Below, one piece after another: positions 1 through 64,000 of a DNA stretch of 64,000 nucleotides (position 1 is its first letter; every line of letters starts with the position of its first letter). This stretch comes from Candidatus Limnocylindria bacterium. Lineage in GTDB: Bacteria > Chloroflexota > Limnocylindria > QHBO01. The stretch spans positions 22,004 through 86,003 of the forward strand of contig DASTTX010000160.1 of NCBI GenBank assembly GCA_035759945.1, given 5' to 3'. The translations under genes and the position numbers were made by a program. The notes under the pieces were generated by a model. That model was not told the origin of the DNA and ran no database searches. It saw nothing but the letters and a program-made list of their open reading frames with translations.

Positions 1-770
1 GCGATGGGCGAGAACGGCGCCACGCCGTCGATGCCATCGGCCGGCACGAGCGTCTCCACCGCGAGCCCGGGTGCGACAGTCGTGAATCGGAGGGAGATCG
101 GCTCGGACAGGGCGACGCCGGCGACGTCGGTGGCATCGTCCTGGATGCTGACCTCGTATGCCGATCCCGGTCGGAGCGGCTGTATCGGGACGATCTCCAG
201 CAGCTCCCCGCTCCACCGCAGCTCGTGGGGGAACGAGGGCCGCAGGCGCAGGGCGCTCTCGACGGACGAGGTGTCCATCAGGCTCGAGAAGGTGAGCGCG
301 ATCGGCTCGTCGGCTGGGACGTCGGTGGCGCCGTCGGCCGGGGACGCCTCGACAAGGGTCGGCCGGCCGGCCGTGCGAAACTCGAACGGCGGCGGCAGCT
401 CGCTCATCTCGTTGCCGGCAAGGTCGCGGATGCCGGCCCCGAGCTCGAGACGGTAGGAGGTGTCGAGCGTCAGCGGTTCGCTCGGCGTGAAGATCATGGT
501 GCTCCCGCTCCAGCTCACCGCGCCGTCGACGTCGGGCTCCACCGCCAGCGCCCCGGAGGCGGTGTCCGGCTCGACTGGCTCGCTGAAAACGATCTCCAGG
601 CTGGTGGTGATGAGCGCGACGTCCGGCTCGCCCTCGACCGGCTGGGTCAGGTTCACCTCGAGCACCTGGGGCGCGCGAGCGTCGATCGTGCTCGCGACGT
701 ACAGGACGCCCGCCAGGACCAACCCTCCCACGCCGATGACGAGGAGGCTGCGGAGGATCACCGACCGCAT
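1..770 (-). CDS. Partial (3'-truncated by window edge) secreted/membrane-anchored protein with tandem bacterial Ig-like (SbsA/Big-type) domains
   Basis: Manual reverse-strand translation. ATG at 770..768 gives MRSVILRSLLVIGVGGLVLAGVLYVAS (N-terminal TM/signal anchor). It is followed by repeated ~90-aa units with the pattern A..DGATDV..DEPI.L.FS..MD..SVESAL, and the ORF runs off the left edge. Codon third positions are GC-rich. It is absent from the supplied ORF track, presumably because it is incomplete. Confidence 0.55.
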   Translation of the reverse strand, partial: MRSVILRSLLVIGVGGLVLAGVLYVASTIDARAPQVLEVNLTQPVEGEPDVALITTSLEIVFSEPVEPDTASGALAVEPDVDGAVSWSGSTMIFTPSEPLTLDTSYRLELGAGIRDLAGNEMSELPPPFEFRTAGRPTLVEASPADGATDVPADEPIALTFSSLMDTSSVESALRLRPSFPHELRWSGELLEIVPIQPLRPGSAYEVSIQDDATDVAGVALSEPISLRFTTVAPGLAVETLVPADGIDGVAPFSPI

Positions 771-791
771 CGGCGCCGCGACCGACGGTCG

Positions 792-2210
792 CTAGCGATG
801 TCGGAGGCGCGCTGGGAGGATCTGCAGCTCGTCGCGGTACTTGGCGACGGTTCGACGTGCCAGCGCGATCCCCTCTTCGGCCAGCGCGTCGGCGATCTCC
901 TGGTCCGAGAGCGGATGCTTCGGATCCTCGGCCTCGATCATGCGCTTGATCTGGTCCTTCACCCCCAGCGAGGCGGTGAAGAAGTGGCTGAAGGGCACGA
1001 CCTCGCCGGATGGGATCATCACGTACTTCTCGGCGGTGGCGCGACTGACGGTGGACTCGTGCATGCCGATCAGCTCGCCGACCTCGGCTCGCGTAAGGGG
1101 TACGAGGTGCTGGACGCCATTGACGAGATAGTCGCGCTGACGATCCACCAGCGCCTCGGCGATGCGCTGGATCGTGGCGCGGCGGCGATTGATGTTGTCG
1201 ATGAAGAACTTCGCGCGCCCGACGTACTGGCGGACATGCTGCTTCTCGACCTCGGTGGTCTCGTTGCTTCGCAGCTTCGAGCTCAGGCTCGAGTAGATCG
1301 GCGCGACGCGGAGGCTGAAGCGACGCGATTCGACGACCTCGACGGTGAGCTCCCCGTCGATGTCCCGAATGAGGACGTCGGGCCGGATGATGGGGCGGGA
1401 GGCGTCGGGGCTGACCGCGGCGGTGAAGGCGGCCGTCGGATAGGGATTGAGGTTGCCCTTCACGAACTCCCAGACCCCGATGACGTCGCGCTGGGTGATC
1501 CCGACCGATGCGGCCACCTCGCGGAAGCGGCGTTCGCCGAGGTCCGCCAGGTGGTGGCCCACGACCTCCTCGGCGCGAGGCGGAATCTCCACCTCGCCCT
1601 GCTCGCGCAGGTACTCGATCTGTGCCAGCAGCGACTCGGTGATGGAGCGTGAGCCGATGCCGATCGGCTCGAGCCCCTTCATCGCTGCCAGCACTTCCTC
1701 GACGTCGTCGACCGTGACGCCCGTGGCGTCGGCGATCTCGACATCGGTCTGCGTCAGGAAGCCGTTCGAATCGAGCGCACCGATGACGTGGTCGGCGACC
1801 GGGTGCAGGCGTGACGGCAGGAGCGCATGCAGGTTCCAGGTGAGGTGGTCCTCCAGCGTGAAGTCGGCCTCGGCTCGAGCGATCGGGTCGAACTCGTCGG
1901 CCTCGTCGCGCAGCCGGGTCTGGCCATCGCCAGGGAGGTCATCGGCGCTGGTGAGGCGACCGCCGTCCTCGGCGTCCTCCGCCTTGCGCGGCATGCACTC
2001 GGTGCAGTAGTTGCCCGCGATCGGGCTGCCGCAGATCGGGCAGGTCGCCTGCTCCTGCATCTCGAGCGCCGGGTTCTCGTCGAGCTCCTGCGCGATCGCC
2101 TCCTGGAGCTCGACGGAGCTCATCTGGAGGATGTAGTTCGCCGCGATCTGCTTCGGGGTGACCTTGACATGCATCACCGGCTGAAGCTGCTGGCTGATCT
2201 CGACGGACAT
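792..2210 (-). CDS. rpoN: RNA polymerase sigma-54 factor RpoN
   Basis: Region I is Leu/Gln-rich (MSVEISQQLQ...ILQMSSVELQEAIAQEL), region II is acidic, and the C-terminal RpoN box reads ARRTVAKYR, preceded by an HTH. The track ORF starts with TTG at 2222. ATG at 2210 is preceded by GAGGT and is the likelier start. Confidence 0.9.
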   Translation of the reverse strand: MSVEISQQLQPVMHVKVTPKQIAANYILQMSSVELQEAIAQELDENPALEMQEQATCPICGSPIAGNYCTECMPRKAEDAEDGGRLTSADDLPGDGQTRLRDEADEFDPIARAEADFTLEDHLTWNLHALLPSRLHPVADHVIGALDSNGFLTQTDVEIADATGVTVDDVEEVLAAMKGLEPIGIGSRSITESLLAQIEYLREQGEVEIPPRAEEVVGHHLADLGERRFREVAASVGITQRDVIGVWEFVKGNLNPYPTAAFTAAVSPDASRPIIRPDVLIRDIDGELTVEVVESRRFSLRVAPIYSSLSSKLRSNETTEVEKQHVRQYVGRAKFFIDNINRRRATIQRIAEALVDRQRDYLVNGVQHLVPLTRAEVGELIGMHESTVSRATAEKYVMIPSGEVVPFSHFFTASLGVKDQIKRMIEAEDPKHPLSDQEIADALAEEGIALARRTVAKYRDELQILPARLRHR

Positions 2211-2239
2211 CGGACCTCGCAAGAGTGTGGGAAGAAAGA

Positions 2240-2245
2240 ATTATA
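2240..2245 (-). promoter_or_regulatory. Candidate -10 hexamer (TATAAT on minus strand) ~30 nt upstream of the rpoN ATG
   Basis: An AT-rich patch (gaagaaagaattatagg) sits in otherwise 70% GC DNA. Its reverse complement reads ...cctATAATtctttcttcccacactcttgcGAGGTccgATG. No convincing -35 was seen. Confidence 0.3.
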
Positions 2246-2275
2246 GGTTCCGCGGCCCGATCGGCCCCGAAGTGG

Positions 2276-2917
2276 TCAGGCCGGAGCGGCGTTGACGCGA
2301 CGGATGACCGGCGTGTCGCCACCGAGGCCGATGAGGCTGTAGCCGGCGGGATCCTGCGCCAGCCGGTCGCGGTAGTCGCGCATCGGCCAACCCAGCAGGG
2401 CACATAACCGAAGTCGGTTCACGTGGTTGTGAGCCACGACGATCGCACATCGGGCACGGTCCTCCGCAAGCCAGGCCTCGAGCGGCTCGAGTATCGCGAA
2501 GGCCCGCAATGCAACATCCGCGCCACTTTCGCCATCGGGGCAGCTGGTCGCGTACGGGTCCGCCTCCCACGCGGCGCGAAGCTCCGGGTCCCGAGCGTGA
2601 CATTCCTCGGCGGTCAGCCCGTCCCAGGCGCCGTAGTCGATCTCCGTCAGCCGGTCGTCGATCTCGACCGCATGCTCCGGAATCCCCAGCGCGGTCGCGA
2701 TCGGCGCGGCCGTCTGCCGGCAGCGGAGTGCCGGGCTGCTCAGCAGCCGGAGCTCGTCGTGGGGCAGCTCGGCCAGCTCGGTCGACAGCGTCTGGGCCAG
2801 GCGGGCCGCCAGGTTCGCGCCCTCGGTGGCCAGTGGCGGGTCGTCGCTCCGACCGAGATTGCGGCCAGCGGCCGAGGCGGCCGTGGTCGAGTGACGCACC
2901 AGGATGAGGCTGCCCAT
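2276..2917 (-). CDS. Histidine phosphatase family protein (phosphoglycerate mutase-like)
   Basis: N-terminal LILVRHSTT (RHG-type catalytic His motif) and a downstream conserved His (VVAHNHV). Length is 213 aa. Confidence 0.75.
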   Translation of the reverse strand: MGSLILVRHSTTAASAAGRNLGRSDDPPLATEGANLAARLAQTLSTELAELPHDELRLLSSPALRCRQTAAPIATALGIPEHAVEIDDRLTEIDYGAWDGLTAEECHARDPELRAAWEADPYATSCPDGESGADVALRAFAILEPLEAWLAEDRARCAIVVAHNHVNRLRLCALLGWPMRDYRDRLAQDPAGYSLIGLGGDTPVIRRVNAAPA

Positions 2918-2937
2918 GGGCCTGCGAGTCTAGCCGG

Positions 2938-3666
2938 GTGGTGCGCTATTCTGTCGCGGCCGTCCCCCGCAGCCCAGGCGTCATGACCTACGTCCCCGAC
3001 GACACTGACACTTCCGGCGCGCCCGCCACCGGCGAGCGCGCCGGTTCGCGCCGTGCCCTGGGATGTGCCTTCGAGATCGTCGAGACGCTCGTCCTGACCC
3101 TGCTCATCTACCTCGTCATCCACAATTTCGTGGCCCAGCCGTTCGAGGTGCAGCAGACGTCGATGTTCCCGACCATCGCCGACGGGGAATACATCCTCAT
3201 CGACAAGCTGACGGTCCGTTTCGACGGCTATCACTACGGCGACGTGGTCGTCTTCAACCCGCCGTCCAGCTCCGGGCTGTCAACCGATGGCGTCCCGTTC
3301 ATCAAGCGCATCATCGGCATGCCGGGCGACACGGTCAGCCTGGAGAACGGGCGCGTGTTCGTCACGCAGCCGGGCAAGAATCCCGTCCGCATCGACGAGC
3401 CCTACGTGCGCAAGACCGATTCGGGCGAGACTTCGCCCACCATCTGCACCCGACCCGATTGCCCGTTGAGCTGGATCGTGGGCGAGCACGAGTACTTCGT
3501 GATGGGCGACAACCGGCCCTCGAGCCAGGACTCGCGCGTCTTCGGGCCGGTCGACGAGGACCTCATCCTGGGTCGCGCCTGGCTGCGCTACTTCCCGCTC
3601 GAGCGCGTCGGACTGATCGAGCGCCCGGACTATCCGGCGTTGGACACGGTGACGGCGGGGAACTAG
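2938..3666 (+). CDS. lepB: Signal peptidase I
   Basis: Catalytic Ser box SMFPT, KR box FIKRIIGMPGD, box E GDNRPSSQDSR, and an N-terminal TM segment. The track start at 2938 is GTG. ATG at 2983 (MTYVPDD) is an alternative start. Confidence 0.85.
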   Translation: MVRYSVAAVPRSPGVMTYVPDDTDTSGAPATGERAGSRRALGCAFEIVETLVLTLLIYLVIHNFVAQPFEVQQTSMFPTIADGEYILIDKLTVRFDGYHYGDVVVFNPPSSSGLSTDGVPFIKRIIGMPGDTVSLENGRVFVTQPGKNPVRIDEPYVRKTDSGETSPTICTRPDCPLSWIVGEHEYFVMGDNRPSSQDSRVFGPVDEDLILGRAWLRYFPLERVGLIERPDYPALDTVTAGN

Positions 3667-3682
3667 CCGCGGGTCCGCGTGG

Positions 3683-4150
3683 TCAGGTGCGGGCCGGCTC
3701 CTCGGCGACGATCCACGCATCGATCTCGCGCTCGTAGGAGACGAGCGCATCGGCCCCGAACCACAGCGCCAGCTCGGACTCCGCCGTTTCGGGCGCGTCC
3801 GACGCGTGGATGAGGTTGCGGAGGCCGCTGATGCCCAGATCGCCGCGGATGGTGCCCGGCTCCGCCTCGTTCGGCATCGTCTTGCCGACCATCTTGCGGA
3901 CCACGGCGATCGCATCCGGCCCTTCCAGGGCGAACGCGGCGACCGGCCCGGAGGTGATGAACTCGACGAGGCCCGCGTAGAAGTGCTTGCCGGCGTGGAC
4001 GGCGTAATGCTCCTCCGCCATCTCGCGGGAAACGGACAGCAGGCGCAGTCCGACGACCTTCAGGCCTTTGCGCTCGAAGCGGCCGATGATCTCGCCGATG
4101 AGGCCGCGCTGCACGGCGTCGGGCTTGGCCAGGACGAGGGTGCGCTGCAT
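3683..4150 (-). CDS. ndk: Nucleoside diphosphate kinase
   Basis: Begins MQRTLVLAKPDAVQRGLIGEIIGRFE. The catalytic His motif is NLIHASD. The long N-terminal extension in the track ORF is GC-rich read-through. The real ATG at 4150..4148 overlaps the upstream stop (TAATG). Confidence 0.9.
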   Translation of the reverse strand: MQRTLVLAKPDAVQRGLIGEIIGRFERKGLKVVGLRLLSVSREMAEEHYAVHAGKHFYAGLVEFITSGPVAAFALEGPDAIAVVRKMVGKTMPNEAEPGTIRGDLGISGLRNLIHASDAPETAESELALWFGADALVSYEREIDAWIVAEEPART

Positions 4151-4959
4151 TACGAAGTACGTCTCCCGGTGCGAGTGGATCGGCTCCGGCGGTTCGCGGC
4201 GCGGTCGTAGGCGTCGGTGGCCTCGACGTCGCGGCCCGCGGCACGGAGCAGGTCGCCGTAGAGTAGCAGACGCTCCCTCGCCGCCTGCCGGCCGAGGGTC
4301 GGCTCGATGATGGCCACGCCGTCGGAGGCGAGGGCCGGATCGAGCCGGACCGCAAGCGACATCTCCGAGTCGCCGCGCGCGAGGTCGCCTGCGACATACG
4401 CGACGCGCGCCTCCTCGAGCCTGGCGCGCCCGGCCGCGACGCGCTCGTCGTCCGGAGCGGGGCCACCTTCCCCGTTCGCCTCGGGAGCGGGCTGCGACCA
4501 TGGCGGCCGCACGGGCTCGGCCGAGGCGGGGCGGACGGCGCTCGGTAACGGCCACGCCAGGCGACCCTCGACGCCGCCGCGCAGCGCGAATGCCTCGTCG
4601 ACCCCGATGGCGGCCAGCAGCCGCTCCTGGGCGCCAGCCGCGCGATCCGCCTCCCCGGCGTTCGCGAGCGTCTCGGCGTCGATCAGGAGCGACATGGGCA
4701 GACGCCGCTGCGGGCTCGACGGCCGGATGCCGTCCAGCGCGTGGCGGGCCGAGATCGACCGTCCCTGGCGCCAGAGCGCCTCGGCCAGCAGGAGCCGCAG
4801 GGCATCGGCCTCGTCGTCGGCACCACCATCGGCCTCGATCCGTGCCAGGCGTCGACGCAGCGTGCCCTCGGCCAGCGACGAGAGGCCGGCGTCGATCTGG
4901 GCGCGCCCGAGGCCAAGCTCATCGGCGACAAGGTCGATGAGGTGTGGGTCGTCGGTCAC
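4150..4959 (-). CDS. Hypothetical protein, TPR-like C-terminus
   Basis: This is the 3' part of track ORF 4150..5628; only the portion downstream of the M16 stop can be real. GTG at 4959..4957 overlaps the M16 TGA (GTGA coupling). There are no recognisable catalytic motifs. An alternative start is M at ~4695. Confidence 0.4.
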   Translation of the reverse strand: MTDDPHLIDLVADELGLGRAQIDAGLSSLAEGTLRRRLARIEADGGADDEADALRLLLAEALWRQGRSISARHALDGIRPSSPQRRLPMSLLIDAETLANAGEADRAAGAQERLLAAIGVDEAFALRGGVEGRLAWPLPSAVRPASAEPVRPPWSQPAPEANGEGGPAPDDERVAAGRARLEEARVAYVAGDLARGDSEMSLAVRLDPALASDGVAIIEPTLGRQAARERLLLYGDLLRAAGRDVEATDAYDRAANRRSRSTRTGRRTS

Positions 4960-6293
4960 GAGCGCAGCGCTCGGGCGAACGGCTTCCGGGATCGGAATGG
5001 ACCCAGGACGGCGAGCCTCGCCTCGGACGGCGCGATGAAGCGCCGCGCCACGCGAAGGAGATCGTCCACGGTGACGGCCTCGAGGCGCTCGATGACCTCG
5101 TCGACGGTGAGGATCCGCGGCAGCAATGACTCGCCGCTGCCGATCCAGCCGGCCACCGCACCGGAGTCCTCCATGCGCAGCTCGAGGCGGCCGCGAGTGT
5201 AGGCGCGTGCACGCTCGAGCTCGTCGGCGTCGACCGGATCGGTCGTGATGCGGTCCAGCTGCTCGAGGACGGCGCGCACGACGCGCTCGGCGTCCTCCGG
5301 GTTGAAGCCGGCATGCACACCGAAGGTGCCGGTATCGGCGTAGCTGGCGCTGAAGGTCGAGACGTCGTACACCAGCGAGCGCCGCTCGCGAAGCTCCAGG
5401 AAGAGCCGGCTGCCCATCCCGTCGCCGAGGATGGCGCCGAGCAGGTCCAGCGCCCACCTGTCCGGATGATCGCGCGCGACGCCGGGCATGCCGAGGCACA
5501 GGTTGCCCTGGCTCAGTCGCCGATGCGAGACGCGCAGGGAGCCCCCAGGCGCCGGAGCGGGGGCCGGGGCGGCGATCGGCGGCCGACGACGCGGGCCACC
5601 CACATCGGGCGGACCGGCGGCGTGCCATTCGGCCGCGGCGCGGACGATCTCGTCGTGGTCGACGCGCCCGGCGGCCGCGAGGACCATCGCGCCCGGCCGG
5701 TAGGCGGCGCGCCAGTGGCCGACGACCGCCTCGTGCGTGGCGCGTCGCACCGAGCCGATGGTGCCGGCGATCTCACGCCCCAGCGGATGCCGCCCGTACA
5801 GCAGCTCGTCGAACAGGGTGAAGACGTGGTCCGACGGCGAGTCGACGTACATCCGGATCTCGTCGACGATCACCGGCTTCTCGGCAGCGAGATCGCGGCG
5901 CCTCAGCAGCGGGTGGAGCGCCAGCTCACTGACGGCGTGGAGGGCCGTATCGGCGTGCTCGGCCGGGACCTTGGAGCTGAAGACCGTCAGCTCGCGGTCG
6001 GTGCTGGCATTCACGCTGCCGCCGATGCCCTCGACCACCTGCGACAGCGTGCCCGCCTCCGGATGGGCGCGCGTGCCCTTGAAGACGAGGTGCTCGAGGA
6101 AGTGCGAGAGGCCGGCGTGCTGCTCGTCCTCGTGGCGCGACCCGACCGGCACGAAAATGGCGACGCTGGCCGAGCGGGCGCCGGGCATCGACTGGGTGAC
6201 GACGCGAAGGCCGCTCTCGAGCACGCTCCGCTGGTGCCCGGGCGCTGCCGCGGCGACGGCGCGTGGCCGCGCGCGCACGGGCGTGGCGGTCAC
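4956..6293 (-). CDS. M16 family zinc metallopeptidase (pitrilysin/insulinase-like)
   Basis: Inverted zincin motif HFLEH (HxxEH) with a downstream E, plus two M16 domains. The likely start is GTG at 6293..6291, overlapping the upstream stop (GTGA). The N-terminal 120 aa of the track ORF is read-through. Confidence 0.85.
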   Translation of the reverse strand: MTATPVRARPRAVAAAAPGHQRSVLESGLRVVTQSMPGARSASVAIFVPVGSRHEDEQHAGLSHFLEHLVFKGTRAHPEAGTLSQVVEGIGGSVNASTDRELTVFSSKVPAEHADTALHAVSELALHPLLRRRDLAAEKPVIVDEIRMYVDSPSDHVFTLFDELLYGRHPLGREIAGTIGSVRRATHEAVVGHWRAAYRPGAMVLAAAGRVDHDEIVRAAAEWHAAGPPDVGGPRRRPPIAAPAPAPAPGGSLRVSHRRLSQGNLCLGMPGVARDHPDRWALDLLGAILGDGMGSRLFLELRERRSLVYDVSTFSASYADTGTFGVHAGFNPEDAERVVRAVLEQLDRITTDPVDADELERARAYTRGRLELRMEDSGAVAGWIGSGESLLPRILTVDEVIERLEAVTVDDLLRVARRFIAPSEARLAVLGPFRSRKPFARALRS

Positions 6294-6808
6294 GGCCCGT
6301 CCTCGTCCTCGTCCGACCGCTCGCCGTCGGCGGCATCGGCGTCGGCCGACATGAGCAGCTCCATCTGGATGAAGCGCAGGTCGCGAGCGAGCTCCTCGGC
6401 GTTGCGCGGGAGCGGCCGGCCGTTCGGCGGGTGGGCCGCATCGGTCTCTCCGTCCGCAGCGAGGCGCGGTTGGCCGCTCGCGGCGAACTCGAGCACGACG
6501 CGCTCGTTGCCGACGGTCAGTGTGTAGACGAGGAGCTGCTCCGAGGTGGTGTCGAACTGGAGGTAGTCGAACGAGTCGAGGTTGACGCAGATGGCGAGCG
6601 GCGTGAAATACGAGGCGATCTCCGGGTGATCCACCACGATGCGCTCCACCCACCCCGTGCCGGTCGACTCGACCTTCGTTCCCCGAACGTAGGTGTAGCT
6701 GACCGTCTGCTTCAGGAGCGGGCGCAGGATGTTGTAGATGTCGCTCTTGCCGGTGACCACGCCGGTGTTGATGTAGAGCTTGGCGCGCGCGTCTGGCATC
6801 GGGCTCAT
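6290..6808 (-). CDS. Hypothetical protein (172 aa) with acidic C-terminal tail
   Basis: Complete ORF with GC3-rich codon usage, beta-rich sequence and a DEDEDGP tail. It is translationally coupled to the M16 peptidase gene. I did not recognise a family. Confidence 0.5.
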   Translation of the reverse strand: MSPMPDARAKLYINTGVVTGKSDIYNILRPLLKQTVSYTYVRGTKVESTGTGWVERIVVDHPEIASYFTPLAICVNLDSFDYLQFDTTSEQLLVYTLTVGNERVVLEFAASGQPRLAADGETDAAHPPNGRPLPRNAEELARDLRFIQMELLMSADADAADGERSDEDEDGP

Positions 6809-6855
6809 GGTAGGGGGATCGCGGGCGAGTCTAGCACCGCCCTCCGCGCCCGACG

Positions 6856-7710
6856 GTGCCGCCGGGAACGACTGCTACGATACGGCCCGTGAAGCTGCTG
6901 GCGGCCGACATCGGCAACACGAACGTCTCGATCGGGCTCTTCACCGACGACCGGCTGGCGCGCTCGTGGCGCGCCATCACGCGTGCGAACGCGACCTCCG
7001 ATGAAGTCGCCGCCATGCTCACCGGCCTGCTCGCGCTGGACGGGCACCGCCTCGACGAGCTCGACGCGGTCGCGCTTGCCAGCGTCGTCCCGCCGCTGAC
7101 CGAGACGTGGGAGCGCCTCAGCGCCGATCGGATCGGCGTGGCGCCCGCCATCGTCGACGCCGCCTCGCTCGACGGCATCCTCGACATCCGGATCGATCGG
7201 CCATCGGAGGCCGGTGCGGACCGTCTCGCCAACGCGCTGGCCGCGCGGACCGAGTTCGGCGGGCCGGCGATCGTGATCGACCTGGGCACCAGCACGAACT
7301 TCGACCTCGTCGACGCCGATGGCGCCTACATCGGCGGGGCGATCGCGCCGGGCATGGGCCTCAGCCTGGAGGCGCTGGTCGGCCGCGCCAGCAAGCTGCC
7401 GCGCATCGAGCTGCGGCGTCCGCCGTCGGCGATCGGCGCCAACACCATCCACGCCATGCAGTCCGGAGCGGTGCTTGGCTACATCGGCCTGGTCAGCGGG
7501 CTGCTGACCGCGCTGCGCGGCGAGCTGATCGAGCGGTCGCCGCGCGAGGCCCGCATCACGGTCGTGGCAACCGGCGGGTACACCCACCAGCCGTGGCTGA
7601 GCGAGGTGCCCGGCATCGACCGGGTCGAGCCCGACCTCACCCTGCGCGGCATCCACTACGCGTGGGCCGCCATCCGTGATCGGTCACGCACCGCGGCGGG
7701 CGAGCGATGA
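6856..7710 (+). CDS. coaX: Type III pantothenate kinase
   Basis: LLAADIGNTN (Bvg accessory factor family phosphate-1 motif), DLGTSTNFD and TGGY motifs. GTG at 6889 is an alternative start. Confidence 0.9.
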   Translation: MPPGTTATIRPVKLLAADIGNTNVSIGLFTDDRLARSWRAITRANATSDEVAAMLTGLLALDGHRLDELDAVALASVVPPLTETWERLSADRIGVAPAIVDAASLDGILDIRIDRPSEAGADRLANALAARTEFGGPAIVIDLGTSTNFDLVDADGAYIGGAIAPGMGLSLEALVGRASKLPRIELRRPPSAIGANTIHAMQSGAVLGYIGLVSGLLTALRGELIERSPREARITVVATGGYTHQPWLSEVPGIDRVEPDLTLRGIHYAWAAIRDRSRTAAGER

Positions 7711-8975
7711 ACGAGGGCCTGGGCCCACTCGCCGGGCGCCGCATCGTCGTCGGCGTCTCGGGCAGCATCGCCGCCTACAAGGCGGTGAGCCTGGTCCGCA
7801 TGCTGGGCGACCGGGGCGCCGTTGTCGACGTCGCCATGACCGCCGCAGCGACGCGCTTCGTCGGTCCGCTGACCTTCGAGAGCCTCACCCACCGGCCCGT
7901 GCTCGACGACGTCTTCGAGCTCGACGCCGAACAGCAGATCGCGCACATCGAGCTGGCCGAGGCGGCCGATGCGATCGTCCTCGCCCCTGCGACCGCCAAC
8001 CTCATCGGCGAGCTGGCGGCCGGCCTGGTGGGTGACGCGGTGACCGCCATCGCGTGCGCCAGCCGCGCGCCGGTCATCGTGGCGCCGGCGATGGACGCCG
8101 GCATGTGGACGCACCCGGCCACGCAGCGCAACGTGGCCACCCTGCGCGACTTCGGCTACATCCTGGTCGAGCCCGAGGTCGGCGAGCTCGCGTCGGGGCT
8201 GACGGGCATCGGCCGCCTGGCGGAGCCGCCGACCATCGTCGCTGCGGTCGAGCACCTGTTCGCGCGAGCGGGGGACCTCGAGGGCCTGCACGTCGTGGTC
8301 AGCGCCGGCGGCACGCGGGAGCCCCTCGACCCCGTCCGCTTCATCGGCAATCGGAGCAGCGGCAAGATGGGCGCCGCCCTGGCGGAGGCCGCCCGCGATC
8401 GCGGCGCTGCGGTGACGCTGATCGCCGGCGCCATGAGCGTCACGCCACCACGCGGCGTCACGGTGATCGAAGCAACGACCGCGCACGCGATGCGCGAGTC
8501 GGTCCTGCGGGCGGCGCCGAACGCCGACATCCTGGTCATGGCCGCGGCCGTCGCGGACTTCGCGCCGGCCCGCGCCAGCCAGCGCAAGATCAAGCGATCC
8601 GGCGACACGCTCCAGATCGAGCTCGTGCCGAACCCGGACATCGTGGCCGAGGTCGGCGAGATGCCCGACGAGGTGCGTCCGTTTCTCATCGGCTTCGCGG
8701 CCGAGTCGAACGACCTTGAGGCGAACGCGGCGGCGAAGCTGCGCGACAAGGGGCTCGACCTCATCGTCGGCAACGTGGTCGGCGGGCCGTTCGACGCCAT
8801 CGGCTCCGATGAGAACAAGGTCACCGTCTTCGCTGCCGAGGGCGCGCTGACCGACTGGCCGATGCTGCCCAAGCGACAGGTCGCCGAGCGCCTGTGGGAT
8901 CTCATCGCTGACCGATACCGACGCTCGAGGGGGGCGACCGAGAGCACGACCTCCCCGCGCCGCCGCCGTTCGTGA
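7707..8975 (+). CDS. coaBC: Bifunctional phosphopantothenoylcysteine decarboxylase / phosphopantothenate-cysteine ligase
   Basis: N-terminal flavoprotein domain (VGVSGSIAAYKA) with a PXM(N/D)XXMW motif that here reads PAMDAGMW. C-terminal CoaB domain with GGTREPLDPVRFIGNRSSGKMG. It overlaps the coaX stop by 4 nt. Confidence 0.9.
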   Translation: MNEGLGPLAGRRIVVGVSGSIAAYKAVSLVRMLGDRGAVVDVAMTAAATRFVGPLTFESLTHRPVLDDVFELDAEQQIAHIELAEAADAIVLAPATANLIGELAAGLVGDAVTAIACASRAPVIVAPAMDAGMWTHPATQRNVATLRDFGYILVEPEVGELASGLTGIGRLAEPPTIVAAVEHLFARAGDLEGLHVVVSAGGTREPLDPVRFIGNRSSGKMGAALAEAARDRGAAVTLIAGAMSVTPPRGVTVIEATTAHAMRESVLRAAPNADILVMAAAVADFAPARASQRKIKRSGDTLQIELVPNPDIVAEVGEMPDEVRPFLIGFAAESNDLEANAAAKLRDKGLDLIVGNVVGGPFDAIGSDENKVTVFAAEGALTDWPMLPKRQVAERLWDLIADRYRRSRGATESTTSPRRRRS

Positions 8976-9826
8976 TCGTCGTCCACACCGCGGAGGAGCT
9001 GCGAGACGCGATCCTCCAGCGCCGGATCGCCGGCGACAGCGTCGGCTTCGTGCCCACCATGGGCATGCTCCACGACGGCCAGCTGTCGCTCGTGCGGCGC
9101 GCGCGCGCCGACAACGGCTGCGTGGTCGTCTCGTCGTTCGTGAACCCGCACGCCTTCAGCACGCTGGACGAGGGCCAGCCCGGCGCTCGCGATCACGTTC
9201 GCGACCTGGCGCTGCTCGACCACGCCGAGGTCGACATCGCCTTCCTGCCGGAGGTCACGACGCTCTACCCGCCCGACGACACGACGCGCGTCACGGTGGA
9301 GGGTCTGACGCGGCAGCTGGAGGGCGCGTCTCGCCCCGGACACCTCGACGGGCTGACCACGGTCATGCTCAAGCTGCTCCACCTGGTCGGCCCGGCCCGC
9401 CTGTACCTCGGCCAGCGCCACGCCCAGCAGGTCGTGATCGTCCGCCGCATGCTGCGCGACCTGTTCATGAACGTGGAGCTCGTGATCTGCCCCACGATCC
9501 GCGACGACGACGGGCTGGCGCTGTCGAGCGCCAACGCCCTGCTCGGCATCGAGGAGCGCCACGCCGCGACGTGCCTGTACAACGCGCTCAATGCGGCGAA
9601 GGCCGCCTACGACGCCGGCGAGCGCTCGGCGGAGGTGCTGCGCTGGCGGATGACCGACGTGCTGGCGGCCGAGCATCGCGCGCGCATCGACTACGTCAGC
9701 GTCGCCGACGCGACCACACTGGCCGAGCTGCAGCGCGTGTCCGATCCGGCACTGGCGCTCGTCGCGATCTGGATCGGGCGGGCGCGGCTGACCGACAACA
9801 TGCCGCTTGCCTGGGACGTGGCATAG
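8972..9826 (+). CDS. panC: Pantoate--beta-alanine ligase homolog (PanC-like; non-canonical active-site motifs)
   Basis: Alignable with E. coli/M. tuberculosis PanC along its whole length (VPTMG, EGASRPGH, LALSS). It overlaps the coaBC stop by 4 nt. Several canonical motifs are altered; see the finding at 8972..9826. Confidence 0.8.
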   Translation: MIVVHTAEELRDAILQRRIAGDSVGFVPTMGMLHDGQLSLVRRARADNGCVVVSSFVNPHAFSTLDEGQPGARDHVRDLALLDHAEVDIAFLPEVTTLYPPDDTTRVTVEGLTRQLEGASRPGHLDGLTTVMLKLLHLVGPARLYLGQRHAQQVVIVRRMLRDLFMNVELVICPTIRDDDGLALSSANALLGIEERHAATCLYNALNAAKAAYDAGERSAEVLRWRMTDVLAAEHRARIDYVSVADATTLAELQRVSDPALALVAIWIGRARLTDNMPLAWDVA

Positions 9827-9939
9827 CGGCGCTCGCCGACCATCCAAAGTACTAGTGCGGTCCGTGTCGGCCACCGTATGATGCCGCCTGTCACCGCGGT
9901 GCCGGCCGTCTCCCGGCCGCGTGCGCCAACGGTGCCCTT

Positions 9940-9972
9940 GGGAGGCCGGCGGGTGCCCACGTCCGGCCTCCC
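9940..9972 (+). terminator. GC-rich hairpin (10-bp perfect stem, 13-nt loop) followed by TTCTTC; candidate intrinsic terminator for the coaX-coaBC-panC operon
   Basis: GGGAGGCCGG-cgggtgcccacgt-CCGGCCTCCC then ttcttcgcg. It lies in the 168-bp convergent gap between panC and the DRTGG gene. Confidence 0.45.
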
Positions 9973-9993
9973 TTCTTCGCGCCCGCCGATCCC

Positions 9994-11085
9994 CTACAGG
10001 CGCTGGAGCAACCCGTCCACGTCGATCGCGCCGTCGACCAGGTCGATGATGGTCGCGATCTTCTCCGTGTCGGCCGGATGCGTCTTGACCAGGATCTCGT
10101 CAACCGCCTGGGCGGTGCGATACGTATCGGTCCGGACCAGGTAGGCGAACAGGCCGGCTCGTCTGAGCTCGGCCAGGACCGGAGGGCGTGGCTCGAAACC
10201 GCCGGTCAGAATCACGCCGATGACTCGCGGCACGCGCGCCCCGCGGTTCGCCTCGATCGCCGCCAGCAGGAGATCGTCGCGATCGCCGGGCGTGATGAGC
10301 AGCGTTCGGTCACGCAGCAGCTCGACGGCGTGGACCGCCTCCATGGCGCCGATGGCGACCCAGCCGATCGTCTCGCCCGGTGCGGCCTCGCCGCTGCGCA
10401 GCTCTCCCTCGAGGTGCGTCGCCACCAGCTCGAGCGAGGGGTTGGCCAGCAGCTCGGAATACGGGATGCAGCCGAGGAGCTCGACGCCGTGCTGGGAAAG
10501 CCCGCGGGCGAGGATCGCGGGCAGGTCGGGGTGCGAGACGACGTCGACCTTGTTGACCACCGCGCCCAGCACGCGCACGCCGTTGGCGGCGAAGAGCGAG
10601 ACGTTGAGCACGATCTCGTCGATCGGCCGGCCGACGCCACCTTCGCTGACGACGATGACCGGCGCGTCGAGCATTGCCGCGGCCTGGGCGTTCGAGAGGC
10701 CGATGACCGCCCCCACGCCCGCGTGCCCGGTGCCCTCGATGACGACGACGTCCCGATCGCTCGCGACCCGTTCGTACGCCGTGGCGACCTGCGCCGCGAG
10801 GTCGTCGCCGATGCGTCCCATGATGAAGTCGGTGGTGAAGCGCCGCGGCAGGGTCACCGGCGACATGTCGTTCAGCGCATCGGGCAGGCCGAACACCTCG
10901 CTCATCAGGACCGCGTCCTCGTCAGCGCGGGTGCCGTCGACGACGAGGTAGCGCTGGCCGACCGGCTTCAGGAAGCCGAGCCGCAGCCCGCGCTCCCGGA
11001 TTGCGGCAAGCAGACCGAGGCTGGTCGTCGTCTTGCCACGGTTCTGGCCGGTGGCGGCCAGGAAGACGCGCCTCGCCGAGCTCAC
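9994..11085 (-). CDS. Stand-alone phosphotransacetylase N-terminal-domain-like protein (BioD/CobQ-like P-loop + DRTGG domain)
   Basis: N-terminal FLAATGQNRGKTTTSLGL (P-loop, like the Pta N-domain) and C-terminal LLITPGDRDDLLLAAIEA (DRTGG-type). There is no Pta catalytic domain. Confidence 0.7.
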   Translation of the reverse strand: MSSARRVFLAATGQNRGKTTTSLGLLAAIRERGLRLGFLKPVGQRYLVVDGTRADEDAVLMSEVFGLPDALNDMSPVTLPRRFTTDFIMGRIGDDLAAQVATAYERVASDRDVVVIEGTGHAGVGAVIGLSNAQAAAMLDAPVIVVSEGGVGRPIDEIVLNVSLFAANGVRVLGAVVNKVDVVSHPDLPAILARGLSQHGVELLGCIPYSELLANPSLELVATHLEGELRSGEAAPGETIGWVAIGAMEAVHAVELLRDRTLLITPGDRDDLLLAAIEANRGARVPRVIGVILTGGFEPRPPVLAELRRAGLFAYLVRTDTYRTAQAVDEILVKTHPADTEKIATIIDLVDGAIDVDGLLQRL

Positions 11086-11139
11086 GCTTGGGAGTCTACG
11101 GCCTCAGGGCGTGGCCCCGGCTCGTCACCTACCAACCAG

Positions 11140-11745
11140 CTACGAACGGGACTTCGTGCGGCGCTCCACGAGCTCGACGCCCTCGCGCAGCCGGCCGATG
11201 AGCTCGGCGTCGATCATCTCGGGCTCGAGGTGCTCGCCGAGCCGCTCGAGCATGTCGGCCGCGACGGACAGCAGCACGTCCGCATCCGCAATGAAGAACT
11301 GCGGCTCGTTGTTGTAGCGCACGAGCGTCAGGCGGCCCTGGAGCGTGAGCCCGGACTCGGTGTGCGACAGCTGCGTCCCGAAGTTGTGGCCCTGGATGCC
11401 ATCCGGGTTGTTGAGAAAGTTCAGCGCGTTGTCAATGACGAGGCCGAAGCGGGCGCGCCACGACACCAGCCGCTCCTGCACGTCGGACGGCAGGCCCATC
11501 TCACCGAGCTCCTCGAAGACGCCGCGGTCGACGGTCAGGAGCCCAACCAGCGTCGACCCGGCACGGCCGCCGAGCATGACCTGGAGCGACCGCTCCAGCG
11601 TGAACACGTCGGCGTCGAAGCGTGGGCTGGTCGTGACCTCGGCCAGCAGGTCCTCGACGTTGTCGAGCTGGCCGGGATCGGCAAGCGCATTCGCGAGGTT
11701 GTGGATCTCCTCTCGGAACAGGAAGCGCTCTTCGTGATCGAGCAT
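11140..11745 (-). CDS. Hypothetical protein (201 aa)
   Basis: Complete ORF on the same strand, 55 bp upstream of the DRTGG gene. Coding-like composition. No family recognised. Confidence 0.5.
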   Translation of the reverse strand: MLDHEERFLFREEIHNLANALADPGQLDNVEDLLAEVTTSPRFDADVFTLERSLQVMLGGRAGSTLVGLLTVDRGVFEELGEMGLPSDVQERLVSWRARFGLVIDNALNFLNNPDGIQGHNFGTQLSHTESGLTLQGRLTLVRYNNEPQFFIADADVLLSVAADMLERLGEHLEPEMIDAELIGRLREGVELVERRTKSRS

Positions 11746-11749
11746 GGCT

Positions 11750-13018
11750 CTACGGGTAGAGCCCGCGCAGCATGGTCGCCTCGGCGACGCGGGCGACGGC
11801 GACCATGTAGGCCGCGGTCCGCATGTCCACCTCGTGGCGCTCGCTCATGGCGTAGACCGCCTCGAAGGCGCGGTCCATGATCTCCTTGAGGCTCTCGTTG
11901 ATGCGCTCCTCGGTCCAGAAGAAGCTCTGCATGTCCTGGACCCACTCGAAGTAGCTGACCGTCACGCCGCCGGCGTTGCAGAGGATGTCGGGGATGAGGA
12001 AGACGCCGCGGTCGTAGAGGATCGCATCGGCTTCAGGAGTGGTCGGTCCGTTGGCGGCCTCGGCCACGACCTTGGCCTTGATGCGTGGGGCGTTGTGCCG
12101 CGTGATCTGATTCTCGAGCGCGGCCGGGACGAGGATGTCGCAGTCGACCTCGAGCAGCTCCTGGTTGCTGACCTCGTCGGCTCCGGGGAAGCCGACCACC
12201 GTGCCGTGCTCCTGCTTCCACGTCCCGACCTTCGATGGCTCCAGGCCGTTCGCGTTGTGGATGCCGCCGCTCGAGTCGCTCACGGCCACGATGGTGGCCC
12301 CCTGCTCGCGCAGCAGCGTCGCCGCGATGCTGCCGGCGTTGCCGTAGCCCTGGATCGCGACGCGCGCGCCGTGGAGCGGCTGGTTCTTCGCCGCCGCCCA
12401 CTGCTGGAGCGTGAACACGGCGCCACGCGCGGTGGCCTCGTTGCGGCCCAGCGAGCCACCGACCGCGATCGGCTTGCCGGTCACGACGCCGGGGATGGTG
12501 AAGCCGTGGTGCATGGAATAGGTGTCCATGATCCAGGCCATGGTCTGCGCGTTGGTGTTGACGTCCGGTGCAGGGATGTCGCGCTCGGGACCGATGAGCG
12601 GGCTGATCTCCGTCGTGAAGCGGCGCGTCAGCCCCTCGACCTCGCGGATCGACAGCTGCTTGGGATCGACGACCACGCCGCCCTTGGCTCCGCCGTACGG
12701 AATGTTGACGCACGCGCACTTCCACGTCATCCACATCGACAGCGCACGGACCTCGTCCAGGCTCACGTCCTGGTGGTAGCGGATGCCACCCTTGCCCGGC
12801 CCGCGGCTCACGTTGTGCTGGACGCGGTGGCCGGTGAAGACGCGGACGGATCCGTCGTCCATGGTGACGGGGAAGTTGACCGTCAGCTCACGCTGGGGAA
12901 CGCGGAGGACGCGCCGCATGCCATCGTCGAGATCGAGCTTGTCGGCTGCGTGGTCGAACTGCGACTGGGCGACCGCCCAGATGTTCGGTGCCTCCGCCAC
13001 GGGGTTCTGGCTGGCCAT
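11750..13018 (-). CDS. gdhA: Glutamate dehydrogenase (Glu/Leu/Phe/Val dehydrogenase family), paralog 1
   Basis: Catalytic-lysine region GGAKGG, an NAD(P) Rossmann fold (GYGNAGS), and a conserved dimerisation domain. Confidence 0.9.
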   Translation of the reverse strand: MASQNPVAEAPNIWAVAQSQFDHAADKLDLDDGMRRVLRVPQRELTVNFPVTMDDGSVRVFTGHRVQHNVSRGPGKGGIRYHQDVSLDEVRALSMWMTWKCACVNIPYGGAKGGVVVDPKQLSIREVEGLTRRFTTEISPLIGPERDIPAPDVNTNAQTMAWIMDTYSMHHGFTIPGVVTGKPIAVGGSLGRNEATARGAVFTLQQWAAAKNQPLHGARVAIQGYGNAGSIAATLLREQGATIVAVSDSSGGIHNANGLEPSKVGTWKQEHGTVVGFPGADEVSNQELLEVDCDILVPAALENQITRHNAPRIKAKVVAEAANGPTTPEADAILYDRGVFLIPDILCNAGGVTVSYFEWVQDMQSFFWTEERINESLKEIMDRAFEAVYAMSERHEVDMRTAAYMVAVARVAEATMLRGLYP

Positions 13019-13159
13019 AGGTGCGGTGAGTGCCTCCTATGCGACGCGACGCCGGCGCCTCTACGCGCCGCATGGTCCGAAGGCGGAAGCAGGCCGGATC
13101 GCGGTGACGGTTCCCGATTCTAGCGCAGGTCTCGTACGCGCCACCGGTACGAAGGAGGG

Positions 13160-15532
13160 ATGCGCGCCGAGCGCTCGACGGACGTCCGTCCCGCTAGCAT
13201 CACGCCGATGACAACCGCCGACGTGCTCGAGGCTCCCCCACCCCGCCTCACGACCGCCGATGCCGAGGGCGTCGCCCGAACCACGTTCGGCATCGAGGCC
13301 ACCGCCGAGCCACTCGTCAGCGAGCGCGATCAGAACTTCCGGCTGACCGATGCCGCCGGCGCCGGATGGGTCCTGAAGGTCTCCAACGCTGCGGAGGACC
13401 CCGGCGTGGTGGAGATGGAGGTCGCGGCCGTCGAGCGGATCGCGCTGGTCGAACCCGGGCTGCCACTGCCGGTGGCGCGGCCCGCGCTCGACGGATCCCC
13501 GATCGCGACGACCCACATCGGTGAAACGCAGCACCTCGTGCGCCTCCTGCCGCTCCTGCCTGGCCGCAACGCCAGGCCGGGCGAGCTGGACGCCGCCAGC
13601 GTCCGCGACATCGGCGAGCTGGTGGCGCGCATCGGCCATGCATTACGTGGGTTCTTCCATCCCGCCGCAGGCAGGACGATCCTGTGGGACCAGCAGCGGC
13701 TGCCCCTTCTCTTCAAGCACAGCGCCTTGGTCGAAGCACGACCGCGTCGCGATCTCCTGGAACGAGTGCTCGAGCGCTTCCGCGACCGGGTCCTGCCGGC
13801 GCTGCCGACGCTCCGGTCACAGGTCATTCACAACGACCTGACGCTCGACAACCTCCTGGTGGACGAGGCCGGGCACGTGACGGGCGTCATCGACTTCGGC
13901 GACATGGCCCACACCGCGCTGGTGCTCGACATCCCCGCCACGCTCCAGTCGCTCGTCCGCGAGCGCGATGAAATCTTCGCCGTGGCACAGGCATTCCTGG
14001 CCGGCTATGCGTCGGTCGTGCCGCTCGAGGAGCTCGAGGTGGAGCTGCTCGGCGACCTGCTGGCCGGGCGGATGGCGCAGACGATCCTGATCAGCGCGTT
14101 TCGCACCAGGCAGTACCCGGACAACGCCTACATCCACGGCTGGGCGGAGCCGGCCTGGGTGCTGCTCGAGCAGCTCGACGCGATCGGCTTCGACGATGCC
14201 TCACGCCGGCTTGCCGCCATGGCGGCGCAGCCGATGGGCTCCTCCGTCGCGAGCGACGAGGCGCTCATCGCGCGGCGGGCCGTGCTCGGCAGCGCGCTGG
14301 AGCCGCTGAGCTATCGGCGACCGCTGCATCTGGTTCGCGGGCGCGGCGCGTGGCTGGGGGACGCCGATGGACGGCGCTACCTCGACGCCTACAACAACGT
14401 GCCCGTCGTCGGCCATGCGCACCCGAAGGTGGTCGACGCCATCGCGCGCCAGTCATCGTTGCTGAACACGAACACGCGCTACCTGCACGAGCACGTGGTC
14501 GAGCTGGCGGAGCGCATCACTGCGTCCATGCCCGACGGGCTCGACACGGTCATGTTCGTCAACTCCGGGAGCGAGGCGAACGACCTCGCCTGGCGCATCG
14601 CCTCGACGGTGACCGGCGGCGACGCCGGGCTCGTCACGGATTGGGCGTACCACGGCGTCACGGCACGGATCGCGGATTTCTCGCCGTCTGAGTGGAACGA
14701 CGGCGTGCGGCCCGATGGCGTGGAGACGTTCGCGGCACCCAACACCTACCGAGGCCCGTCCGCCGACGCTGATGACCCGCCAGCGATCGCCGCCGAGGAG
14801 ATGGGATCTGCCGTGGCGCGACTGGGCGAGCGTGGTCGGCGGCCAGCGGCGCTGTACATCGACTCGCTCTTCAGCGCCGACGGGATCTTCACGCCGGATC
14901 CTGCGGTCGTTCGAGCGCTGGTGGAGTCGGCGCGCAAGGCCGGTGCGCTGTGGGTGGCGGATGAGGTCCAGTCCGGCCACGGCCGCACCGGCGGCGGCCT
15001 GTGGGGCTTCAGCGCATGGGGCATCACGCCGGACTTCGTCACGCTCGGCAAGCCGATGGGGAACGGTTATCCGATCGCTGCGGTCGTCACCCGCTCGGAC
15101 CTCGTGGACCGGTTCGCGAAGGCGACGACGTTCTTCAGCACCTTCGGCGGCAATCCGGTGGCGTGCGCCGCGGCGCTCGCCGTGCTGGACGTGATCGAGG
15201 ACGAGGACCTGGTCGCGCGGGCAGCGACCGTCGGCGACTCGCTGCGAGGCGACCTGTCGGCGCTCGCCGACAGCCATCCGTCCATCGGCGACGTGCGCGG
15301 CCGCGGGCTGATCGCCGGCGTCGAGCTCGTGCTCGACCGCGTCACGCGGGAGCCCGATCGTGAGCTGGCCGCTCGTGTCAAGGACGAGATGCGCGAGCGC
15401 GGCGTGCTGATCGGGACGACCGGCCGCCACGGCAACGTCCTGAAGATCCGTCCCCCGCTCGCGATCACCGCCGACGAGGCAGTGATGATCCCGACCCGCC
15501 TCGGCCAGGTGCTGACGGACCTCGAGCGCTAG
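13160..15532 (+). CDS. Fusion protein: N-terminal APH/choline-kinase-like kinase domain + C-terminal class-III (PLP) aminotransferase/phospho-lyase-like domain
   Basis: Kinase Brenner motif HNDLTLDN (HxDxxxxN) and IDFGD. C-terminal GK-box TLGKPMGNG (PLP lysine), DEVQSG and class-III hallmarks. 790 aa; an alternative start is MTTADVL at 13208. Confidence 0.85.
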   Translation: MRAERSTDVRPASITPMTTADVLEAPPPRLTTADAEGVARTTFGIEATAEPLVSERDQNFRLTDAAGAGWVLKVSNAAEDPGVVEMEVAAVERIALVEPGLPLPVARPALDGSPIATTHIGETQHLVRLLPLLPGRNARPGELDAASVRDIGELVARIGHALRGFFHPAAGRTILWDQQRLPLLFKHSALVEARPRRDLLERVLERFRDRVLPALPTLRSQVIHNDLTLDNLLVDEAGHVTGVIDFGDMAHTALVLDIPATLQSLVRERDEIFAVAQAFLAGYASVVPLEELEVELLGDLLAGRMAQTILISAFRTRQYPDNAYIHGWAEPAWVLLEQLDAIGFDDASRRLAAMAAQPMGSSVASDEALIARRAVLGSALEPLSYRRPLHLVRGRGAWLGDADGRRYLDAYNNVPVVGHAHPKVVDAIARQSSLLNTNTRYLHEHVVELAERITASMPDGLDTVMFVNSGSEANDLAWRIASTVTGGDAGLVTDWAYHGVTARIADFSPSEWNDGVRPDGVETFAAPNTYRGPSADADDPPAIAAEEMGSAVARLGERGRRPAALYIDSLFSADGIFTPDPAVVRALVESARKAGALWVADEVQSGHGRTGGGLWGFSAWGITPDFVTLGKPMGNGYPIAAVVTRSDLVDRFAKATTFFSTFGGNPVACAAALAVLDVIEDEDLVARAATVGDSLRGDLSALADSHPSIGDVRGRGLIAGVELVLDRVTREPDRELAARVKDEMRERGVLIGTTGRHGNVLKIRPPLAITADEAVMIPTRLGQVLTDLER

Positions 15533-16704
15533 ACGGTCTCGATCGCCATGGCCACCGCTCCACCGCCGCCGAGGCAGAGCGTCGCCAGGCCCCTGCCGCC
15601 GCCACGACGGCGCAGCTCGTAGAGGAGCGTCGTCAGCACGCGGGCGCCGGAGGCGCCGATGGGATGGCCGAGCGCGATCGCGCCACCGTTGACGTTAACG
15701 CGGTCCCAGTCGAATCCGAGCTCGTTGCCATCGGCCAAAACCTGGGCTGCGAAGGCCTCGTTGATCTCGATCAGGTCGAAGTCGTCCAGCGTCCCGCCGA
15801 CCTTCTGGATCAGGCGCCGAACGCCATGGATCGGCGCCTCGAACAGCCACTCGGGGGCGACGTCGGCCTGGGCGTAGCCGGTGATGCGCGCCATCGGCTG
15901 GGCGCCATTCATGGCCTCTTCGGAGCCGATGACGACGGCAGCCGCGCCATCGGTGATCCCCGGCGCGTTTCCCGCGGTGACGGTCCCGCCATCGGGCTGG
16001 AAGGCCGGCCGGAGCTTCGCGAGCGCCTCGGCGCTCGTATCGGCCCGGGGCCCTTCATCGGCCGAGACGACGGTGTCGCCCTTCTTGCCCGCCACGGTGA
16101 CCGGCACGATCTCGTCGTCGAAGCGCCCCGCCTCCTGTGCCGCGATGGCTCGCTGGTGCGAGCGCAGCGCCAGCTCGTCCTGCGCCTCGCGCGTGACATC
16201 GTGCTTCGCCGCCACCCGCTCGGCGTGCAGGCCCATGTGGACGTCGCAGGTCGCGCACCACAGGCCGTCGTGAACCGTCGCGTCGACGAGCACGCCATTG
16301 CCGAGCCGGTAGCCGGTGCGCGCCTGCGGCAGCAGGTAGGGCGCCATGTTCATGCTCTCCATGCCGCCCGCCACGATGAGATCGGCGTCGCCGGCACGGA
16401 TGGCCGATGCGCCGATCATCACCGCCTTCAGGCCCGAGCCACAGACCTTGTTGATGGTCGTTGCGCTGACGCCCTCAGGCAGCCCTGCCTTCAGCGCGGC
16501 CTGGCGTGCCGGCGCCTGGCCGGCGCCCGCCTGGAGCACCTGGCCGATGATCGCCTCGTCGACCCGTTCGGGCGCAATGCCGGCTCGCTCGACGGCGGCG
16601 CGGATCGCGACTGCGCCCAGGTCCGTGGCGGGGGTGGTCGAGAGCCCACCGCCGAACTTGCCGATCGGCGTCCTGGCGGCGGAGAGGATGTACACGTCAC
16701 GCAT
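15529..16704 (-). CDS. Acetyl-CoA C-acetyltransferase (thiolase II)
   Basis: N-terminal ILSAARTPIGKFGG with NKVCGSGLKA (active Cys), a C-terminal GGGAVAMAIE-type region with the active-site Cys (LCLGGG), and the conserved H in the NGGAIALGHP motif. Confidence 0.9.
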   Translation of the reverse strand: MRDVYILSAARTPIGKFGGGLSTTPATDLGAVAIRAAVERAGIAPERVDEAIIGQVLQAGAGQAPARQAALKAGLPEGVSATTINKVCGSGLKAVMIGASAIRAGDADLIVAGGMESMNMAPYLLPQARTGYRLGNGVLVDATVHDGLWCATCDVHMGLHAERVAAKHDVTREAQDELALRSHQRAIAAQEAGRFDDEIVPVTVAGKKGDTVVSADEGPRADTSAEALAKLRPAFQPDGGTVTAGNAPGITDGAAAVVIGSEEAMNGAQPMARITGYAQADVAPEWLFEAPIHGVRRLIQKVGGTLDDFDLIEINEAFAAQVLADGNELGFDWDRVNVNGGAIALGHPIGASGARVLTTLLYELRRRGGGRGLATLCLGGGGAVAMAIETV

Positions 16705-16885
16705 GTGCTGATGGTACTCGTCGGCGGCGCCCGCCGGGTTTGGCAGAGCCGGGTGCCAAGCTGCACCTGCCGGCCGTTGGCGCCGTTCTGTCAGGGACCA
16801 ACCAGGGGCGCCTTAGGCGCAGTCCGCCAGCCCGACGATCGGGGCAACCCGTCATCTGCCATTCGCATTGGTACCTGGCGACGAA

Positions 16886-16898
16886 TTGCGAGTCGCAA
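16886..16898. promoter_or_regulatory. 6-1-6 perfect palindrome TTGCGAgTCGCAA in fadD-thiolase intergenic region
   Basis: Read directly. It lies in the 269-bp gap, ~180 bp upstream of the thiolase start and ~75 bp downstream of the fadD stop. Confidence 0.25.
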
Positions 16899-16972
16899 CG
16901 CCCGTGGGAGCGAAACGCAGCCGCTCGTGTTCGCCTCAGGTCGCCGTGGTTGGTATCCGGCGAAACCCGCCG

Positions 16973-18895
16973 CTATTTCGAGTCGGCGGGGCGCTCGTCG
17001 AACAGGTACGCGACCTTGTCGGCCCAGTTCTTCACGACGACGCGGTTCTTCGTCTTCAGCGAGGGCGTCAGCTCCCCCTCTTCCTCGGACAGCAGGCGCG
17101 GCAGGAGGGCGACCCGCCGCGGCCGCTCGTGCACGCCGAAGCCGTCGAGCGTGCGCTTGACCTCGGTGTCGTACAGCTTCTCGACGGATGGCTGCTCGAC
17201 CAATTGCTCGGGCGGCATCTCCGCCAGGCCGTTGGCCGCGGCCCAGGCCCCGAGCTCGTCGAAGTCCGGCGCGATCAGCGCTCCGGTGTACGGCTGGCCA
17301 TCGCCGAGGATGACCGCCTGGGCCACGAACCGCGAGCTCGAGAGCGCCGCCTCCATCGGTCCGGGCGAGACGTTCTTGCCATTGCCGAGGACGATGATGT
17401 TCTTGAGCCGATCGGTGATGCGGATGCGGCCGATCTCGTCCAGCTCGCCGATGTCGCCGGTATGGAACCAGCCATCGGCGTCGATGGCGCGGGCGGTCTC
17501 CTCGGGCTGGTTGAGGTAGCCCTGCATGACCTGCGGGCCGCGGACCAGGATCTCGCCGGTGTCCGGATCGATGCGCACCTCGGAGCCCGGTGCGGCGCGT
17601 CCGACCGTCCCGAACACGAAGTCGTCAGGACGGTTGACACTGACGAACGGCGAAGTCTCGGTCAGGCCGTATCCCTCGAGGACCAGCATGCCCATGGCGT
17701 AGAAGAACTCGCCGATCTCGCTCGACAGCGCCGCCGACCCCGACACGAAATAGCGCACGCGACCGCCGGTCCGGTCCCGGATCTTGCCGAAGACCAGGGC
17801 ATCGGCAACCTTCAACTGGAGCGCGAGCCAGGGCGAATCGCCGCGTCCGGCCAGGTGGTTGGCGTACTTCCGGCGCCCGAGCCCGGCGGCCCAGTGGAAG
17901 ATGCGCTGACGCATCGGCGAGCCGGCCTCGACGGCGGACAGCACGCGAGCGTAGACGCGTTCGTACAGCCGCGGTGGCGCGCCCATGACGGTCGGGCGCA
18001 CCTCGACCATGTTCGCGGGCAGCCGCTCGATGACCGCCTCCGCGTACACCACGGCGGCCCCGCGACCGAGCGCAATGACCTCGTCGACGATCCGGCCGTA
18101 GATGTGCGACAGCGGAAGGAAGCTGAGGAAGATATCGGTCTCGTAGAAGTCGACGACCTGGTTGGCCGCCTCGTAGTTGAAGAGCACGTTGCCGTGACTG
18201 AGGACCGCTCCCTTTGGGTTGGCCGTGGTGCCCGAGGTATGGATGACGGTGGCGATGTGGTCCCGGTCGATGGCCTTCCAGGCGTCCTGCCATTCGAGGC
18301 GGTTGGCGGCGTCGGTATCGGCTCGGGCCATGACGTCGTCGAGGGTCAGCGTGCCCGCCGGCAGCTTGCCGCTCGGCTCGAAGGCCACGATGTGCTCGAG
18401 CGTCGGGCACTCGGCTCGGATCGACTCGATCTTGGCGGCCTGCTGCGCATTCTCGACGAAGATCAGGCGCGCGCTGACGTTGTTGATGACGAACGCGGCC
18501 TGGCCCGCCTCCGACTGCGGATAGATCGGGCACGTGACCGCGCCGAGCGCCAGCGACGCCAGGTCGGCGATCGCCCACTCCGGACGCGTGCGCGCGATGA
18601 TCGCGACCGAGTCCCCGTCATGGATGCCGATGTCCTTGAGGCCAAGCGACACGCTGGTGACCCAGTCCCACATCTCGCGATACGTTCGGCTGGTCCAGAC
18701 CGCCTCGGTGGCGCCCTCCGGCCGCTGGGACTTGGGAAGCTTCCAGCGCATCGCCTCGCGGCCGGAGTTGCGCTCGACGGATCGGTGGATGAGGTCGACC
18801 ACGCTGCTGGCGCGGTCCTCGGGCGCGACGATCAGGGGCTCGAGCTCGGGGGTCTGCAGGACGCGCGGCACGGCGGTGGCGGCGGGGGTCGTCAT
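16973..18895 (-). CDS. fadD: Long-chain-fatty-acid--CoA ligase (AMP-dependent synthetase/ligase)
   Basis: AMP-binding signature HTSGTTANPKGAVLSHGN, GYGLTETS, and the GWFHTGDIGELDEIGRIRITDRLKNII linker/A8 region. Confidence 0.9.
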   Translation of the reverse strand: MTTPAATAVPRVLQTPELEPLIVAPEDRASSVVDLIHRSVERNSGREAMRWKLPKSQRPEGATEAVWTSRTYREMWDWVTSVSLGLKDIGIHDGDSVAIIARTRPEWAIADLASLALGAVTCPIYPQSEAGQAAFVINNVSARLIFVENAQQAAKIESIRAECPTLEHIVAFEPSGKLPAGTLTLDDVMARADTDAANRLEWQDAWKAIDRDHIATVIHTSGTTANPKGAVLSHGNVLFNYEAANQVVDFYETDIFLSFLPLSHIYGRIVDEVIALGRGAAVVYAEAVIERLPANMVEVRPTVMGAPPRLYERVYARVLSAVEAGSPMRQRIFHWAAGLGRRKYANHLAGRGDSPWLALQLKVADALVFGKIRDRTGGRVRYFVSGSAALSSEIGEFFYAMGMLVLEGYGLTETSPFVSVNRPDDFVFGTVGRAAPGSEVRIDPDTGEILVRGPQVMQGYLNQPEETARAIDADGWFHTGDIGELDEIGRIRITDRLKNIIVLGNGKNVSPGPMEAALSSSRFVAQAVILGDGQPYTGALIAPDFDELGAWAAANGLAEMPPEQLVEQPSVEKLYDTEVKRTLDGFGVHERPRRVALLPRLLSEEEGELTPSLKTKNRVVVKNWADKVAYLFDERPADSK

Positions 18896-18969
18896 CGGTC
18901 TGGCGTCTCCTGGTTGATGTGGGCGTCATCGGTTTCGCAGGCGCGCTGCGGAGGGCTACGGTCCGGTCG

Positions 18970-20151
18970 TCATCCCTCCCGGCGCATGCCGTCGAGCAGG
19001 CCCTGGGCCACGATGAGCCGATGGATCTGGTTGGTCCCCTCGTAGATCTGCGCTCCCTTGGCGTCTCGCATGAGGCGTTCCACCGGGTTGTCGCGCGAGT
19101 AGCCGGCGCCGCCGTAGATCTGCACGGCGTCGGTCGTCACGCGCATGGCGGTGTCGGAGGCGTACCACTTGGCCATGCTCGAGGCTGAATTGATCGGATG
19201 ACCGGCGTCACGCATGCGGGCCGCCCGCCAGGTGAGCAACCGCGCGGCATCGACCTGGACCGCCATCTCGGCCAGCATCGCCTGGATCATCTCCTGGTCG
19301 GCGATGGCGCGACCGAACTGGCGCCGCTCGAGCGCATAGCGCGTGGCGAGCTCGAGCGCATTGCGCGCCAGGCCGACGCAGCAGGCGGCGATGCTGATCC
19401 GTCCCGCGCCGAGCGACGAGAGCGCGACGCGCAGCCCCTCCCCCTCCTCGCCGAGACGGTTGTCGGCCGGGACGCGGGCGTCCTCGAACACGATCTCGTA
19501 CCCGGTGGTGCCGCGAATGCCCATCTTCCGCTCCTTCGAGCCGAGGCGGAAGCCGGGGGTGTCGGCCTCGACGACGAAGGCGGTGATGCCGTCCTTGCCC
19601 TTGCTGCGGTCGACGGTGGCGAAGACGACGTAGCGGGCCGCCTCGCCGGCGTTCGTGATCCAGATCTTCGTCCCGGTCAGGAGGTACGCGTCGCCGTCGC
19701 GCCGCGCGGAGAGCGAGAGCGCTGCCGCATCGGAGCCGGCGCCCGGTTCGGTGAGCGCGAAGGCGCCCAGCTCGCGGCCGGCGGTCATCGACGGGAGGAA
19801 GCGCTGCTTCTGCTCCTCGGACCCGCTGGCGAAGATGCACAGCTGGCTCAGGATGTGAACCGAGAAGCTGACGGCCAGGCCCATGTCGGCGGCGCCGATC
19901 TCCTCGGCAGCGAGGGCCCACGCGAAGCTGCCCATCCCGGCACCGCCGTACGCCTCGGGATACGGGAGCCCGGTCAGTCCGAGCTCGCCGGCGCGATGGA
20001 AGAGCGAGATGTCGTAGCGCTCGGCCTCGTCACGCTCCGCGGCGCCGGGCAGCACCTCCCGCCGCGCCCAATCGCGGACCGTGTCGCGGACGACCCGCTC
20101 TTCCTCCGTCAGCGCGAACGAGTCGCGGGTGGGCGCCGTCTCGACCGCCAC
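18970..20151 (-). CDS. Acyl-CoA dehydrogenase (short-chain/butyryl-CoA dehydrogenase-like)
   Basis: ACAD N/M/C domains, GAFALTEPGAGSD, a YxGT-like FAD region and the catalytic Glu region QIYEGTNQI. GTG start at 20151. Confidence 0.9.
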   Translation of the reverse strand: MAVETAPTRDSFALTEEERVVRDTVRDWARREVLPGAAERDEAERYDISLFHRAGELGLTGLPYPEAYGGAGMGSFAWALAAEEIGAADMGLAVSFSVHILSQLCIFASGSEEQKQRFLPSMTAGRELGAFALTEPGAGSDAAALSLSARRDGDAYLLTGTKIWITNAGEAARYVVFATVDRSKGKDGITAFVVEADTPGFRLGSKERKMGIRGTTGYEIVFEDARVPADNRLGEEGEGLRVALSSLGAGRISIAACCVGLARNALELATRYALERRQFGRAIADQEMIQAMLAEMAVQVDAARLLTWRAARMRDAGHPINSASSMAKWYASDTAMRVTTDAVQIYGGAGYSRDNPVERLMRDAKGAQIYEGTNQIHRLIVAQGLLDGMRREG

Positions 20152-21030
20152 CTATCCGACCTTCTTGCCCGTCTCGTCGTAGGTGTAGAAGCCGCGTCCG
20201 GTCTTGCGCCCGAGATGTCCGGCGGTGACCATCTGGCGCAGCAGCGGCGCGGCGCGGAACTTCGGGTCGCCGAAGCCGCGGTACAGCACGTCCATGACGC
20301 CGAGCATCACGTCGTTGCCGATGAAGTCGCTCAGCTCGAGCGGTCCCATCGGATGGTTCAGGCCGAGCTTCGCGCCGGTGTCGATGTCCTCCGCCGTGCC
20401 GGTCGACTCCATGAGCGCGAACACGGCCTCGTTGATGAACGGGCCGAGCATCCGGTTCACCAGGAAGCCCGGGTAGTCCTTCGACTCGATCACCGTCTTG
20501 CCGAGCTCCTCGGCGAACGTGCGGCAGGCGTCGTAGGTCTCGTCGTCGGTCTCGAGCCCGCGGATGATCTCGATGAGGCCCATCACCGGCACGGGCGAGA
20601 AAAAGTGCAGGCCGATGAACCTCGGCGCACGGTCGGTCGCCGTGGCGAGGCCGGTGATGCTGATGCTGCTGGTATTCGAGGCGAAGATCGCGATCGGGTC
20701 CGCCGCCTTCGTCAGCGCCTCCCAGGTCTGCCGCTTGACCGATTCGTCCTCGAACACGGCCTCGATGACGATGTCGTGGCCGGCGGCGCCATCGGTCCCT
20801 TCGCTGGTGCTGACGCGTTCGAGGATCTCGTCCGCGGCCGACTGCTCGAGCTTGCCCTTGTCCACCTGTCGCTTCAGGTTGGAGCCGATGCGAGCCTTGC
20901 CCTTCTCCGCCAGCTCCGCCGTGCGGTCGGAGAGCGTCACCCGCTTGCCGGCGGCAGCGCTGACCTGGGCGATGCCGTGGCCCATCAGCCCGGCGCCGAT
21001 GACGAAAACGCGTTCGATGCTCATCGTCAT
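20152..21030 (-). CDS. hbd: 3-hydroxybutyryl-CoA dehydrogenase
   Basis: Rossmann VFVIGAGLMGHGIAQV, SNTSSISIT and the catalytic His region; the C-terminal domain is typical of the 3HCDH family. The start ATG overlaps the meaB stop (ATGA). Confidence 0.9.
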   Translation of the reverse strand: MTMSIERVFVIGAGLMGHGIAQVSAAAGKRVTLSDRTAELAEKGKARIGSNLKRQVDKGKLEQSAADEILERVSTSEGTDGAAGHDIVIEAVFEDESVKRQTWEALTKAADPIAIFASNTSSISITGLATATDRAPRFIGLHFFSPVPVMGLIEIIRGLETDDETYDACRTFAEELGKTVIESKDYPGFLVNRMLGPFINEAVFALMESTGTAEDIDTGAKLGLNHPMGPLELSDFIGNDVMLGVMDVLYRGFGDPKFRAAPLLRQMVTAGHLGRKTGRGFYTYDETGKKVG

Positions 21031-21941
21031 CCAAGCCTACCAGCGTCGAGCAGGCGTTCGGCCGCGGTGAACGGGTCGAGCTCGCGATCCGCAACGGCCT
21101 GGACCGTTGCCTCCCAGCCCGGATCAGCCTCCGCGTGCCTGGCGGCGAGGTCGGCCAGTGCGCGCCGCACCTGGCTCGCGGCGCGTTCGCGCGCCCGCAT
21201 CGGCGAGCGCGCGGTGGAGCGATGCGCCTCGATCGCGTCGACGAGTGCGGGCACGCCCTCGGCGGTCGTGGCCGTGGTCACCAGGACCGGGGGCGGCTTG
21301 CGCTCGATCCGTCCACCGGCGGTGGACAGCATGGCGCGCAGCTGCCTCGCCGCCCGATCGGCACCCGGGCGGTCACCCTTGTTCACGGCGATGATGTCGG
21401 CCACCTCGAGCAGCCCTGCCTTGATGGCCTGCACCTCGTCGCCCATCTCGGGCACCTCGACCACGACGGTCGTCTCCGCGAGCCGGGCGATCTCGACCTC
21501 CGACTGCCCCGCCCCGACCGTCTCGATCAGGATCGGGTCGAAGCCCGCCGCATCGAGCGCGGCGGCGGCGATCCAGGTCGTGGCCGCCAGCCCGCCGAGC
21601 TCACCGCGCGACGCCATGGAGCGCATGAAGACGTCGCGATCGGCGGCGTGCTCCATCATCCGGATCCGATCGCCCAGGATCGCGCCGCGTGTGTACGGCG
21701 AGCTCGGGTCGACCGCCAGGATCCCGACGCGCCTGCCACGGCCGCGCCACGCACCGATGAGCGCGTTGACCAGCGTTGACTTGCCGCTCCCTGGCGGCCC
21801 GGTGATGCCGACCACGTGGGCCCCATGCCCGGCGCTGAACAGCTCCGGCAGGAGCTCCCGAACCGATGGATCGCCGCTCTCGATCCGCGTCAGCAGCCGC
21901 GCCAGCGGTCGCCGCTGGCCGGATGCCAGCTCCGCGATCAT
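21027..21941 (-). CDS. meaB: Methylmalonyl-CoA mutase-associated G-protein chaperone MeaB/ArgK
   Basis: P-loop GITGPPGSGKST, G3 ETVGAGQSE and NKGD (NKxD) motifs. Confidence 0.9.
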   Translation of the reverse strand: MIAELASGQRRPLARLLTRIESGDPSVRELLPELFSAGHGAHVVGITGPPGSGKSTLVNALIGAWRGRGRRVGILAVDPSSPYTRGAILGDRIRMMEHAADRDVFMRSMASRGELGGLAATTWIAAAALDAAGFDPILIETVGAGQSEVEIARLAETTVVVEVPEMGDEVQAIKAGLLEVADIIAVNKGDRPGADRAARQLRAMLSTAGGRIERKPPPVLVTTATTAEGVPALVDAIEAHRSTARSPMRARERAASQVRRALADLAARHAEADPGWEATVQAVADRELDPFTAAERLLDAGRLG

Positions 21942-21950
21942 GGGCGGCTG

Positions 21951-21970
21951 CCGTATATACCGTATATACG
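21951..21970. repeat. Tandem AT-rich palindromic element CCGTATATAC-CGTATATACG between icmB-like and meaB
   Basis: Two direct copies of a 9/10-mer containing the palindrome GTATATAC sit in the 36-bp intergenic gap. Local AT content is far above the ~30% background. Confidence 0.5.
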
Positions 21971-21977
21971 CAGTCCG

Positions 21978-22394
21978 TCAGGCCCGACGCACATGCTCGC
22001 GGAAGTAGCGCGCGATCTGCCCGATGCTCGTGCCCGGCCCGAAGATCTCCGCGACGCCCGCCGCCTTCAGCTTGGTGACGTCGGCATCGGGGATGATCCC
22101 GCCCGCGGCGACGAGGACGTCGTCCATGCCCCGTTGGCGGAGGAGCTCGACGGTCCGCGGCAGCAGGGCCATGTGGGCGCCGGACAGGATCGACAGCCCG
22201 ACGACGTCGACGTCCTCCTGCTCGGCGGCATCGGCGATCATCTCCGGCGTCTGGCGCAGGCCGGTGTAGATCACCTCGAAGCCCTCGTCGCGCAGCCCGC
22301 GCGCGAGCACCTTGGCGCCGCGATCGTGCCCGTCGAGGCCGGGCTTCGCGATGAGGACGCGGATGGGCGCGTCGGTCGAGCGGTCGTTCGTCAT
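21978..22394 (-). CDS. icmB: B12-binding small subunit of an acyl-CoA mutase (isobutyryl-CoA mutase small-subunit-like)
   Basis: Cobalamin-binding domain: [15 protein letters not shown] (DxHxxG His-on motif) and GGIIP. ~138 aa from ATG at 22394. The track ORF's extra 32 aa is upstream read-through. Confidence 0.8.
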
Positions 22395-22630
22395 CGGCGG
22401 GCCGATTCTACCCGGCTCCGCGTCGGTACCTGCCATGGGGACTGGAAATCGGTGCTGATGGGAGAGCGTTAGCCGGCGGATGCGTCGCAACGGACGCCGA
22501 TCCGAGCGTCAATTGCCAGCCAACGTGTCTCAATGGCCGCATAACGTGCCGCCGAGCGCGCAGATTTCCAGTCGCGCGTCGTGACCGGTCTAACGCGCGG
22601 ATGCCGAGCAGATGTCAAGTCGAGACGACG

Positions 22631-22924
22631 TCAAGGCACCAGTCGGTCGATCTGCTCGGCGAGCTCCGTGTCGCGCGCGGTGATCGCGCCCGCCGCGTGC
22701 GTCGACAGGGTGAAGGTGACCTTCTTGTAGTCATGGATGCAGACGTCCGGGTGGTGATTGGCCGCCTCGGCGGCCCCCGCCACCTGGTTCACGAGCCGGA
22801 CCGCGGCGGTGAAGCCGCCGACCTCGACGGTCCGGGTCAGCGAGGCACCGTCGCGGCCCCACTCGGGCAGGCGCCCGAGCGCATCGGTCAGCTGGTCTTC
22901 GGTCAGTGGTTCGGCGTACGGCAT
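22631..22924 (-). CDS. Pterin-4-alpha-carbinolamine dehydratase
   Basis: 97 aa. An EWGRDGASLTRTVEVGGF-type fold with the conserved HHPD motif (AANHHPDVCI). Confidence 0.85.
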   Translation of the reverse strand: MPYAEPLTEDQLTDALGRLPEWGRDGASLTRTVEVGGFTAAVRLVNQVAGAAEAANHHPDVCIHDYKKVTFTLSTHAAGAITARDTELAEQIDRLVP

Positions 22925-22928
22925 CGCT

Positions 22929-23516
22929 CTATTGTGCGCCGCCCTTGCCGATGAGGCCCATGAACTCGGCGCGGGTCCTGGCGTCGCGCCGGAACGTTCC
23001 GGTCATGCTGGAAGTGACCATCGTCGCCTCCTGCTTCTTCACGCCACGCATCATCGTGCACAGATGCGTTGCCTCGATCACGCACGCGACGCCCTTCGGC
23101 TCGAGCTTCTCCATCAGGAAGTCGGCGACCTGGACGGTCAGCCGCTCCTGGACCTGGAGGCGCTGCGCGTACATGTCGACGATGCGCGGGATCTTCGACA
23201 GGCCGATGACCCGGCCGCGCGGCAGGTAGCCGACATGCGCCTTGCCGATGAACGGCAGCAGGTGGTGCTCGCACAGGCTGAAGAACTCGATGTCGCGCAC
23301 GACGACCATCTCGTCGTACTCGACCGCGAACGTCGCCCCGTTGATGAGACGGTCGGGGTCGACGTGGTAGCCGGCCGTCAGCTCGTCGTACATGCGCCGA
23401 ACCCGCTCGGGCGTTCGGAGCAGCCCCTCGCGGCCGGCGTCCTCGCCGATCTCGGACAGCAACGTGCGAACGGCATCCTCGAGCGATGCCCTGGTCTCCA
23501 CCATGCGCCGCATCAT
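22929..23516 (-). CDS. folE: GTP cyclohydrolase I
   Basis: Zinc/active-site Cys-His region [12 protein letters not shown], and HVGYLP and [15 protein letters not shown] motifs. ATG at 23516 (MMRRMVE). The track ORF extends 25 aa further. Confidence 0.9.
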
Positions 23517-23625
23517 AGGACCCCGGGTGGTTTGGGAGCCGATTCGGACCTGTTCGGCGCGCCCGGCCTTCGGTACACTCGAAGCGCCCATCCGACGCCT
23601 TGACGAGAGGAGGTTCGACGCCGGA

Positions 23626-24195
23626 ATGATCCTCCACCCGCCCTCGCGTCCGCGACGCCTGGCGATCCCGGGGCTGTCGGCGACCGATCGCCTCTCGAGC
23701 GCCCTGGCCCGCCGCCTGGACGACGACTATCACTGGTTCAGCCACGTCGCCTCAGGCAGCGCGGGACCGATCGATGCCGTGGTGGTGGGCCCCGGCGGCG
23801 TCTGGACGCTGACGCTGGCCGGCGAGCGCGGCCGTTTCACCCGCCGCAACACGGGCCACTGGTACCGATTCAACCGCTCGACGGAGTCCTGGGTGCCGTG
23901 GGATCCGGCGCCGATCACCGCGGCGCGGTTGGCCGCTCGCAGCCTCGCCCTGGTGCTCGAGCGCGCCGGGGTGGATGGCACGGTCGATGGGGTCCTGGTG
24001 GCGCCACCCGACATGTCGGTCGAGATCCCGCGGGGCGACGATATCGGCCTGAGGGTGGAGGCCGACCCCGATCGGCTCGGCGCCCTCGTCAGCCGGGAGG
24101 AGCGCCTGACGCTGGCGCAGGTGGATCGGATCGTGGCGCTGCTGGATCCTCGGCAGCCACTGCCTCGGCTGGCCCAGGCGACTCCGGGCGGGTGA
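23626..24195 (+). CDS. NERD (nuclease-related) domain protein
   Basis: [23 protein letters not shown] matches the NERD core (DhxxxxpxGxfvIE.K). The start is taken at the first Met outside the folE-antisense region. The 3' end overlaps the PAP2 gene convergently by ~107 nt. Confidence 0.55.
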
Positions 24196-24805
24196 GGGCC
24201 GCATAGACCAGCACGACGACGGCGCCGGCGCTCCAGCCGGCCAGGACGTCGGTCGGATAGTGGACCCCGAGCCAGATGCGCGACAGGCCGATGAGCCCCA
24301 CCAGCAGGCCGAGCGCGACGACGATGGCGCTCCGGGCCGCACGTGGCAGGGCCGAGCGGCTGACCACCACGGCCAGCACCCCGTACGCGACCATGCCGAG
24401 CGCCGAATGGCCGGACGGGAAGCTGAAGCCATGCTCGACGATCACCGGTTCCAGGAGGTCCGGACGCTCGCGCGCGATCCCGATCTTGAACGCGCTGTTG
24501 CCGAGGGACGCCAGCGTGATCGCCAGCGCACCGGCCAGCCCGCTGCGCCACGTCCGCAGCAGCAGGCCCACCGCGGCGACGACGATGGCGACGGCGGTCA
24601 CCGCAGCGGTCGACCCGAGCTCGGTGATCGGCCGCAACGGCGAGAGCAGCGTCGCCAGCTCCGGCGCGCGAACGAGCGCGATGACCGATGCGTCGAATGA
24701 ATCGGTGAGGTCCGCGCTGACGAGGACGGCAAGCCCGATCACCAGCAGCACGCCGCCCGCGGCGAGGGCGAGCTCGATGCCCGAGCGACGTCGAAGCGAG
24801 GACAT
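24089..24805 (-). CDS. PAP2 family phosphatase (phosphatidic acid phosphatase type 2 / undecaprenyl-PP phosphatase-like)
   Basis: PAP2 motifs KxxxxxxRP (KIGIARERP), SFPSGHS and SRIWLGVHYPTDVLAG, plus six predicted TM helices. ATG at 24805. The track ORF's N-terminal 142 aa is read-through. Confidence 0.8.
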   Translation of the reverse strand: MSSLRRRSGIELALAAGGVLLVIGLAVLVSADLTDSFDASVIALVRAPELATLLSPLRPITELGSTAAVTAVAIVVAAVGLLLRTWRSGLAGALAITLASLGNSAFKIGIARERPDLLEPVIVEHGFSFPSGHSALGMVAYGVLAVVVSRSALPRAARSAIVVALGLLVGLIGLSRIWLGVHYPTDVLAGWSAGAVVVLVYAALTRPESPGPAEAVAAEDPAAPRSDPPAPASGAPPG

Positions 24806-24822
24806 GGGCGGCCAGTCTAGGG

Positions 24823-26823
24823 TTGGCTCGACATGATCCGCAGCCGATGAGAACCGCGGCCGGCCGAGCCATCGTGGCGACGGGGATCGTCGCGGCCGCG
24901 CTCCTGGTGGCGTGGCTTGCGCCGCCCACCGCGCCGCTGCTCGTGTGGCCTCTGCTGGTGATCGTGCCGGGCTGGTATGTGCTCGCTCGTCTCGGTCCCC
25001 GCATCGACGGGGTCGGCAGGTTGGGCCTCGCCGTCGTCGGCTCGGTGGCGTTGTCCACGCACCTCGTGTACTGGCTCTCCCAGCTGACCGATGGGTACAC
25101 CCGCGGGACGGTCTTCCTGGCTGCGGCGGTGCTCGCGACGCCGCTGCCGGTGGCCGCGTGGGCGGCCCCTCATCGGCCGCGGGTCGGTCGCGGCGCCCTT
25201 GCCGTCGTGGCGCTCGGCGCACTGGCGGCACTGGTCGTGGGAGTGACGCTGGGAATCGGAATCTGGCGCGTGACGCCGGACGGCGTCTCCTCAGGCGGCT
25301 CGAACTGGAGCGACCTCGGCGTGCACCTTTCGATTGCCGAGACGCTCAATGCCGGCACCAACTTCCCGCCGGAGGTGCCGTACTTCGCCGGCGTGCCACT
25401 GACCTATCACTGGTTCGCCGACTTCCACGCCGCCATCCTGGCCGCCGCCGCCGGCATCTTCAGCGTGCCGGCCATGGTCTTCCAGTCGGCGTTGCTTGCG
25501 TTCGCGCTGGTCCTCCTCGTCGCATCGCTCGCCCGCCGCCTGGTGCGCGGTCACGACGCCCGTCGCGTCGCGCTGCTGGCGGCGGCGCTGGCCGTGTTCG
25601 GCGGCGGCATCGGCTACATCCGCTTCATCGGCGACGTCGGCGCGGGCCAGCTCTCGCCGCTCGAGCTCATCGCGCGCAACAGCTACGACAACCAGTGGCT
25701 CACCGGCTGGCCGTACTTCCGAATTCCGTCGGTCATGGGCACCGGCCTGCTGGCGCACCGCGCGACGACGGCCGGGCTGCCGATGCTGATCGGTGCCGTG
25801 CTGCTGCTCGTGACCGGGCTTCCGTCGGCGCGCCAGCGGGCGCGTGGCTGGCGCGATCGGCCCCTCGTGATCGGCGCGGCGGGCGTGCTCGGCGCCCTGC
25901 TGGCGCCGTTCCACTTCTTCTTTTTCCCCGTCTTCCCGCTGCTGGCGTTGGCGTGGGTCGTGGCGGGCCGGCGGCTGCTCGACGCGTCCGCGCCGCGGAG
26001 CGCGCTCACGCTCCTCGCGCCATACGTGCTGGCGCTGCCCTTCGTGATCGCCCCGGCGCTGCAGGCGGGCGGCTCGGGCGCGGTCCAGGTGGTCAGCGTG
26101 TGGCCGTCCGCTCCTCGCGAGGACGGCCTGGCCGCCGTGCTCTTCTTCTACGTCACCAACCTCGGCGTTCCCTTCGTGCTCGCGTTGGCCGCCCTGCTGC
26201 TGCCCCGCGTGCCGCACCGCGGCTTCATCGCCGCCTGGATCATCGGCCTGTTCCTGGTCCCGAACGTCGTGCAGCTCAGCGTCATCGACTTCGACATGAA
26301 CAAGTACTTCCAGGCGATGTGGATCGCGGTCGCCGTCCTGGCCGCGTGGCTCATCCGTCGCTGGCCGGCGCCCGCGGTGGCGGCGGTCATCGCGCTCAGC
26401 GTCCCGTCGCCGCTCCTCGTTGCGGGATGGACAGCGACGAGCAATCTCCAGGCGCTTTCGACCGCCGAGCTGGAGGCGGCTCACTGGGTGGCCGCCCACA
26501 CGCCACCGGACGCCGTCTTCGTGACCGACGGCTGGGTCAACTCGCTGACCGATGCGGCGGGACGCAAGCGGCTCACGACGTTCGGGCCGTACGTCGCCAA
26601 CCTGGGCTACCGCCCCGATGAGCGGATCAGCAACGTGATCAGCATCTACTGCGGGGGCGACACCGCCCTGTCCGCGCAGCTGATGCGGCGCTACGGGGCG
26701 AGCTACGTGGTGGATGGAGCGCGGCCGACGCCGTGCGTCGCCGCGGTCGACTTCGCGAGCGATCCGGCCTTCGAGCTCGTCTACGACGCCGGCCCACGCA
26801 TCTGGCATCTGCGCGACCCATAA
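24823..26823 (+). CDS. Large polytopic membrane protein, GT-C-type glycosyltransferase-like
   Basis: 666 aa, roughly 14 hydrophobic segments with a periplasmic-loop-rich architecture typical of GT-C (ArnT/PMT/Emb-like) enzymes. It is divergent from the PAP2 gene, with only 17 bp between the annotated starts. I did not identify a specific family. Confidence 0.6.
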   Translation: MARHDPQPMRTAAGRAIVATGIVAAALLVAWLAPPTAPLLVWPLLVIVPGWYVLARLGPRIDGVGRLGLAVVGSVALSTHLVYWLSQLTDGYTRGTVFLAAAVLATPLPVAAWAAPHRPRVGRGALAVVALGALAALVVGVTLGIGIWRVTPDGVSSGGSNWSDLGVHLSIAETLNAGTNFPPEVPYFAGVPLTYHWFADFHAAILAAAAGIFSVPAMVFQSALLAFALVLLVASLARRLVRGHDARRVALLAAALAVFGGGIGYIRFIGDVGAGQLSPLELIARNSYDNQWLTGWPYFRIPSVMGTGLLAHRATTAGLPMLIGAVLLLVTGLPSARQRARGWRDRPLVIGAAGVLGALLAPFHFFFFPVFPLLALAWVVAGRRLLDASAPRSALTLLAPYVLALPFVIAPALQAGGSGAVQVVSVWPSAPREDGLAAVLFFYVTNLGVPFVLALAALLLPRVPHRGFIAAWIIGLFLVPNVVQLSVIDFDMNKYFQAMWIAVAVLAAWLIRRWPAPAVAAVIALSVPSPLLVAGWTATSNLQALSTAELEAAHWVAAHTPPDAVFVTDGWVNSLTDAAGRKRLTTFGPYVANLGYRPDERISNVISIYCGGDTALSAQLMRRYGASYVVDGARPTPCVAAVDFASDPAFELVYDAGPRIWHLRDP

Positions 26824-26832
26824 GATGGGCCG

Positions 26833-27975
26833 ATGCAGGACGCCGCCGGCGCCGTCGTCGCCTTCGAGCACGTCACCAAGCGATATGGCCGGAGCGGTGG
26901 ACCGCCGGCGGTCGACGATCTGACCTTCACCGTCGCCGCGGGCGAGATCTGCGTGCTGGTCGGCCCGTCGGGATCGGGGAAGACCACCACCATGAAGATG
27001 GTCAACCGGCTGATCGAGCCCACCTCGGGGCGGATCACCATCGACGGGCAGGACGTCATGAGCCTGCCGGCCGTCGAGCTGCGCCGGCGCATCGGATACG
27101 TCATCCAGCAGGTCGGCCTCTTTCCACACCTCACCGTCGCGGAGAACATCGCCGTCGTCCCCGGCCTTCTGAATTGGGACAAGCCGCGCATCCAAACGCG
27201 GGTGGAGGAGCTGCTCGACCTCATCGGCCTCGAGGCGGGCTCCTACGCCAACCGCTATCCGGCCGAGCTGTCCGGTGGCGAGCGTCAGCGGGTCGGGGTC
27301 GCGCGCGCGCTCGCGGCCGATCCCCCGGTCATGCTCATGGATGAGCCGTTCGGCGCGGTGGATCCGATCCGGCGCGACCGTCTGCAGAACGAGTTCCTCC
27401 GCCTGCAGGACAAGGTCGGCAAGACGGTCATCTTCGTGACCCACGACGTGGACGAGGCGATCAAGATGGCCGACCGCATCGCGATCCTCCAGCGTGGCGG
27501 CAGGCTCGCACAGTACGACGCGCCGGCCGCGATCCTGGCCGAGCCCGCGTCGGAGTTCGTCGAGCACTTCGTCGGCGCGGACCGCGGCCTCAAACGCCTC
27601 TCGCTCAATCGCGTGAGCGATCTGGAGCTGACCCACCCGATCGTCGTGCGAGCGGGCGACGATCGGGCCGCGGCACGCGCTCGGCTGCGCGACGGCGACG
27701 GCGCGGGGTACGCGCTGCTGGTGGACGCCGAGGGGCGGCCGATCGGCTGGATCGACGATGACGAGCTGGCCGGTGGCGGAACGATCACCGCCAACGCGGC
27801 GCGGGCGGGGGCGGTGACCGTGGAACCGGAGACGACGTTGCGCGACGCGCTGTCCGCACTGCTCGGCTCGAGCGTCATGCTCGGCGTCGTGGTCGACGAG
27901 CGCGAGCGCGTCATCGGCCTCGTCAGCGTCGAGAGCATCAGCGATCGGCTCCGCCAGGCCGGGTCGCCCACATGA
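26833..27975 (+). CDS. Glycine betaine/choline/carnitine ABC transporter ATP-binding protein with tandem CBS domains (OpuCA/OpuAA-like)
   Basis: Walker A GPSGSGKTT, ABC signature LSGGERQRV and Walker B VMLMDEP. The C-terminal ~130 aa has CBS-like repeats. Confidence 0.9.
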   Translation: MQDAAGAVVAFEHVTKRYGRSGGPPAVDDLTFTVAAGEICVLVGPSGSGKTTTMKMVNRLIEPTSGRITIDGQDVMSLPAVELRRRIGYVIQQVGLFPHLTVAENIAVVPGLLNWDKPRIQTRVEELLDLIGLEAGSYANRYPAELSGGERQRVGVARALAADPPVMLMDEPFGAVDPIRRDRLQNEFLRLQDKVGKTVIFVTHDVDEAIKMADRIAILQRGGRLAQYDAPAAILAEPASEFVEHFVGADRGLKRLSLNRVSDLELTHPIVVRAGDDRAAARARLRDGDGAGYALLVDAEGRPIGWIDDDELAGGGTITANAARAGAVTVEPETTLRDALSALLGSSVMLGVVVDERERVIGLVSVESISDRLRQAGSPT

Positions 27976-28634
27976 ACGCGGGTGAGCCGTTCATCCGTTT
28001 CGACTGGATCATCGACAACCTCGATCAGATCGGCCAGCGCCTGGGCGAGCACGTCCTCATGGTCGTCGCCTCCGTGCTCATCGGCTTCGCGATCAGCTTC
28101 GGGCTGGCGCTGCTGGCGCGGAGCCATCGGTGGACGTACGGGCCGATCATCGCCGTCACCAGCACGCTCTACGCGATCCCATCACTCGCCCTGTTCGTGC
28201 TGCTCATCCCGATCACCGGGCTGAGCCTGACGACCGGGATCGTGGCGCTCGTGCTGTACACGCTCCTGATCCTGGTGCGCAACATCGTCGTCGCCCTCGA
28301 CGGCGTGCCCCCCGAGGTCGTCGAGGCAGCCACGGGCATGGGCTATGGTCCGCTCCAGCGCTTCTGGCGCGTCGAGCTGCCGGTCGCGACCCCGGTCATC
28401 GTCGCCGGCCTCCGCATCGCAACCGTCACCACCGTCGGCCTCGTTGCGATCACGACCTTCATCGGCCTCGGCGGGCTCGGCTACCTGATCATCAACAGCG
28501 GGACGCGCAGGTTCTTCCCGACCTCCATCTACGTCGGCGTGGCCCTGTGCGTCGTCCTGGCCGTCGTGGCGGACCTGCTCCTGCTGTGGCTGCAGCGTCG
28601 CCTGACGCCGTGGGCCGCGGCCCAGGGCCGCTGA
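27972..28634 (+). CDS. ABC transporter permease (OpuCB-like)
   Basis: Five or six TM segments and the BPD-transporter EAA-like loop (VVEAATGMGYGPLQRFWRVELPVA). It overlaps the upstream stop by 4 nt. Confidence 0.85.
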   Translation: MNAGEPFIRFDWIIDNLDQIGQRLGEHVLMVVASVLIGFAISFGLALLARSHRWTYGPIIAVTSTLYAIPSLALFVLLIPITGLSLTTGIVALVLYTLLILVRNIVVALDGVPPEVVEAATGMGYGPLQRFWRVELPVATPVIVAGLRIATVTTVGLVAITTFIGLGGLGYLIINSGTRRFFPTSIYVGVALCVVLAVVADLLLLWLQRRLTPWAAAQGR

Positions 28635-28637
28635 CCG

Positions 28638-29381
28638 ATGGAGCTGTTCGGCCAGGGCATCGCCTGGCTCGCCGATCCGGCGAACTGGACCGATCCACGC
28701 AATGGCATCTTCCTGCGGCTGTGGGAGCACGTCTCGCTGTCGGCTGCCGCGCTGGCCGCCGCCATCGCCATCGGCCTGCCGATCGGCCTCTGGATCGGCC
28801 ACACCGGGCGCGGGGCGACCGCGGTCATTGCGATCGCCAACATCGGCCGGGCGGTACCGTCGATCGGGTGGCTGGGCATCGTCTTCCCGCTCACCCTGGT
28901 TGCGCTCGGTCGTGGCGGCCTCGGGTTCGTGCCATCGGTGATCGCTCTCACGGCGCTCGGCATCCCACCCATCGTGACGAACGCGTACGCCGGCATGCGC
29001 GAGGTCGATGCGGACCTGGTCGAGGCGGGGCGGGGCATGGGCATGCGCGAGCTGGACGTGGTGCGCCAGGTCGAGATCCCGGTCGCCCTGCCGGTGATCC
29101 TGGCCGGCATTCGCGTCTCTGCGGTCCAGATCGTGGCAACCGCGACCCTTGCCGCCATCGTCGGCGGGGGGACGCTGGGCGACTTCATCATCCAGGGCAT
29201 CTTCGTGCGCGCGCTCGATCGAGTGGTCGGCGCCGCCATCCTGGTCGCGATCCTGGCCATTCTCACCGAGCTCGCCTTCAGCCTCCTCGAGCGCAGGGCG
29301 ATTTCGCCAGGCATCCGACGAGGTGGCCAAACCGCGCCGATCGAGCCCGGCGGAGTGGCCCTCCCGCGGGTCGCCGGCTGA
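28638..29381 (+). CDS. ABC transporter permease (OpuCD-like)
   Basis: Paralogous to the previous permease, with the EAA loop LVEAGRGMGMRELDVVRQVEIPVA. Confidence 0.85.
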   Translation: MELFGQGIAWLADPANWTDPRNGIFLRLWEHVSLSAAALAAAIAIGLPIGLWIGHTGRGATAVIAIANIGRAVPSIGWLGIVFPLTLVALGRGGLGFVPSVIALTALGIPPIVTNAYAGMREVDADLVEAGRGMGMRELDVVRQVEIPVALPVILAGIRVSAVQIVATATLAAIVGGGTLGDFIIQGIFVRALDRVVGAAILVAILAILTELAFSLLERRAISPGIRRGGQTAPIEPGGVALPRVAG

Positions 29382-29504
29382 GCCAATTCGCCACGTCGTG
29401 CGTATATGCATGACAGGGCCTGTCCAGAACCCTGCGGTAGACTGCCGCCCACCGCGAACCGGCTCACGGGTCGCGCCATGTCAACCCACTGGAGGAGATA
29501 ACCC

Positions 29505-30440
29505 ATGCGGATGCACCGCAAGCTCGCCCTCGGGGCGGCGACGCTCGCGCTGGTTCTCAGCGCGTGCTCGTCGGGTGAGGGTGAGAGCGCTTCGGCTGGT
29601 GCGAGCCAGCCGGCGGACCTGCCCTCCGTCTCGATCGGCTCGGCCGCATTCCCCGAGGCAGCATTGGTGGCCGAGATCTATGCACAGGCACTCGAGGCCA
29701 ACGGATTCACCGTCGACCGCCACCTGGAGCTGGGCGAACGCGACGCCGTCCGGGCTGCGTTCGGCGCCGGCGAGATCAACCTGGCGCCCGACTACCTCGG
29801 TGGCCTGGCCAGCCTGCTCGGTGCGGAGGTGTCCTCGGATGCCGATGCGACCCACGACGCCATGATCGCCGCGCTGGGTGAAGAGGAGCCGCCCCAGACG
29901 GCACTCGACTACTCGCCCGGCACCGATGCGGACGGATTCGTCGTCCGGCAGGAGACCGCCGACGAGCTCAGCCTCGCGACCATGAGCGACCTCGCCGGCG
30001 TGGCCGATCAGCTGGTGTGGGGCCTCGCCTCCGGGTGCCCCGACAACCCGCTGTGCGGACCCGGGCTCAACGACGTCTACGGCATCGACATCAGCACGCT
30101 CGACACCGAGTCGCTGACGCCGTGCAGTGCCGAGATCGCCGAGGCCCTGAACAACAGCGCCATCGACGTCGCGCAGGTCTGCACCACCCAGGCGGAGATC
30201 GCGGGCTTCAACTTCGTCCTGATGGAGGACGACAAGGGCCTGGCCCCGGCGCAGAACCTCGCTCCGGTGCTGACCCAGGAGCTGGCCGATGCCGGCGGTG
30301 ACGCCCTGGCCAGCGCGCTCAACGCGGTGACCGAGCTGCTCACGACCGATGAGCTCACCGCACTGAACCTGCGCATCGCCGACCAGGAGAGCTACGAGGA
30401 CATCGCCAGCGGCTGGCTGAGCGACAACGGCCTCAACTGA
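29505..30440 (+). CDS. Glycine betaine/osmoprotectant ABC transporter substrate-binding lipoprotein (OpuCC-like)
   Basis: Signal peptide plus lipobox LVLSAC. The OpuAC-type SBP fold (...GAGEINLAPDYLGG...) is present. GGAGGAGATAACCCATG provides the RBS. Confidence 0.85.
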   Translation: MRMHRKLALGAATLALVLSACSSGEGESASAGASQPADLPSVSIGSAAFPEAALVAEIYAQALEANGFTVDRHLELGERDAVRAAFGAGEINLAPDYLGGLASLLGAEVSSDADATHDAMIAALGEEEPPQTALDYSPGTDADGFVVRQETADELSLATMSDLAGVADQLVWGLASGCPDNPLCGPGLNDVYGIDISTLDTESLTPCSAEIAEALNNSAIDVAQVCTTQAEIAGFNFVLMEDDKGLAPAQNLAPVLTQELADAGGDALASALNAVTELLTTDELTALNLRIADQESYEDIASGWLSDNGLN

Positions 30441-30493
30441 CCCTCTCCTCCCAACGCCACGGGGCGGGCCGGTTCGCCGGCTCGCCCCTTCTC

Positions 30494-31174
30494 ATGCATC
30501 ATCAGGCTGGACCGATGACTGCAGCCGACCCCCTTTCCGACCACCTGGCCCTTGCCGACTGGCGCCGCCGCGTGCACGCCATGTACGCCGCGCTTCGCGC
30601 CGATGAGCGCACCGGGCCGATGCGCGCGGTCGCCTTCCGAGCCGCGAAGGATCGCCTGGTGGCCGAACATCCATCCTCACCGGTCCCGCCCACCGCTCGG
30701 CGCGACTTCCGCGGTCTCGCCTACTGGCGCCACGCCGATGACCTGATCCTGCGCGCGGCGGTCGAGCCCGACCCGCAGGCGCCGGCGATCGGCGTTCCGC
30801 GCTCGGGAGAGGGCCTCGGCATCCCGTTCCAGCGCATGGGCTGGGTCAGCTTCCGCGTCCGTGACATCGCCTGCCGCCTCTCGGTCTTCTGGCTGGACGA
30901 GTACGCCGGGGGCATCTTCATCCCGTTCCGCGACGGCACCAGCGGCTCCACGAGCTATGGCGGCGGGCGCTACCTGTGGGACTCGGCCAAGGGCGCGGAC
31001 CTCGGAACGACCGATGACGGCGAGCTCGTGCTGGACTTCAACTACGCCTATCACCCGTCCTGCGTGTTCGACCCTCGCTGGAGCTGCCCGCTGGCGCCGC
31101 AGGAGAACTGGCTGGAGGTTCCGATCGAGGCCGGCGAACGGCTCGACCGCGCGGCCGGCGAGGAGGCCGCGTGA
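30494..31174 (+). CDS. DUF1684 domain protein
   Basis: C-terminal FNYAYHPSCVFDPRWSCPLAP is characteristic of DUF1684. The start may be at 30515 (MTAADPL). Confidence 0.75.
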   Translation: MHHQAGPMTAADPLSDHLALADWRRRVHAMYAALRADERTGPMRAVAFRAAKDRLVAEHPSSPVPPTARRDFRGLAYWRHADDLILRAAVEPDPQAPAIGVPRSGEGLGIPFQRMGWVSFRVRDIACRLSVFWLDEYAGGIFIPFRDGTSGSTSYGGGRYLWDSAKGADLGTTDDGELVLDFNYAYHPSCVFDPRWSCPLAPQENWLEVPIEAGERLDRAAGEEAA

Positions 31175-31617
31175 GCGCCGAGACGCGCAACTGCATCAAG
31201 TGCGGCCGCGAGATCGGCGCCGACGAATCGATCTGCGAGGTCTGCAATCGCGCTGGCATGGTGGCGCCGTCCGCCTCCCAGTATCACGGCACCGTGGCCG
31301 TGGCCATCGTGCTGGCCGTGGCCGCGCTGGCGATCGCCGCGAGCCTCTCGTTCCGCGGCGTGGGGCCATACTCGGCACAGGTGAACGAGGTTCACGCCGC
31401 CGATCCGGGCTGGTCGATCACCTTCGCCGTGACGAACGAGGGCACGCGCGCGGGCCGCGCCAAGTGCCAGCTGGTCGCGCTTGGCGATGCCGGCGAGCGG
31501 CTGCGCACGCGCAGCGCGATCACGCTGCCGATCGAGGGCGGCGCGACGACCGAGCAGACCGAGACCATCCCCGGGCTCCAGGTCGAGCCGGCCGAGGTGA
31601 CGGTGAGCTGCTCCTAG
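31171..31617 (+). CDS. Zinc-ribbon membrane protein (hypothetical)
   Basis: N-terminal CIKCG...CEVC (C4 zinc ribbon), one TM helix (VAVAIVLAVAALAIAASL), and a ~90-aa extracytoplasmic domain. It overlaps the DUF1684 stop by 4 nt. Confidence 0.6.
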   Translation: MSAETRNCIKCGREIGADESICEVCNRAGMVAPSASQYHGTVAVAIVLAVAALAIAASLSFRGVGPYSAQVNEVHAADPGWSITFAVTNEGTRAGRAKCQLVALGDAGERLRTRSAITLPIEGGATTEQTETIPGLQVEPAEVTVSCS

Positions 31618-31620
31618 CCG

Positions 31621-32112
31621 CTAGTCGTCGAGCTGGAGGCGAACCTCGATCACTCCCTCCGCGAGTGGTGCGTCGCTGACGAGCTGCCAGGCGGCGTGCG
31701 ACAGGTCGACGATGCGCTGGTCACCGGTGTCCCAGTAGCACTCGCACCAGTCGACCACCGGCAGCCGCGCACAGCGTTCCGCGCAGACGGTCACGTGGCC
31801 GTTCACATCGCCGTCATAGCGACCCCCGAAAACGCCCGGCAGGGCGACCGTCGCCTGGCCCATCCAGCCGGCGGTGCCGGCGTAGTTGCTCGCGATGCCG
31901 ACGATCTGCTCGCCGGGCGAGCCCTCGGGATGGCCGGTGAGCACTGCTCCACGCTCCGGCGGCCGCGCCTGCGGCAGCTCCACGGCCGGCGCGGGAGGGC
32001 TCGTGCCCTTTGCGAGCGGCGGGCCGATCTCCGTCGCGGCAGTGCCGACGTCGGCCACGAGCAGTGCGGCGCACACGACGATCGCGGTGACGACGCCGAC
32101 GCGAAGCTGCAT
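31621..32112 (-). CDS. RlpA-like double-psi beta-barrel (DPBB) domain protein, secreted
   Basis: Signal peptide, then IASNYAGTAGWMGQATVALPG...GDVNGHVTVCAERCARLPVVDWCECYW...DLSHAA, typical of the RlpA/expansin-like DPBB fold. Confidence 0.65.
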   Translation of the reverse strand: MQLRVGVVTAIVVCAALLVADVGTAATEIGPPLAKGTSPPAPAVELPQARPPERGAVLTGHPEGSPGEQIVGIASNYAGTAGWMGQATVALPGVFGGRYDGDVNGHVTVCAERCARLPVVDWCECYWDTGDQRIVDLSHAAWQLVSDAPLAEGVIEVRLQLDD

Positions 32113-32254
32113 GGTTCATCTCCAGGCACGGGTCCGCGGCAATGGACGCCGGCGGACCGAGGGGCGGGCGGCGAGGTCGCGCAGGGTGCATCGCGACCGG
32201 GACACTCGCCGCCCATTGAGTGCGGCGCCGGTCGCAAGAAGGGTGCCAGCCGGT

Positions 32255-33991
32255 ATGCTGGCGCCCATGCACCGATGGGCTCGTGCCCTCCCGAGCGCTC
32301 TCGTGCTCCTGGCTCTGCTGGCCGGCGCAGCGCTCGCGGCGGGACCGCCGTTCCCCGATCCGCAGACCGACCGAGCGGTGTACGACGAGGCCGGCGTGCT
32401 ACGAGCCGAGACCGTCGCCGAGGTCGAGTCCCGGATCGACGCCATCGAGGCGGCGGTCGGTGCCGAGATCGTGGTCTACACCCAGGTCGATCCCGGCATC
32501 AGCGAGGACGAGAACCTGGCCAACGCCCGCGCCCTGATGGATCAATGGGGCATCGGTCGGGAGGGGTTCGACGACGGCCTGGTGCTGATGGTCGGCCTGA
32601 ACGAGGACCGGGTCCACGGCAAGGTCAGCCTGTACGGCGGGTCGGGCTTCCTTGCCCAGCACATCGACGAGGATGGCCTCCAGTCGATCATCGATGACCG
32701 CTTCGTGCCCCGGGCGGCCGACGGCGATCTCAACTCCGCGACGCTCGACACGATCGACGCCATCCAGGGGCGCATCGCACCCGACACGGTCCCCCTGACG
32801 GTGGCGCGGGTGGTGAACGCCGTACTCGGCATCATCGTCGCGCCGCTGGCGCTCATTCTCATCCTCGGCCTCGCGTGGTGGAAGTGGCGGCGGGAGGGCG
32901 ACGATCCCGAGCTGATCGACTCGCCGTCCATCCTCATGGCCGGTCCGCCGGCTGAAATGACGCCACCGCTGGCAACGGTTGTCCGCAACGGGACGGCGAA
33001 CCAGCACAGCATCAACACCGTCCTCGCGGAGCTGGCGAGCACCGGCCGCCTGACGTTCCAGAACCTCGATCGGGTGCGCGAGGTCAAGAGCGACGACGAC
33101 CCGGATCCGCTGACCGATCCGGCCATCACCGTCAACGCGGAGGCTGGCGACGACGATGACCTCGCGACGCCGGAGCGCCAGGCGTGGTCGTCCCTGCGCT
33201 CGCTGGCCGGAGGCAGCGACACGCTGCGCCGCGAACGGCTGTGGCGTGTCAATTCGGAGCTCGACGACGTGAAGGGGACGCTCGAGTCCGAGGCCGTTCG
33301 CCTCGGCTGGCTGGCGCGCATGCCGGGTCCCGAGATCACGCGCATGACGGTCATCGGGGTCGGGCTGGCCATCGTGGGCGGCATCGTCATCTTCATCGGC
33401 GTCTCAATCCCGATGAGCGGGGCCGTCCTGCTGGGCGCCGCCCTGGTGCTCGGCGGCGGGGGCACCGTCGGGTTCGGGCGCGCCATGAGCCAACGCACCG
33501 CCGCGGGTGCCTACGTCGACGCCATGTTGTCCGCGTATCGGCGGACGCTGCGCAAGACGATGGAGCTGGCCCACAGCATGGACGAGGTGGTGAACGAGCC
33601 CGACGTCGCGCGGCTCGCGAACACACCCGACAAGGCCGTGGTCTGGGGCCTGGCGCTCGGGCTGCATGACGAGGTCGCGTCGCTCCTCGCCCGCGGCCTT
33701 GCCAACCAGCGCGACACGACCGGCTCGCCCGTCGGCGCCTACTACCCGACCTGGCTCGGATCGACCCCCGGGTCGGCGTGGAGCGCTTCCGCCGGCGACG
33801 CGGCGGGCGGCGTCAGCTATGGCTCGGGAAGCATCTTTTCCGGATCTGCCATGCCCGACATCGGCGGCATGTTCAGCGCGCTCGGCAGCGTCGGCTCGTC
33901 GCCACCGTCGAGCTCGTCCGGCAGCAGCGGCGGTGGTGGCTTCGGCGGTGGTGGTGGGGGCGGCGGAGGCGGCGGCTCGGGCTCGTTTTAA
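32255..33991 (+). CDS. TPM-domain + DUF2207-type membrane protein with Gly-rich C-terminal tail
   Basis: Signal peptide, then a TPM-like domain (VYDEAGVLRAETVAEVESRIDAIEAAVGAEIVVYTQVD). Two TM regions flank a large domain, and the C-terminus reads SSGSSGGGGFGGGGGGGGGGGSGSF. The track ORF starts earlier (31886) inside the convergent RlpA gene; the start was moved to the ATG at 32255. Confidence 0.7.
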   Translation: MLAPMHRWARALPSALVLLALLAGAALAAGPPFPDPQTDRAVYDEAGVLRAETVAEVESRIDAIEAAVGAEIVVYTQVDPGISEDENLANARALMDQWGIGREGFDDGLVLMVGLNEDRVHGKVSLYGGSGFLAQHIDEDGLQSIIDDRFVPRAADGDLNSATLDTIDAIQGRIAPDTVPLTVARVVNAVLGIIVAPLALILILGLAWWKWRREGDDPELIDSPSILMAGPPAEMTPPLATVVRNGTANQHSINTVLAELASTGRLTFQNLDRVREVKSDDDPDPLTDPAITVNAEAGDDDDLATPERQAWSSLRSLAGGSDTLRRERLWRVNSELDDVKGTLESEAVRLGWLARMPGPEITRMTVIGVGLAIVGGIVIFIGVSIPMSGAVLLGAALVLGGGGTVGFGRAMSQRTAAGAYVDAMLSAYRRTLRKTMELAHSMDEVVNEPDVARLANTPDKAVVWGLALGLHDEVASLLARGLANQRDTTGSPVGAYYPTWLGSTPGSAWSASAGDAAGGVSYGSGSIFSGSAMPDIGGMFSALGSVGSSPPSSSSGSSGGGGFGGGGGGGGGGGSGSF

Positions 33992-34038
33992 TCTCACCGG
34001 TGGCGCTATTTAAACGAAGCGCGTATCGTTTCAAGCCA

Positions 34039-34791
34039 ATGAGCTTCAACCGACGCGGCCCTGATCGCCGCCCTGACCGACCGTCCCGCGACCGATCCGA
34101 CCGTCCGCCGCGGCGGGGAGGCGATTTTCCACCGCGCGAGGGCGACCGTTCGTACCCCCCTCGGGACCGCGGTGGCGACCGCCCCTACCAGGGTGGCGGC
34201 GGGCGACCGTACAGCCCACGGCCGCGATTCGATCGACCGCCGGATGACGGCGCCATGTCGATCCGGCTCGACCCGCGCCGAGTCGGGACGCTGAAGCAGC
34301 TCGCCGCAGACGCAGGCGTCCGGCCGGGCGACCTGGTTCGACAGTGGGTCGAGGAACGCATCGATGCGGCGCGCGGCGGCGGCTCCGGCGAGGCTCCGGC
34401 AAACCTGGCGGCGCAGCTGGAGCAGCTGGCGGCGCGGGTCACCAAGCTCGAGGCAGGAGCCGGCGAGACCGCACCGCAGGCGCCGGCGCCGGTCGGCGAC
34501 GAGGCGGTCGACGCCCCGCCCGCGGCGACCAAGCGCGTGCGCCGGAATGCCGTCGCGGCAGCCCCGACCACCCAGCGCGTCGCGCTCCACGACGAGATGA
34601 TCGAGGTGCTCCGCGAGCGCGGGCCGATGTCCGCCGCCGAGCTTGCCGGCGCGATCGCCGAGCGTGGACGCTACGCGCCGCCGCGCAGCGGCAAGCCGCT
34701 CGATGCGGCCATGGTCAGCCAGCGGGTGAGCAACCCGACCTATCGGTCGCGGTTCGTGCGCTCCGACGGACGCATCGGCCTGGCGGAGTAA
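34039..34791 (+). CDS. Hypothetical protein: Arg/Pro/Asp-rich disordered N-terminus + ribbon-helix-helix-like segment + C-terminal helical domain
   Basis: ATG at 34039 (MSFNRRGPDRRPDRPSRDRSDRPPRRGGDFPPREGDRSYPPRDRGGDRPYQGGGGRPYSPRPRFDRPPDD), then MSIRLDPRRVGTLKQLAADAGVRPGDLVRQWVEERI (RHH-like). The upstream track ORF part is non-coding-like. Confidence 0.5.
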   Translation: MSFNRRGPDRRPDRPSRDRSDRPPRRGGDFPPREGDRSYPPRDRGGDRPYQGGGGRPYSPRPRFDRPPDDGAMSIRLDPRRVGTLKQLAADAGVRPGDLVRQWVEERIDAARGGGSGEAPANLAAQLEQLAARVTKLEAGAGETAPQAPAPVGDEAVDAPPAATKRVRRNAVAAAPTTQRVALHDEMIEVLRERGPMSAAELAGAIAERGRYAPPRSGKPLDAAMVSQRVSNPTYRSRFVRSDGRIGLAE

Positions 34792-34824
34792 CCACGGCCG
34801 GCGCGAGGCGCCGGCCGCATCGGT

Positions 34825-35028
34825 CTAGTCCTCGAGGACGAACGTCACGAGGATGTTGGCCTGGAACTCGATGCCGCCGTCGCGGCTGACATTGACGCGC
34901 TGCTCCTTGACCCACGCGCTCCGGACCTGGCGCAACGTCTTGTTGGCGCGATCGATTCCCTGGCGGACCGCATCCTCGAAGCTCTCGTTCGACGTGCAGG
35001 ACAGCTCGGTGACCTTGGCAACGGACAT
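34825..35028 (-). CDS. Dodecin (flavin-binding/storage protein)
   Basis: 67 aa from ATG 35028: MSVAKVTELSCTSNESFEDAVRQGIDRANKTLRQVRSAWVKEQRVNVSRDGGIEFQANILVTFVLED. This matches the dodecin pattern (…W.eV…G.i…f.v.lkv.F.le). Confidence 0.7.
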   Translation of the reverse strand: MSVAKVTELSCTSNESFEDAVRQGIDRANKTLRQVRSAWVKEQRVNVSRDGGIEFQANILVTFVLED

Positions 35029-35088
35029 GTTTCCTCCTCGATTTGGTTGGTGGGTGCGCGACAGCGGTTGCACGGCGCGCGCCAGCGA

Positions 35089-36126
35089 TCAGCCCGCGTC
35101 GTGCGACGCCGTCCAGGCCTGGAGCTCGTCAGCGGGCAGCGCATTCACGACGATGTCCGGCGTCACGCCGCACAGGAATCCGCGTTCACACCCGACCCTG
35201 ACCCAGGCCAGCTGGCCGAGGTAATGCGCGTCGGAGTCGATCGAGACGCGGCAGCCCGATTCGACCGCCAGGCGCAGGAGCCGCTTCGGCGGATCCAGGC
35301 GGTCGGGAAGGCAGTTGATCTCGATCGCCTTGTCGAACCTCGCCGCGGCGGCGAAGACGATCTCCGCGTCGAAGGTCGACTCCGGCCGGTTGCGACGCTT
35401 GCGCTTCATGCGGCCGGTGCAGTGGCCCAGCACGTCGAGGTGCGGGTTCGCGAGGGCGGTCACCATCCGCCGGGTCATCGGCTCCGACGGCATGCGCAGC
35501 GCCGAGTGCATGCTGCCAACGACGACATCCAGGCGGCCGAGCACTTCCGGCGACTGGTCGAGCGAACCGTCCTCGTTGATGTCGACCTCGATGCCGGTCA
35601 GCAGCCGGAACGGCGCGAGCTCACGGTTGAGGCCCTCGATCTCATCGAGCTGGGCCAGCAGGCGCTCGGTCGACAGACCGTTGGCGATGGTCAGGCGCGG
35701 TGAGTGGTCGGTGATGACGAGGTACTCGTGGCCGAGCTCGATGGCCACTTCGGCCATCTCGCGAATCGTGAAGTGCCCGTCCGAGGCCTCGGTGTGCGAA
35801 TGCAGGTCCCCCTTCAGCGCGGCCCGCAGCTTCGCGGCGCCCTCGACCAGCGGCGTTCCCTCCGGGAGCGACTCGAGCCGGCGAAGGTAGACCGGCTCCT
35901 CGCCACGCAGGCTCTCCAGGATGGTCCGCTCGGTGACCTCGCCGACGCCGGTCAGCTCGCGCAGGCTGCCGTTGGCCGCGCGGACGGCCACCTCGTCCGG
36001 ACCGATCCCGGCCAGCGCCGTCGCCGCGCTCCGGAAGGCGCGGACCCGGTAGCCGGGCTCCTGCATCGCCTCCAGCAGGAAGGCGATGCGCTTCAGGTCC
36101 GCGACCGGATCGCGCGCGTCGGGCAT
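35089..36126 (-). CDS. PHP-domain phosphoesterase with N-terminal helix-hairpin-helix-like region (PolX-C-terminal-like)
   Basis: PHP metal-binding motifs DLHSHTEASDGH, VITDHS, and MHSAL and DSDAH regions. The N-terminal ~90 aa has HhH-like GIGPDEVAVRA. ATG at 36126. Confidence 0.7.
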   Translation of the reverse strand: MPDARDPVADLKRIAFLLEAMQEPGYRVRAFRSAATALAGIGPDEVAVRAANGSLRELTGVGEVTERTILESLRGEEPVYLRRLESLPEGTPLVEGAAKLRAALKGDLHSHTEASDGHFTIREMAEVAIELGHEYLVITDHSPRLTIANGLSTERLLAQLDEIEGLNRELAPFRLLTGIEVDINEDGSLDQSPEVLGRLDVVVGSMHSALRMPSEPMTRRMVTALANPHLDVLGHCTGRMKRKRRNRPESTFDAEIVFAAAARFDKAIEINCLPDRLDPPKRLLRLAVESGCRVSIDSDAHYLGQLAWVRVGCERGFLCGVTPDIVVNALPADELQAWTASHDAG

Positions 36127-36207
36127 GTGCCGCACGGTATCGCATCGGCGAGTGAGCGCGGCGGCGGCGCCCTCGAGTGGCCGATGGCTCGGCCCGGCGC
36201 TGCCGCG

Positions 36208-36383
36208 CCAGTCTATTGGCCTGAATTCACGAGAAGCCTCGCTCGCGCGCAATCCCGCCAGTTCATTGGCGCCCTCGCCGCACGAGCTTCACGCGTGCGC
36301 TGGCCTCGTGCGTAACCAGCCCCAGTAGACTGGCGCAATAGCACGCAGAACAGGCCCCCGGTGGAATAGCGCCATTGCACTGG
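36208..36383. repeat. Four copies of a ~15-bp motif CCAGTnnAnTGGCGC (three direct, one inverted) in a 298-bp intergenic region
   Basis: Copies are at 36208..36221 (CCAGTCTATTGGCC), 36258..36273 (CCAGTTCATTGGCGCC) and 36322..36336 (CCAGTAGACTGGCGC), plus 36369..36383 (GCGCCATTGCACTGG, reverse orientation). Confidence 0.5.
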
Positions 36384-36423
36384 CCCTTGCCCAGCGATGA
36401 GGCGGGTGCAACAAATCGGGTGG

Positions 36424-37362
36424 TCAGGGAATCGTGAGGACCCGAGCCGGATTGTCGATGGTCATCGCTCGGATCTCGCCCTCCCCCACCGCGGCGGTGC
36501 GGAGGGTCGGCAGGAAGTGCTGGTGCAGGTAGACGTAGCCGAAGCCGCCGTTGGCCTTGAGCTGGCGGTTGTGGCAGACGTCCTGGCTGAGCAGCACCTG
36601 GGGTGCGAAGCCGCGCTCCAGCAGCTCGACGATCGTCTCCACCAGCCGCGGCTCGAGCGCCTCCTCGGTGCCGAATCGATGGCCCAGGAAGTCGAACTGA
36701 AGGTTCGCGCCCGCGGCCAGCACGGCGAGGTAGAAGTCGAGGTCGTGATAGGAATCGGCATGGCCGATGACGACGCGGGCCGGGTCGACGCCTTCCTCGG
36801 TGAAGATCTTCAGCTGCGCCAGGCCGACCGGGGACTGCACCCCGTGGGTCGTGATCGCCATGCCGGTGCGCAGCGATGCCCGGGCCGCCGCCCGGTGCAC
36901 GCGCTCCTCGAGCGCGCTGACCCACGGCTTGTCGGTCCCGATCTCGCCGATGATGCCGGGCCGGATGCCGGTATCGGCGACCCCGCTCTCGAACTCGGCC
37001 ACGATGGCGTCGGCAAGGTCGTCGACCGACCGGCGGTCGATGAGCGCCTCGGCGGGATAGTGCGCGCCGCGATACCAACCCGTGCCCATCACGATGTTCA
37101 GGCCGGTGGCGCTCGCCAGCCGCCGGAGCCGATGCGGGTCGCGGCCGACACCGTCCAGCGTCAGGTCGACCAGCGTGCCGCCGCCTCGACGGCGGAAGTC
37201 TCGGAGCTCCTCGATCAGCGTCTCCTCGTCCGGCGTGAGCTCCCAGTAATCCCACCGCTTCTCGATGTGCCACAGGTAGATGCCGGTGTGCTCGTGGGGG
37301 AGGGTGAAGCCGAGACGATCGGGTGGGATCGGTCCGGAGACGGTCATGACGCGTGGCGCCAT
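36424..37362 (-). CDS. Phosphotriesterase-related protein (PTE/amidohydrolase superfamily)
   Basis: N-terminal binuclear-metal HxH (FTLPHEHTGI), the carboxylated-Lys region and downstream His residues (ITTHG, VIGHADS), and Asp in LSQDVCH. The overall TIM-barrel PTE pattern is present. Confidence 0.8.
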   Translation of the reverse strand: MAPRVMTVSGPIPPDRLGFTLPHEHTGIYLWHIEKRWDYWELTPDEETLIEELRDFRRRGGGTLVDLTLDGVGRDPHRLRRLASATGLNIVMGTGWYRGAHYPAEALIDRRSVDDLADAIVAEFESGVADTGIRPGIIGEIGTDKPWVSALEERVHRAAARASLRTGMAITTHGVQSPVGLAQLKIFTEEGVDPARVVIGHADSYHDLDFYLAVLAAGANLQFDFLGHRFGTEEALEPRLVETIVELLERGFAPQVLLSQDVCHNRQLKANGGFGYVYLHQHFLPTLRTAAVGEGEIRAMTIDNPARVLTIP

Positions 37363-37489
37363 CGGGACGGTCCTCCTCGGGCGGTGCGTGAGCGTCGGTC
37401 GGGATGCACGTGCCGCCGACGCATCGGTGTGGAATGGACGGGCTCATCTTGCCACCGCCGCCTTGCGGCGCGCGCTAGCCTAGACACCG

Positions 37490-38761
37490 ATGACGACCGA
37501 GCGGCGGCGCGCGACATCGGCCAACGACCTGTGGACCCACATCCAGGGCGAGCTGGACGCAGCGGCCGAGCGGCTGGGGCTCGACGACGGCATGCATCGC
37601 GTGCTGCGCGTGCCGAAGCGCGAGCTGACGGTGCACTTCCCGGTCACGCATGACGACGGACACGTCGAGGTCTACACCGGTTACCGCGTGCACCACAACG
37701 TCAATCGCGGACCGACCACGGGCGGCATCCGCTACGTGCCCGGCCTCGACCTCGACGAGGTGCGCGCGCTGGCCATGCTCAACACCTGGAAGGCGGCGCT
37801 CGTGAGGATCCCGTTCGGCGGCGCGGCCGGCGGCGTGCGGGTCAACCCGCGCCGGCTGTCCGAGAACGAGCGGCAGGGCCTGACACGCCGGTTCGCGACC
37901 GAGATCGGTCCCCTGCTGGGGCCCGACAGCGACATCCCCAGCCCCGACGTCAACACCGGCTCGCAGACGATGGCGTGGATCATGGACACGCTCTCGATGC
38001 ACCGGGGCCATACGGTGGCGGCGTCGGTGATCGGCAAGCCGCTCGCCATCGGCGGGACGCGTGGACGTCGCAGCGCCACGGCGCGCGGCGCGTTTCGATG
38101 CATCGCGGCCAGCGCCGCGAGCATGGGCCTCGAGCTGAACGGCTCGCGGGTGGCGATCCAGGGCTTCGGGCGCGTCGGCATGACGATCGCCGAGGAGCTC
38201 GCCGGGGCGGGCGTTCGCGTTGTCGCACTCGCCGACGATCGAGATGCCGTCGCCAACGAGTCCGGGATCACCGTGGATCGGGCAGTTGACTGGATGCGCG
38301 AGCACGATGCCATCAGCGGCCTGCCCGAGACAGAGCCGATGACCAAGGCCGACATTTTCGCGATCGACTGCGACGTCCTCGTCCTTGCGGGACTCCAGGG
38401 CGAAGTGACCGATGGCAACGCCGGCGCCATCAAGGCCCGCATCGTGGCCGAGGTCGCCAACGGCGGCACGACGCCAGCCGCCGACCTGGTGCTGGCCGAT
38501 CGCGGCGTGACCGTCATCCCGGACATCGTGGCCACAGCGGGCGGGACCGTGCTCGGCTACTTCGAGTGGGTGCAGGACATGCAGGCCTTCTTCTGGAGCG
38601 AGGCCGAGATCACCGCGCAGCTGGACCGGATCATGGACGAGGCGATGGGTGACATCGGGGCCATGGCCAGCGCCGAGAGGGTCGACCTGCGCAGCGCGGC
38701 GATGATGGTCGCCGTGTCGCGCGTCGCCGATGCCACGACGCTGCGCGGGCTCTACCCCTAG
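37490..38761 (+). CDS. Glutamate dehydrogenase (Glu/Leu/Phe/Val dehydrogenase family), paralog 2
   Basis: Clearly paralogous to 11750..13018 (e.g. DGMHRVLRVPKRELTVHFPVTHDDGHVEVYTGYRVHHNVNRGP vs [43 protein letters not shown]). The GGAAGG catalytic-Lys loop differs slightly. Confidence 0.9.
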   Translation: MTTERRRATSANDLWTHIQGELDAAAERLGLDDGMHRVLRVPKRELTVHFPVTHDDGHVEVYTGYRVHHNVNRGPTTGGIRYVPGLDLDEVRALAMLNTWKAALVRIPFGGAAGGVRVNPRRLSENERQGLTRRFATEIGPLLGPDSDIPSPDVNTGSQTMAWIMDTLSMHRGHTVAASVIGKPLAIGGTRGRRSATARGAFRCIAASAASMGLELNGSRVAIQGFGRVGMTIAEELAGAGVRVVALADDRDAVANESGITVDRAVDWMREHDAISGLPETEPMTKADIFAIDCDVLVLAGLQGEVTDGNAGAIKARIVAEVANGGTTPAADLVLADRGVTVIPDIVATAGGTVLGYFEWVQDMQAFFWSEAEITAQLDRIMDEAMGDIGAMASAERVDLRSAAMMVAVSRVADATTLRGLYP

Positions 38762-38857
38762 CTGACCCGCTCCGGCCCGGTTCGTGCAACCATAAGGTTC
38801 CCGCCCTATTCCAAGTGCGCGTCCGTACCAGCGGTGCGCCGATTCCACCGGAGCACG

Positions 38858-39796
38858 ATGACAACGCCAGCCTTCACGCAGCCGCGCGACCTCCTCACCG
38901 AGCTCGAGCCCGTGGCCGAACGCCTGCTCAATCGCCACCTCGGCATAGCAAGGGAGTGGTTCCCGCACGATTACGTTCCGTACTCGCTCGGACGTGACTA
39001 CGACAAGGAGCCGTGGACGCCGGACCAGCCGCGGATCAGCGGCGTCGCGCAGATCGCGTTCGAGGTCAACCTCCTCACCGAGGACAACCTGCCCAGCTAC
39101 CACCGTGAGATCCACCGCATGTTCGGCCGTGGCGACGGACCGTGGATCAACTGGGTGAACCGATGGACCGCCGAGGAGGGACGCCACGCGATCGTGCTGC
39201 GCGACTATCTCGTGGTCACGCGAAACATCGACCCGTACGCGCTCGAGCGGTCACGCATGAACCAGCTGCAGATCGCCTACGACCACGACGACGGTGGCAA
39301 TGTCCTGCGCGGCCTCGCCTACGTCGCCTTCCAGGAGCTCGCGACGCGCATCAGCCACCGCAACACCGGCCGCTACTCCGCCGATCCGGTCGCCGATCGG
39401 ATCATGGCCCGCATCGCCGCCGACGAGAACCTCCACATGGTCTTCTACCGCGACATGCTGTCGGAGGCGATGAAGATCGATCCGTCGGCCGCCGTCCACG
39501 CCATCGCCGACGAGGTCATCGGCTTCCAGATGCCCGGCGCCGGCATGGTGAGCTTCACCCGCAAGGCGGCCCAGATGGCGAAGGCCGGGATCTATGACCT
39601 GCGTGTGCACCACGACGATGTCGTCTGGCCGCTGCTCACCCACTGGGGCATCTTCGAGCTCACCAACCTCGACGCATCGGCCGAGCTCCGTCGCGAGGAG
39701 CTGCGCCGATTCCTCGTGGACCTCGACGCGCAGGCCTCGCGCTTCGAGGCGAAGCGAGCCCTCAACCTCGAGCGCGAAGCGGCTCGGGCCGGCTAG
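38858..39796 (+). CDS. Soluble acyl-ACP (stearoyl-ACP-type) desaturase, DesA1/DesA2-like di-iron enzyme
   Basis: Two ExxH di-iron motifs (EEGRHAIVLRDYL; DENLHMVFYRD) within a ferritin-like four-helix fold. ATG at 38858 (MTTPAF). The track ORF starts 8 codons earlier. Confidence 0.85.
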   Translation: MTTPAFTQPRDLLTELEPVAERLLNRHLGIAREWFPHDYVPYSLGRDYDKEPWTPDQPRISGVAQIAFEVNLLTEDNLPSYHREIHRMFGRGDGPWINWVNRWTAEEGRHAIVLRDYLVVTRNIDPYALERSRMNQLQIAYDHDDGGNVLRGLAYVAFQELATRISHRNTGRYSADPVADRIMARIAADENLHMVFYRDMLSEAMKIDPSAAVHAIADEVIGFQMPGAGMVSFTRKAAQMAKAGIYDLRVHHDDVVWPLLTHWGIFELTNLDASAELRREELRRFLVDLDAQASRFEAKRALNLEREAARAG

Positions 39797-39931
39797 ACCG
39801 ACTTCATCGACGTCGACGGTTCTGGTCGTTTCCGGTGAGCCGCCTCACGAGGCGGATGAGAAGCCAGCCGACCACGAAGCGACGGAGCAGGGCGAACACG
39901 GATCACCCTCTTGCACCCGGCGTGCCGTCGA

Positions 39932-41956
39932 TCACAGAAGCGCCGGCCGGCGGAACTCCTCCCCACGAACGGTCTCGTCGAGGAACGCCCACACCGTCTC
40001 GTACCAGAGCCGCGCGTTCTGCGGCTTCAGGATCCAGTGGTTCTCATCGGGGAAGTAGAGGAAGCGCGCCGGGACCTTGTGGCGGCGCAGGTCCGTCCAG
40101 AGGCGGAGCGCCTCGCTGATCGGCACGCGCAGGTCGCGCTCCCCATGGATGACGAGCATCGGTGTCCTGATATTCGACAGGAGACGGGCCGGTGACCACT
40201 CCTCGTAACGCGAGGGATCGGTGTACGGGTCTCCAAACTCGCGCTCCCAGTCCGGGCCGTAGTCGGTGGTGCCATGGAAGCCGCGAAGCTCCCACAGGCT
40301 GGCGTGGGTGACGATGCCCTTGAACCGATCCGTGCTGCCGGCCACCCAGTTGGCCATGTAGCCACCGAAGGAGCCGCCCATCAGGGCCGTTCGCTCGGCA
40401 TCGATCTCCGGTCGCTCGAGGATGGCGTCGACCGCGGCGATGACGTCGGTGTACGGCTCGGCTCCCCATCGGCCCCAACCGCGCTGGACGAAGGCGTGCC
40501 CGTAGCCCGTCGAGATGGCCGGGTCCGGGAGGAGCACGGCGTAGCCCTTGGCGGCCAGCAGCTGCGGGTTCCATCGCCAGCTCCACGCGTTCCACGTCCC
40601 GACCGGGCCACCGTGGACGAACACCACCAGCGGTGCGGGCGCATCCGCCGATGCCTCCGGCGGCAGCACCAGCCAGGCGCCGATGTCCTGGCCATCGCCG
40701 GCGGTGGCGTTGACGCGCTCGACGCGGCCGGGCAGCGCAGCGAGCGCATCGGCATCGAGCTCCGGGAAGGTGCGCAGGCGCTGCGACGGCGTGCCGGGCG
40801 TGGAGGCGAGACGGACCGGCACCGGCGGCTCCGCGTACGAGGAGCGCAGCGCCATGGGCCCGCCTGGCACCTCGAGCGCAAGATCGCTGAACGTGCCGTC
40901 GTCGGCGATCAGGGTCGTCTCGCCCGATGAGACGTCGTGCCGATAGACGGCACCGGCGCCCCGATGATCGGCGGTGAAGTACACCGATGCGCCGTCGGGC
41001 GACCAGATCGGGTGCTGCGGCCAGGCGTCGAGGTCCGGCGTCGCGTCGCGCCCGTCGCCGCTGGCCAGGTCGATGAGCCACAGCGTCTCGTCGCCGATCC
41101 GCTCCGGAACGTCCTTCTCGTGGCGGACGCAAACCAACGTGCGGCCGTCCGGCGACATCCGCGGATCCCCATACCAGGCATCGCCGGGGGTGAGGTCGCG
41201 TTGCTCGCCGGTCGCGCGCTCGATGGCGACGATCTTGAAGTCGGTGAATCCCAGGTCGTCGGACGTGATCATGCCCGTCACGACGGTCGAGCCGTCCGGC
41301 GTCACGTCGAATCCCATCTCGACCAGCGCATTGCCCGCGCCCGGCGTGAGGTCGACCGGATCGGAGATCCGCTCCTCGCCCTGCGGAAGCGGCGCGGCAA
41401 ACAGGTGGCGCTCCCGCGGGCCGTGGAACGCGTCCCAGTGCCGGATCGGGAAGGTCTCGAACAGGAGTGCCTCGACCCCGGCCTTCTTGCGCGCCTTGTG
41501 CCGTTCCTGATCGGCCTTCGCGTCTGCGGTGCCGGGGAAGACGGACGCGGCATAGACGAGCACGTCGGCGTCACGCGCGGCCACCACGGCGTCCACGCCA
41601 CCAGATGGCGCGACCAGCAGGCGCGCCTCGCCGCCGTTGGCCGGCAGCATCCACAGGCCGCTCACCTCCTCGTCATCGTCGTCGGGCCCGCGGTCGGGAT
41701 CCGGACGCGTCGAGGTGAAGAGGATCGATCCGTCGCGCGAGAAGGTCGCAGCGCTCTCGCCGGGCGCGGACCGCGTGAGCCGACGCGGCCGCTCATCGCC
41801 GGTCGCATCGAGCTCCCAGATGGAGCTGTGCATCTTCTTGCCGTCCGGCGCCGGCCGTCCGACGGTGACGATGAGCCGGCGGCCATCGGGCGAGGCACGC
41901 AGCCCCGAGAGACGCGGCAGGCGCAGATAGGCATCGAAATCGAAGGCATCGGTCAT
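39932..41956 (-). CDS. S9 family serine peptidase (prolyl oligopeptidase/acylaminoacyl-peptidase-like) with N-terminal beta-propeller
   Basis: Catalytic GxSxGG ([10 protein letters not shown]), a downstream Asp, and His in the C-terminal ENHW. The N-terminus has WD/propeller-like repeats (SPDG...). Confidence 0.85.
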
Positions 41957-42003
41957 GCGCGCATGCTAGCGCCGCTTGCGGCGGCATCGGTATTGCCCCG
42001 ATC

Positions 42004-43758
42004 ATGGCTCCCATGAGTGAAGAGCAGCGCTGGCATGAGCACGAGGACTCCTGGGAGAAGGAGCGCCTCGATCCGGCGCTCGAGCGATCGCCGGAGCGCA
42101 AGGGCCGCTTCATCACGCAGTCCGGCGTCGAGATTGATCGGGTCTACACGCCCGCGGACCTGCATGATCAGGCCAACGATCCCGATGCCGGCCGACCTCG
42201 GTATCAGTTCAGCCCGTCCGCCGATGAAGCCGATGGCTGGGACGAGATCGCCGACGTCGGCCTGCCCGGTGAGCCGCCCTTCACGCGCGGCATCCATCCG
42301 ACCGGCCATCGCGGCCGCCTCTGGACGATGCGCATGTTCGCCGGCTTCGGCACGGCCGAGGACACGAACGATCGGTTCAAGAAGCTGATCGCCGCCGGCG
42401 GAACGGGGTTGAGCATCGCGTACGACATGCCGACCCTGTACGGATACGACCACGATGAGCCGATGGCCGCCGGCGAGTTCGGCACCTGCGGCGTGGCAGT
42501 GTCGAGCCTGGCCGACATGGAGATCCTGCTCGAGGGCCTGCCGGTCGGCGAGATCTCGACCTCCATGACCATCAACTCCCCCGCCGCCATGATCTGGGCG
42601 ATGTACATCGTGGCTGCCGAAAAGGCCGGCGTGCCGCGTGCGCAGCTGGCCGGCACGCTCCAGAACGACATCCTCAAGGAGTTCATTGCGCAGAAGGAGT
42701 ACATCTTCCCGCCGGCGCCCTCGCTGAAGCTCGTAACTGACACCGTCGAGTGGGGCACCCGCGAGCTCCCGCGCTGGAACACGATCTCCATCAGCGGCTA
42801 CCACATCCGCGAGGCCGGCTCGACGGCCGTGCAGGAGCTCGCATTCACCATCGCCGACGGCATCGCCTACGTCGAGGACGCCCTGGCGCGCGGCCTGCGC
42901 TTCGACGACTTCGCACCTCGCCTCTCCTTCTTCTTCAACAGCCACAACGACTTCTTCGAGGAGATCGCCAAGTTCCGTGCGTCGCGCCGGATCTGGTACA
43001 AGCTCGCCACGGAGCGCTTCGGGGCCGAGAACGAGCGGTCGACCTGGATGCGCTTCCACACCCAGACCGCCGGCGTGTCGTTGACCGCGCAGCAGCCGCT
43101 CAACAACCTCACCCGCGTCGCCATCCAGGCCCTGGCCGGTGTCCTGGGCGGGACGCAGAGCCTCCATACCGATGCGTATGACGAGGCGTGGGCCGTCCCG
43201 TCGGAAGATGCCGCGTTGCTCGCCCTGCGGCAGCAGCAGATCATCGCCGAGGAATCCGGTGCGGCGAACACGGTCGACCCGCTGGCCGGCTCCTACTTCG
43301 TCGAGACGCTCACCAACCAGACCGAGCAGGCCGCCTGGCGGTACATCGCCCAGATCGACGACATGGGCGGGATGGTCAAGGCGCTCGAGGCGGGCTACCC
43401 ACAGGCTGAGATCGCCGATGCCGCCTACGAGCAGCAGCGCGAGCTCGAGGCGCACGAGCGCGAGATCGTGGGCGTCACGAAGTACGCCGATCCCAACGAG
43501 GAGCTGCGGATCCCACTGCTGGAGATCTCGCCCGAGCAGGAGCGGCGCCACCTGGATCGCCTGTCCCGAGTCCGCGCCGGGCGGGATGCGTCAGCCCACG
43601 CGGCCGCCATGCGCCGCCTGGAGGACGAGGCGCGTCGTGGCGACGTGAACCTCATGCCCGCCATCGTCGAGGCAGTGGAGGCGTACGCCACCATCGGCGA
43701 GATGTGCGGCGTCCTGCGCCGCGTCTACGGCGAGTACAAGGAGCCGCTCGCAGTCTGA
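42004..43758 (+). CDS. icmA: Acyl-CoA mutase large (substrate-binding, TIM-barrel) subunit, isobutyryl-CoA mutase type
   Basis: Full MCM catalytic-domain homology with no B12 domain. The specificity positions read RMFAGF (Phe where MCM has RQYAGF Tyr) and IAQKEYIF (Gln where MCM has VRNTYIF Arg), the combination reported for IcmA. Confidence 0.8.
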
Positions 43759-43778
43759 TCCATTCGCGGCGGCAACAA

Positions 43779-43806
43779 GAGAGCCGCCGGTTGCCCGGCG
43801 GCTCTC
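43779..43806. terminator. Perfect 12-bp stem / 4-nt loop GC-rich hairpin between convergent icmA and S8 peptidase genes (candidate bidirectional terminator)
   Basis: GAGAGCCGCCGG-ttgc-CCGGCGGCTCTC. The top strand is followed by cgttgtcgg; the bottom strand is followed by TTGTTGCC. Confidence 0.55.
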
Positions 43807-43829
43807 CGTTGTCGGATGACGGTTGATGG

Positions 43830-46766
43830 TCAATCCATCGAGAAGAAGGTGACCACGTCCGACCCGGCGTAGCCGATCACGCCGAAGTAGCGCTTCGTCG
43901 TGTCGAGGCCGGTCCACGCTGCCGTGACGGTCGACGCCTCGCCCAGTACGGCCGGGGCCGGCACCGGATCTGGCGTCAACGCCAGGTTGCCGAGGTCTGC
44001 CGCTCCGAGCACGAAGCTCGAGAACAGGTAGCTCGTCGTCCCGCCCGGCGTGGTGAACCCATTCGCGAACACGTGATACGTGCCCTCGGCGGGGTCACGC
44101 AGGGTGACCTGTTCGTCGGCCGCTCCGCTCGCGGAGAGGTCGACGAAGACGAGGTCGTCCCCGTCCTCGACGTAGACGAACAGGTCGAGATCGGCAGTGT
44201 CGTCGTCGGAGTCGAGATCGAAGCGCGCCGCCGCGGTGCCCGCGGGAACGTTGACGACGTACTCCTTCGTATCGGCATCCGCGACCGGGTCGTTGATGTC
44301 GTAGTCACCCGACACCACGCTGTCGGCCGTCGGAGTCACACCCAGGAGGCCGGACACCGACAGGTCGAGCGGCGCCAGGCTGCCCAGCGTGATATCGAAC
44401 GTGGTCGAGCCCGCGGCGGACACACCGTCGACGTGGACCTCCGATGGCGCGCTGACGACGACCGGCTGGACCGCGACGGTGCTGCGCACCGCGTGACCCC
44501 CGCCCGTCCAGGTCAGTGAACCGATCGCCCACTCGCCGAGTGGCGCATCGGCATGGTTGAAGGTGACCGTGAAGGTCTGTTCCGCGCCAGGGGCAAGCGT
44601 GAAGCTGCTCGGCGTGACGACCGCGTCGATGCCAGGCACGTTGATCGTGGCCGTGTAGGTCGTCGCGCCGTCCGAGACGTTCTTGACGCGCCGGGTGACC
44701 GTCTCGGTGCCGGCCATCTTGCCGACCGAGATCGACGCCTGGTTGAGGTTCGAGGCCGTGACCACGGGAACCGTGTCGAACGGAGGCGCGAAGTTCACGC
44801 CGAGGCTTCGCATGAAGCCGCGGTACTCGTTCGCCGTCGTCGGATACACGAGACCCGGATCTGCGGCGGCGTTGGGGTTGACGAAGCCCGAGCCCTGGGC
44901 GAACGGATCATCGCCGAAGGAGACGGTGTCGGTCGCCGTCGTCATGAGCGCCGACTTGATCTCCGATGGCAGCCACGTCGGATGGAGCGCCTTCATCAGC
45001 GCGCCGATTCCGGCGATGTGCGGCGAGGCCATCGATGTGCCGGAGATGAGGTCCCAATCCCGTCCGAAGTGGAACGGCGGAGCCACGGCCGCGATGATGT
45101 CGACGCCGGGCGCAGCGATGTCGGGCTTGAGGAAGTCGCCGTCGGTGGAAACCGATGGGCCGCGAGACGAGAACGCCGCTACGTCTGGCACCTGCGGTGC
45201 CGCTGCCAGCTCGGCCGCGGTCAGCGGCACGATCTTGGCGGTGGCGGCCGCACCGGCCGCCTCGATGTAGGCGAGGATTGCCGCCCGCGCGACCTCGTCC
45301 ACGTGGACGGACGGGATCGGGTGGTAGTCGCCGTTCAGCGAGTTCGGCGAGACGTTGGTCATGACCATGCCGGCGCCGCCGGCGCGCTGCACCTCGAAGC
45401 TCTTGGCGATCCGATCGAAGACGCCGCGATCGCACTGCACGACCTTGCCGGCCGCCTTGGCCGGATCAAGCGTTCCGGGTCCGCACAACGCTGCGTCGTC
45501 CGCGTCAGCGCCGGCCAGCGCAACGCTGGCCGCGGTAACGAACGCGGTGGGTGTGGGGAGTGACGGGGTCGTGGACGCGCCGACGTAGCGGGCGCCGTTG
45601 CCGAGCTCCACGGCCTGGAAGGCACGGCGAACCGTGGTCGCCGCGGTGGTCGTCAGCCACGGCGATGGATGGTCGAAGGTGCTCGCGCCGGGACCGCTGT
45701 TCCCCGCCGAGGTGGCGACGAACACGCCCGCGTTCGACGCACCGCGGAATGCCTGTTCGACGGAGTCGAGCACATCGGACTCGGACGAGCCGCCGATCGA
45801 GTAGTTGATGACGTCGACGCCATCGGCGACGGCCTGGTTGATGGCCGCGACGCTGTCAGAATTGAAGCAGCCCGGATTGACGCCGGGCTTCCCCTCCCAG
45901 CAGACCTTGTACATGGCGACCTTCGCCCCCGGGGCCATTCCCGACAGGGTCCCGTCCTCGAACTGCACGCCATCGATGGCGACGCCGGAGACCATGTTGC
46001 CAGCGGCCGTGGAGGACGTGTGGGTGCCATGCCCGTCGCCGTCGCGCGGCGAGAGGTAGTCGGCCTTGGAAATGTTGTGCTTGTTGAAGCCCGCCACGAA
46101 ATAGCGGGCGCCGATGAGCTTGTCGTTGCAGTCCTTCTTCGAGAAGAGCTCGCCCGCCTGGCACGTGCCACGCCAGTCGGAGGGCACGGGGATGCCCGTT
46201 CCACCGGCAAACGATCGGCTCTCGGGCCAGATTCCCGTGTCCAGCACGCCGACGACGATGCCGGCACCAGCGCGAGCAGGCTCGGTGCCCGCGAGCTGGG
46301 ACCACAGGCCGCCCGGCGCGGTGAGTCCGAGGAACTCAGGGGTGCTCGTCGTGGCGGGCTGGGCCAGGGCGTCCTTCTCCAGGGCCACGACGCCTGGCTT
46401 GGCCGCCAGCTGGGCGGCCTGTGCCGCGGTGAGCTCGACCGCGACGCCGTTGTTCGCGATCGTGTAGTCGTAGAGCTTGGCGGCCCCGACCTCTGCCAAC
46501 GCCTTGTCGTGCTTGGCGGCGAGATGTTGCTGCCATCGCTGAACGGCCGGGGAGCTGGGATCGAGCTTTGCACCTGGGTGCGGCCGGGTGGCGGCGAAGC
46601 CAGCCTCGTAGCCGTCGTAGCTTGCGACGGGCTCGTCGGCGAAGGTCACGATGTAGCGACCGGCGTCGAACCGATCGGTCGCGCCCTGCCGCGCCTGGGT
46701 GACGGACACGCCGAGCATCGACGTGAGCAGCGTGGCAAGAACGACCAGTACGGAAACCCGTCTCAT
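43830..46766 (-). CDS. Large secreted S8 family serine peptidase (subtilisin-like) with C-terminal beta-sandwich repeats
   Basis: Signal peptide (MRRVSVLVVLATLLTSMLG), a catalytic triad context (DTGI; GHGTHTSSTAAG; GTSMASPHIAG), an inserted PA-like domain, and a ~350-aa C-terminal extension. Confidence 0.9.
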   Translation of the reverse strand: MRRVSVLVVLATLLTSMLGVSVTQARQGATDRFDAGRYIVTFADEPVASYDGYEAGFAATRPHPGAKLDPSSPAVQRWQQHLAAKHDKALAEVGAAKLYDYTIANNGVAVELTAAQAAQLAAKPGVVALEKDALAQPATTSTPEFLGLTAPGGLWSQLAGTEPARAGAGIVVGVLDTGIWPESRSFAGGTGIPVPSDWRGTCQAGELFSKKDCNDKLIGARYFVAGFNKHNISKADYLSPRDGDGHGTHTSSTAAGNMVSGVAIDGVQFEDGTLSGMAPGAKVAMYKVCWEGKPGVNPGCFNSDSVAAINQAVADGVDVINYSIGGSSESDVLDSVEQAFRGASNAGVFVATSAGNSGPGASTFDHPSPWLTTTAATTVRRAFQAVELGNGARYVGASTTPSLPTPTAFVTAASVALAGADADDAALCGPGTLDPAKAAGKVVQCDRGVFDRIAKSFEVQRAGGAGMVMTNVSPNSLNGDYHPIPSVHVDEVARAAILAYIEAAGAAATAKIVPLTAAELAAAPQVPDVAAFSSRGPSVSTDGDFLKPDIAAPGVDIIAAVAPPFHFGRDWDLISGTSMASPHIAGIGALMKALHPTWLPSEIKSALMTTATDTVSFGDDPFAQGSGFVNPNAAADPGLVYPTTANEYRGFMRSLGVNFAPPFDTVPVVTASNLNQASISVGKMAGTETVTRRVKNVSDGATTYTATINVPGIDAVVTPSSFTLAPGAEQTFTVTFNHADAPLGEWAIGSLTWTGGGHAVRSTVAVQPVVVSAPSEVHVDGVSAAGSTTFDITLGSLAPLDLSVSGLLGVTPTADSVVSGDYDINDPVADADTKEYVVNVPAGTAAARFDLDSDDDTADLDLFVYVEDGDDLVFVDLSASGAADEQVTLRDPAEGTYHVFANGFTTPGGTTSYLFSSFVLGAADLGNLALTPDPVPAPAVLGEASTVTAAWTGLDTTKRYFGVIGYAGSDVVTFFSMD

Positions 46767-46966
46767 GGGGTGGAGCCTCCCTCTGCATGGCGCAATCGAA
46801 TGGGGCGTGATGCCGCTGCACGGGCGGGCGTTCGGTGCCCGGGAGATCCCGGCTCGGACTGGGACTCGGCGACGAAGCGTACGCGGGCGGTCGCCGCATC
46901 GTCAACGGCCTGCGACCGCCCCGATGACACTCCGCGAGATTTCGTGGTGCGCCGATGCGCCGGAGC

Positions 46967-47410
46967 CTACGGCGACTCCAGCTCGACATCCGTCGCGATG
47001 AAGATCGGCCCAATTTGACAGATGGATGACCGATCACTCGCGACGGTGCCTCGGATCGTGAGCGCTTCGCCGGCGCGCACGACCTGGCCGTCATCGGTTC
47101 GCAGCTCGCGCTTGGGCATATCGAGCATCCAGCCCTCGGGATAGACGACTTCGTAACGGGTGCCATCGGCAGCCTCCACGAAGGCGCATCCGCCCTCGAT
47201 GTCGTCGAACGCCAGGATCCCGGAAATCGTGCTCGAGACGGGAGATAGCGATTTTTCGGCACCGGTTGCCGAGGGAAGCGTGAAGTCGTCACTCATGGCG
47301 GGCGTTGGCTGATCGGGGCCGGATGATTGCAGCTCATCTCCGACGCTGCACGCGCTGATGACGACAACTCCGATTGCCGCCAACAATGCCAACCCGCTCG
47401 TACGCAGCAT
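46967..47410 (-). CDS. Hypothetical lipoprotein
   Basis: ATG at 47410 gives MLRTSGLALLAAIGVVVISAC (lipobox ISAC). Mature protein is ~125 aa; no family recognised. Confidence 0.5.
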   Translation of the reverse strand: MLRTSGLALLAAIGVVVISACSVGDELQSSGPDQPTPAMSDDFTLPSATGAEKSLSPVSSTISGILAFDDIEGGCAFVEAADGTRYEVVYPEGWMLDMPKRELRTDDGQVVRAGEALTIRGTVASDRSSICQIGPIFIATDVELESP

Positions 47411-47641
47411 GCGACGAGTGTAGGCGCCCTCGCCGGAGCGACAAATCGATCCGCGGTGCGCTCGGGCGGGGGCGATGCGACGCGGGCCGCCGGCCCCGGC
47501 CGGGAACCCGGGCCGGCGGACGCAGGGCACGCTCTCCGCGTCGCATTCCCCGCTCCGAACCATCTTGCACACCGCCGATTACCAGCCGCTTACTGGACCA
47601 TGACTGGTCGGAGAGCGGCTCGGCGCCGCTCTCCACGCCGG

Positions 47642-48151
47642 TCAGTGAAGCTCGGGGAGGAGCTCATCCAGGCGATCCCAGGTCTCGATCGCGCCGGCGG
47701 TCATGCCGGTGGCGAGGGCGGCCTCGACCGCCTCCTCCGAGCCCATGTGGCCGACGGCCCGCATCTTGGTGCGACCGTCGCCGAGATCCTCGAGGGTCAG
47801 CGTCTCCGGCCCGCCCTGCGGCCCGACGCCGGGGACATCGAACATGAACGTCCACTTGATGCGCTCCGGCTCGACGACCTCGAGGTACTCGCCGTAGAAG
47901 GCGAACTCGTTGCCCGACTCGTCGGTACTCACCCAGCGCCACTTCCCGCCGGGACGGAGGTCGAGGTCGACGACGCGGGTGGTATGCCCGCGCGGTCCCC
48001 ACCAGCGAGGAATGAGGTCGGCGTCGGTGTTGGCGCGCCAGACGAGCTCGCGCGGCGCGTCGAAGATCCGTTCATACGTGAGGTCGCCGCCTTCCGAGTA
48101 GATGGTGGTCGTGTCGCTGCTGCCTCGGTCAATCCTGGTCGCGGTCATCAT
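47642..48151 (-). CDS. SRPBCC superfamily protein, AHSA1 (activator of Hsp90 ATPase homolog)-like
   Basis: ~165 aa with the pattern YERIFDAPRELVWRANTDADLIPRWWGP...GGKWRW, typical of AHSA1/SRPBCC. It overlaps the arsR 3' end by 23 nt. Confidence 0.75.
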   Translation of the reverse strand: MMTATRIDRGSSDTTTIYSEGGDLTYERIFDAPRELVWRANTDADLIPRWWGPRGHTTRVVDLDLRPGGKWRWVSTDESGNEFAFYGEYLEVVEPERIKWTFMFDVPGVGPQGGPETLTLEDLGDGRTKMRAVGHMGSEEAVEAALATGMTAGAIETWDRLDELLPELH

Positions 48152-48503
48152 CGGCTCCCTTCTGGCTCTCCTGGTTGGACTGGACGTCGCGCAGGAACTG
48201 GTCGAGCCGTTCGAAGCGCTCCTCCCAGTGCGGTCGGTACTGTCCGACCCACTCGGCCACGTCCCTCAACGGTCCTGCAGTCAGCCGCCGCGGTCGCCAC
48301 TGCGCATGCCGGCCGCGCTCGATGAGCCCGGCGCGCTCCAGGACGCGAAGGTGCTTGCTGATCGCGGGCTGGCTGAGCTCGAACGGGGCGGCCAGCTCGG
48401 TCACGGACGCCTCCCCGCGCGACAGGCGCGCAAGGATCGTTCGCCTCGTGGGATCGGCGAGCGCGGCGAAGGTGACGCTGAGCGCATCGGTTTGCCTGTC
48501 CAT
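48129..48503 (-). CDS. arsR: ArsR/SmtB family transcriptional regulator
   Basis: ATG at 48503 gives MDRQTDALSVTFAALADPTRRTILARLSRGEASVTELAAPFELSQPAISKHLRVLERAGLIE, a canonical ArsR winged-HTH. The longer track ORF upstream is non-coding read-through. Confidence 0.85.
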   Translation of the reverse strand: MDRQTDALSVTFAALADPTRRTILARLSRGEASVTELAAPFELSQPAISKHLRVLERAGLIERGRHAQWRPRRLTAGPLRDVAEWVGQYRPHWEERFERLDQFLRDVQSNQESQKGADDDRDQD

Positions 48504-48511
48504 TGCTGCTA

Positions 48512-48523
48512 GGTTATATAACC
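48512..48523. promoter_or_regulatory. Perfect 12-bp palindrome GGTTATATAACC immediately upstream of arsR start; candidate ArsR operator / divergent promoter element
   Basis: It sits 9 bp upstream of the arsR ATG, inside a 57-bp AT-rich divergent intergenic region (arsR<- ->5'-3' exonuclease). Confidence 0.5.
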
Positions 48524-48560
48524 GTTCGGCTATTGTCAAGAGCGGATATGCTCCACCGCG

Positions 48561-49445
48561 ATGAAGCTGCACCTGGTCGACGCCACCTTCGAGCTCTTCC
48601 GCGCCTACTACTCGCGTCCGCCACGTCGCGCGCCGGACGGGCGTCCCGTCAACGCGGTCCAGGGGCTGATCGACTCGATGCTCTCGCTCCTCCGTGAGCC
48701 CGACCTCAGCCACATCGGCGCGGCGACCGATTACGTGATCGAGTCGTGGCGCAACGATCTCTACCCCGGCTACAAGACCAGCGCGGGCATGGATCCCGAT
48801 CTCCTGGCCCAGTTTCGCGATGCGGAGCGAGCCCTCGTCGCGCTGGGCATCAGGACCTGGCCGATGGTCCCCGACGAGGCCGATGACGCCATCGCCACCG
48901 CGGTCGCCCGTTTCGGCGACGACCCGCGCCTCGAGCAGATCGTGGTCTGCTCCGTCGACAAGGACCTCTCGCAGCTGGTCGACGGCGATCGGATCGTGCT
49001 GCGCGATCGGATGCGGCGCATCACGTACGACGAGGCGGGCGTCATCGGGAAGTTCGGCGTGCCGCCGGAGTCGATCCCCGACTACCTCGCCCTGGTTGGC
49101 GACTCGAGCGACGGCTATCCCGGGTTGCCCGGCTGGGGCGCCAAGAGCGCCGGCGCGGTGCTCTCGAAGTTCCGGCACATCGACGCCATTCCGGCATCGG
49201 CGCTCGACTGGGAGCTCGACATCCGCAACGCGAGCCGCCTGGCGGCGACGCTCGAGGAACGGCGGGACGAGGCGCTCCTGTATCGGACCCTGGCGACCCT
49301 GAACCGCGACTCCGACCTGGGCGAGACGACCCGGACGCTCGACGACCTCGAGTGGCACGGCGTGCCGCAAGCGTCCTTCATCGGCCTGTGCGACGAGCTG
49401 GGCTTCGATACCGTCCGCGAGCGGGTGCACCGCTGGGCGGATTAG
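48561..49445 (+). CDS. 5'-3' exonuclease / flap endonuclease family protein (Pol I N-terminal-domain-like)
   Basis: N-terminal PIN-like domain (LHLVDATFELFRAYY), acidic metal-binding residues (DEADD, VDKDLSQLV), and the H3TH motif region (GYPGLPGWGAKSA). Confidence 0.8.
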   Translation: MKLHLVDATFELFRAYYSRPPRRAPDGRPVNAVQGLIDSMLSLLREPDLSHIGAATDYVIESWRNDLYPGYKTSAGMDPDLLAQFRDAERALVALGIRTWPMVPDEADDAIATAVARFGDDPRLEQIVVCSVDKDLSQLVDGDRIVLRDRMRRITYDEAGVIGKFGVPPESIPDYLALVGDSSDGYPGLPGWGAKSAGAVLSKFRHIDAIPASALDWELDIRNASRLAATLEERRDEALLYRTLATLNRDSDLGETTRTLDDLEWHGVPQASFIGLCDELGFDTVRERVHRWAD

Positions 49446-49648
49446 GCCGAGCCTGCGTGACTTGAAATCTGCGCGCCCACGAGCACGTTGTCCGGCCGTT
49501 TGCGCCCGGCGGCTCACCGACTGGAACGCTGCGCAATCCCGCGACCAAACCTTCACGTCGTCGATGGACGGCTGCAGGGCACGCGTGACCACGGCGGTAC
49601 TTTCGGTGGGGTGCGGTGCAGCAGCGGCGCCGATACGGTGCTGGCTCC

Positions 49649-50926
49649 ATGCATCGACTTCGCCTGGCGTGCCCGCTTGCCGTGATGCTGCTGGCCGCGC
49701 TCCTTACCCCGTTGAGCTCACCGTCTCGCACGTCTGCGGCTGGTGAGTGCGGCTCGTACTCCTCGGAGACGGCCCCACCACCCACCATTCGTGTCTTCCG
49801 CACCGCGACCGGCGCCGTCGACACCGTCGACTTCCGCACCTACGTCAAGAACGTGCTCAGCCGCGAGTGGATCAGCTCCTGGACCACCGAGTCGCTGCGC
49901 TCCGGCGCGCTGGCGGTCAAGAACTACGCCTGGTATCAGGTGCTCCACTGGCGCGGCTACGTCAACGCGGCCGGGCAGTGCTTCGACGTGTTCGACTCGA
50001 CCCGCGACCAGCACTACGACCCGTCGCGGCCGACGTACGCGACGATGGCCGCGGCGGTCGACGCGACCTGGGGCACGCTGGCCCAGAAGGGCGGCCGCAT
50101 CTTCGCCACCTACTACAACGCCGGGCAGCCATACGAGGCGTGCGGCGCCAATGCCAACGGCTGGCAGATGTTCCAGTGGGGCACGCAGGGCTGCGGCCTG
50201 ATCGGCAAGACGGCGGCGGAAATCATGGCCATCTACTACCCGGGCGTGGTCGTCAGCGCCGCGCCGCCACCGGCGACGCCCGCACCGTCGCCAACGCCCA
50301 CGCCAATCCCGACGCCGGTTCCCACGCCGATTCCGACGCCCGCGCCGACCCCGGCGCCTGGAGCGTCGCCCACGCCACCGGCGACGCCCGCCCCGACGCC
50401 GACACCGACGCCGGTTCCCACGCCGACGCCGCAGCCGATCGTGAGTCCGCCGCCGCAGATGCCGGGTGGCGGCCAGGTCGGGCTGGCAGCGCCGCCTCCG
50501 CCACCGCCGCCGGATCCGGAACCTGTCGTCGTGACGGTCGCCGACGCGAGTGAGGTCAAGGCGGCAACGATCGAGGATGCGCCACCCGCCACGCTGCCGG
50601 GGACGCACCGCGTCGTCGAATTCGAGCACCGTGTCGACCTCGCCGCGGCGCGAGCGACTGCGCGGATGGCCGTGCAACCCGCCGTCGCAACCCACTGGCT
50701 CGTGGCACGGGCCGCGATGAAGCAGCTGGTGGCCGAGCTGCTGGAGCGGTGGTCAGTCCCGATGCTGCTCGGCTGGGAGCAGGCGCCCGACGATCAGCTC
50801 GGCCGCGGCAACGTCCTGGATGGCCAGGCCCACGGACTTGAAGGCGGTGATGGCATCCGGAGCGCGACCGTCGGCCCAGTCGCGCCCGACGCTGCCGATT
50901 TCGACCAGGTCCTCTTCCGCCGCTGA
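49649..50926 (+). CDS. SpoIID/LytB-domain protein with Pro/Thr-rich linker
   Basis: Signal peptide, then [40 protein letters not shown] (SpoIID/LytB hallmark), a ~90-aa PT-rich linker, and a C-terminal ~140 aa that overlaps the convergent ocd gene by ~174 nt. Confidence 0.65.
50266..50520 (+). repeat. Low-complexity coding repeat (ACGCC/CCGAC-type units encoding PTPTPxPTP linker)
   Basis: It encodes [59 protein letters not shown]...[11 protein letters not shown]. Confidence 0.7.
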
Positions 50927-51724
50927 TCCCTGCTTGATGGCGGCGACCAGGTCGCCGGCCTCCTCCATCGCCGCCGCGCGCGAGTCGACCGCAACGAGCG
51001 AGGCAATGCCGAACACGGCCGGCGGCAGCTCCACCATCCCGAGGGTGAAGGCGCCGACGCCGTTGACGTGCGTGCCCGGCCTCAGCCAGGTGGCCTCGAA
51101 CACCGGCGTCGACGACGTCGTCGCGCAGGCCACCACATCGGCCTCGCGCACGGCCTCCTCGGCGGTGGCGACGGCGCGGACCTCGATCCCGGTCGTCTCG
51201 GCCATGCGCGACGCGAAGGCCTCGCGCGCGTCCGGCGTTCGGGCGTGGACGAGGACCCGCTCGATCGAGCACGCGGCCAGGATGGCGCGAACCTGCCACT
51301 CGGCCTGCCCGCCGGCACCGATCATCGCCAGCGTGCGAGCGTCGGGCCGCGCCAGGAGGCGGGTCGCCACGCCGGAGGCCGCGCCGGTCCGCATCGCCGT
51401 CAACGTCGCGCCATCGATCAGGGCCACCGGTCGCCCCGTCTTCGCGTCGAACCAGACGACGACCGCCTGGACCGTGGGCAGCCCTCGACCGGCGTTGCCG
51501 GGCATGACGGTCACCAGCTTCACGCTGGATCCGGCGCCGCCCTCCCGGACGCCCGGCATGAGCAGCAGGTCGCCCTCGTCGAGGGCAACGCGCGACCGGA
51601 TCGGCGAGCGGTCACGGCCGGCAGCCACATCGCGGTAGGCGGCCTCGACGGCGTCGAGCATGTCGCCGATCGGCACCGCGGCACGAATGGCATCGGCGTC
51701 GAGGAAGGGCAGGGCGTCGGTCAT
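50753..51724 (-). CDS. Ornithine cyclodeaminase / mu-crystallin family protein
   Basis: 323 aa from ATG 51724 ([22 protein letters not shown]...), with the Rossmann motif MIGAGGQAE and an overall OCD/mu-crystallin pattern. The longer track ORF is read-through. Confidence 0.85.
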
Positions 51725-52977
51725 CGGTCCTCCGCCGCCAAGTCTACCGAGCCCGTTTCGGCCACGGCCCCTCGCGAGAAGGCGAACCACGCGGCTCCGG
51801 CGAGTGCGACCAGGGTGACCATGATCCACGCCGCGACCTGCGGCGGAACGGCATCCGCCAGGAATCCGGCCAGCAGGGTCGACATCGCGATCATGAGGGT
51901 CACGAGAGCGTAGTCGACGCTGAAGATGCGCCCGCGGATCTCGTCCGGCGTCGCACGCTGCAGGCCGAGGGTCGAGAACGTCCATTGCGCGCCGCCACCG
52001 CAGTGCGCCGCGAACACGAGTGGTGCGGCGAGCCAGATGCCCGGCGCCAGCGGGAACAGCGCGTAGCCGACCACGAGCACCAGAAACGACCAGCCGATGC
52101 CCCGGATGAGCCCTCGATCGTCGGTCCCCATCAGCGAGCGGGCGGCAAAGGGGCCGATGAGGGCGCCGAGCCCGCGCGCGGCAAACAGGATGCCGATGCC
52201 GACGTCGCCCGCCCCGAAGACGTTGCGACCGAAGACGGCGAGGAGCGCAACGATGCCGGTCCCGATCCCGAACGATGTCTTGGTCAGGAGAAAGGTGGCG
52301 ACCGTGCGACGCTCGCGCGCGAAGCTGACCGCCGTCTTGATCGCATCCGTGATTCGCGGTCGCGGCGCGTGCCCTGGCTCGCGGGGCAGCTGAAGCGGCC
52401 GGCGGATGCCGACGATGAGGTACGCCGACACCGCGAAGCTGGCCGCGTTGATGACGAAGGCCGCTTCCCTCCCCAGCGTGACGGCGACCAGGCCACCCAG
52501 CGCCGCGCCGATGGCGAGCATGGTCCCCCACGCCGATCCGATGAGCACGTTGGCGGCCGGCAGCTCGTCGGCATCGACGAGGTTCGGGAGCGCCGCCGAC
52601 GAGGTCGGCTCGAAGAAGGCCGCGCCGACGGCCAACAGCAGCACGGCGACGAACGCAATCCACAGCGTCTCGGGCCCGGTTGCCAGCAGGAAGGCGAGCG
52701 CGACCGGGACGCGCGCGAGGTCGGCCGCCACCATCAGCCGGCGCCGGTCGAGCCGATCGGCGACCATGCCCGCCAGCGGTGCGGCGGCCGCGAAGCCGCC
52801 GGTCTGGAGCGCCAGCACGAGCGAGGCGAGCGCCGACGAGCCGGTCATCTCGAGCGCCATGCCCAGGAGCGCCACGGTGGCGAACCAGTCGCCGGCGAAG
52901 CTGGCCAGCTGCGCCACGTAGAGGCGCGTGAAGGCCGGATTGTGGCGGAGAAGGCTAAGGTAGGGCGAGACCTGCAT
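51721..52977 (-). CDS. MFS transporter
   Basis: 12 predicted TM helices and the MFS loop motif GMVADRLDRRRLM (G-x-x-x-D-R-x-G-R-R-like). ATG at 52977 (MQVSPYLSLL). Its stop overlaps the ocd start (ATGA). Confidence 0.8.
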   Translation of the reverse strand: MQVSPYLSLLRHNPAFTRLYVAQLASFAGDWFATVALLGMALEMTGSSALASLVLALQTGGFAAAAPLAGMVADRLDRRRLMVAADLARVPVALAFLLATGPETLWIAFVAVLLLAVGAAFFEPTSSAALPNLVDADELPAANVLIGSAWGTMLAIGAALGGLVAVTLGREAAFVINAASFAVSAYLIVGIRRPLQLPREPGHAPRPRITDAIKTAVSFARERRTVATFLLTKTSFGIGTGIVALLAVFGRNVFGAGDVGIGILFAARGLGALIGPFAARSLMGTDDRGLIRGIGWSFLVLVVGYALFPLAPGIWLAAPLVFAAHCGGGAQWTFSTLGLQRATPDEIRGRIFSVDYALVTLMIAMSTLLAGFLADAVPPQVAAWIMVTLVALAGAAWFAFSRGAVAETGSVDLAAEDR

Positions 52978-53038
52978 CGGCCGGGCATGATCCCATGCGG
53001 CACAGCGCTTGCGATGCTCGGCGGGCAAGGAGGAACCA

Positions 53039-53385
53039 TGATCGACAACGTCCGCGACGACCTCTCGCGACGGACCAACACCGTCCGCAACGAGCTCGAT
53101 GCGCTAAAGTCGCTGATCCGCATGGCGGTCGTCGGGGCCGTGCTGGGCGCCATCTACGTCGAGCTTCGCAAGCCACCGGCGGAGCGCACCTGGAACGGCA
53201 AGCTGCTGGGCGTCGTGCCATATGACTTCCGCCTGCCGTCGCTCGATGCCCTGCGTCAGGCGTACTGGAACCCGCGCTCCCCGAAGATCATCACGCCGCG
53301 CCCGTTGGGCGTCGGCTGGGCCGTCAACATCCCGACCCTTCTCCGTCGTCTCGGCGTCCACAACGAGGTGACCCGCGGCCGCTAG
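53039..53385 (+). CDS. Small membrane protein, DUF5808-like
   Basis: GGAGGAACCATG start context. One TM (LIRMAVVGAVLGAIYV), then PYDFRLPS...AYWNPRSPKIITPRPLGVGWAVN. The upstream 350 aa of track ORF 51985..53385 is antisense to the MFS gene. Confidence 0.55.
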
Positions 53386-53431
53386 TCGCGCGCGGGCGTC
53401 GCCGGGACCTCTCCGCTAGGATCGGCGCCAG

Positions 53432-53881
53432 ATGAGCTGGTTCCCGATCCTGCTGGTGATCCATGTCGCGCTGGCCGTCGCACTGCTGCTTCCGAGCGTG
53501 CTCCTGCCGTTCGTCCTGCGTCGCAGCGACGGCGAGTCGGGCGCATTCACGCGAACGCTCATGGCGATGCAGGGCACCGGCACGCTGATCATCGCCGCGG
53601 GCCTCGCGGTCACCGGCGGAGCGATGCTCTGGATCCTGGGTCCCGAGCTGCTCACCCAGCCGTGGCTCCTGACGGCGTTGACCCTGTACGCAATCAACCT
53701 GGTGATCGCGGCGGTGATCAGCCGCCCGAACCTGCGGCGCCTCATCGGCCTCAGCCACAGCTCAGGCGACGACGAGGCATGGCGTCGCCGAGCGCGGCAA
53801 CAGCGCTACGTCGCGTACGGGATGGCGGGCGTCATCGGCGTCATCGGCTTCCTGATGAGCACGAAGCCGGACCTGTGGTGA
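53432..53881 (+). CDS. DUF2269-like integral membrane protein
   Basis: 149 aa with four hydrophobic segments (MSWFPILLVIHVALAVALLL...). Confidence 0.6.
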   Translation: MSWFPILLVIHVALAVALLLPSVLLPFVLRRSDGESGAFTRTLMAMQGTGTLIIAAGLAVTGGAMLWILGPELLTQPWLLTALTLYAINLVIAAVISRPNLRRLIGLSHSSGDDEAWRRRARQQRYVAYGMAGVIGVIGFLMSTKPDLW

Positions 53882-53885
53882 GCGC

Positions 53886-53990
53886 TTAGAACCGCGGCAG
53901 CGGCAACGGGCGTCCCAGCACGAAGAAGATGCCCGCGACGATCAGGAACATCGCGATCGCGAAGAACAACAGCCAGCGCAGGACTTCCAT
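53886..53990 (-). CDS. Candidate small ORF (34 aa) encoding a single-TM hydrophobic peptide
   Basis: Manual translation gives MEVLRWLLFFAIAMFLIVAGIFFVLGRPLPLPRF. GGAGA sits 7 nt upstream of the ATG. It is below the ORF-track size cutoff, so it was found by eye in the 215-bp gap before mshC. Confidence 0.3.
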   Translation of the reverse strand: MEVLRWLLFFAIAMFLIVAGIFFVLGRPLPLPRF

Positions 53991-54095
53991 GCTCGGTCTC
54001 CGATGTGAGAGGTGGTCGGCAGCGGACTCCCCCGTCGGTGGCCGATTCTATCGGTCCCGTCCAGCCTGCGGCACCCCAGCGCCGACCGCTTTAGA

Positions 54096-55370
54096 ATTCG
54101 CAGCGTGACGCTTCGCCTGTACGATGCCCGCCGGGGCGGACTGCATCCGTTCGAGCCCATCCCCGGCCGGGATCGGGTCGGCCTGTACGTCTGCGGCGTG
54201 ACACCCTACGACACCGGACACGTCGGGCACGCCTTCACCTACGTCAGCTTCGACGTCCTGCATCGGTATCTCGAGTACCTCGGCCATGACGTCGTCTACG
54301 TTCAGAACCTGACCGATGTCGACGACGACATGCTGCGCAAGGCGCGCGAGACCGGCGAGGACTATCTCGCGCTCGGCAACCGATGGGTGACCACGTTCCT
54401 CACCGAGATGGCGGCCCTGAACTGGCTGCCGCCGGACCACTATCCGCGGGCCACCGAACACATTCCGCAGATGCAGGAGCTCATCGGGTCGCTGCTCGCG
54501 AACGGCCTCGCCTACGCCGCCGATGGCAACGTCTACTTCAGCGTCGACGCCGACCCGCGCTATGGCGAGGTGTCGCACCTGCCCCGCGAGGAGATGCTGC
54601 CGATCGCCAACCAGCGCGGCAACGTGCCCGACATGCCGGGCAAGCGTCAGCCGCTCGACTTCGTGCTCTGGCAGCGATCGGCGCCCGACGAGCCGTCGTG
54701 GGAGGCACCCTGGGGTGCCGGGCGGCCGGGTTGGCACATCGAGTGTTCGGCCATGTCGATGGCATACCTCGGGACCCAGTTCGAGATCCACGGCGGCGGC
54801 GGCGACCTGATCTTCCCGCACCACGAGTCGGAGCGGGCGCAGTCGGAGGGCGCAACCGGCGATCGCCCCTTCGTGGGGTGGTGGACGCACGCCGGGATGC
54901 TCAGCTACCAGGGCGACAAGATGAGCAAGTCGCTGGGCAACCTGGTGCTCGTGCGAGATCTGCTCCGCAGCTACTCCGGCGACGCCATCCGGCACTACCT
55001 GGTCAGCCAGCACTACCGCTCCGAGGTCGCCTTCGTCGAGGATGACCTCAAGCGGTCAGCCGATGCCGTCGAGATCCTCCGCCGCGCCTCGCTGCGCGCG
55101 GAGGAAGCCGGCGTGTCGGCGACGCCACGGGACGGCGAGCTCAGCGCCAGCGTGCGCGAGCACTGCACGAGGTTCCTGGCCGCCATGGACGCCGACCTCG
55201 ACACGCCGCGCGCGATGCCCGAGCTCGCGGCGCTGGCTGAGATGGCACTCGCGACCGACGATGCGGCCATGGCCGCGGAGGCCGGCTGGATGGTCCGCGA
55301 GCTGGGCGGCCGCATCCTCGGCCTGCGGCTGGCGGCCGTGCCCGCGGCGCGCAGCACCGTGGCGGCGTGA
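54096..55370 (+). CDS. mshC: L-cysteine:1D-myo-inositol 2-amino-2-deoxy-alpha-D-glucopyranoside ligase (mycothiol ligase) MshC
   Basis: A CysRS paralog lacking the anticodon-binding domain. Motifs shared with M. tuberculosis MshC: LRLYD, YVCG(V/I)TPYD, HVGHA (HIGH), YVQN(L/I)TD(V/I)DD, PGRPGWH, GGGDLIFPHHE, KMSKSLGNLVLV. GTG start at 54096; 424 aa. Confidence 0.8.
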   Translation: MRSVTLRLYDARRGGLHPFEPIPGRDRVGLYVCGVTPYDTGHVGHAFTYVSFDVLHRYLEYLGHDVVYVQNLTDVDDDMLRKARETGEDYLALGNRWVTTFLTEMAALNWLPPDHYPRATEHIPQMQELIGSLLANGLAYAADGNVYFSVDADPRYGEVSHLPREEMLPIANQRGNVPDMPGKRQPLDFVLWQRSAPDEPSWEAPWGAGRPGWHIECSAMSMAYLGTQFEIHGGGGDLIFPHHESERAQSEGATGDRPFVGWWTHAGMLSYQGDKMSKSLGNLVLVRDLLRSYSGDAIRHYLVSQHYRSEVAFVEDDLKRSADAVEILRRASLRAEEAGVSATPRDGELSASVREHCTRFLAAMDADLDTPRAMPELAALAEMALATDDAAMAAEAGWMVRELGGRILGLRLAAVPAARSTVAA

Positions 55371-55909
55371 CCGACGACGATCTCGTCCCGGTCAGCGTCC
55401 GCCTCGGCAACGTCGTCCCACCCGAGGATCCCGAGGACTGGACCCGGCCACTCACCTGGGTCGCCGCGCTCGGGATGCTGGCCGGGCCGCTCGCGGCGTT
55501 CGCCTGGTTCGTGAACACCCCGCCCACCGACGCCGCCCACGCGCTGCCGGCGACCTTCGTCGTGGCGGCTGCGCTGGCCGCAGGTGCCGCCGCGACCGGA
55601 GCGACGCAGATCGGCGTCGCGCGCGCCTGGACGGCCACGCTGGGTGCCGGCCTGTTCGCCGCACTGGTGGTGATCATTCTGGGCGTCGTGATGGCCGGCG
55701 AGCGCCAGGTCGGCTCGGCGTCGCCGACGCTGGCCCACGCGTTCGGTGCGTCGGTCGGCGGCCTCGTCGGTGCTGGCGGTGCGGCGCTGGCAGCCGCGGT
55801 AACCGCGCGGCCACTCCCCCGATCCGTTCGCTTCCTCGTCGGTCTCGTGGTCGGGATCGGGGTGGCACTCGTCGTCGTGGCTGTGTTGATGCCGGAGTCG
55901 GCAACGTAG
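55367..55909 (+). CDS. Hypothetical integral membrane protein
   Basis: 180 aa with 4-5 Ala/Gly/Val-rich hydrophobic segments. It overlaps the mshC stop by 4 nt. Confidence 0.5.
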   Translation: MTDDDLVPVSVRLGNVVPPEDPEDWTRPLTWVAALGMLAGPLAAFAWFVNTPPTDAAHALPATFVVAAALAAGAAATGATQIGVARAWTATLGAGLFAALVVIILGVVMAGERQVGSASPTLAHAFGASVGGLVGAGGAALAAAVTARPLPRSVRFLVGLVVGIGVALVVVAVLMPESAT

Positions 55910-55950
55910 CGCCAACTCGATGGCGCCGGCGGATTCGCGGGAGGGCGCGT

Positions 55951-56979
55951 TCAGCCCAGGCGGCGCTCCGGCCCGGCGGCCGCCTCGGGCTCCTCGACCA
56001 GCAGACACGCGGCGGCATGCTCGGGTCCCACGGCGAAGAGCGGTGGATCGACCGTTGGGCATCGGTCGAAGGCCAGCGGGCAGCGCGGATGGAAGCGGCA
56101 GCCGGACGGGATGTTCGATGGATCCGGCATCTCGCCGCGCAGGATCACCGGCCGCCGACGCAACGACGGGTCCGGTACGGGGACGACCGACAGCAGCGCC
56201 TGCGCGTACGGGTGGCGCGGCTCCGCGAGGACGGCGCGCGTCGGACCGTACTCGACGATCCGCCCGAGGTACATGACCGCGATGCGATCGGCATAGGCGG
56301 CCACGGTCGAGAGGTCGTGGGTGATCATGACCACGCTGATGCCCTGCTCGCGCGCGAGCGCCGACAGCAGGTTGAGGATCTCTGCGCGGATGCTGACGTC
56401 GAGCATGCTCACCGGCTCGTCCGCGATGAGGAGTGAAGGCTGGAGGGCGAGCGCCGCCGCGATGACGATCCGCTGGCGCTGCCCGCCCGACAGCTCGAAC
56501 GGATAGCGGGCCAGGTAGGCATCGACCGGGGTGAGGCCCGCTGACGTCAGGGCACCGGCAACCCGCGTCCGCAGCTCCGCGGACGAGGCGCCGATGCGAT
56601 GCACGCGCAGGGGCTCGGCCACGATCTCGCGCACCGTCATGCGCGGGTTGAGGGACTCGTACGGGTCCTGGAAGACCATCTGCACCCGGCGCCGGAGCAG
56701 GCGCAGGTCGCGCGCCGAGAGGCGTCCCACCTCCGCCCCGTCCAGCAAGACCCGTCCACCGCTCGGCGCCATGAGCCCCATGAGCAGGTTGCCGACCGTC
56801 GTCTTGCCGGAGCCCGATTCCCCGACCAGCGCCAGCACCTCGCCGGGACCGAGCTCGAAGCTCACGCCATCGACCGCCCGCACCGGCTGTGCCGGCCGGC
56901 GAGCCAGCACGTCCGCCAGCGAGCGACGCCCGGGGAACGTCTTGGCCAGGCCCTCGACCCGCAGCAGATGATCGGTCAT
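55951..56979 (-). CDS. Oligopeptide/dipeptide ABC transporter ATP-binding protein (OppF/DppF-like)
   Basis: Walker [10 protein letters not shown], signature LSGGQRQR, and the C-terminal oligopeptide-ABC extension with CxxC ([11 protein letters not shown]). ATG at 56979 ([11 protein letters not shown]). Confidence 0.85.
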
Positions 56980-58913
56980 GCACGGCGCTCCGCGGGATCG
57001 AGCAGGAAGCAGGATGCGCGGCCGCCAGCAGCCGGATACAGCGGCGGCTCGTTGACGCATCGGTCGAAGACGTGCGGACAGCGCGGCGCGAAGCGGCAGC
57101 CGGACGGCATGGCGTCGAGGCGGGGCGGCGAGCCCGGGATGCCGCGCAGGGGCCGATCAGGGTGCGCCAGGTCCGGGAAGGACTGCAGCAGCTGTTGCGT
57201 GTACGGGTGCTGCGGCGAGGCGAACAGGGTGGCCGCGTCGTTCTCCTCGGCCACCACACCGCCGTACATGACGACGACCCGATCGCAGACCTGCGCCACC
57301 ACGCCGAGGTCGTGGGTGACGAGGATGATGCCCATCCCGAAGTCGCGCGCGATGCCGCCCAGCAGCTCCAGGATCTGGGCCTGGATCATCACGTCGAGGG
57401 CGGTCGTCGGCTCATCGGCGACGATCACGTCGGGGTCGCAGGCGAGGGCGAGCGCGATCATCGCCCGCTGCCGCATGCCGCCGGAGTAGGTGTGCGGGTA
57501 CTCGTTCGCGCGACGCCTGCCGATGCCGACGCGCTCGAGGAGCTCGCCGGCGCGCAGCGCCGCGTCCGCCTTCGACGTGCCGGGCGCGTGCAGGCGGATG
57601 GCTTCCTGGATCTGGTCGCCGACGGTGCGCACCGGGTTGAGCGCGTTCATCGCGCCCTGGAACACGAGCGACAGCCGCGTCCACCGGAACGATCGCAGCG
57701 CGCGACCGTCGAGAGAGAGGAGGTCCTCGCCGTCGAACAGCACCGACCCACCCACCACGCGGCCGCCCGGCGGCAGCAGGCGGAGGATGCCGAGCACGGT
57801 GGTCGTCTTTCCGCAGCCCGACTCGCCCACCAGCCCGAGCGTCTCGCCTCGGCGCAGGTCGAAGCTGACCCGGTCCACCGCACGCAGCGAGCGGCCGCCG
57901 ACGTCGAACTCGATCGACAGGTCGCGCACGCGCAGGATCGGCGCCTCTGCCTCCGTCAGGGGCGGCACCAGCGCGGGGACCGTCCGGTCGCGCGCCACGT
58001 CGGACCCGGGCGCCTCGAGGTGATGGCGCTTCAGGCGCGGGTTCAGGGCGTCCTCCAGCGCGGTGCCGAGCAGCGTCGTGGCCAGCACCACCCACACGAT
58101 CGCGAAGCCCGGTGGCAGCAGCGCCCACCAGGCGCCGGCGCTGACCGCCCCGCGGTCGAACGCGAAGTTCAGCATCTGGCCCCAGCTGATGACCGTCGGA
58201 TCGCCGAGGCCGAGGAAGGCGAGCGTCGACTCGGACAGGATGGCGAGGCTGATCACGAGGACCATGTTGGCCAGCATCAGCGGGAGCACTGCCGGGAGGA
58301 TGTGCCGCCGCAGGATGTGCGCGTCGCCGGCGCCGATGGCCCTCGCGCGCATGACGAACTTGCGCTCCCTCACGCTGAGGGTCTGGGAACGCACCAACCG
58401 TGCGGTCGTGGTCCAGCCCAGCGCCCCGATGACGAAGATGATCGTGCCCAGCGAGGGGCCGATGATCGCCACCAGCACGATCTGCAGCGCCAGGTCCGGG
58501 ATGACGAGGAAGAAGTCGGTGATCCGCATCAGCAGCGAGCCGACCCATCCGCCGCGGTAGCCGGCAACGATCCCGACGAGACCCCCGATGACGAGCGCGA
58601 TGGCGGCGGCCGAGAAGCCCACCACCAGCGACACGCGCGCGCCGTAGAGGAGCGAAGAGAGGACGTCCTTGCCGCCGTCATCGGTCCCCAGCACGTGGGT
58701 CGCCGAGGGTGCCTGGTAGATGTCCAGGATGTTGACCCGCACGCTGGCGTACGGGTCGTACGGCGCCAGCAGCGGCGCGAACGCGGCCACCAGCAGCGCG
58801 ATGCCGAGCATCGCCGCGCCGATGACGCCCATGCGATGGCGCAGGAACGACCGCCAGGCACGTGGCGGCGCCTCGACCGTGGTGGACGTCGTGGCCTCGA
58901 GCACGGCCGTCAT
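56976..58913 (-). CDS. Fused peptide ABC transporter permease (OppC/DppC-like) + ATP-binding (OppD/DppD-like) protein
   Basis: N-terminal ~300 aa with six TM segments and an EAA-like loop. The C-terminal ABC domain has [23 protein letters not shown] and [11 protein letters not shown]. 645 aa; it overlaps the oppF-like start by 4 nt. Confidence 0.85.
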
Positions 58914-58917
58914 CGGC

Positions 58918-59925
58918 TCATCCCTCGCTCACCCGTGGGTCGAGCCAGCCGTAGATGAGCTCGGCCACCAGGTTCGCGACGACCACCGACAGTGCGATGA
59001 GCAGGAAGGCGCCCTGGAGCACCGGGTAGTCGCGGTCCGCGACGGCGCTCACGGTCAGCGCACCGAGCCCCGGCCAGCTGTACACGGCCTCGACCTGGAT
59101 GGCGCCGGACACGGTGAACCCCAGGTTGAGCGCGATGAGCGTGACCATCGGCAGCATCGCGTTGCGCAGGGCGTGGTGACGGATGATCCGGTAGGTGGAG
59201 AGGCCCTTGGCCCGGGCGGTGAGGATGTAGTCCTCGCCGAAGACGTCGAGCACGCTGCTGCGCATGATGAGCATGTACTCACCCAGGAGCACGAGGGTCA
59301 GCGTCAGCGTCGGCAGGATGAGGTGCGAGCCGATGTCGAGGGCGGCCTCCCAGACATCGGCGTAGTCGGCGCCGATGGTGACCCGTCCGGCGGAAGGCAG
59401 CCCGAACCAGTGCGCGCCGGCCACCAGCAGGATGATGCCCAGGAAGAACGTGGGGAGCGACCACATGAAGAGGCTGAAGGTGAGCGCGCCGACGTCGAGC
59501 GCCCGACCGCGCCGCCAGGCGGCGAAGAGGCCGAGCACCGAGCCGAGGATGATCGCCAGCACCTGCGAGGGCAGCACGAGCCACAGCGTGTTGACCAGCG
59601 CCTGGCCGATGAGATCGCTGACCGGCTGGTCGCGGAATGCGTAGCTGGTCCCGAGGTCGGCGCGCGAGAGGGCGCCCAGGTAGGCCGTGAACTGCGAGTC
59701 GAGCGGGTTGTCCGCCTGGAGATCGATGAAGACGGGCTTGTCAGTTCCGAAGCGCTCGCGGAGCGCCTCGACCGCCGCCGGATTGAGCCGCGGATCCCGG
59801 AGGCCGGATTTGGCCGGATCCCCGGGCAGCACGCGGAAGAGGACGAAGTTGAAACTGATGACCACGAAGACGGTGAGCACCGCCCAGCCGATCTTGCGCA
59901 GCAGGTAGCCGCCGCGGCCGCTCAT
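58918..59925 (-). CDS. Peptide ABC transporter permease (OppB/DppB-like)
   Basis: Six TM segments and an EAA loop (ILTARAKGLSTYRIIRHHALRNA). Confidence 0.85.
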   Translation of the reverse strand: MSGRGGYLLRKIGWAVLTVFVVISFNFVLFRVLPGDPAKSGLRDPRLNPAAVEALRERFGTDKPVFIDLQADNPLDSQFTAYLGALSRADLGTSYAFRDQPVSDLIGQALVNTLWLVLPSQVLAIILGSVLGLFAAWRRGRALDVGALTFSLFMWSLPTFFLGIILLVAGAHWFGLPSAGRVTIGADYADVWEAALDIGSHLILPTLTLTLVLLGEYMLIMRSSVLDVFGEDYILTARAKGLSTYRIIRHHALRNAMLPMVTLIALNLGFTVSGAIQVEAVYSWPGLGALTVSAVADRDYPVLQGAFLLIALSVVVANLVAELIYGWLDPRVSEG

Positions 59926-60010
59926 ATGGCCGACCTATCGGTTGGCGCTCGGGTCACCATGAGGCGCCGGAACCGGCCGAGGCGTCTGCCGACGCCCCGG
60001 CCGCATCGGT

Positions 60011-61735
60011 CTATTCGGCCGGTCGGAGGGCGAGGAGCCCGGACGGATCCTCGAATCCGAGCGTCGGGTCGTCCTCCGGCCAGCCGACGAACTTGTCCGT
60101 TCGCCAGGCCTGAATCGACTGCTGGTAGTACGGAATGATGTACGGCAGGTCGTCGATCAGGATCTGCTGCATCTGGTGAATCATGTCGACCCGTGCAGCG
60201 TGGTCCTGCTCGACGGCCTGCGCGTCGTACAGCTCGTCGTACTCGGGGTTGCAGTACCCGGTCTCGCTGAAGCCGGTGTCGATCTCGGTGCACAACGCGA
60301 CACCGAGCAGGAAGGCGGGATCGGGATCCGAGCCCCAGCCCCACAGGATGATGTCGTAGTCAAAGGTCGGGCAGCACACGCTCGTCAGCGTGTCCGGATC
60401 GAGGCCCTGGATCTCGACCGCGATCCCGATCTGCTCCCACATGCCCTGGAGCAGCTCGGCCTCGCGGGGGGCGGTGTCGATGTCATCCGCGTAGTTGAAG
60501 CGGAAGGTCAGGTTCTCGCAGTCCTGGTCTGGCAGGCACTCGCGCACGCCGTCGCCATCGGCGTCCTCGTAGCCGGCGTCATCGAGCAGGGCGTTGGCCG
60601 CGTCGATGTCGAAGGCGTAGTCCTCCACGTCGGAGGCGTAGTAGTCGCCGAGGCCGGGCGGGACCATCGACAGGCCCGGCGAGCCGGTTCCGAGCGTGGC
60701 GACGTCGATGATCTGCTGCTTGTCCGTCGCCATTGCCATCGCCTGGCGCACCGCCAGGTCCTTCAGCGCCGGATGGCCGGAGCAGACGCCGACGTCGGCC
60801 GGGCAATCCTCGTCGGCCGTGACGTTGAACATGATGTCGCGCAGGCTGCCGCCGGCGGCGATGTCGGCGATGTGGACCGTGATGCCCTCCGTGTTCTGGA
60901 GGGTGCTGACGGCGGTCGCCGGGAATTCGGTGATGGCGTCGACGTCACCGGTGGTCAGCGCGGTCACGCGCGCATCGGCGTTGTCGATGGTCTGGAAGAT
61001 CACGCCATCGACGTTCGGCGGCGTGCCCCAGTAGTCCGTGTTGGCCTCGAGCTGCACGAACTCGCCCTGGGACGCCTCGGCCAGGCGAAACGGCCCGGAG
61101 CCGATCATCTCCTCGTTCTCGAAGGCGACCGGGTCGTCGACGCCCTCCCAGATGTGCTTCGGCAGGACATAGATGAAGGCCATGTAGGCCTCGAAGGTCA
61201 CGAGCGGCTCGGCGGTGGTCAGCACCACCGTCGTGGCGTCAGGCGCCTCGACCGTCTCGAACGGAGCGGCATACGACGGGAGGAACGGGAAGTCCTCGGT
61301 GTCGCGGTAGAGCTCGATGCTGAAGGCGACGTCCTCCGCGGTGAGTGGCTCGCCGTCGTGGAAGGTCGCGCCGTCGACGATCGTGACGGTCCAGGTCAGG
61401 CCGTCATCCGACACCGTCCAGTCGGTGGCGAGCTCCGGAACGAACTCGCCCGCCGAGGTGACGGAGATCGGCGTGTCGTAGACCAGCTCGTACATGTTGT
61501 ACGACTCGGCCAGCACGCCGTTGCCGGGGTTGAGGCTGTCCGGATAGCCGCCCACGCCGATGCGGACGGTACCCCCGGTGGCGGTCCCACCACCGCCGCT
61601 CGATGCTGACGGCTCGCCGTCACCACCACTGCCGACGGGTGTTCCCTGGGTGGTCCCACAGGCGGCAAGCAGCAGCCCGAGCGTCACGAGAAGCGAAAAC
61701 AAGCGATGGCGTCGCACGTCGGTCAATTCCTCCAA
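60011..61735 (-). CDS. Peptide/nickel family-5 ABC transporter substrate-binding lipoprotein
   Basis: Signal peptide plus lipobox LLAAC. It has the SBP_bac_5 pattern (DYWGTPPNVDGVIFQTI...). 574 aa. Confidence 0.85.
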   Translation of the reverse strand: MEELTDVRRHRLFSLLVTLGLLLAACGTTQGTPVGSGGDGEPSASSGGGGTATGGTVRIGVGGYPDSLNPGNGVLAESYNMYELVYDTPISVTSAGEFVPELATDWTVSDDGLTWTVTIVDGATFHDGEPLTAEDVAFSIELYRDTEDFPFLPSYAAPFETVEAPDATTVVLTTAEPLVTFEAYMAFIYVLPKHIWEGVDDPVAFENEEMIGSGPFRLAEASQGEFVQLEANTDYWGTPPNVDGVIFQTIDNADARVTALTTGDVDAITEFPATAVSTLQNTEGITVHIADIAAGGSLRDIMFNVTADEDCPADVGVCSGHPALKDLAVRQAMAMATDKQQIIDVATLGTGSPGLSMVPPGLGDYYASDVEDYAFDIDAANALLDDAGYEDADGDGVRECLPDQDCENLTFRFNYADDIDTAPREAELLQGMWEQIGIAVEIQGLDPDTLTSVCCPTFDYDIILWGWGSDPDPAFLLGVALCTEIDTGFSETGYCNPEYDELYDAQAVEQDHAARVDMIHQMQQILIDDLPYIIPYYQQSIQAWRTDKFVGWPEDDPTLGFEDPSGLLALRPAE

Positions 61736-61861
61736 CCAAGACTGCGCCGCGGCGATGCCCGGGGCGGGGACGGCCGCATCGATGCGCGGAGGATGGCAGA
61801 TTCTGCGGTTTCGGTCGACCTTTTCCCGCGATGCTGCGGATTCGGTGCATACTCCGCGACC

Positions 61862-63838
61862 ATGACCGACGCCAGTCCTCGATCCCTCGTTCGCGCCCAG
61901 GTGGCGCTGGAGTCATTCCGGCTCACTCCCGACGGCAGAAATGTGGTCTACGCACTGCGACGCGTGCGTCGCGCCGAGTACGAGTCGCACCTCTGGATTC
62001 GACCGTACCGAGGTGGACGGCCGCGACAGCTGACCCGCGGACGCGTGCGCGACGGGTCACCCGAAGTCTCGCCGGATGGCCGCCTGCTCGCGTTCGTCCG
62101 TACGCCCGTCGGCGACCCGGATGGGCACGGTCAGGTCTGGATCCTGCCGCTCGACGGTGGCGAGCCATGGCGGCTCACGTCGCTCCCGCACGGTGCATCG
62201 AGCGCCCTCTGGAGCCCGGATGGTCGACGTCTGGCGATGGTGGCACCGGGTGGTTCGCAGCGGTTCATCATCGGGGAGGAGCGAAAGGACCGGCCACCGA
62301 CCGCGCGCCGGCTCACGCGCCTCGACTTCCGTGACGATGAGAGCGGCCACGTCGGCCGTCGCGCCCACCTGTGGGTCGTCGACGCCCGGGAGGGGGCGCA
62401 GCCACGTCAGCTGACGAGCGGCGACTTCGACGTGCTGCATCCGGCCTGGTCGCCCGACGGCCGCCGCATCGCGTTCGCCGCCGACCGCGGGCCGGATGCC
62501 AACATCGATCCCCGCCTCCAGCTGTGGTCGGTCGGGACGGACGCCCGTTCCCCGCGCGTCCGCGAGCTCGTCAGCCTGCGCGGCGACGCCGATCGCCCGG
62601 CCTTCTCGCCAGACGGACGCCGGCTCGCGTTCGTCGGCATCGACGTCACCGATCCGCCGGACCATGTCGATCCCTCGCTGTGGGTGATGGAGCTCCCGTC
62701 CGGCGAGCCGCGCAATCTGACCGCCGATCTCGATCGCCCCGTCGGCGACTGGGCGTGGTGCGACCTGGTGATGGCCGAGGACGCCTCGGGCCCGGTCTGG
62801 CTGGACGACGCCACGCTGGCCGTCATCGTCGGCCGCGAGGGCCGCGGCATCCCGTACCGCGTGAGCCTGGACGGTCGCGCCGAGCCGATGGTCGATCCGG
62901 CTGCGCAGCTGGCCACTGCCGGACTTGCTGCCACATCCGGCCAGGTGGCCGTCAGCGCGGGCATGGCGGGGCGCCCCGGCGAGGTCCTCGCGATCGAGGG
63001 CGGGCGGCTGCGACCGATCACGCGGGAGGGTTCGGCGTGGTCGCGACGCTTCCCGGCGGTCGAGCTCAGCGAGGTGACCCTGGATGGTCCTGGCGGCCCG
63101 ATCCAGGCCTGGCTGGCGTCGCCCGGGAACGCCGGCCGTCGTCGCCTGCCGACGGTGCTCCACATCCACGGCGGTCCGACGGGCTCCTGGGGACCCGGAG
63201 GCACGCTCGACGCAATGGCACTGTGCGCCGCCGGCTACCGGGTGCTCATGCCGAACATCCGCGGATCGACGACGTTCGGTGCCAACTGGATCAAGCCGTT
63301 GGCCGGCGGCTGGGGCCGCGTCGATGCGGAGGACGCGCTCGCCGCCCTCGACGGCCTGGTCGACCGCGGCCTGGCCGACCCGCGCCGCATCGCCGTCATG
63401 GGCCTGTCGTATGGCGGCTTCCTGACCCAGTGGCTCATCGGCGTCAGCGGCCGCTTCGCGGCGGCCTGCAGCGAGAACGGCGTCGCGAACCAGGTCTCGA
63501 CCTGGGCGAACTCGTTCTTCGGCGTGCACTACAACCGACGCGCGTCCCTGGGTGATCCCCTCTCGGAGGACGGCATGCTCCGCCTGTGGCGATCGTCGCC
63601 GCTGCGGAACGCGGCGAACGTCACCACACCGCTGCTCATGCTCCAGGCCGAGGAGGATCGCATCTGTCCGCCGGCGGACAACGAGCAGCTGTTCACCGCA
63701 CTCAAGGTCCTCGGCCGCGAGGTGGAATACATCCTCTATCCCGAGGAGCACCACGAGATGAAGTCGTACGGCCGGCCCGACCGCCGCATCGATCGCATCG
63801 AGCGGATCCTCGCCTGGTTCGACCGATACGTGCGCTAG
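61862..63838 (+). CDS. S9 family serine peptidase, second copy (acylaminoacyl-peptidase/prolyl-oligopeptidase-like) with N-terminal beta-propeller
   Basis: ATG at 61862 (MTDASPRSL). Propeller repeats (SPDGRRLAF x3), catalytic GxSxGG (MGLSYGGFLT), a downstream Asp (EEDRICPP) and His (EEHHE). Confidence 0.85.
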   Translation: MTDASPRSLVRAQVALESFRLTPDGRNVVYALRRVRRAEYESHLWIRPYRGGRPRQLTRGRVRDGSPEVSPDGRLLAFVRTPVGDPDGHGQVWILPLDGGEPWRLTSLPHGASSALWSPDGRRLAMVAPGGSQRFIIGEERKDRPPTARRLTRLDFRDDESGHVGRRAHLWVVDAREGAQPRQLTSGDFDVLHPAWSPDGRRIAFAADRGPDANIDPRLQLWSVGTDARSPRVRELVSLRGDADRPAFSPDGRRLAFVGIDVTDPPDHVDPSLWVMELPSGEPRNLTADLDRPVGDWAWCDLVMAEDASGPVWLDDATLAVIVGREGRGIPYRVSLDGRAEPMVDPAAQLATAGLAATSGQVAVSAGMAGRPGEVLAIEGGRLRPITREGSAWSRRFPAVELSEVTLDGPGGPIQAWLASPGNAGRRRLPTVLHIHGGPTGSWGPGGTLDAMALCAAGYRVLMPNIRGSTTFGANWIKPLAGGWGRVDAEDALAALDGLVDRGLADPRRIAVMGLSYGGFLTQWLIGVSGRFAAACSENGVANQVSTWANSFFGVHYNRRASLGDPLSEDGMLRLWRSSPLRNAANVTTPLLMLQAEEDRICPPADNEQLFTALKVLGREVEYILYPEEHHEMKSYGRPDRRIDRIERILAWFDRYVR

Positions 63839-63842
63839 CGGC

Positions 63843-64000
63843 TCACGCCATCGGCGATTTCCGGCTGAGCCGGTCCGCCAGCCCGCCGATGGTCAGCGCC
63901 AGCCCGAGCGCCAGGATGCCGATGGCGGCAACCACCCTGAACGCCTCGCCGCCGAAGGCGGTCGCGAACACGAGGTAGGCAACCACTCCCCCGGCGGCGA
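63843..64000 (-). CDS. Partial (5' beyond window) CDS, C-terminus of a membrane protein
   Basis: Manual reverse translation gives ...AAGGVVAYLVFATAFGGEAFRVVAAIGILALGLALTIGGLADRLSRKSPMA* ending with TGA at 63845..63843. GC3-rich codons. Confidence 0.4.
   Translation of the reverse strand, partial: AAGGVVAYLVFATAFGGEAFRVVAAIGILALGLALTIGGLADRLSRKSPMA

Follow-up and report, generated by a model that had tools for sequence, protein, structure and literature searches.

Isobutyryl-CoA mutase (ICM; EC 5.4.99.13) of Streptomyces cinnamonensis is a heterotetramer of a large subunit, IcmA, and a separate small B12-binding subunit, IcmB, whose genes were published as unlinked. IcmF of Cupriavidus metallidurans (PDB 4xc6), which presumably performs the same chemistry, unites a B12 domain, a MeaB-like GTPase and a substrate barrel in one fused polypeptide. 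Unfused large and small subunits are also found in the 2-hydroxyisobutyryl-CoA mutase HcmAB (HCM) of Aquincola and Methylibium petroleiphilum, encoded by contiguous genes (hcmB-hcl-meaH-hcmA) that include a MeaB-type chaperone and an AMP-ligase, with hbd nearby. Split methylmalonyl-CoA mutases (MCMs), e.g., that of the large-small-meaB-mce-decarboxylase cluster of Ilyobacter polytropus, likewise have a stand-alone small subunit and MeaB. With regard to physiological context, the Streptomyces ICM supplies polyketide building blocks (PMC2847961), and an ICM cassette occurs together with beta-oxidation genes in isobutyrate-degrading Syntrophomonadaceae (PMC8674449).

The DNA considered here (the window, i.e., the whole 64-kb stretch that was analysed) derives from a host unlike Streptomyces, a Candidatus Limnocylindria-like soil bacterium of the Chloroflexota. 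It probably encodes a heteromeric, AdoCbl-dependent ICM comprising IcmA, IcmB and MeaB, and the most likely role of this enzyme is catabolic. The preliminary description had proposed such an unfused ICM, in which IcmB and MeaB belong to a cluster for butyryl-CoA beta-oxidation and IcmA is encoded 20 kb from them; specificity sites, clade and synteny agree with that reading.

Genes of the cluster and the distant large subunit

All seven genes had been placed and oriented correctly in the preliminary description. On the minus strand, the icmB-like gene for the B12-binding small subunit (21978-22394; 138 aa; TIGR00640, 177 bits, cut-off 57) is followed after 36 nt by the gene for a MeaB-type G-protein chaperone (21027-21941; 304 aa; TIGR00750, 304 bits, cut-off 241). 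Reading of the sequence bears out the ATGA overlap by which meaB was said to enter hbd (20152-21030; 292 aa), and also reveals that hbd and the acyl-CoA dehydrogenase (ACAD) gene (18970-20151; 393 aa) abut with zero spacer. Further downstream lie fadD, encoding an AMP-forming acyl-CoA ligase (16973-18895; 640 aa; AMP-binding, E = 2e-74), and a thiolase gene (15529-16704; 391 aa; Thiolase_N and Thiolase_C, E = 2e-103), separated by 268 nt rather than by the 269 bp given earlier. Between these two genes, relatives carry a divergent ArsR/AHSA1 gene pair; the thiolase probably forms a transcription unit separate from fadD. For the small-subunit ORF, alternative starts are present upstream (ATG 22436 and TTG 22490), and the start at 22394 is favoured by the lengths of homologues (133-141 aa).

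The icmA-like gene (42004-43758; 584 aa) lies on the plus strand, and its product matches PF01642 only (698 bits, residues 38-576; TIGR00641, 718 bits), with no PF02310 and hence without a B12 domain. Among the approx. 60 window ORFs scanned against Pfam, there was no match to a second mutase, to a second B12-binding subunit or to the crotonase family, the last in keeping with the earlier statement that the cluster lacks a crotonase. No valine-specific gene was found near the cluster; two ELFV dehydrogenases are of the glutamate-dehydrogenase type.

Specificity residues and relatives of the large subunit

Alignment with labelled references, among them plasmid-borne ones, places Phe112, Ala139 and Gln230 (F/A/Q) at the specificity sites of the large subunit, in which the motifs RMFAGF and IAQKEYIF are both present as claimed. 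The F/Q pair is said to have been tied to ICM biochemistry by Ratnatilleke in 1999, Cracan in 2010 and Jost in 2015. The same triplet is carried by the 566-aa Streptomyces proteins, to which some sources give the name 'isobutyryl-CoA mutase large subunit'. MCM structures (1req, 2xij, 6oxc) have Y and R (Tyr89 and Arg207), described as the MCM determinants (PMC7238569), where the window protein has F112 and Q230, which speaks against MCM identity; Tyr/Ala/Arg (Y/A/R) is also found in split MCMs adjoining epimerase and carboxyltransferase genes. HCM proteins (4r3u_A, M. petroleiphilum HcmA, Xaut_5021 and the Mycobacterium ELW1 protein) have Ile/Asp/Gln, whereas in the window protein the positions of Ile90 and Asp117 are taken by Phe and Ala, which speaks against HCM identity as well. 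Xaut_5043, which together with Xaut_5044 was reportedly assigned as pivalyl-CoA mutase (PCM) by Kitanishi in 2015, is 40-42% identical to the window large subunit and has L/-/N at these sites (motifs RQLIGL and IANHQF); this Leu-type pattern (Leu, Asn) is likewise missing from the window protein. In the alignment that the preliminary description had called for, the window protein shows neither an Ile/Asp nor a Leu-type signature, and its Phe/Gln pair holds on comparison with HCM, MCM and Xaut_5043 references and with the Streptomyces IcmA orthologues.

In a neighbour-joining tree (distance-based, no bootstrap), the window protein falls, together with three Streptomyces IcmA orthologues, into a clade of 56 sequences, all F/A/Q, distinct from 30 Y/A/R sequences. 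The HCM proteins branch from inside the F/A/Q group or from beside it. Of the 50%-cluster representatives that cover the sites, all those with 56% or more identity to the window large subunit are F/A/Q. Two or three residues and clade membership are the basis of the predicted substrate. The window large subunit shares only 48% identity with its Streptomyces orthologue; the two have 584 and 566 aa, respectively, and the small subunits about 136-138 aa. Split MCM large subunits, which also have no B12 domain, are 52-55% identical to it, although they form their own clade.

In a PDB search, the best match of the large subunit was HcmA (4r3u_A, 541 bits), followed by MCM (approx. 465 bits) and IcmF (272 bits). 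The order of icmB and meaB corresponds to that of the first two IcmF domains, and Gln230 maps by coordinates onto position 762 of the 4xc6 chain, which is native IcmF Gln742. However, in the window the modules are encoded by three genes, that of the barrel lying at a distance of 20 kb, and these three ORFs score 62, 127 and 320 bits with the NCBIfam IcmF model, far under its cut-off of 1500, which excludes a fused IcmF. The unfused arrangement had been presented as the presumed precursor of IcmF. This view finds no support here: because IcmF was the weakest of the PDB mutase catalytic chains matched, the window lineage is neither a close relative nor an evident ancestor of IcmF, and the icmB-meaB order is also common beside MCM- and HCM-type mutases.

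Small subunit, chaperone and the split layout

The translated small subunit contains a D21-G-H23-D-R-G26 motif of the base-off/His-on DxHxxG type (D21-x-H23-x-x-G26) and matches PF02310; in the PDB it is matched best by two stand-alone B12 subunits, 2yxb and HcmB (4r3u_C, 127 bits). HcmAB is the best structural relative of both window subunits. The MeaB sequence includes a P-loop (GPPGSGKS) and an NKGD motif, matches PF03308 with 281 bits and shares 45% identity with MeaH, which is encoded in the hcm cluster of M. petroleiphilum.

In relatives within Ca. Limnocylindria, icmB-meaB-hbd-acad-fadD-thiolase stay together and icmA stands alone elsewhere; on one contig, approx. 20.6 kb separate the two halves, like the 20 kb of the window. 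An icmB-like gene beside icmA, which according to the preliminary description would speak against its reading, was found neither in the window nor in these relatives. Indeed, a split between icmA and icmB is not unusual. In a survey of loci flanked on each side by 5 kb or more (31 F/A/Q and 17 Y/A/R), no small subunit was present within the flanks of 9/31 F/A/Q loci, and the unlinked layout is the same as that around the Streptomyces large-subunit gene, i.e., in S. albidoflavus genomes there is no small subunit within 10 kb of icmA. The surveyed loci also differ in their surroundings: hbd, ACAD or thiolase genes lie near 17 of the 31 F/A/Q but only 3 of the 17 Y/A/R large subunits (Fisher p = 0.016), and at least two of these genes are found at 9/31 vs. 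0/17 loci (p = 0.018). Split MCMs have epimerase and carboxyltransferase genes as neighbours, whereas those of the window mutase are hbd, ACAD and thiolase.

Beta-oxidation enzymes and the proposed role

Hbd is an NAD-dependent 3-hydroxybutyryl-CoA dehydrogenase (3HCDH_N and 3HCDH domains; PRK05808, 375 bits, and PRK07530, 356 bits, each slightly below its cut-off). By sequence, the ACAD is closest to butyryl-CoA/short-chain dehydrogenases: among solved structures, 4l1f (367 bits), 5ol2_C and the rat SCAD 1jqi come nearest, compared with only 254 bits for the isobutyryl-CoA dehydrogenase 1rx0. Both 4l1f and 5ol2 are butyryl-CoA dehydrogenases, although their PDB entries name them simply acyl-CoA dehydrogenases. 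Model matches identify the thiolase as an acetoacetyl-CoA thiolase (acetyl-CoA C-acetyltransferase; PRK08235, 498 bits; TIGR01930, 456 bits). The ligase (PF00501 and AMP-binding_C_3) looks like a long-chain, FadD11/ACSL-like enzyme, at 361 bits far short of the FadD11 cut-off of 950 and below every equivalog cut-off, and has no similarity to the 2-HIBA ligase Hcl of M. petroleiphilum (E = 0.2). It thus provides no evidence for the activation of a short acid, which had been ascribed to the cluster.

In the proposed enzyme, IcmA would form the substrate-binding barrel, IcmB would bind B12, and MeaB would act as a GTPase that loads and guards the cofactor, together interconverting isobutyryl-CoA and n-butyryl-CoA. 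Whereas the Streptomyces ICM serves precursor supply, icmB and meaB of the window appear to be co-transcribed and translationally coupled with hbd, the butyryl-CoA-type dehydrogenase and the ligase, with the thiolase just downstream, which makes a catabolic role the most likely. Isobutyryl-CoA derived from valine or isobutyrate would be converted to butyryl-CoA and oxidised to crotonyl-CoA; after hydration by a crotonase encoded elsewhere, oxidation by Hbd and cleavage would yield two acetyl-CoA.

The mutase might instead accept a hydroxylated substrate, as HCM/RCM do, and interconvert 2-hydroxyisobutyryl-CoA and 3-hydroxybutyryl-CoA, the latter being oxidised by the adjacent Hbd. HcmA is the closest solved structure, HCM proteins branch near or within the F/A/Q group, meaB and hbd are translationally coupled, and HCM clusters combine a small subunit, AMP-ligase and MeaH with a nearby hbd. 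However, such a substrate is hardly probable, given that both HCM-defining residues are missing, the ligase is unrelated to Hcl, and the butyryl-CoA dehydrogenase would be superfluous for a 3-hydroxybutyryl-CoA route. A biosynthetic direction appears unlikely, yet less far-fetched: from butyryl-CoA, supplied by reversed thiolase, Hbd and ACAD or by fatty acids, ICM would make isobutyryl-CoA to prime the synthesis of iso-branched lipids or valine. The reaction is reversible, the Streptomyces enzyme supplies polyketide building blocks, the thiolase belongs to the biosynthetic acetoacetyl-CoA type, and isomerisation of butyrate to isobutyrate has been suggested to keep an isobutyrate pool for valine synthesis (PMC7764203). 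Nevertheless, the ACAD is a catabolic-type FAD dehydrogenase and not an enoyl-CoA reductase, a ligase within the operon suggests acid uptake and activation, and there are no neighbouring genes for lipid or valine biosynthesis.

The catabolic ICM reading also presumes that IcmA pairs with the IcmB encoded at 21978-22394. The window small subunit has the same identity (61%) to subunits adjoining F/A/Q and to those adjoining Y/A/R large subunits (p = 0.93), and small-subunit sequence therefore does not reveal the partner type. Moreover, 9/17 Y/A/R split large subunits also have no nearby small subunit, and one locus (L026) has a large subunit of each type, F/A/Q and Y/A/R, at a distance of 2.5 kb from each other, but no small subunit over 20 kb. 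It is conceivable, but quite improbable, that icmB-meaB serves another large subunit encoded elsewhere (e.g., a split MCM) or is shared among several; against this, only a single large and a single small subunit were found in the 64 kb, the 20-kb spacing and both neighbourhoods are kept in relatives, and the beta-oxidation surroundings match F/A/Q rather than Y/A/R loci. The lack of a partner-specific signature, the many large subunits of both types with no small subunit nearby, and L026 would likewise fit the very improbable idea that icmB and meaB are a shared cofactor module kept apart from icmA. If this were true, two or more large subunits of different specificity without B12 domains, for example those of ICM and a split MCM, would depend on one small subunit and one chaperone in the same cell.

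Specificity sites and family position of the large subunit

The icmA-like large subunit (42004-43758, plus strand) comprises only an MM_CoA_mutase domain, without a B12 domain, and its gene stands alone between a prolyl-oligopeptidase gene on one side and a subtilase gene on the other. Neither a second mutase nor a second B12-binding subunit was found among the approx. 60 window ORFs scanned against Pfam. The preliminary description had assigned this protein to isobutyryl-CoA mutase (ICM) on the strength of a Phe/Gln pair, and the pair holds when three specificity sites are compared by HMMER alignment to solved structures. The window protein reads RMF(112)AGF, LSIA(139)YD, and IAQ(230)KEY (F/A/Q), whereas 2-hydroxyisobutyryl-CoA mutase (HCM; HcmA, 4r3u) reads RQIAGF, ISTDFD, and MAQKEY (I/D/Q), and the methylmalonyl-CoA mutases (MCM) of human, M. 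tuberculosis, and P. shermanii read RQYAGF, LSVAFD, and MVRNTY (Y/A/R). We take Phe80 and Gln198 to be the ICM specificity residues, an assignment that was checked indirectly, against actual sequences; in the literature searched, short of the primary enzymology papers, neither these residues nor the arrangement of icmA and icmB is described.

Labelled references, taken from annotated plasmids, show the same division. I/D/Q occurs in three proteins of hcmB-hcl-meaH-hcmA clusters (M. petroleiphilum PM1, Xaut_5021, and Mycobacterium sp. ELW1), and Y/A/R in the split MCMs of Ilyobacter and Brevibacillus, which adjoin methylmalonyl-CoA epimerase and carboxyltransferase genes, as well as in three Streptomyces plasmid copies. 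Xaut_5043, presumably the native pivalyl-CoA mutase (PCM), has L/-/N. F/A/Q is shared by the window protein, one Deinococcus plasmid protein, and one haloarchaeal plasmid protein. The alignment was also a check for an HCM or PCM signature, and the window protein has F/A/Q as against the I/D/Q of HCM and the L/-/N of Xaut_5043. Streptomyces IcmA orthologues were found with a sequence that served only as a search probe; its matches are 566-aa Streptomyces proteins, several of them named 'isobutyryl-CoA mutase large subunit' at source, and the S. albidoflavus orthologue (P0402) has F/A/Q and shares 48% identity with the window protein. ICM-type enzymes have minor activities, such as pivalyl-CoA/isovaleryl-CoA interconversion, and the window mutase may have them as well.

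Representatives at 50% identity were searched exhaustively; the best 150 relatives listed, together with ten aligned references, include 70 Y/A/R, 22 F/A/Q, and four I/D/Q proteins, and among these best 150, F/A/Q is present in every representative that covers the sites and shares 56% identity or more with the window protein. A one-genome-per-species scan gave 80 loci (52 F/A/Q, 27 Y/A/R, and one partial). In a distance-based neighbour-joining tree without support values, a pure clade of 56 F/A/Q sequences holds the Streptomyces IcmA orthologues and, in a subclade of Chloroflexota, the window protein. The next node outside this clade adds the HCM proteins and the F/A/Q proteins of haloarchaea, and 30 Y/A/R proteins lie apart from it. 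About one third of the 150 nearest representatives (P0241-P0390) have neither Y/A/R, F/A/Q, nor I/D/Q; triplets such as VVG, VVV, VVR, IVC, LVL, QDH, and NVS suggest acyl-CoA mutases with substrates not yet assigned.

The presumption that the unfused arrangement is the precursor of the fused ICM, IcmF, fared less well. Of the mutase catalytic chains matched in the PDB, IcmF scored lowest (272 bits), so the precursor idea is left without support. When small subunit, MeaB, and large subunit were joined into one query and searched against plasmids, none of the 60 matches listed was labelled IcmF. A surveyed mutase locus in a Thermoplasmatota MAG (L065, 8636-11578) has small-subunit, meaB, and F/A/Q large-subunit genes, all unfused and on the same strand, arranged exactly as the IcmF domains are.

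The icmB-meaB-beta-oxidation cluster

Within this window of 70% G+C, genes were called as ORFs with high third-position G+C, and these reproduce exactly the minus-strand gene list given previously, each member with an unambiguous family match: the icmB-like B12-binding subunit (21978-22394), meaB (21027-21941), hbd (20152-21030), an acyl-CoA dehydrogenase (ACAD; 18970-20151), an AMP-ligase (16973-18895), and a thiolase (15529-16704) separated from the ligase by 268 nt. The described ATGA overlap of the meaB stop and the hbd start was read at the junction; hbd and the ACAD gene have a 0-nt spacer (TAG then GTG; 20149-20154), and icmB and meaB are 36 nt apart. There is no cobalamin riboswitch in the 64-kb window, and a promoter/terminator scan of the cluster gave no signal above chance. 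The reported lack of crotonase in the cluster was borne out, as no crotonase family match occurs among the approx. 60 window ORFs scanned against Pfam.

Several features of the cluster and its surroundings may be recorded here. The icmB-meaB spacer contains a tandem pair of palindromic 8-mers, GTATATAC-G-GTATATAC (21953-21969), which occurs once in the window (70% G+C genome; none expected from shuffles) and is missing in the relatives' loci L004 and L006, where the spacers are -4 and 20 nt, respectively; it may act as an operator or mark a processing site. A pterin-4a-carbinolamine dehydratase gene (22631-22924) lies 236 nt upstream of icmB. L004 and L006 have no such gene at icmB, folE being followed directly by icmB, and in one relative the dehydratase and the B12-binding subunit are called as one 236-aa protein (P0142). 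In L006, hbd and the ACAD gene are called as one 685-aa product with 3HCDH and ACAD domains (11358-13415), which could be a real fusion or an assembly error. A divergent pair of ArsR-type HTH and AHSA1 genes separates fadD from the thiolase gene in L003 and L004 (approx. 15384-16225); the corresponding window interval (16705-16972) is only the 268-nt gap, with an AHSA1-family gene at a distance of 30 kb (47642-48151, minus strand). Convergent with the thiolase gene, with stops overlapping by 4 nt, is a gene whose 790-aa product fuses an APH-type kinase domain to a class-III aminotransferase (13160-15532, plus strand; PRK06148 family, 709 bits). The sole Rfam match of the window, ASdes sRNA (39176-39243, minus strand; 55.8 bits, E = 1.8e-10), is antisense within an acyl-ACP desaturase-family gene (38834-39796, plus strand) directly upstream of the prolyl-oligopeptidase/icmA region, and may be no more than a sign that the desaturase coding sequence is conserved.

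Split layout and subunit pairing

The separation of the two subunits noted in the preliminary description amounts to 19.6 kb in the window and recurs in close relatives (named Ca. Limnocylindria or Chloroflexota at source), which have a lone icmA in the same neighbourhood and also carry the icmB-meaB-hbd-acad-fadD-thiolase cluster; on ERZ25039577:contig_15715, the distance between the halves is approx. 20.6 kb. Such a layout is not unusual. In 31 F/A/Q loci across phyla with at least 5 kb on each side, the small subunit lies within 1 kb of the large subunit in 18, at 1-10 kb in four, and is absent in nine; the arrangement of the window is common to Streptomyces and about one third of comparable loci. 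Two complete S. albidoflavus genomes have no B12-binding or MeaB gene within 10 kb of icmA, which agrees with S. cinnamonensis, whose icmA and icmB were reportedly cloned as unlinked genes. The icmB-meaB adjacency is also common next to MCM- and HCM-type mutases, and the Streptomyces plasmid matches listed are scpA-meaB or unannotated.

Compared by partner type, the small subunit has no partner-specific signature; the predicted IcmB-IcmA pairing rests on conserved synteny and on sole occurrence within the 64 kb covered. One surveyed locus hints at a B12-binding subunit shared by several large subunits: in an Anaerolineales MAG (L026), Y/A/R and F/A/Q large subunits without B12 domains (5812-7464 and 10001-11620) lie 2.5 kb apart, and there is no small subunit or MeaB within the 20 kb examined. 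Sharing of this kind is unlikely for the window.

Two archaeal-type glutamate-dehydrogenase paralogues (11750-13018, minus strand; 37490-38761, plus strand) accompany the halves in the window and in relatives: one is conserved in position at the thiolase end of the icmB cluster, the other upstream of icmA. A link to valine through these flanking ELFV dehydrogenases was rejected because both are of the glutamate-dehydrogenase type and not valine dehydrogenases.

Predicted role in isobutyryl-CoA oxidation

The closest structures to the ACAD are butyryl-CoA/short-chain dehydrogenases, namely 4l1f (367 bits), 5ol2, and 1jqi; 4l1f and 5ol2 are deposited merely as acyl-CoA dehydrogenases, and we take both to be butyryl-CoA dehydrogenases. 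Isobutyryl-CoA dehydrogenase is clearly more distant (254 bits), and both Hbd and the thiolase belong to the acetoacetyl-CoA type. Gene context gives independent support: at least one of hbd, ACAD, or thiolase lies nearby in 17 of 31 F/A/Q loci vs. three of 17 Y/A/R loci (p = 0.016), and at least two of them in nine vs. none (p = 0.018). Isobutyrate-degrading Syntrophomonadaceae provide a precedent, with an ICM cassette accompanied by beta-oxidation genes (PMC8674449), and the isomerisation of butyrate and isobutyrate by ICM is established and reversible (PMC7764203). Given these enzyme types, the context statistics, and the precedent, the cluster most likely serves isobutyryl-CoA oxidation: the mutase would convert isobutyryl-CoA to butyryl-CoA, which would then yield two acetyl-CoA with a hydratase from elsewhere in the genome. 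The activation of short acids, which had also been proposed, finds no evidence in the ligase, a 640-aa FadD11/ACSL-like protein far below any equivalog cut-off and with only weak structural relatives. An Hcl-like ligase (2-HIBA ligase) was rejected, as there is no similarity to Hcl.

Taken at the sequence level, the F/A/Q sites and the clade shared with Streptomyces IcmA orthologues support the core of the earlier interpretation, i.e., that the window encodes a conventional unfused ICM with its chaperone. Existing knowledge of the enzyme mechanism is unchanged by these findings. The survey shows that many bacterial and archaeal phyla have unfused F/A/Q mutases and that their genes lie preferentially close to those for Hbd, ACAD, and thiolase. 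In the Ca. Limnocylindria lineage, the mutase has previously been annotated solely as 'methylmalonyl-CoA mutase', a blanket label that the present assignment helps to correct. Members of Ca. Limnocylindria, Chloroflexota that are abundant in soil, are predicted to isomerise isobutyryl-CoA to butyryl-CoA ahead of beta-oxidation, which is of use for reconstructing the metabolism by which valine and isobutyrate are turned over in soil.

Follow-up and report, generated by a model that had tools for sequence, protein, structure and literature searches.

REP and BIME elements of Proteobacteria are short hairpin-forming palindromes that lie within operons, often a few nucleotides past a stop codon, and affect the translation or the mRNA fate of their neighbours. 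REPs are GC-rich and number in the tens to hundreds; their GTAG head is conserved, and RAYT transposases are their cognate enzymes. In Actinobacteria, MIRUs are direct, often tandem, repeats of 40–100 bp found at about 40 loci. Short ORFs are reported to bring ribosomes to the gene that follows them, as MIRUs do naturally, and structure placed directly 3′ of the upstream stop codon to reduce coupling (PMC12548453).

The junction described here lies in a 64-kb stretch of Candidatus Limnocylindria DNA (the window) with a GC content of 0.66–0.75, between an icmB-like gene and meaB. The source is a MAG of the Chloroflexota and not an actinobacterium. Acyl-CoA mutases rely on MeaB-type G-proteins for the loading and protection of their B12 cofactor. 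To our knowledge, how cells set the ratio of this chaperone to the mutase subunit is not known apart from fused IcmF enzymes. A first-pass annotation of the window, made from the letters alone, had identified the icmB–meaB junction and an AT-rich repeat in its gap. The junction was correctly recognized, and its strand is corrected here, as both genes lie on the minus strand.

The icmB–meaB junction and its inverted repeat

The icmB-like gene (22395..21978, minus strand), predicted to encode the B12-binding small subunit of a split acyl-CoA mutase (PF02310, 95 bits), ends in a TGA at 21980–21978. It is followed by meaB (21941..21027, minus strand), predicted to encode the G-protein chaperone of B12 mutases (PF03308, 281 bits; TIGR00750, 304 bits, above cutoff), after a spacer of exactly 36 nt (21977..21942) that is in frame with both genes. 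Downstream of meaB are genes for 3-hydroxyacyl-CoA dehydrogenase (hbd), acyl-CoA dehydrogenase (acd), acyl-CoA synthetase and thiolase. The meaB stop and the hbd start overlap (ATGA), hbd and acd abut, and the single long gap within the operon, 5′ of the synthetase gene, carries GGAGA. The mutase large subunit is encoded 20 kb from the icmB-like gene (42004–43758, plus strand; PF01642), and has RMFAGFG and AQKEY where methylmalonyl-CoA mutase (MCM) has RQYAGF and VRNTY. Phe and Gln in place of the Tyr and Arg of MCM form the residue rule that we take to mark isobutyryl-CoA mutase (ICM) as opposed to MCM, so the label icmB-like is reasonable. With PF02310 beside PF03308/TIGR00750, and with Phe/Gln in the large subunit, the locus has the features expected of genes for an ICM small subunit and MeaB.

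On the mRNA strand the junction reads TGA cggactg CGTATAT acggt ATATACG gcagccgccc ATG. The AT-rich repeat is present as first described: plus-strand positions 21951–21970 read CCGTATATACCGTATATACG, with two exact GTATATAC octamers 9 bp apart. Allowing at most one mismatch, GTATATAC has three matches in the window against 0.83 expected, and both the 17-mer and the gapped form GTATAT-N2-7-ATATAC are single-copy in the window against 0.00 expected from shuffles. The tandem 9-mer, which had been taken as the element, did not survive comparison with relatives. The conserved unit is one inverted repeat, CGTATAT-N4-5-ATATACG (alignments A2 and A3). The tandem GTATATAC arrangement is confined to some lineages, which rules it out as the conserved unit, and in the window it results from the particular loop there.

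In the window, all on the minus strand, the repeat consists of the 5′ arm CGTATAT (21964..21970), the loop ACGGT (21959..21963) and the 3′ arm ATATACG (21952..21958), which stops 10 nt before the meaB ATG. The 5′ arm is invariant in 13 of 13 aligned junctions and in the 16 canonical rows of A3, the 3′ arm is likewise invariant, and the loop differs among lineages in sequence and in length (4 or 5 nt). The full stem-loop predicted for the window lineage spans 21947..21974 and includes CUGC/GCAG pairing across a bulged G, flanking the AU-rich core. Three other sites in the window had been tentatively assigned to the same regulator family, an assignment not borne out by their sequences, which are different and do not share the motif. 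The one at 48512–48523 (GGTTATATAACC) overlaps the TAACCT −10 element of a leaderless gene (48503..48129) for an ArsR-family regulator; it is probably the operator through which this regulator acts on its own gene. The sequence at 29400–29412 (GCGTATATGCATG) is a lone half-site-like stretch upstream of an opuAC-type gene, and that at 38788–38799 (AACCATAAGGTT), 5′ of a desaturase gene, is palindromic but imperfectly so, and unrelated.

A MeaB query against the genome collection returned 80 loci at 73–99% identity, nearly all from Candidatus Limnocylindria or Chloroflexota MAGs and one of them (L001) from the same species as the window. The gene order mem-PAP2-orf-folE-pcd-icmB-meaB-hbd-acd-acs is identical with or without the element, and no regulator gene lies within this synteny block. 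The majority of the orthologous junctions have a stop/start overlap or near-abutment (GTGA or ATGA), with a 4-nt overlap in place of the spacer. The motif is found in 12 of the 80 loci, each time at the icmB–meaB junction and nowhere else in the surrounding ~9 kb, and metagenome and assembly look-ups gave four further canonical copies (L126, L201, L203 and L211). The element, for which absence from orthologous junctions had been named among the refuting conditions, is therefore present at the icmB–meaB junction of 16 distinct lineages.

Across 13 of these junctions, all 14 arm positions are invariant, while the fourfold-degenerate sites of meaB in the same 13 loci have a mean pairwise identity of 52%, with 3 of 126 such columns invariant. 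Because the arms stay fixed where fourfold sites are saturated, they are under strong purifying selection, and the junction palindrome is a real, selected cis element. The 5′ flank and the loop are free to vary (canonical loops include ACGGT, CGGGC, ATGT, ACAT, CGCG and CCGT; 4 nt in eight and 5 nt in eight of the 16 canonical copies in A3), and the 3′ flank is partly conserved. In all canonical copies the palindrome lies 7–8 nt past the icmB stop and 9–10 nt before the meaB start, and the distance from arm to ATG is the best conserved spacing. Spacers measure 36 nt in 14 loci, 39 nt in three and 34 nt in three, and the two sub-classes of 36 nt differ by compensating 1-nt indels, one in the loop and the other in the 5′ flank.

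The element-bearing loci are scattered in neighbour-joining trees of MeaB and of four concatenated proteins; these trees are star-like and were read without bootstrap values, which limits the claims to patchiness and to one robust close pair, the window and L002. The members of this pair are ~97% identical over 9 kb, but only 62–83% identical at −100..+275 around the meaB start, and the L002 junction carries a different, GC-rich hairpin spacer. As the divergence is confined to the junction, junction alleles have been exchanged by local recombination, and such exchange between near-identical genomes fits a self-contained cis-acting module. Other junction alleles hold other hairpin-forming inserts, each with a short ORF of the kind described below. 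Further, the hairpin has decayed in several lineages that keep the spacer and the ORF: the 5′ arm is gone in L207, both arms are gone in L213, and the inner pairs are missing from L210 and L005/L204, with the outer CGTAT…ATACG of L005/L204/L210 retained at unchanged spacing. Since these lineages let it decay, the hairpin is dispensable.

As RNA, the 33-nt spacer of the window is predicted to fold with a minimum free energy (MFE) of −13.9 kcal/mol (z = −2.74). The AU-rich mRNA hairpin proposed by the first-pass annotation is predicted in every canonical spacer when folded from stop to start (−11 to −18 kcal/mol; z-scores modest, −1.3 to −2.7), and it may also form in vivo. The predicted stem has seven invariant pairs and one to three variable outer pairs around the loop of 4–5 nt. 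In 13 sequences, the outer pair 14–34 is G-C in nine, G·U in two, A-U in one and unpaired in one, and the pair 13–35 is C-G, G-C, G·U or A-U. A covariation score of 0.113, compared with 0.070 for shuffled alignments, was reached by 10 of 500 shuffles. L006 has one compensated C-G inner pair, a symmetric double change. The seven inner pairs show no covariation, and no G·U occurs among them in any canonical copy. Because pure structural constraint would let them change, the sequence itself may be read by something. The stem stops short of the meaB start codon, and most MFE folds leave the AUG region unpaired. Rfam gave no match at the junction, whether at the gathering score or with E ≤ 10 allowed, and 12 related loci likewise had none. 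A scan of 21000–23200 found no terminator, and the stem, which is AU-rich and has GCAGCCGCCC directly on its 3′ side, lacks the make-up of an intrinsic terminator.

The relay ORF and a proposed brake on coupling

A mini-ORF that relays from icmB to meaB across the spacer is the key feature beyond the view of the first-pass annotation. In the window it runs from 21994 to 21938 on the minus strand. Its start codon arises 14 nt 5′ of the icmB stop, where a His codon, CAT, is followed by G; its TGA shares an ATGA with the meaB start; and two of its codons are AUA. Relay ORFs of 9–35 codons are found in 27 of 29 spacer-bearing junctions, with spacers of 22–93 nt, and they occur also in alleles without the palindrome. 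They start at or beside the icmB stop, and they end either in an xTGA on the start codon of meaB or 8 nt into that gene. An internal ORF overlapping the flanking stop and start codons is the arrangement that characterizes MIRU-type inserts.

The start and stop signals of the relay ORF track the spacer length modulo 3 perfectly. With spacers of 34, 58, 40 or 22 nt, the start is an RTGA overlapping the icmB stop and the stop is an xTGA overlapping the meaB start. With spacers of 36, 60 or 93 nt that carry RTGA, the start is again RTGA at the icmB stop, and the stop is a TGA formed by meaB codons 3–4 (GAT-GAG or GGT-GAG). In spacers of 36 or 39 nt without RTGA (the window, L001, L201, L210 and L211), the start is the ATG that CAT and the next G form 14 nt 5′ of the icmB stop, and the ORF ends in xTGA at the meaB start. 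Many spacers have RTGA at both ends.

These signals depend on codons that the genome uses sparingly. The last icmB codon is ACA, TCA, CCA or GCA, which account for 2.7%, 4.8%, 8% and 7% of their respective families. Similarly, all 12 loci that depend on the stop at +8 encode the Asp with GAT (27% of Asp codons), and CAT (30% of His codons) encodes the His in all five loci without RTGA but in none of the 17 with it. Relay start and stop are maintained by disfavoured codon choices. In 9,226 codons counted, there is one AUA, and there are five GUA and 29 UAU. Depending on the spacer class, the ORF passes through the palindrome in one of three frames, and these rarest codons (AUA, GUA and UAU) fall in every frame used. 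The relay peptide is not conserved because the frame differs between classes, and leader-peptide sensing at the peptide level is thereby ruled out. The relay ORF is rebuilt by selection whenever a spacer arises, and this comparison is direct evidence that termination–reinitiation coupling is strongly selected in these uncultured Chloroflexota.

TAnnnT hexamers, mostly TAGNNT, lie 6–10 nt 5′ of about 25 start codons in the window, and the genome relies mostly on leaderless or near-leaderless mRNAs. A TAGAAT −10 element (22405..22410, minus strand), 10 nt before the icmB ATG, is probably the promoter of a leaderless or near-leaderless icmB-meaB-hbd-acd transcript. With few exceptions, the 80 loci keep TAGAATCGG 9–10 nt before this ATG, and the start context TAGAAT-N10-ATG is shared by nearly all orthologous loci. 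The meaB start has no Shine–Dalgarno (SD) sequence in the element-bearing loci and no conserved −10 element of its own; elsewhere in the operon, genes overlap or have an SD. With neither an SD nor its own promoter, meaB would depend on ribosomes delivered from icmB, and may be translated solely by them.

The first-pass annotation had proposed a translational attenuator that sets the chaperone-to-subunit ratio by structure at the ribosome-binding region. The evidence favours a translational role, but there is no SD to occlude, and the stem ends 9–10 nt before the AUG. Our preferred reading, tentative and somewhat short of an even chance, is that the RNA hairpin and a rare-codon brake within the translated relay spacer gate the translational coupling from icmB to meaB. 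By a footprint estimate, a hairpin 7–8 nt past the stop is just outside the leading edge of a terminating ribosome. A ribosome terminating at the icmB UGA would meet the hairpin there, beyond its leading edge, and would not drift forward. Ribosomes that re-initiate on the relay start codon, which in most lineages would be the ATG or GTG overlapping the stop and in the window lineage the ATG 14 nt upstream, would get past it. While elongating, these ribosomes would unwind the weak stem and decode two to four of the rarest codons (AUA, GUA, UAU), and stem and codons together would slow them and act as the brake. Termination would follow on the meaB start codon or 8 nt inside it, and it is there that these ribosomes would re-initiate. 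The output of MeaB, and of the tightly coupled hbd and acd, would thus be a fixed, reduced fraction of that of IcmB. We infer that the structure lowers coupling rather than raising it and that no trans-acting factor is required. Such a design would be a cis-only solution in a GC-rich bacterium with leaderless mRNAs, built from a relay ORF, a weak hairpin and codons that are nearly unused.

Alternative readings of the element

An unlikely alternative places the function on DNA, with a sequence-specific dimeric regulator that binds CGTATAT-N4-5-ATATACG and uncouples meaB-hbd-acd as a roadblock or by repressing an internal promoter, and with the copies elsewhere as its regulon. The operator idea of the first-pass annotation retains its central support here: half-sites invariant in 16 lineages around a free spacer are a classic operator signature, and the outer CGTAT…ATACG of L005/L204/L210 stays at unchanged spacing. 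In addition, CGTATATACG palindromes are the experimentally defined operators of VapB1 (Caulobacter) and DesX (Sphingobium), both in GC-rich hosts (PMC5389673; bioRxiv 10.1101/2020.07.27.224295), and the same arms recur at other Limnocylindria loci. The geometry and the setting argue otherwise. The spacing between the half-sites varies by 1 bp among lineages, no regulator gene is nearby and gene content is the same with or without the element, and the site is inside the operon, directly past a stop codon and away from the promoter. The outer pair is also asymmetric as DNA in two lineages (G…T, a G·U in RNA) and A-U in a sister lineage, and the double change in L006 is symmetric. The boxes of Zur, Fur, ArsR, NtcA and NrdR do not fit the geometry of the palindrome.

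The copies elsewhere bear on this question. Among the matches listed, the same 8-bp arms are found at two other Limnocylindria loci, L175 and L149. In L175 the palindrome lies between moxR and a DUF58 gene, with a relay ORF that again ends in ATGA, and the DUF58 protein is 88–90% identical to named Limnocylindria proteins. In L149 it lies 9 nt past a VWA gene whose product is 91% identical to another protein. Arms common to several loci point to one trans-acting reader serving them all, or to a common mobile origin, and away from a locus-specific solution. The palindrome is thus known at the icmB–meaB junction, at the moxR–DUF58 junction and after a VWA gene, two of the three being NTPase-chaperone operons.

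Beyond the palindrome, the copies at different loci have no similarity to each other, and about 0.69 Mb of Limnocylindria DNA around the locus contained no further full or half sites, a result that speaks against a regulon. N-terminal extensions of DUF58 homologues gave no sign of the moxR–DUF58 palindrome in relatives. A pattern scan of metagenomes returned at least 120 loci, mostly chance matches in AT-rich DNA, and about 15 of the matches listed are GC-rich, with heterogeneous contexts. The palindrome may mark an undescribed Chloroflexota family of operon-junction elements, a reading that we regard as unlikely. Its members would be sequence-specific AU-rich stem-loops within relay ORFs at ATGA/GTGA overlaps, either mobilized like MIRU/REP or read by a trans factor that sets chaperone-to-partner stoichiometry. 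Should the palindrome turn out to be dispersed, no earlier MIRU/REP-like element of operon junctions is known to us from Chloroflexota.

The copies could also be selfish or neutral. In this account, which we judge quite improbable, a MIRU- or REP-like insert entered an ancestral ATGA/GTGA overlap, duplicated it, and has been tolerated through its relay ORF with no function for the host. Most orthologues do have the 4-nt overlap and not a spacer, RTGA stands at both ends of the spacer in many junctions, the phylogenetic distribution is patchy and the element has decayed in some lineages. Other junction alleles hold other hairpin inserts, each with its relay ORF, the moxR–DUF58 copy repeats the relay ORF ending in ATGA, and MIRUs have been described to insert at a start codon together with an ORF coupled at a spacing of −4 (PMC12548453). 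However, flank and loop are near-neutral in the orthologous spacers while the arms are 100% conserved, which implies selection on the arms at the icmB–meaB locus. The 64-kb window holds one copy and the flanks of ~90 loci none, no conserved flank or flanking tetranucleotide and no transposase were seen, and copies at different loci share only the palindrome.

That the 3′ arm provides an internal promoter is very unlikely. It would supply a −10-like TACGNN 7–8 nt before the meaB start of a leaderless meaB transcript, with the palindrome as a regulatory overlay. The abundance of TAnnnT hexamers 6–10 nt before start codons in the window supports the idea, arm-to-ATG is the best conserved spacing, and a proper hexamer (TACGCT or TACGTT, 7–8 nt before the start) is present in 8 of 22 junctions, including L210/L211 and also L207, where the 3′ arm is the sole surviving part. 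In the other 14 of the 22, the window with TACGGC at 8 nt among them, the critical last T is C or G and the TAnnnT rule fails. Furthermore, the AT-rich core lies at −13 to −30 rather than at −7 to −12, the scan found no promoter-like site at the junction, and the conservation of the 5′ arm, the pairing and the relay ORF would be left unexplained. An ECF-type −10 (CGTATA) was considered separately; a by-eye −35 search of the conserved icmB 3′ end found no suitably spaced AAC motif. Recoding, in which the hairpin 7 nt past UGA-C would drive read-through or Sec insertion and yield an IcmB-linker-MeaB fusion like the N-terminal two thirds of IcmF, is exceedingly improbable: icmB and meaB do share a frame with one TGA between them in 17 loci (the 36- and 39-nt classes, compensating indels holding 36), the geometry resembles that of read-through and SECIS stimulators, and a near-identical stem is an apparent SECIS past the in-frame TGA of a TW-U-PHC redoxin gene (L171/L101), but the frame is lost in the 34- and 58-nt classes, neither the loop nor the in-frame peptide is conserved, that peptide would call for AUA codons, and the in-frame bias of the spacers is not significant across all loci or with lineages collapsed.

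Comparison with described systems

With the hairpin and rare-codon brake as the preferred reading, the closest parallels are only partial. The junction element is REP/BIME-like in being a short hairpin palindrome within an operon, close to a stop codon; in the DNA sampled, none of the REP hallmarks (GC-rich stem, high copy number, GTAG head, RAYT) was found for it. Its likeness to MIRUs is in the design, an intercistronic insert whose short ORF overlaps the flanking stop and start so that coupling survives (PMC12548453), and the moxR–DUF58 copy has the same design. In comparison with MIRUs, however, it is an inverted repeat of 19–21 nt in a spacer of 34–39 nt, of which the palindrome alone is conserved, and it is low-copy in the DNA sampled, with two further Limnocylindria loci among the matches listed.

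The CGTATATACG operators of VapB1 in Caulobacter crescentus and of DesX (IR-DA) in Sphingobium SYK-6 share the core sequence, again as a palindrome against a GC-rich background. They overlap the −10 element of the first gene in a fixed geometry, whereas the junction element is inside an operon, with a variable spacer and no adjacent regulator. A different likeness is that to UUA/bldA control in Streptomyces, where expression hinges on a codon that is nearly unused, as AUA is here (1 of 9,226). The rare codons at the junction belong to a non-conserved relay peptide and not to the regulated protein; a regulatory role for tRNA-Ile2 would be pure speculation.

Coupling by RNA unfolding and re-initiation, as in the coat–lysis junction of phages MS2 and fr and in rpmI–rplT, offers the parallel in mechanism, as an intercistronic structure there ties downstream to upstream translation in the way proposed here. 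Ribosomes pass on in such systems by termination and re-initiation, which includes a move backward to an upstream AUG (PMC12548453). The icmB–meaB junction departs from it in that meaB has no SD, the stem stops 9–10 nt short of the AUG, and a relay cistron with rare codons is interposed between the two genes.

Putative start-proximal promoter elements and a probable regulator operator

Throughout the window, some 25 long open reading frames with high GC3 have a TAnnnT hexamer, chiefly TAGNNT, 6–10 nt (mode 7) 5' of the start codon, for example at 13195, 26821, 32254, 37476, 41968(-), 53417, 54092 and 22410(-). Leaderless or near-leaderless mRNAs appear to be heavily used by this Limnocylindria genome. 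Upstream of icmB, the gene for the B12-binding small subunit, TAGAATCGG (or CATAATCGG) is placed 9–10 nt before the ATG (22402–22410, minus strand, in the window) and is almost invariant at the equivalent position in nearly all of the icmB-meaB loci retrieved from the genome collection (L001–L080). In many loci, the pterin-4a-carbinolamine dehydratase gene upstream of icmB terminates at the TAG or TAA of this -10 element.

The perfect palindrome GGTTATATAACC (48512–48523) overlaps the -10 hexamer (TAACCT) in front of the leaderless gene for an ArsR/HTH_20 regulator (48129–48503, minus strand); an AHSA1/SRPBCC gene comes next. This palindrome is probably the autoregulatory operator of the regulator.

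Other features of the window and its relatives

An open reading frame of 267 aa (23392–24195, plus strand), divergent from folE, is kept in nearly all 80 loci at 44–99% identity, and matched no Pfam or NCBIfam model. The Rfam ASdes sRNA model matched (55.8 bits, E 1.8e-10) at 39176–39243 on the minus strand, antisense within an acyl-ACP-type fatty-acid desaturase gene (38834–39796, plus strand); the match may simply be due to the desaturase coding sequence being conserved. In one relative (L030), four copies of a TTTGCG-N6-8-(C/T)GCA(A/C)A-like palindrome were seen by eye in the meaB-hbd intergenic region, upstream of hbd (about 900–1250 in the locus), and these resemble the TTTGCAAA boxes of the short-chain acyl-CoA regulators ScfR, PccR and RamB.

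Related stems at other loci and long structured spacers

Copies of the icmB-meaB palindrome, extended to CGCGTATATACGTATATACGCG, are found on two further contigs, both Limnocylindria-type. The first copy (L175, 1052–1092, minus strand) sits at the junction of moxR with a DUF58 gene, which has a relay ORF, the short frame bridging two genes, with its terminal codon within ATGA; the second (L149, 598–617) lies 9 nt 3' of a VWA-domain gene. A stem almost identical to the icmB-meaB element, GCGTATAT-GGGTC-ATATACGG, is present in L171 (636–700) and L101 (about 830–900), in an unrelated GC-rich contig. It is located 12 nt 3' of a TGA that lies in frame within a thioredoxin-fold gene (...GTW[TGA]PHC...), and looks like a SECIS element of a selenoprotein.

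Elsewhere, the icmB-meaB spacer itself is 110–350 nt long (L007, L009, L010, L025, L038, L040, L045, L061, L078, L202 and L208). These long spacers are highly structured, down to -100 kcal/mol or lower, and had no match in Rfam. GCCAA-N5-6-TTGGC palindromes recur in them, as does a (T/G)ATCGGTCA(C/T)A motif.

Allele exchange and reading frame at the icmB-meaB junction

The window and L002 share about 97% identity across 9 kb, outside a 375-nt patch of 62–83% identity centred on the icmB-meaB junction (about 21665–22040). Further, L001 and L013 belong to one MAG, yet their junction alleles differ. The junction is a hotspot of recombination and allele replacement. At the L018, L047, L065, L067 and L071 junctions, the GTGAC(C/T)GA stop-start overlap occurs as short tandem duplicates, which suggest a route by which icmB-meaB spacers arise. 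In the window, icmB (stop TGA, 21978–21980) and meaB (start, 21939–21941) share one reading frame, with only this TGA plus 12 sense codons between them. The gene order matches the order of the B12 domain and MeaB in the fused enzyme IcmF.

Follow-up and report, generated by a model that had tools for sequence, protein, structure and literature searches.

A dyad-symmetric array of four palindromic sites at a hypervariable gene junction in Candidatus Limnocylindria

Multi-operator regions such as those of gal, with OE and OI about 113 bp apart, lac, with O1 and O3, and hipBA, with its four HipB operators, are occupied by dimeric or tetrameric repressors. ERIC/IRU-type elements and other bacterial MITEs are long imperfect palindromes found in transcribed spacers, and the sites of serine recombinases consist of inverted half-sites flanking a 2-bp core. 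REP sequences are defined as palindromic units of 20–40 bp with a GTAG or CGTC tag (PMC3733652), and REPINs are REP doublets that form hairpins and are mobilised by RAYT transposases (PMC3733652, PMC3116915, PMC3337134). Here we describe a 178-bp module of four short palindromes in Candidatus Limnocylindria. By analogy, this array would work most like a multi-operator region with cooperative binding, and in appearance it seems to come closest to REP, BIME and REPIN sequences, being a palindrome of palindromes whose units are more conserved than its linkers. It fits no named family, departs from REP sequences in features that can be tested and shows no dispersal in the DNA examined; it is a variation on homotypic palindromic site arrays.

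The module lies between two minus-strand genes in a 64-kb stretch of DNA, which was analysed as a whole (hereafter the window; 70% G+C) and which the similarity of its genes assigns to a Candidatus Limnocylindria (Chloroflexota) genome. The upstream gene (36424–37362, minus strand) encodes a phosphotriesterase-family protein (PTE) of 312 aa (Pfam PF02126, 3e-69), and the downstream gene (35089–36126, minus strand) a PHP-domain protein of 345 aa (NCBIfam NF005928, 1e-139) with an N-terminal HHH_8 domain, a combination that is PolX-like, without the polymerase core. A first-pass annotation of the window had described these neighbours, correctly, as PTE-like and PHP genes. The dodecin gene (34825–35073, minus strand) comes next after PHP in the same direction of transcription, and the order PTE–PHP–dodecin is conserved in Limnocylindria; the only conserved DNA-binding gene nearby encodes an RHH and HARE-HTH protein (34255–34791). 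From the PTE stop to the PHP start the gap measures 297 bp (36127–36423), which is long for same-strand neighbours, as had been remarked, although it is exceeded elsewhere in the window.

Within this gap the four-site module occupies 36207–36384 and is dyad-symmetric about an axis at 36295.5, its palindromes standing 36, 50 and 36 bp apart; neither the module nor its parts are assigned a strand. In order of forward coordinate, with the numbering in gene direction in brackets, the sites are site 1 (S4), GCCAGTCTATTGGC, at 36207–36220, closest to the PHP start; site 2 (S3), GCCAGTTCATTGGC, at 36257–36270; site 3 (S2), CCCAGTAGACTGGC, at 36321–36334; and site 4 (S1), GCCATTGCACTGGC, at 36371–36384, closest to the PTE stop. 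Each is a 14-bp palindrome, GCCAGT-NN-ACTGGC, extendable to 18 bp, and the consensus half-sites are GCGCCAGT-NN-ACTGGCGC. All eight half-sites match GCCAGT with at most one change each, and the central dinucleotides (GC, CT, GA and AG) all differ among the four sites. The motif strings on which the first-pass annotation was built were found as placed (CCAGTCTATTGG at 36208, CCAGTTCATTGG at 36258, CCAGTAGACTGG at 36322 and CCATTGCACTGG at 36372, the last having CCAGTGCAATGG as its reverse complement), but their arrangement, which had been read as three direct copies and one inverted, is one of two sites and two mirrored around the axis. The proposal that copies 3 and 4 form an imperfect inverted repeat was borne out, with arms of 23 nt that are 74% complementary. 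In the 64 kb of the window CCAGTNNANTGG has five strand-matches, all at the four sites, where 0.23 ± 0.55 are expected, and a count of five was reached in 0 of 100 shuffles. Looser matches to GCCAGTNNACTGGC are in no surplus elsewhere in the window, whether two mismatches are allowed (5 against 3.3 expected) or three (37 against 35.6).

Measured from start to start, the sites are spaced by exactly 50, 64 and 50 bp, which gives the layout 14-36-14-50-14-36-14. The module equals its own reverse complement at 104 of 178 positions (47 ± 8 in shuffles), and its axis is the strongest 178-bp dyad of the whole window (52 of 89 pairs, z = 5.3); the symmetry ends at the outer edges of the outer sites. 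Sites 1 and 3 form one inverted pair and sites 2 and 4 another, 93% and 88% complementary respectively. Symmetrical features are also present in the spacers. The central spacer of 50 bp (sp2, 36271–36320) holds an inverted repeat whose two 8-bp arms, CGCACGAG (36279–36286) and CTCGTGCG (36305–36312), match perfectly and flank the dyad axis symmetrically, and the 36-bp spacer nearer to PHP (sp3, 36221–36256) carries a conserved sub-motif, CTCGTGAA / TTCACGAG, that mirrors a similar motif in the 36-bp sp1 (36335–36370); the sp1 core, TTCCACCGGGG, is kept in two related modules, those of loci L011 and L219. Among the mirror columns of the spacers, C22–G157, C24–G155 and G27–C152 are examples of invariant ones. 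A leader of 39 nt (36385–36423, minus strand) separates the PTE stop codon from the module, and a trailer of 80 nt (36127–36206, minus strand) separates the module from the PHP ATG.

Only three modules of exactly this geometry are known. L011 (from MAG JBPCOK01; module at 1160–1337) and L219 (from sample JGI 3300080630; module at 1219–1396) have the same 14-36-14-50-14-36-14 layout at the same junction, and their palindrome, CTCGAT-NN-ATCGAG, differs from that of the window. The three 178-bp modules align in MAFFT without a single gap, and the leaders and trailers around them vary from 6 to 80 nt. In L011 and L219, as in the window, the half-sites of the palindromes are conserved and the centre is free, the central dinucleotides differing within the window and within L219, and the L011 module matches its own reverse complement at 116 of 178 positions. 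The array is genuine, with solid statistical backing and a conserved architecture. Between L011 and L219, whose PHP proteins are 74% identical, the sites agree at 44 of 56 positions (79%) and the spacers at 54 of 122 (44%; Fisher p = 2e-5); hence the sequence of the sites is constrained, and not only their ability to pair. This excess of site over spacer conservation is seen between L011 and L219, the nearest relatives of the window being without the sites. When the window is compared with L011 or L219, the sites are identical at 18–19 of 56 positions, which is the random level, while the spacers are identical in register at 52–58 of 122, where about 27% would be expected (p = 0.002 to 3e-5), and among 13 shifts none scores better than register 0. 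Sites at the random level between homologous spacers point to re-specification within a homologous, though weakly similar, scaffold: the scaffold is shared and its spacing unaltered to the base pair, and all four sites of the window lineage bear another palindrome. The trailers of the window and L011 are homologous outside the module as well (z = 3.7), the window module standing 22 nt further than that of L011 from a shared trailer landmark, and the L219 module nearly fills its spacer, with 6 nt to either side. From the last site to the PHP start it is 80 nt in the window, and 54 and 6 nt in L011 and L219.

Across Limnocylindria the PTE–PHP junction is hypervariable. The loci with the most similar PHP proteins (L001, L081, L082, L084 and L085, 95–97% identical to that of the window) have a spacer of about 185 bp that is not homologous to the window's and to which the window leader cannot be aligned, even though the flanking DNA of L001 is 95% identical. 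Spacers of 13–16 bp occur in L206–L218 (PHP 92–93%) and in the relatives of 92–93% identity P0017, P0031 and P0015, whose junction sequence was read; L266 and L219 have longer ones, of 258 bp with five sites in L266 (PHP 92%) and of 190 bp filled by the four-site module in L219 (PHP 92–94% by BLASTP, 92% by global alignment). At greater distance, the P0063 locus (PHP 88%) has a spacer of 4 bp as judged from gene coordinates only, L011 (PHP 76%) one of about 285 bp with the four-site module, and L029 (PHP 66%) one of 1.6 kb with two inserted genes, other loci having about 8–25 bp, or 66–215 bp of varied sequence. The spacer is expanded at this junction in 13 of the inspected Limnocylindria loci. 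A search of L220, L013 and L009 turned up no module-free version of the window or L011 spacer. The PHP protein of the window itself has no database record, and the P0014 locus lies at the end of its contig. The N-terminus of the window PHP protein (MPDARDP) agrees with the 92% clade and not with the nearest relatives, which suggests that a recombination tract runs across the junction of the window.

Palindromes at the junction vary in number as well as in sequence. There is one in L013, there are three, 52 bp apart, in L007 and L008, and L266 has five, spaced 25/25/52/52 with fresh 25-bp tandem copies; the other alleles carry 1, 3 or 5, mostly about 25 or 50–52 bp apart. Four kinds of half-site are met across lineages (GCCAGT, CTCGAT, GCCGAT and CCGAAA), and half-sites can be ranged in a stepwise series of CTCGAT, GCCGAT, GCCAAT/GCCAGT and GCCACT. 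Compact spacers carry CGATCG or CGCGATAC, resembling half of the common palindrome. GGCCA-N5-TGGCC is also among the spacer types of Limnocylindria.

The start of PHP has features of its own. The trailer ends in GCGATACCGTGCGGCAC-ATG, with a -10-like GATACC/TACCGT at 36134–36141, and no Shine-Dalgarno sequence stands before the PHP ATG in the trailer. The promoter-like GATAC(C/T), 7–9 nt before the start, is retained even in compact spacers: the compact relative L216 keeps CGCGATACT-N7-ATG before PHP, L266 keeps GCGATACT-N7-ATG, that is, GATACT nine nt before the PHP ATG, and similar -10-like hexamers occur about 7 nt before the start in many PHP orthologues. The lack of a Shine-Dalgarno sequence, together with these hexamers, suggests a leaderless PHP transcript with a candidate promoter at GATAC(C/T). 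A scan by consensus returned no sigma-70-type promoter or terminator.

Our leading but still tentative explanation is that the four palindromes make up a homotypic array bound by a dimeric, sequence-specific DNA-binding protein, the array lying upstream of a putative PHP–dodecin promoter. Each 14-bp palindrome would take one dimer of a putative protein encoded elsewhere, with six bp contacted in each half-site and the central two bp left free, and the exact 50/64/50 spacing would let the bound dimers assemble into one higher-order complex. With PTE on one side and the promoter-like GATAC(C/T) element, just before the PHP start, on the other, such a complex might set how much of PHP–dodecin expression is owed to read-through and how much to the GATAC(C/T) promoter. 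Protein binding, its cooperativity and the regulation of PHP are what we infer from these patterns. Symmetry that resides in invariant columns, without G:U bias, would fit symmetric protein contacts on duplex DNA, and lineages with different palindromes imply binders of shifted specificity or different binders. Alleles with 1, 3 and 5 palindromes and with fresh tandem copies are how binding-site clusters evolve.

Of the classes put forward by the first-pass annotation, an operator array for PHP is the best supported, on account of the palindromes, the six conserved positions per half-site, the frozen spacing and the conservation of sites above spacers between L011 and L219. In its stronger form, however, as a conserved operator of PHP, the proposal fails. 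The window motif is present at 0 of 80 orthologous loci, the spacer of the 95%-identical L001 is non-homologous, and no cognate regulator was found; the distance to the PHP start, at 80, 54 and 6 nt, argues against a classical position-dependent operator. In the closest relatives the module is absent, unrelated spacers of 185 bp standing in its place at 95–97% PHP identity and spacers of 13–16 bp in most relatives at 92–93%; it is therefore dispensable. The dyad symmetry of the spacers, which an operator array does not need, also counts against the docking array, as do the empty consensus scan for promoters and terminators and the small number, three, of modules known with this exact layout. 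The RHH and HARE-HTH protein was considered as a co-varying binder and rejected, its DNA-binding parts being invariant across all spacer types, so that it does not track the motif; no other regulator gene linked to the array was found nearby. The motif was not seen upstream of other genes in the window, and hence no regulon is visible. The four neighbouring proteins gave no hits in PADLOC, which was consulted for a defence context.

The comparison with gal, lac and hipBA follows the same lines. Several copies of a short palindrome, with conserved half-sites and a free centre, lie in a spacer by a promoter in all of them, and as in gal the alternate sites of the array are about 11 helical turns (114 bp) apart, a distance that would suit contacts between bound dimers in the proposed complex. 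Unlike these systems, the array has no linked regulator gene, is dispensable among close relatives and lies at a variable distance from the gene start; moreover, the whole of it, spacers included, is dyad-symmetric, and its palindrome varies by lineage while its spacing is frozen. Iteron arrays, centromere-like arrays such as parC and the omega-binding heptad arrays of plasmids likewise have short protein-binding repeats of varying number and arrangement by a promoter and grow by tandem duplication, as L266 has done, but the present array sits at a chromosomal housekeeping locus without partition genes, and its palindromes are about 50 bp apart and are not adjacent direct repeats.

If the sites do dock a protein, the locus offers a natural series in which an array has been rebuilt, with its spacing kept and all four sites switched, and in which arrays appear, grow by duplication and vanish between nearly identical strains of a soil lineage that is abundant and uncultured. 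The 178-bp module would serve as bait with which to fish out a DNA-binding protein from Candidatus Limnocylindria, for which there is no genetics, and would open a way into the control of a PolX-like PHP protein that is widely conserved and uncharacterised.

A possible, though unlikely, alternative to the docking array is that the module is a low-copy, non-autonomous palindromic element of MITE or REPIN type, whose four palindromes, at and near its ends, would be recognised by a transposase or recombinase supplied in trans; its sub-families would have different sites, each co-evolving with its own enzyme, and one such element would have come to rest in the PTE–PHP spacer. The module is a discrete unit whose dyad symmetry stops at the outer site edges, its outer sites are inverted copies, as the terminal inverted repeats of a MITE would be, and its length of 178 bp and the inverted order of its sites, two plus two, recall elements that have a pair of binding sites at each end. 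It is present, absent or replaced among relatives with 92–97% identical flanking genes, and both the 6-nt margins in L219 and the 22-nt landmark offset between the window and L011 are such as independent insertions would give. Conserved sites with free spacers would be expected if only mobility were selected, and a single long hairpin is likewise predicted for most of the other expanded alleles. A raised density of transposases and long spacers, as reported for soil Limnocylindria (CSP1-4; PMC13212565), would suit such an element as well.

Against mobility, neither the motif nor the spacer sequence nor the geometry recurs in the 64-kb window or in the 6.4 kb of L011, and no second copy or array was found in the other spacers of about 0.9 Mb of high-G+C relatives' loci around the PHP gene, about one third of which is from Limnocylindria loci that keep the PTE–PHP junction, and the 13 expanded spacers are all at one junction. 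Neither a target-site duplication nor a flanking direct repeat is present at the window, L011 or L219 module, the sites are internally palindromic, which is unusual for the end-binding sites of transposases, and beyond the module the trailer of the window is homologous to that of L011. A metagenome scan with the paired motif gave, among the first 120 matches listed, only tandem repeats and chance hits from unrelated organisms, with nothing alike among them. Plasmid and phage collections and viral contigs held no match to the module, which also disposes of a phage or plasmid origin. The data favour a locus-bound element, and the earlier suggestion of a miniature repetitive element finds no support in the window or in the 0.9 Mb of relatives' loci.

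Resemblance to REP, BIME and REPIN sequences is considerable in form. Short palindromic units in opposite orientation are able to fold into a larger hairpin (one long hairpin is predicted, in keeping with the self-complementarity of the window and L011 modules, 104 and 116 of 178), the units are more conserved than the spacers and lineage-specific, they lie 3' of a coding region between same-strand genes, and short and long linkers alternate as in BIME-2. The differences from REP are that the units are 14–18 bp and not 20–40 bp, that no GTAG or CGTC tag flanks the four sites in the window or L011, that a single locus is seen in the DNA examined and not tens to hundreds of copies, with no RAYT gene known, and that an identical geometry is kept at one orthologous junction. 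With ERIC/IRU MITEs the array shares the form of an imperfect palindrome of 100–200 bp in an operon spacer, strain-variable at the same locus, but it shows no dispersed copies in the DNA examined, no target-site duplication and no sign of compensatory change in the stem, and it has four internal sub-palindromes under sequence constraint. Were it nevertheless a site-specific, low-copy palindromic mobile element, REP/REPIN-like biology would be extended to Chloroflexota. Because close relatives do without the module, it is not a core mechanism, and its effect is local whether it docks a regulator or a mobility enzyme.

It is also unlikely, if not implausible, that the docking array represents a new kind of cis-element, in the form of a locus-bound scaffold, rigid to the base pair, with four (elsewhere one to five) palindromic docking sites that are re-specified in concert from lineage to lineage. 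If true, this would imply a co-evolving pair of binder and site at a single housekeeping junction in uncultured Chloroflexota; the binder might, for instance, be a transposase or recombinase that has been domesticated, or belong to a family of regulators subject to diversifying selection.

We regard it as improbable that the module acts as RNA, that is, that an intercistronic PTE–PHP–dodecin transcript folds into a long imperfect hairpin which stabilises the upstream message, provides a processing site or uncouples the genes. The sense (minus) strand of the module is predicted to form one long hairpin (-150.8 kcal/mol, z = -2.2 to -2.5), folding is stronger in L011 (z = -3.2 to -3.6) and of z = -2 to -3.5 in most other expanded alleles, and the position of the module, directly behind a stop codon and flanked by genes of one strand, is that of REP and ERIC-type RNA hairpins. 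However, the better-folding strand is the sense strand in the window and the antisense strand in L011. Rfam gave no match at E <= 1 in 35000–37500, and none at gathering score in the region, which rules out a known RNA family. Folding and covariance, which the first-pass annotation had proposed to examine, show the spacers to be 58.8% paired, against 59.5% in shuffles, with a covariation score of 0.249 against 0.235 in a control whose partners were shuffled among sequences; in L219 the pairing of sp1 with sp3 is no better than in slid controls. Mirror mismatches of the G:T and A:C kinds are balanced (11/9, 5/6 and 3/7), so that neither strand is favoured. A hairpin requires S1 to be complementary to S4 and not that one palindrome be present in all four sites, and it leaves the conserved bases beside the free centre unexplained. 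A small protein gene within the module was likewise discarded, there being no reading frame common to the window and L011. The empty Rfam search, the lack of covariation, the equal G:T and A:C mismatches and the lack of a conserved frame make the symmetry a property of the duplex. An RNA role of the module is thus not supported, and the small structured ncRNA suggested at first falls with it, given its modest and strand-inconsistent folding.

There is likewise little to recommend the view that the module is a neutral relic, the functionless product of tandem and inverted duplications that a short native sequence underwent at a recombination-prone junction, homogenised by gene conversion. The junction is a hotspot, with spacers from 4 bp to about 300 bp and the 1.6-kb two-gene insertion of L029, L266 has recently duplicated a palindrome-bearing unit of 25 bp in tandem, and the CGATCG or CGCGATAC of compact spacers could be seen as halves of the common palindrome from which arrays grew. 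Drift of this kind sits poorly with three sets of spacers that have diverged to 43–48% identity and yet differ by no indel in 122 bp, the flanks varying freely, or with L011 and L219 sites far more conserved than their spacers; conversion homogenises within an array and does not slow divergence between lineages.

Least probable of all, and very much so, is that the module is a substrate for site-specific recombination, an invertible or resolvable segment with its 6-2-6 palindromes as crossover or accessory sites of a serine recombinase: the inverted half-sites around a 2-bp centre, the inverted pairing of sites 1 with 3 and 2 with 4 (93% and 88% complementary) and the several dimer-binding sites within about 115–180 bp recall res and hix, but the centres of partner sites differ in the window and in L219, which would block productive exchange, the internal spacing is equal in all four sites, unlike that of res subsites, no recombinase domain was found among the annotated neighbours (genes between about 24 and 44 kb of the window), and a single orientation is seen per lineage. 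A CRISPR-like array was rejected, the units being too short and inverted where direct ones would be expected, as were an attC-like site, each site being palindromic with site pairs 36 bp apart and the flanking genes core, and a replication origin or terminus, the locus showing no skew switch.

A restriction-site reading was set aside: the sites of the window fit CCA-N6-TGG, but they are conserved across all 12 core positions.

The spacer between the phosphotriesterase-family (PTE) gene and the PHP-domain gene is variable among relatives, whose loci around the PHP orthologue are cited here by L-number and in their own coordinates. At L266, the junction contains three near-identical 25-bp tandem repeats (954-1030), each enclosing the perfect palindrome CCGAAATTTCGG, and these are followed by two further related sites, 52 bp on each time. 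In L007 (3825-4000) and L008 (3820-4000), three palindromes (GCCGATATATCGGG, GCCTCATATTCGAGGC and CCCGATAGATCGGC) are spaced 52 bp apart, and the middle one of the three is at the apex of a predicted long hairpin. At L029, the interval from PTE to PHP holds two inserted genes (2420-3990), which encode a MerR-like regulator of 125 aa and a membrane protein of 378 aa; gene-sized insertions are thus accepted by the junction too. L265, a metagenome contig with a 98%-identical PHP gene, is broken off at its position 1 within the PHP 5' end, and this assembly end coincides with the start of the variable junction. At L011, CCGGTCGCCACCGG is present in three exact copies 30 bp apart (3402-3475), which probably represent a 10-residue repeat within a coding region.

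Many of the actinobacterial and Limnocylindria PHP orthologues have no Shine-Dalgarno sequence and carry instead, within the last 20 nt 5' of the start (L030-L080), a -10-like hexamer (TACGGT, CACGAT, GATACT or CATACT) approximately 7 nt before the start codon; this combination of sequence features suggests that PHP transcripts are leaderless in these orthologues. In three loci from Streptosporangiales (L062, L047 and L080), the PHP orthologue is preceded, at a distance of approximately 180 bp, by several repeats of the TACCGT/ACGGTA type, which lie in a divergent spacer.

A conserved neighbouring gene (window 34255-34791, + strand) encodes a protein of 178 aa, whose RHH-like N-terminus (MSIRLDPRRVGTLKQLA...) is joined by a variable Pro/Ala-rich linker to a HARE-HTH domain at the C-terminus. 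The RHH-like part and the HARE-HTH domain are both DNA-binding and nearly invariant across Limnocylindria. Upstream of this gene is an A+T-rich patch containing the inverted repeat AAACGA-N8-TCGTTT (34012-34031).

Elsewhere in the window, a simple gene call based on G+C content at third positions left three stretches of 0.8-1.3 kb each without a confident gene (3667-4955, 46767-47641 and 50927-51720); neither tRNAs nor Rfam families were detected in these stretches. The Rfam family ASdes (RF01781, 'ASdes TB sRNA') matches at 39176-39243 on the - strand, with 55.8 bits against a gathering score of 40. This match lies antisense within a fatty-acid desaturase gene (38834..39796, + strand), and conserved desaturase coding sequence may be its simple source.
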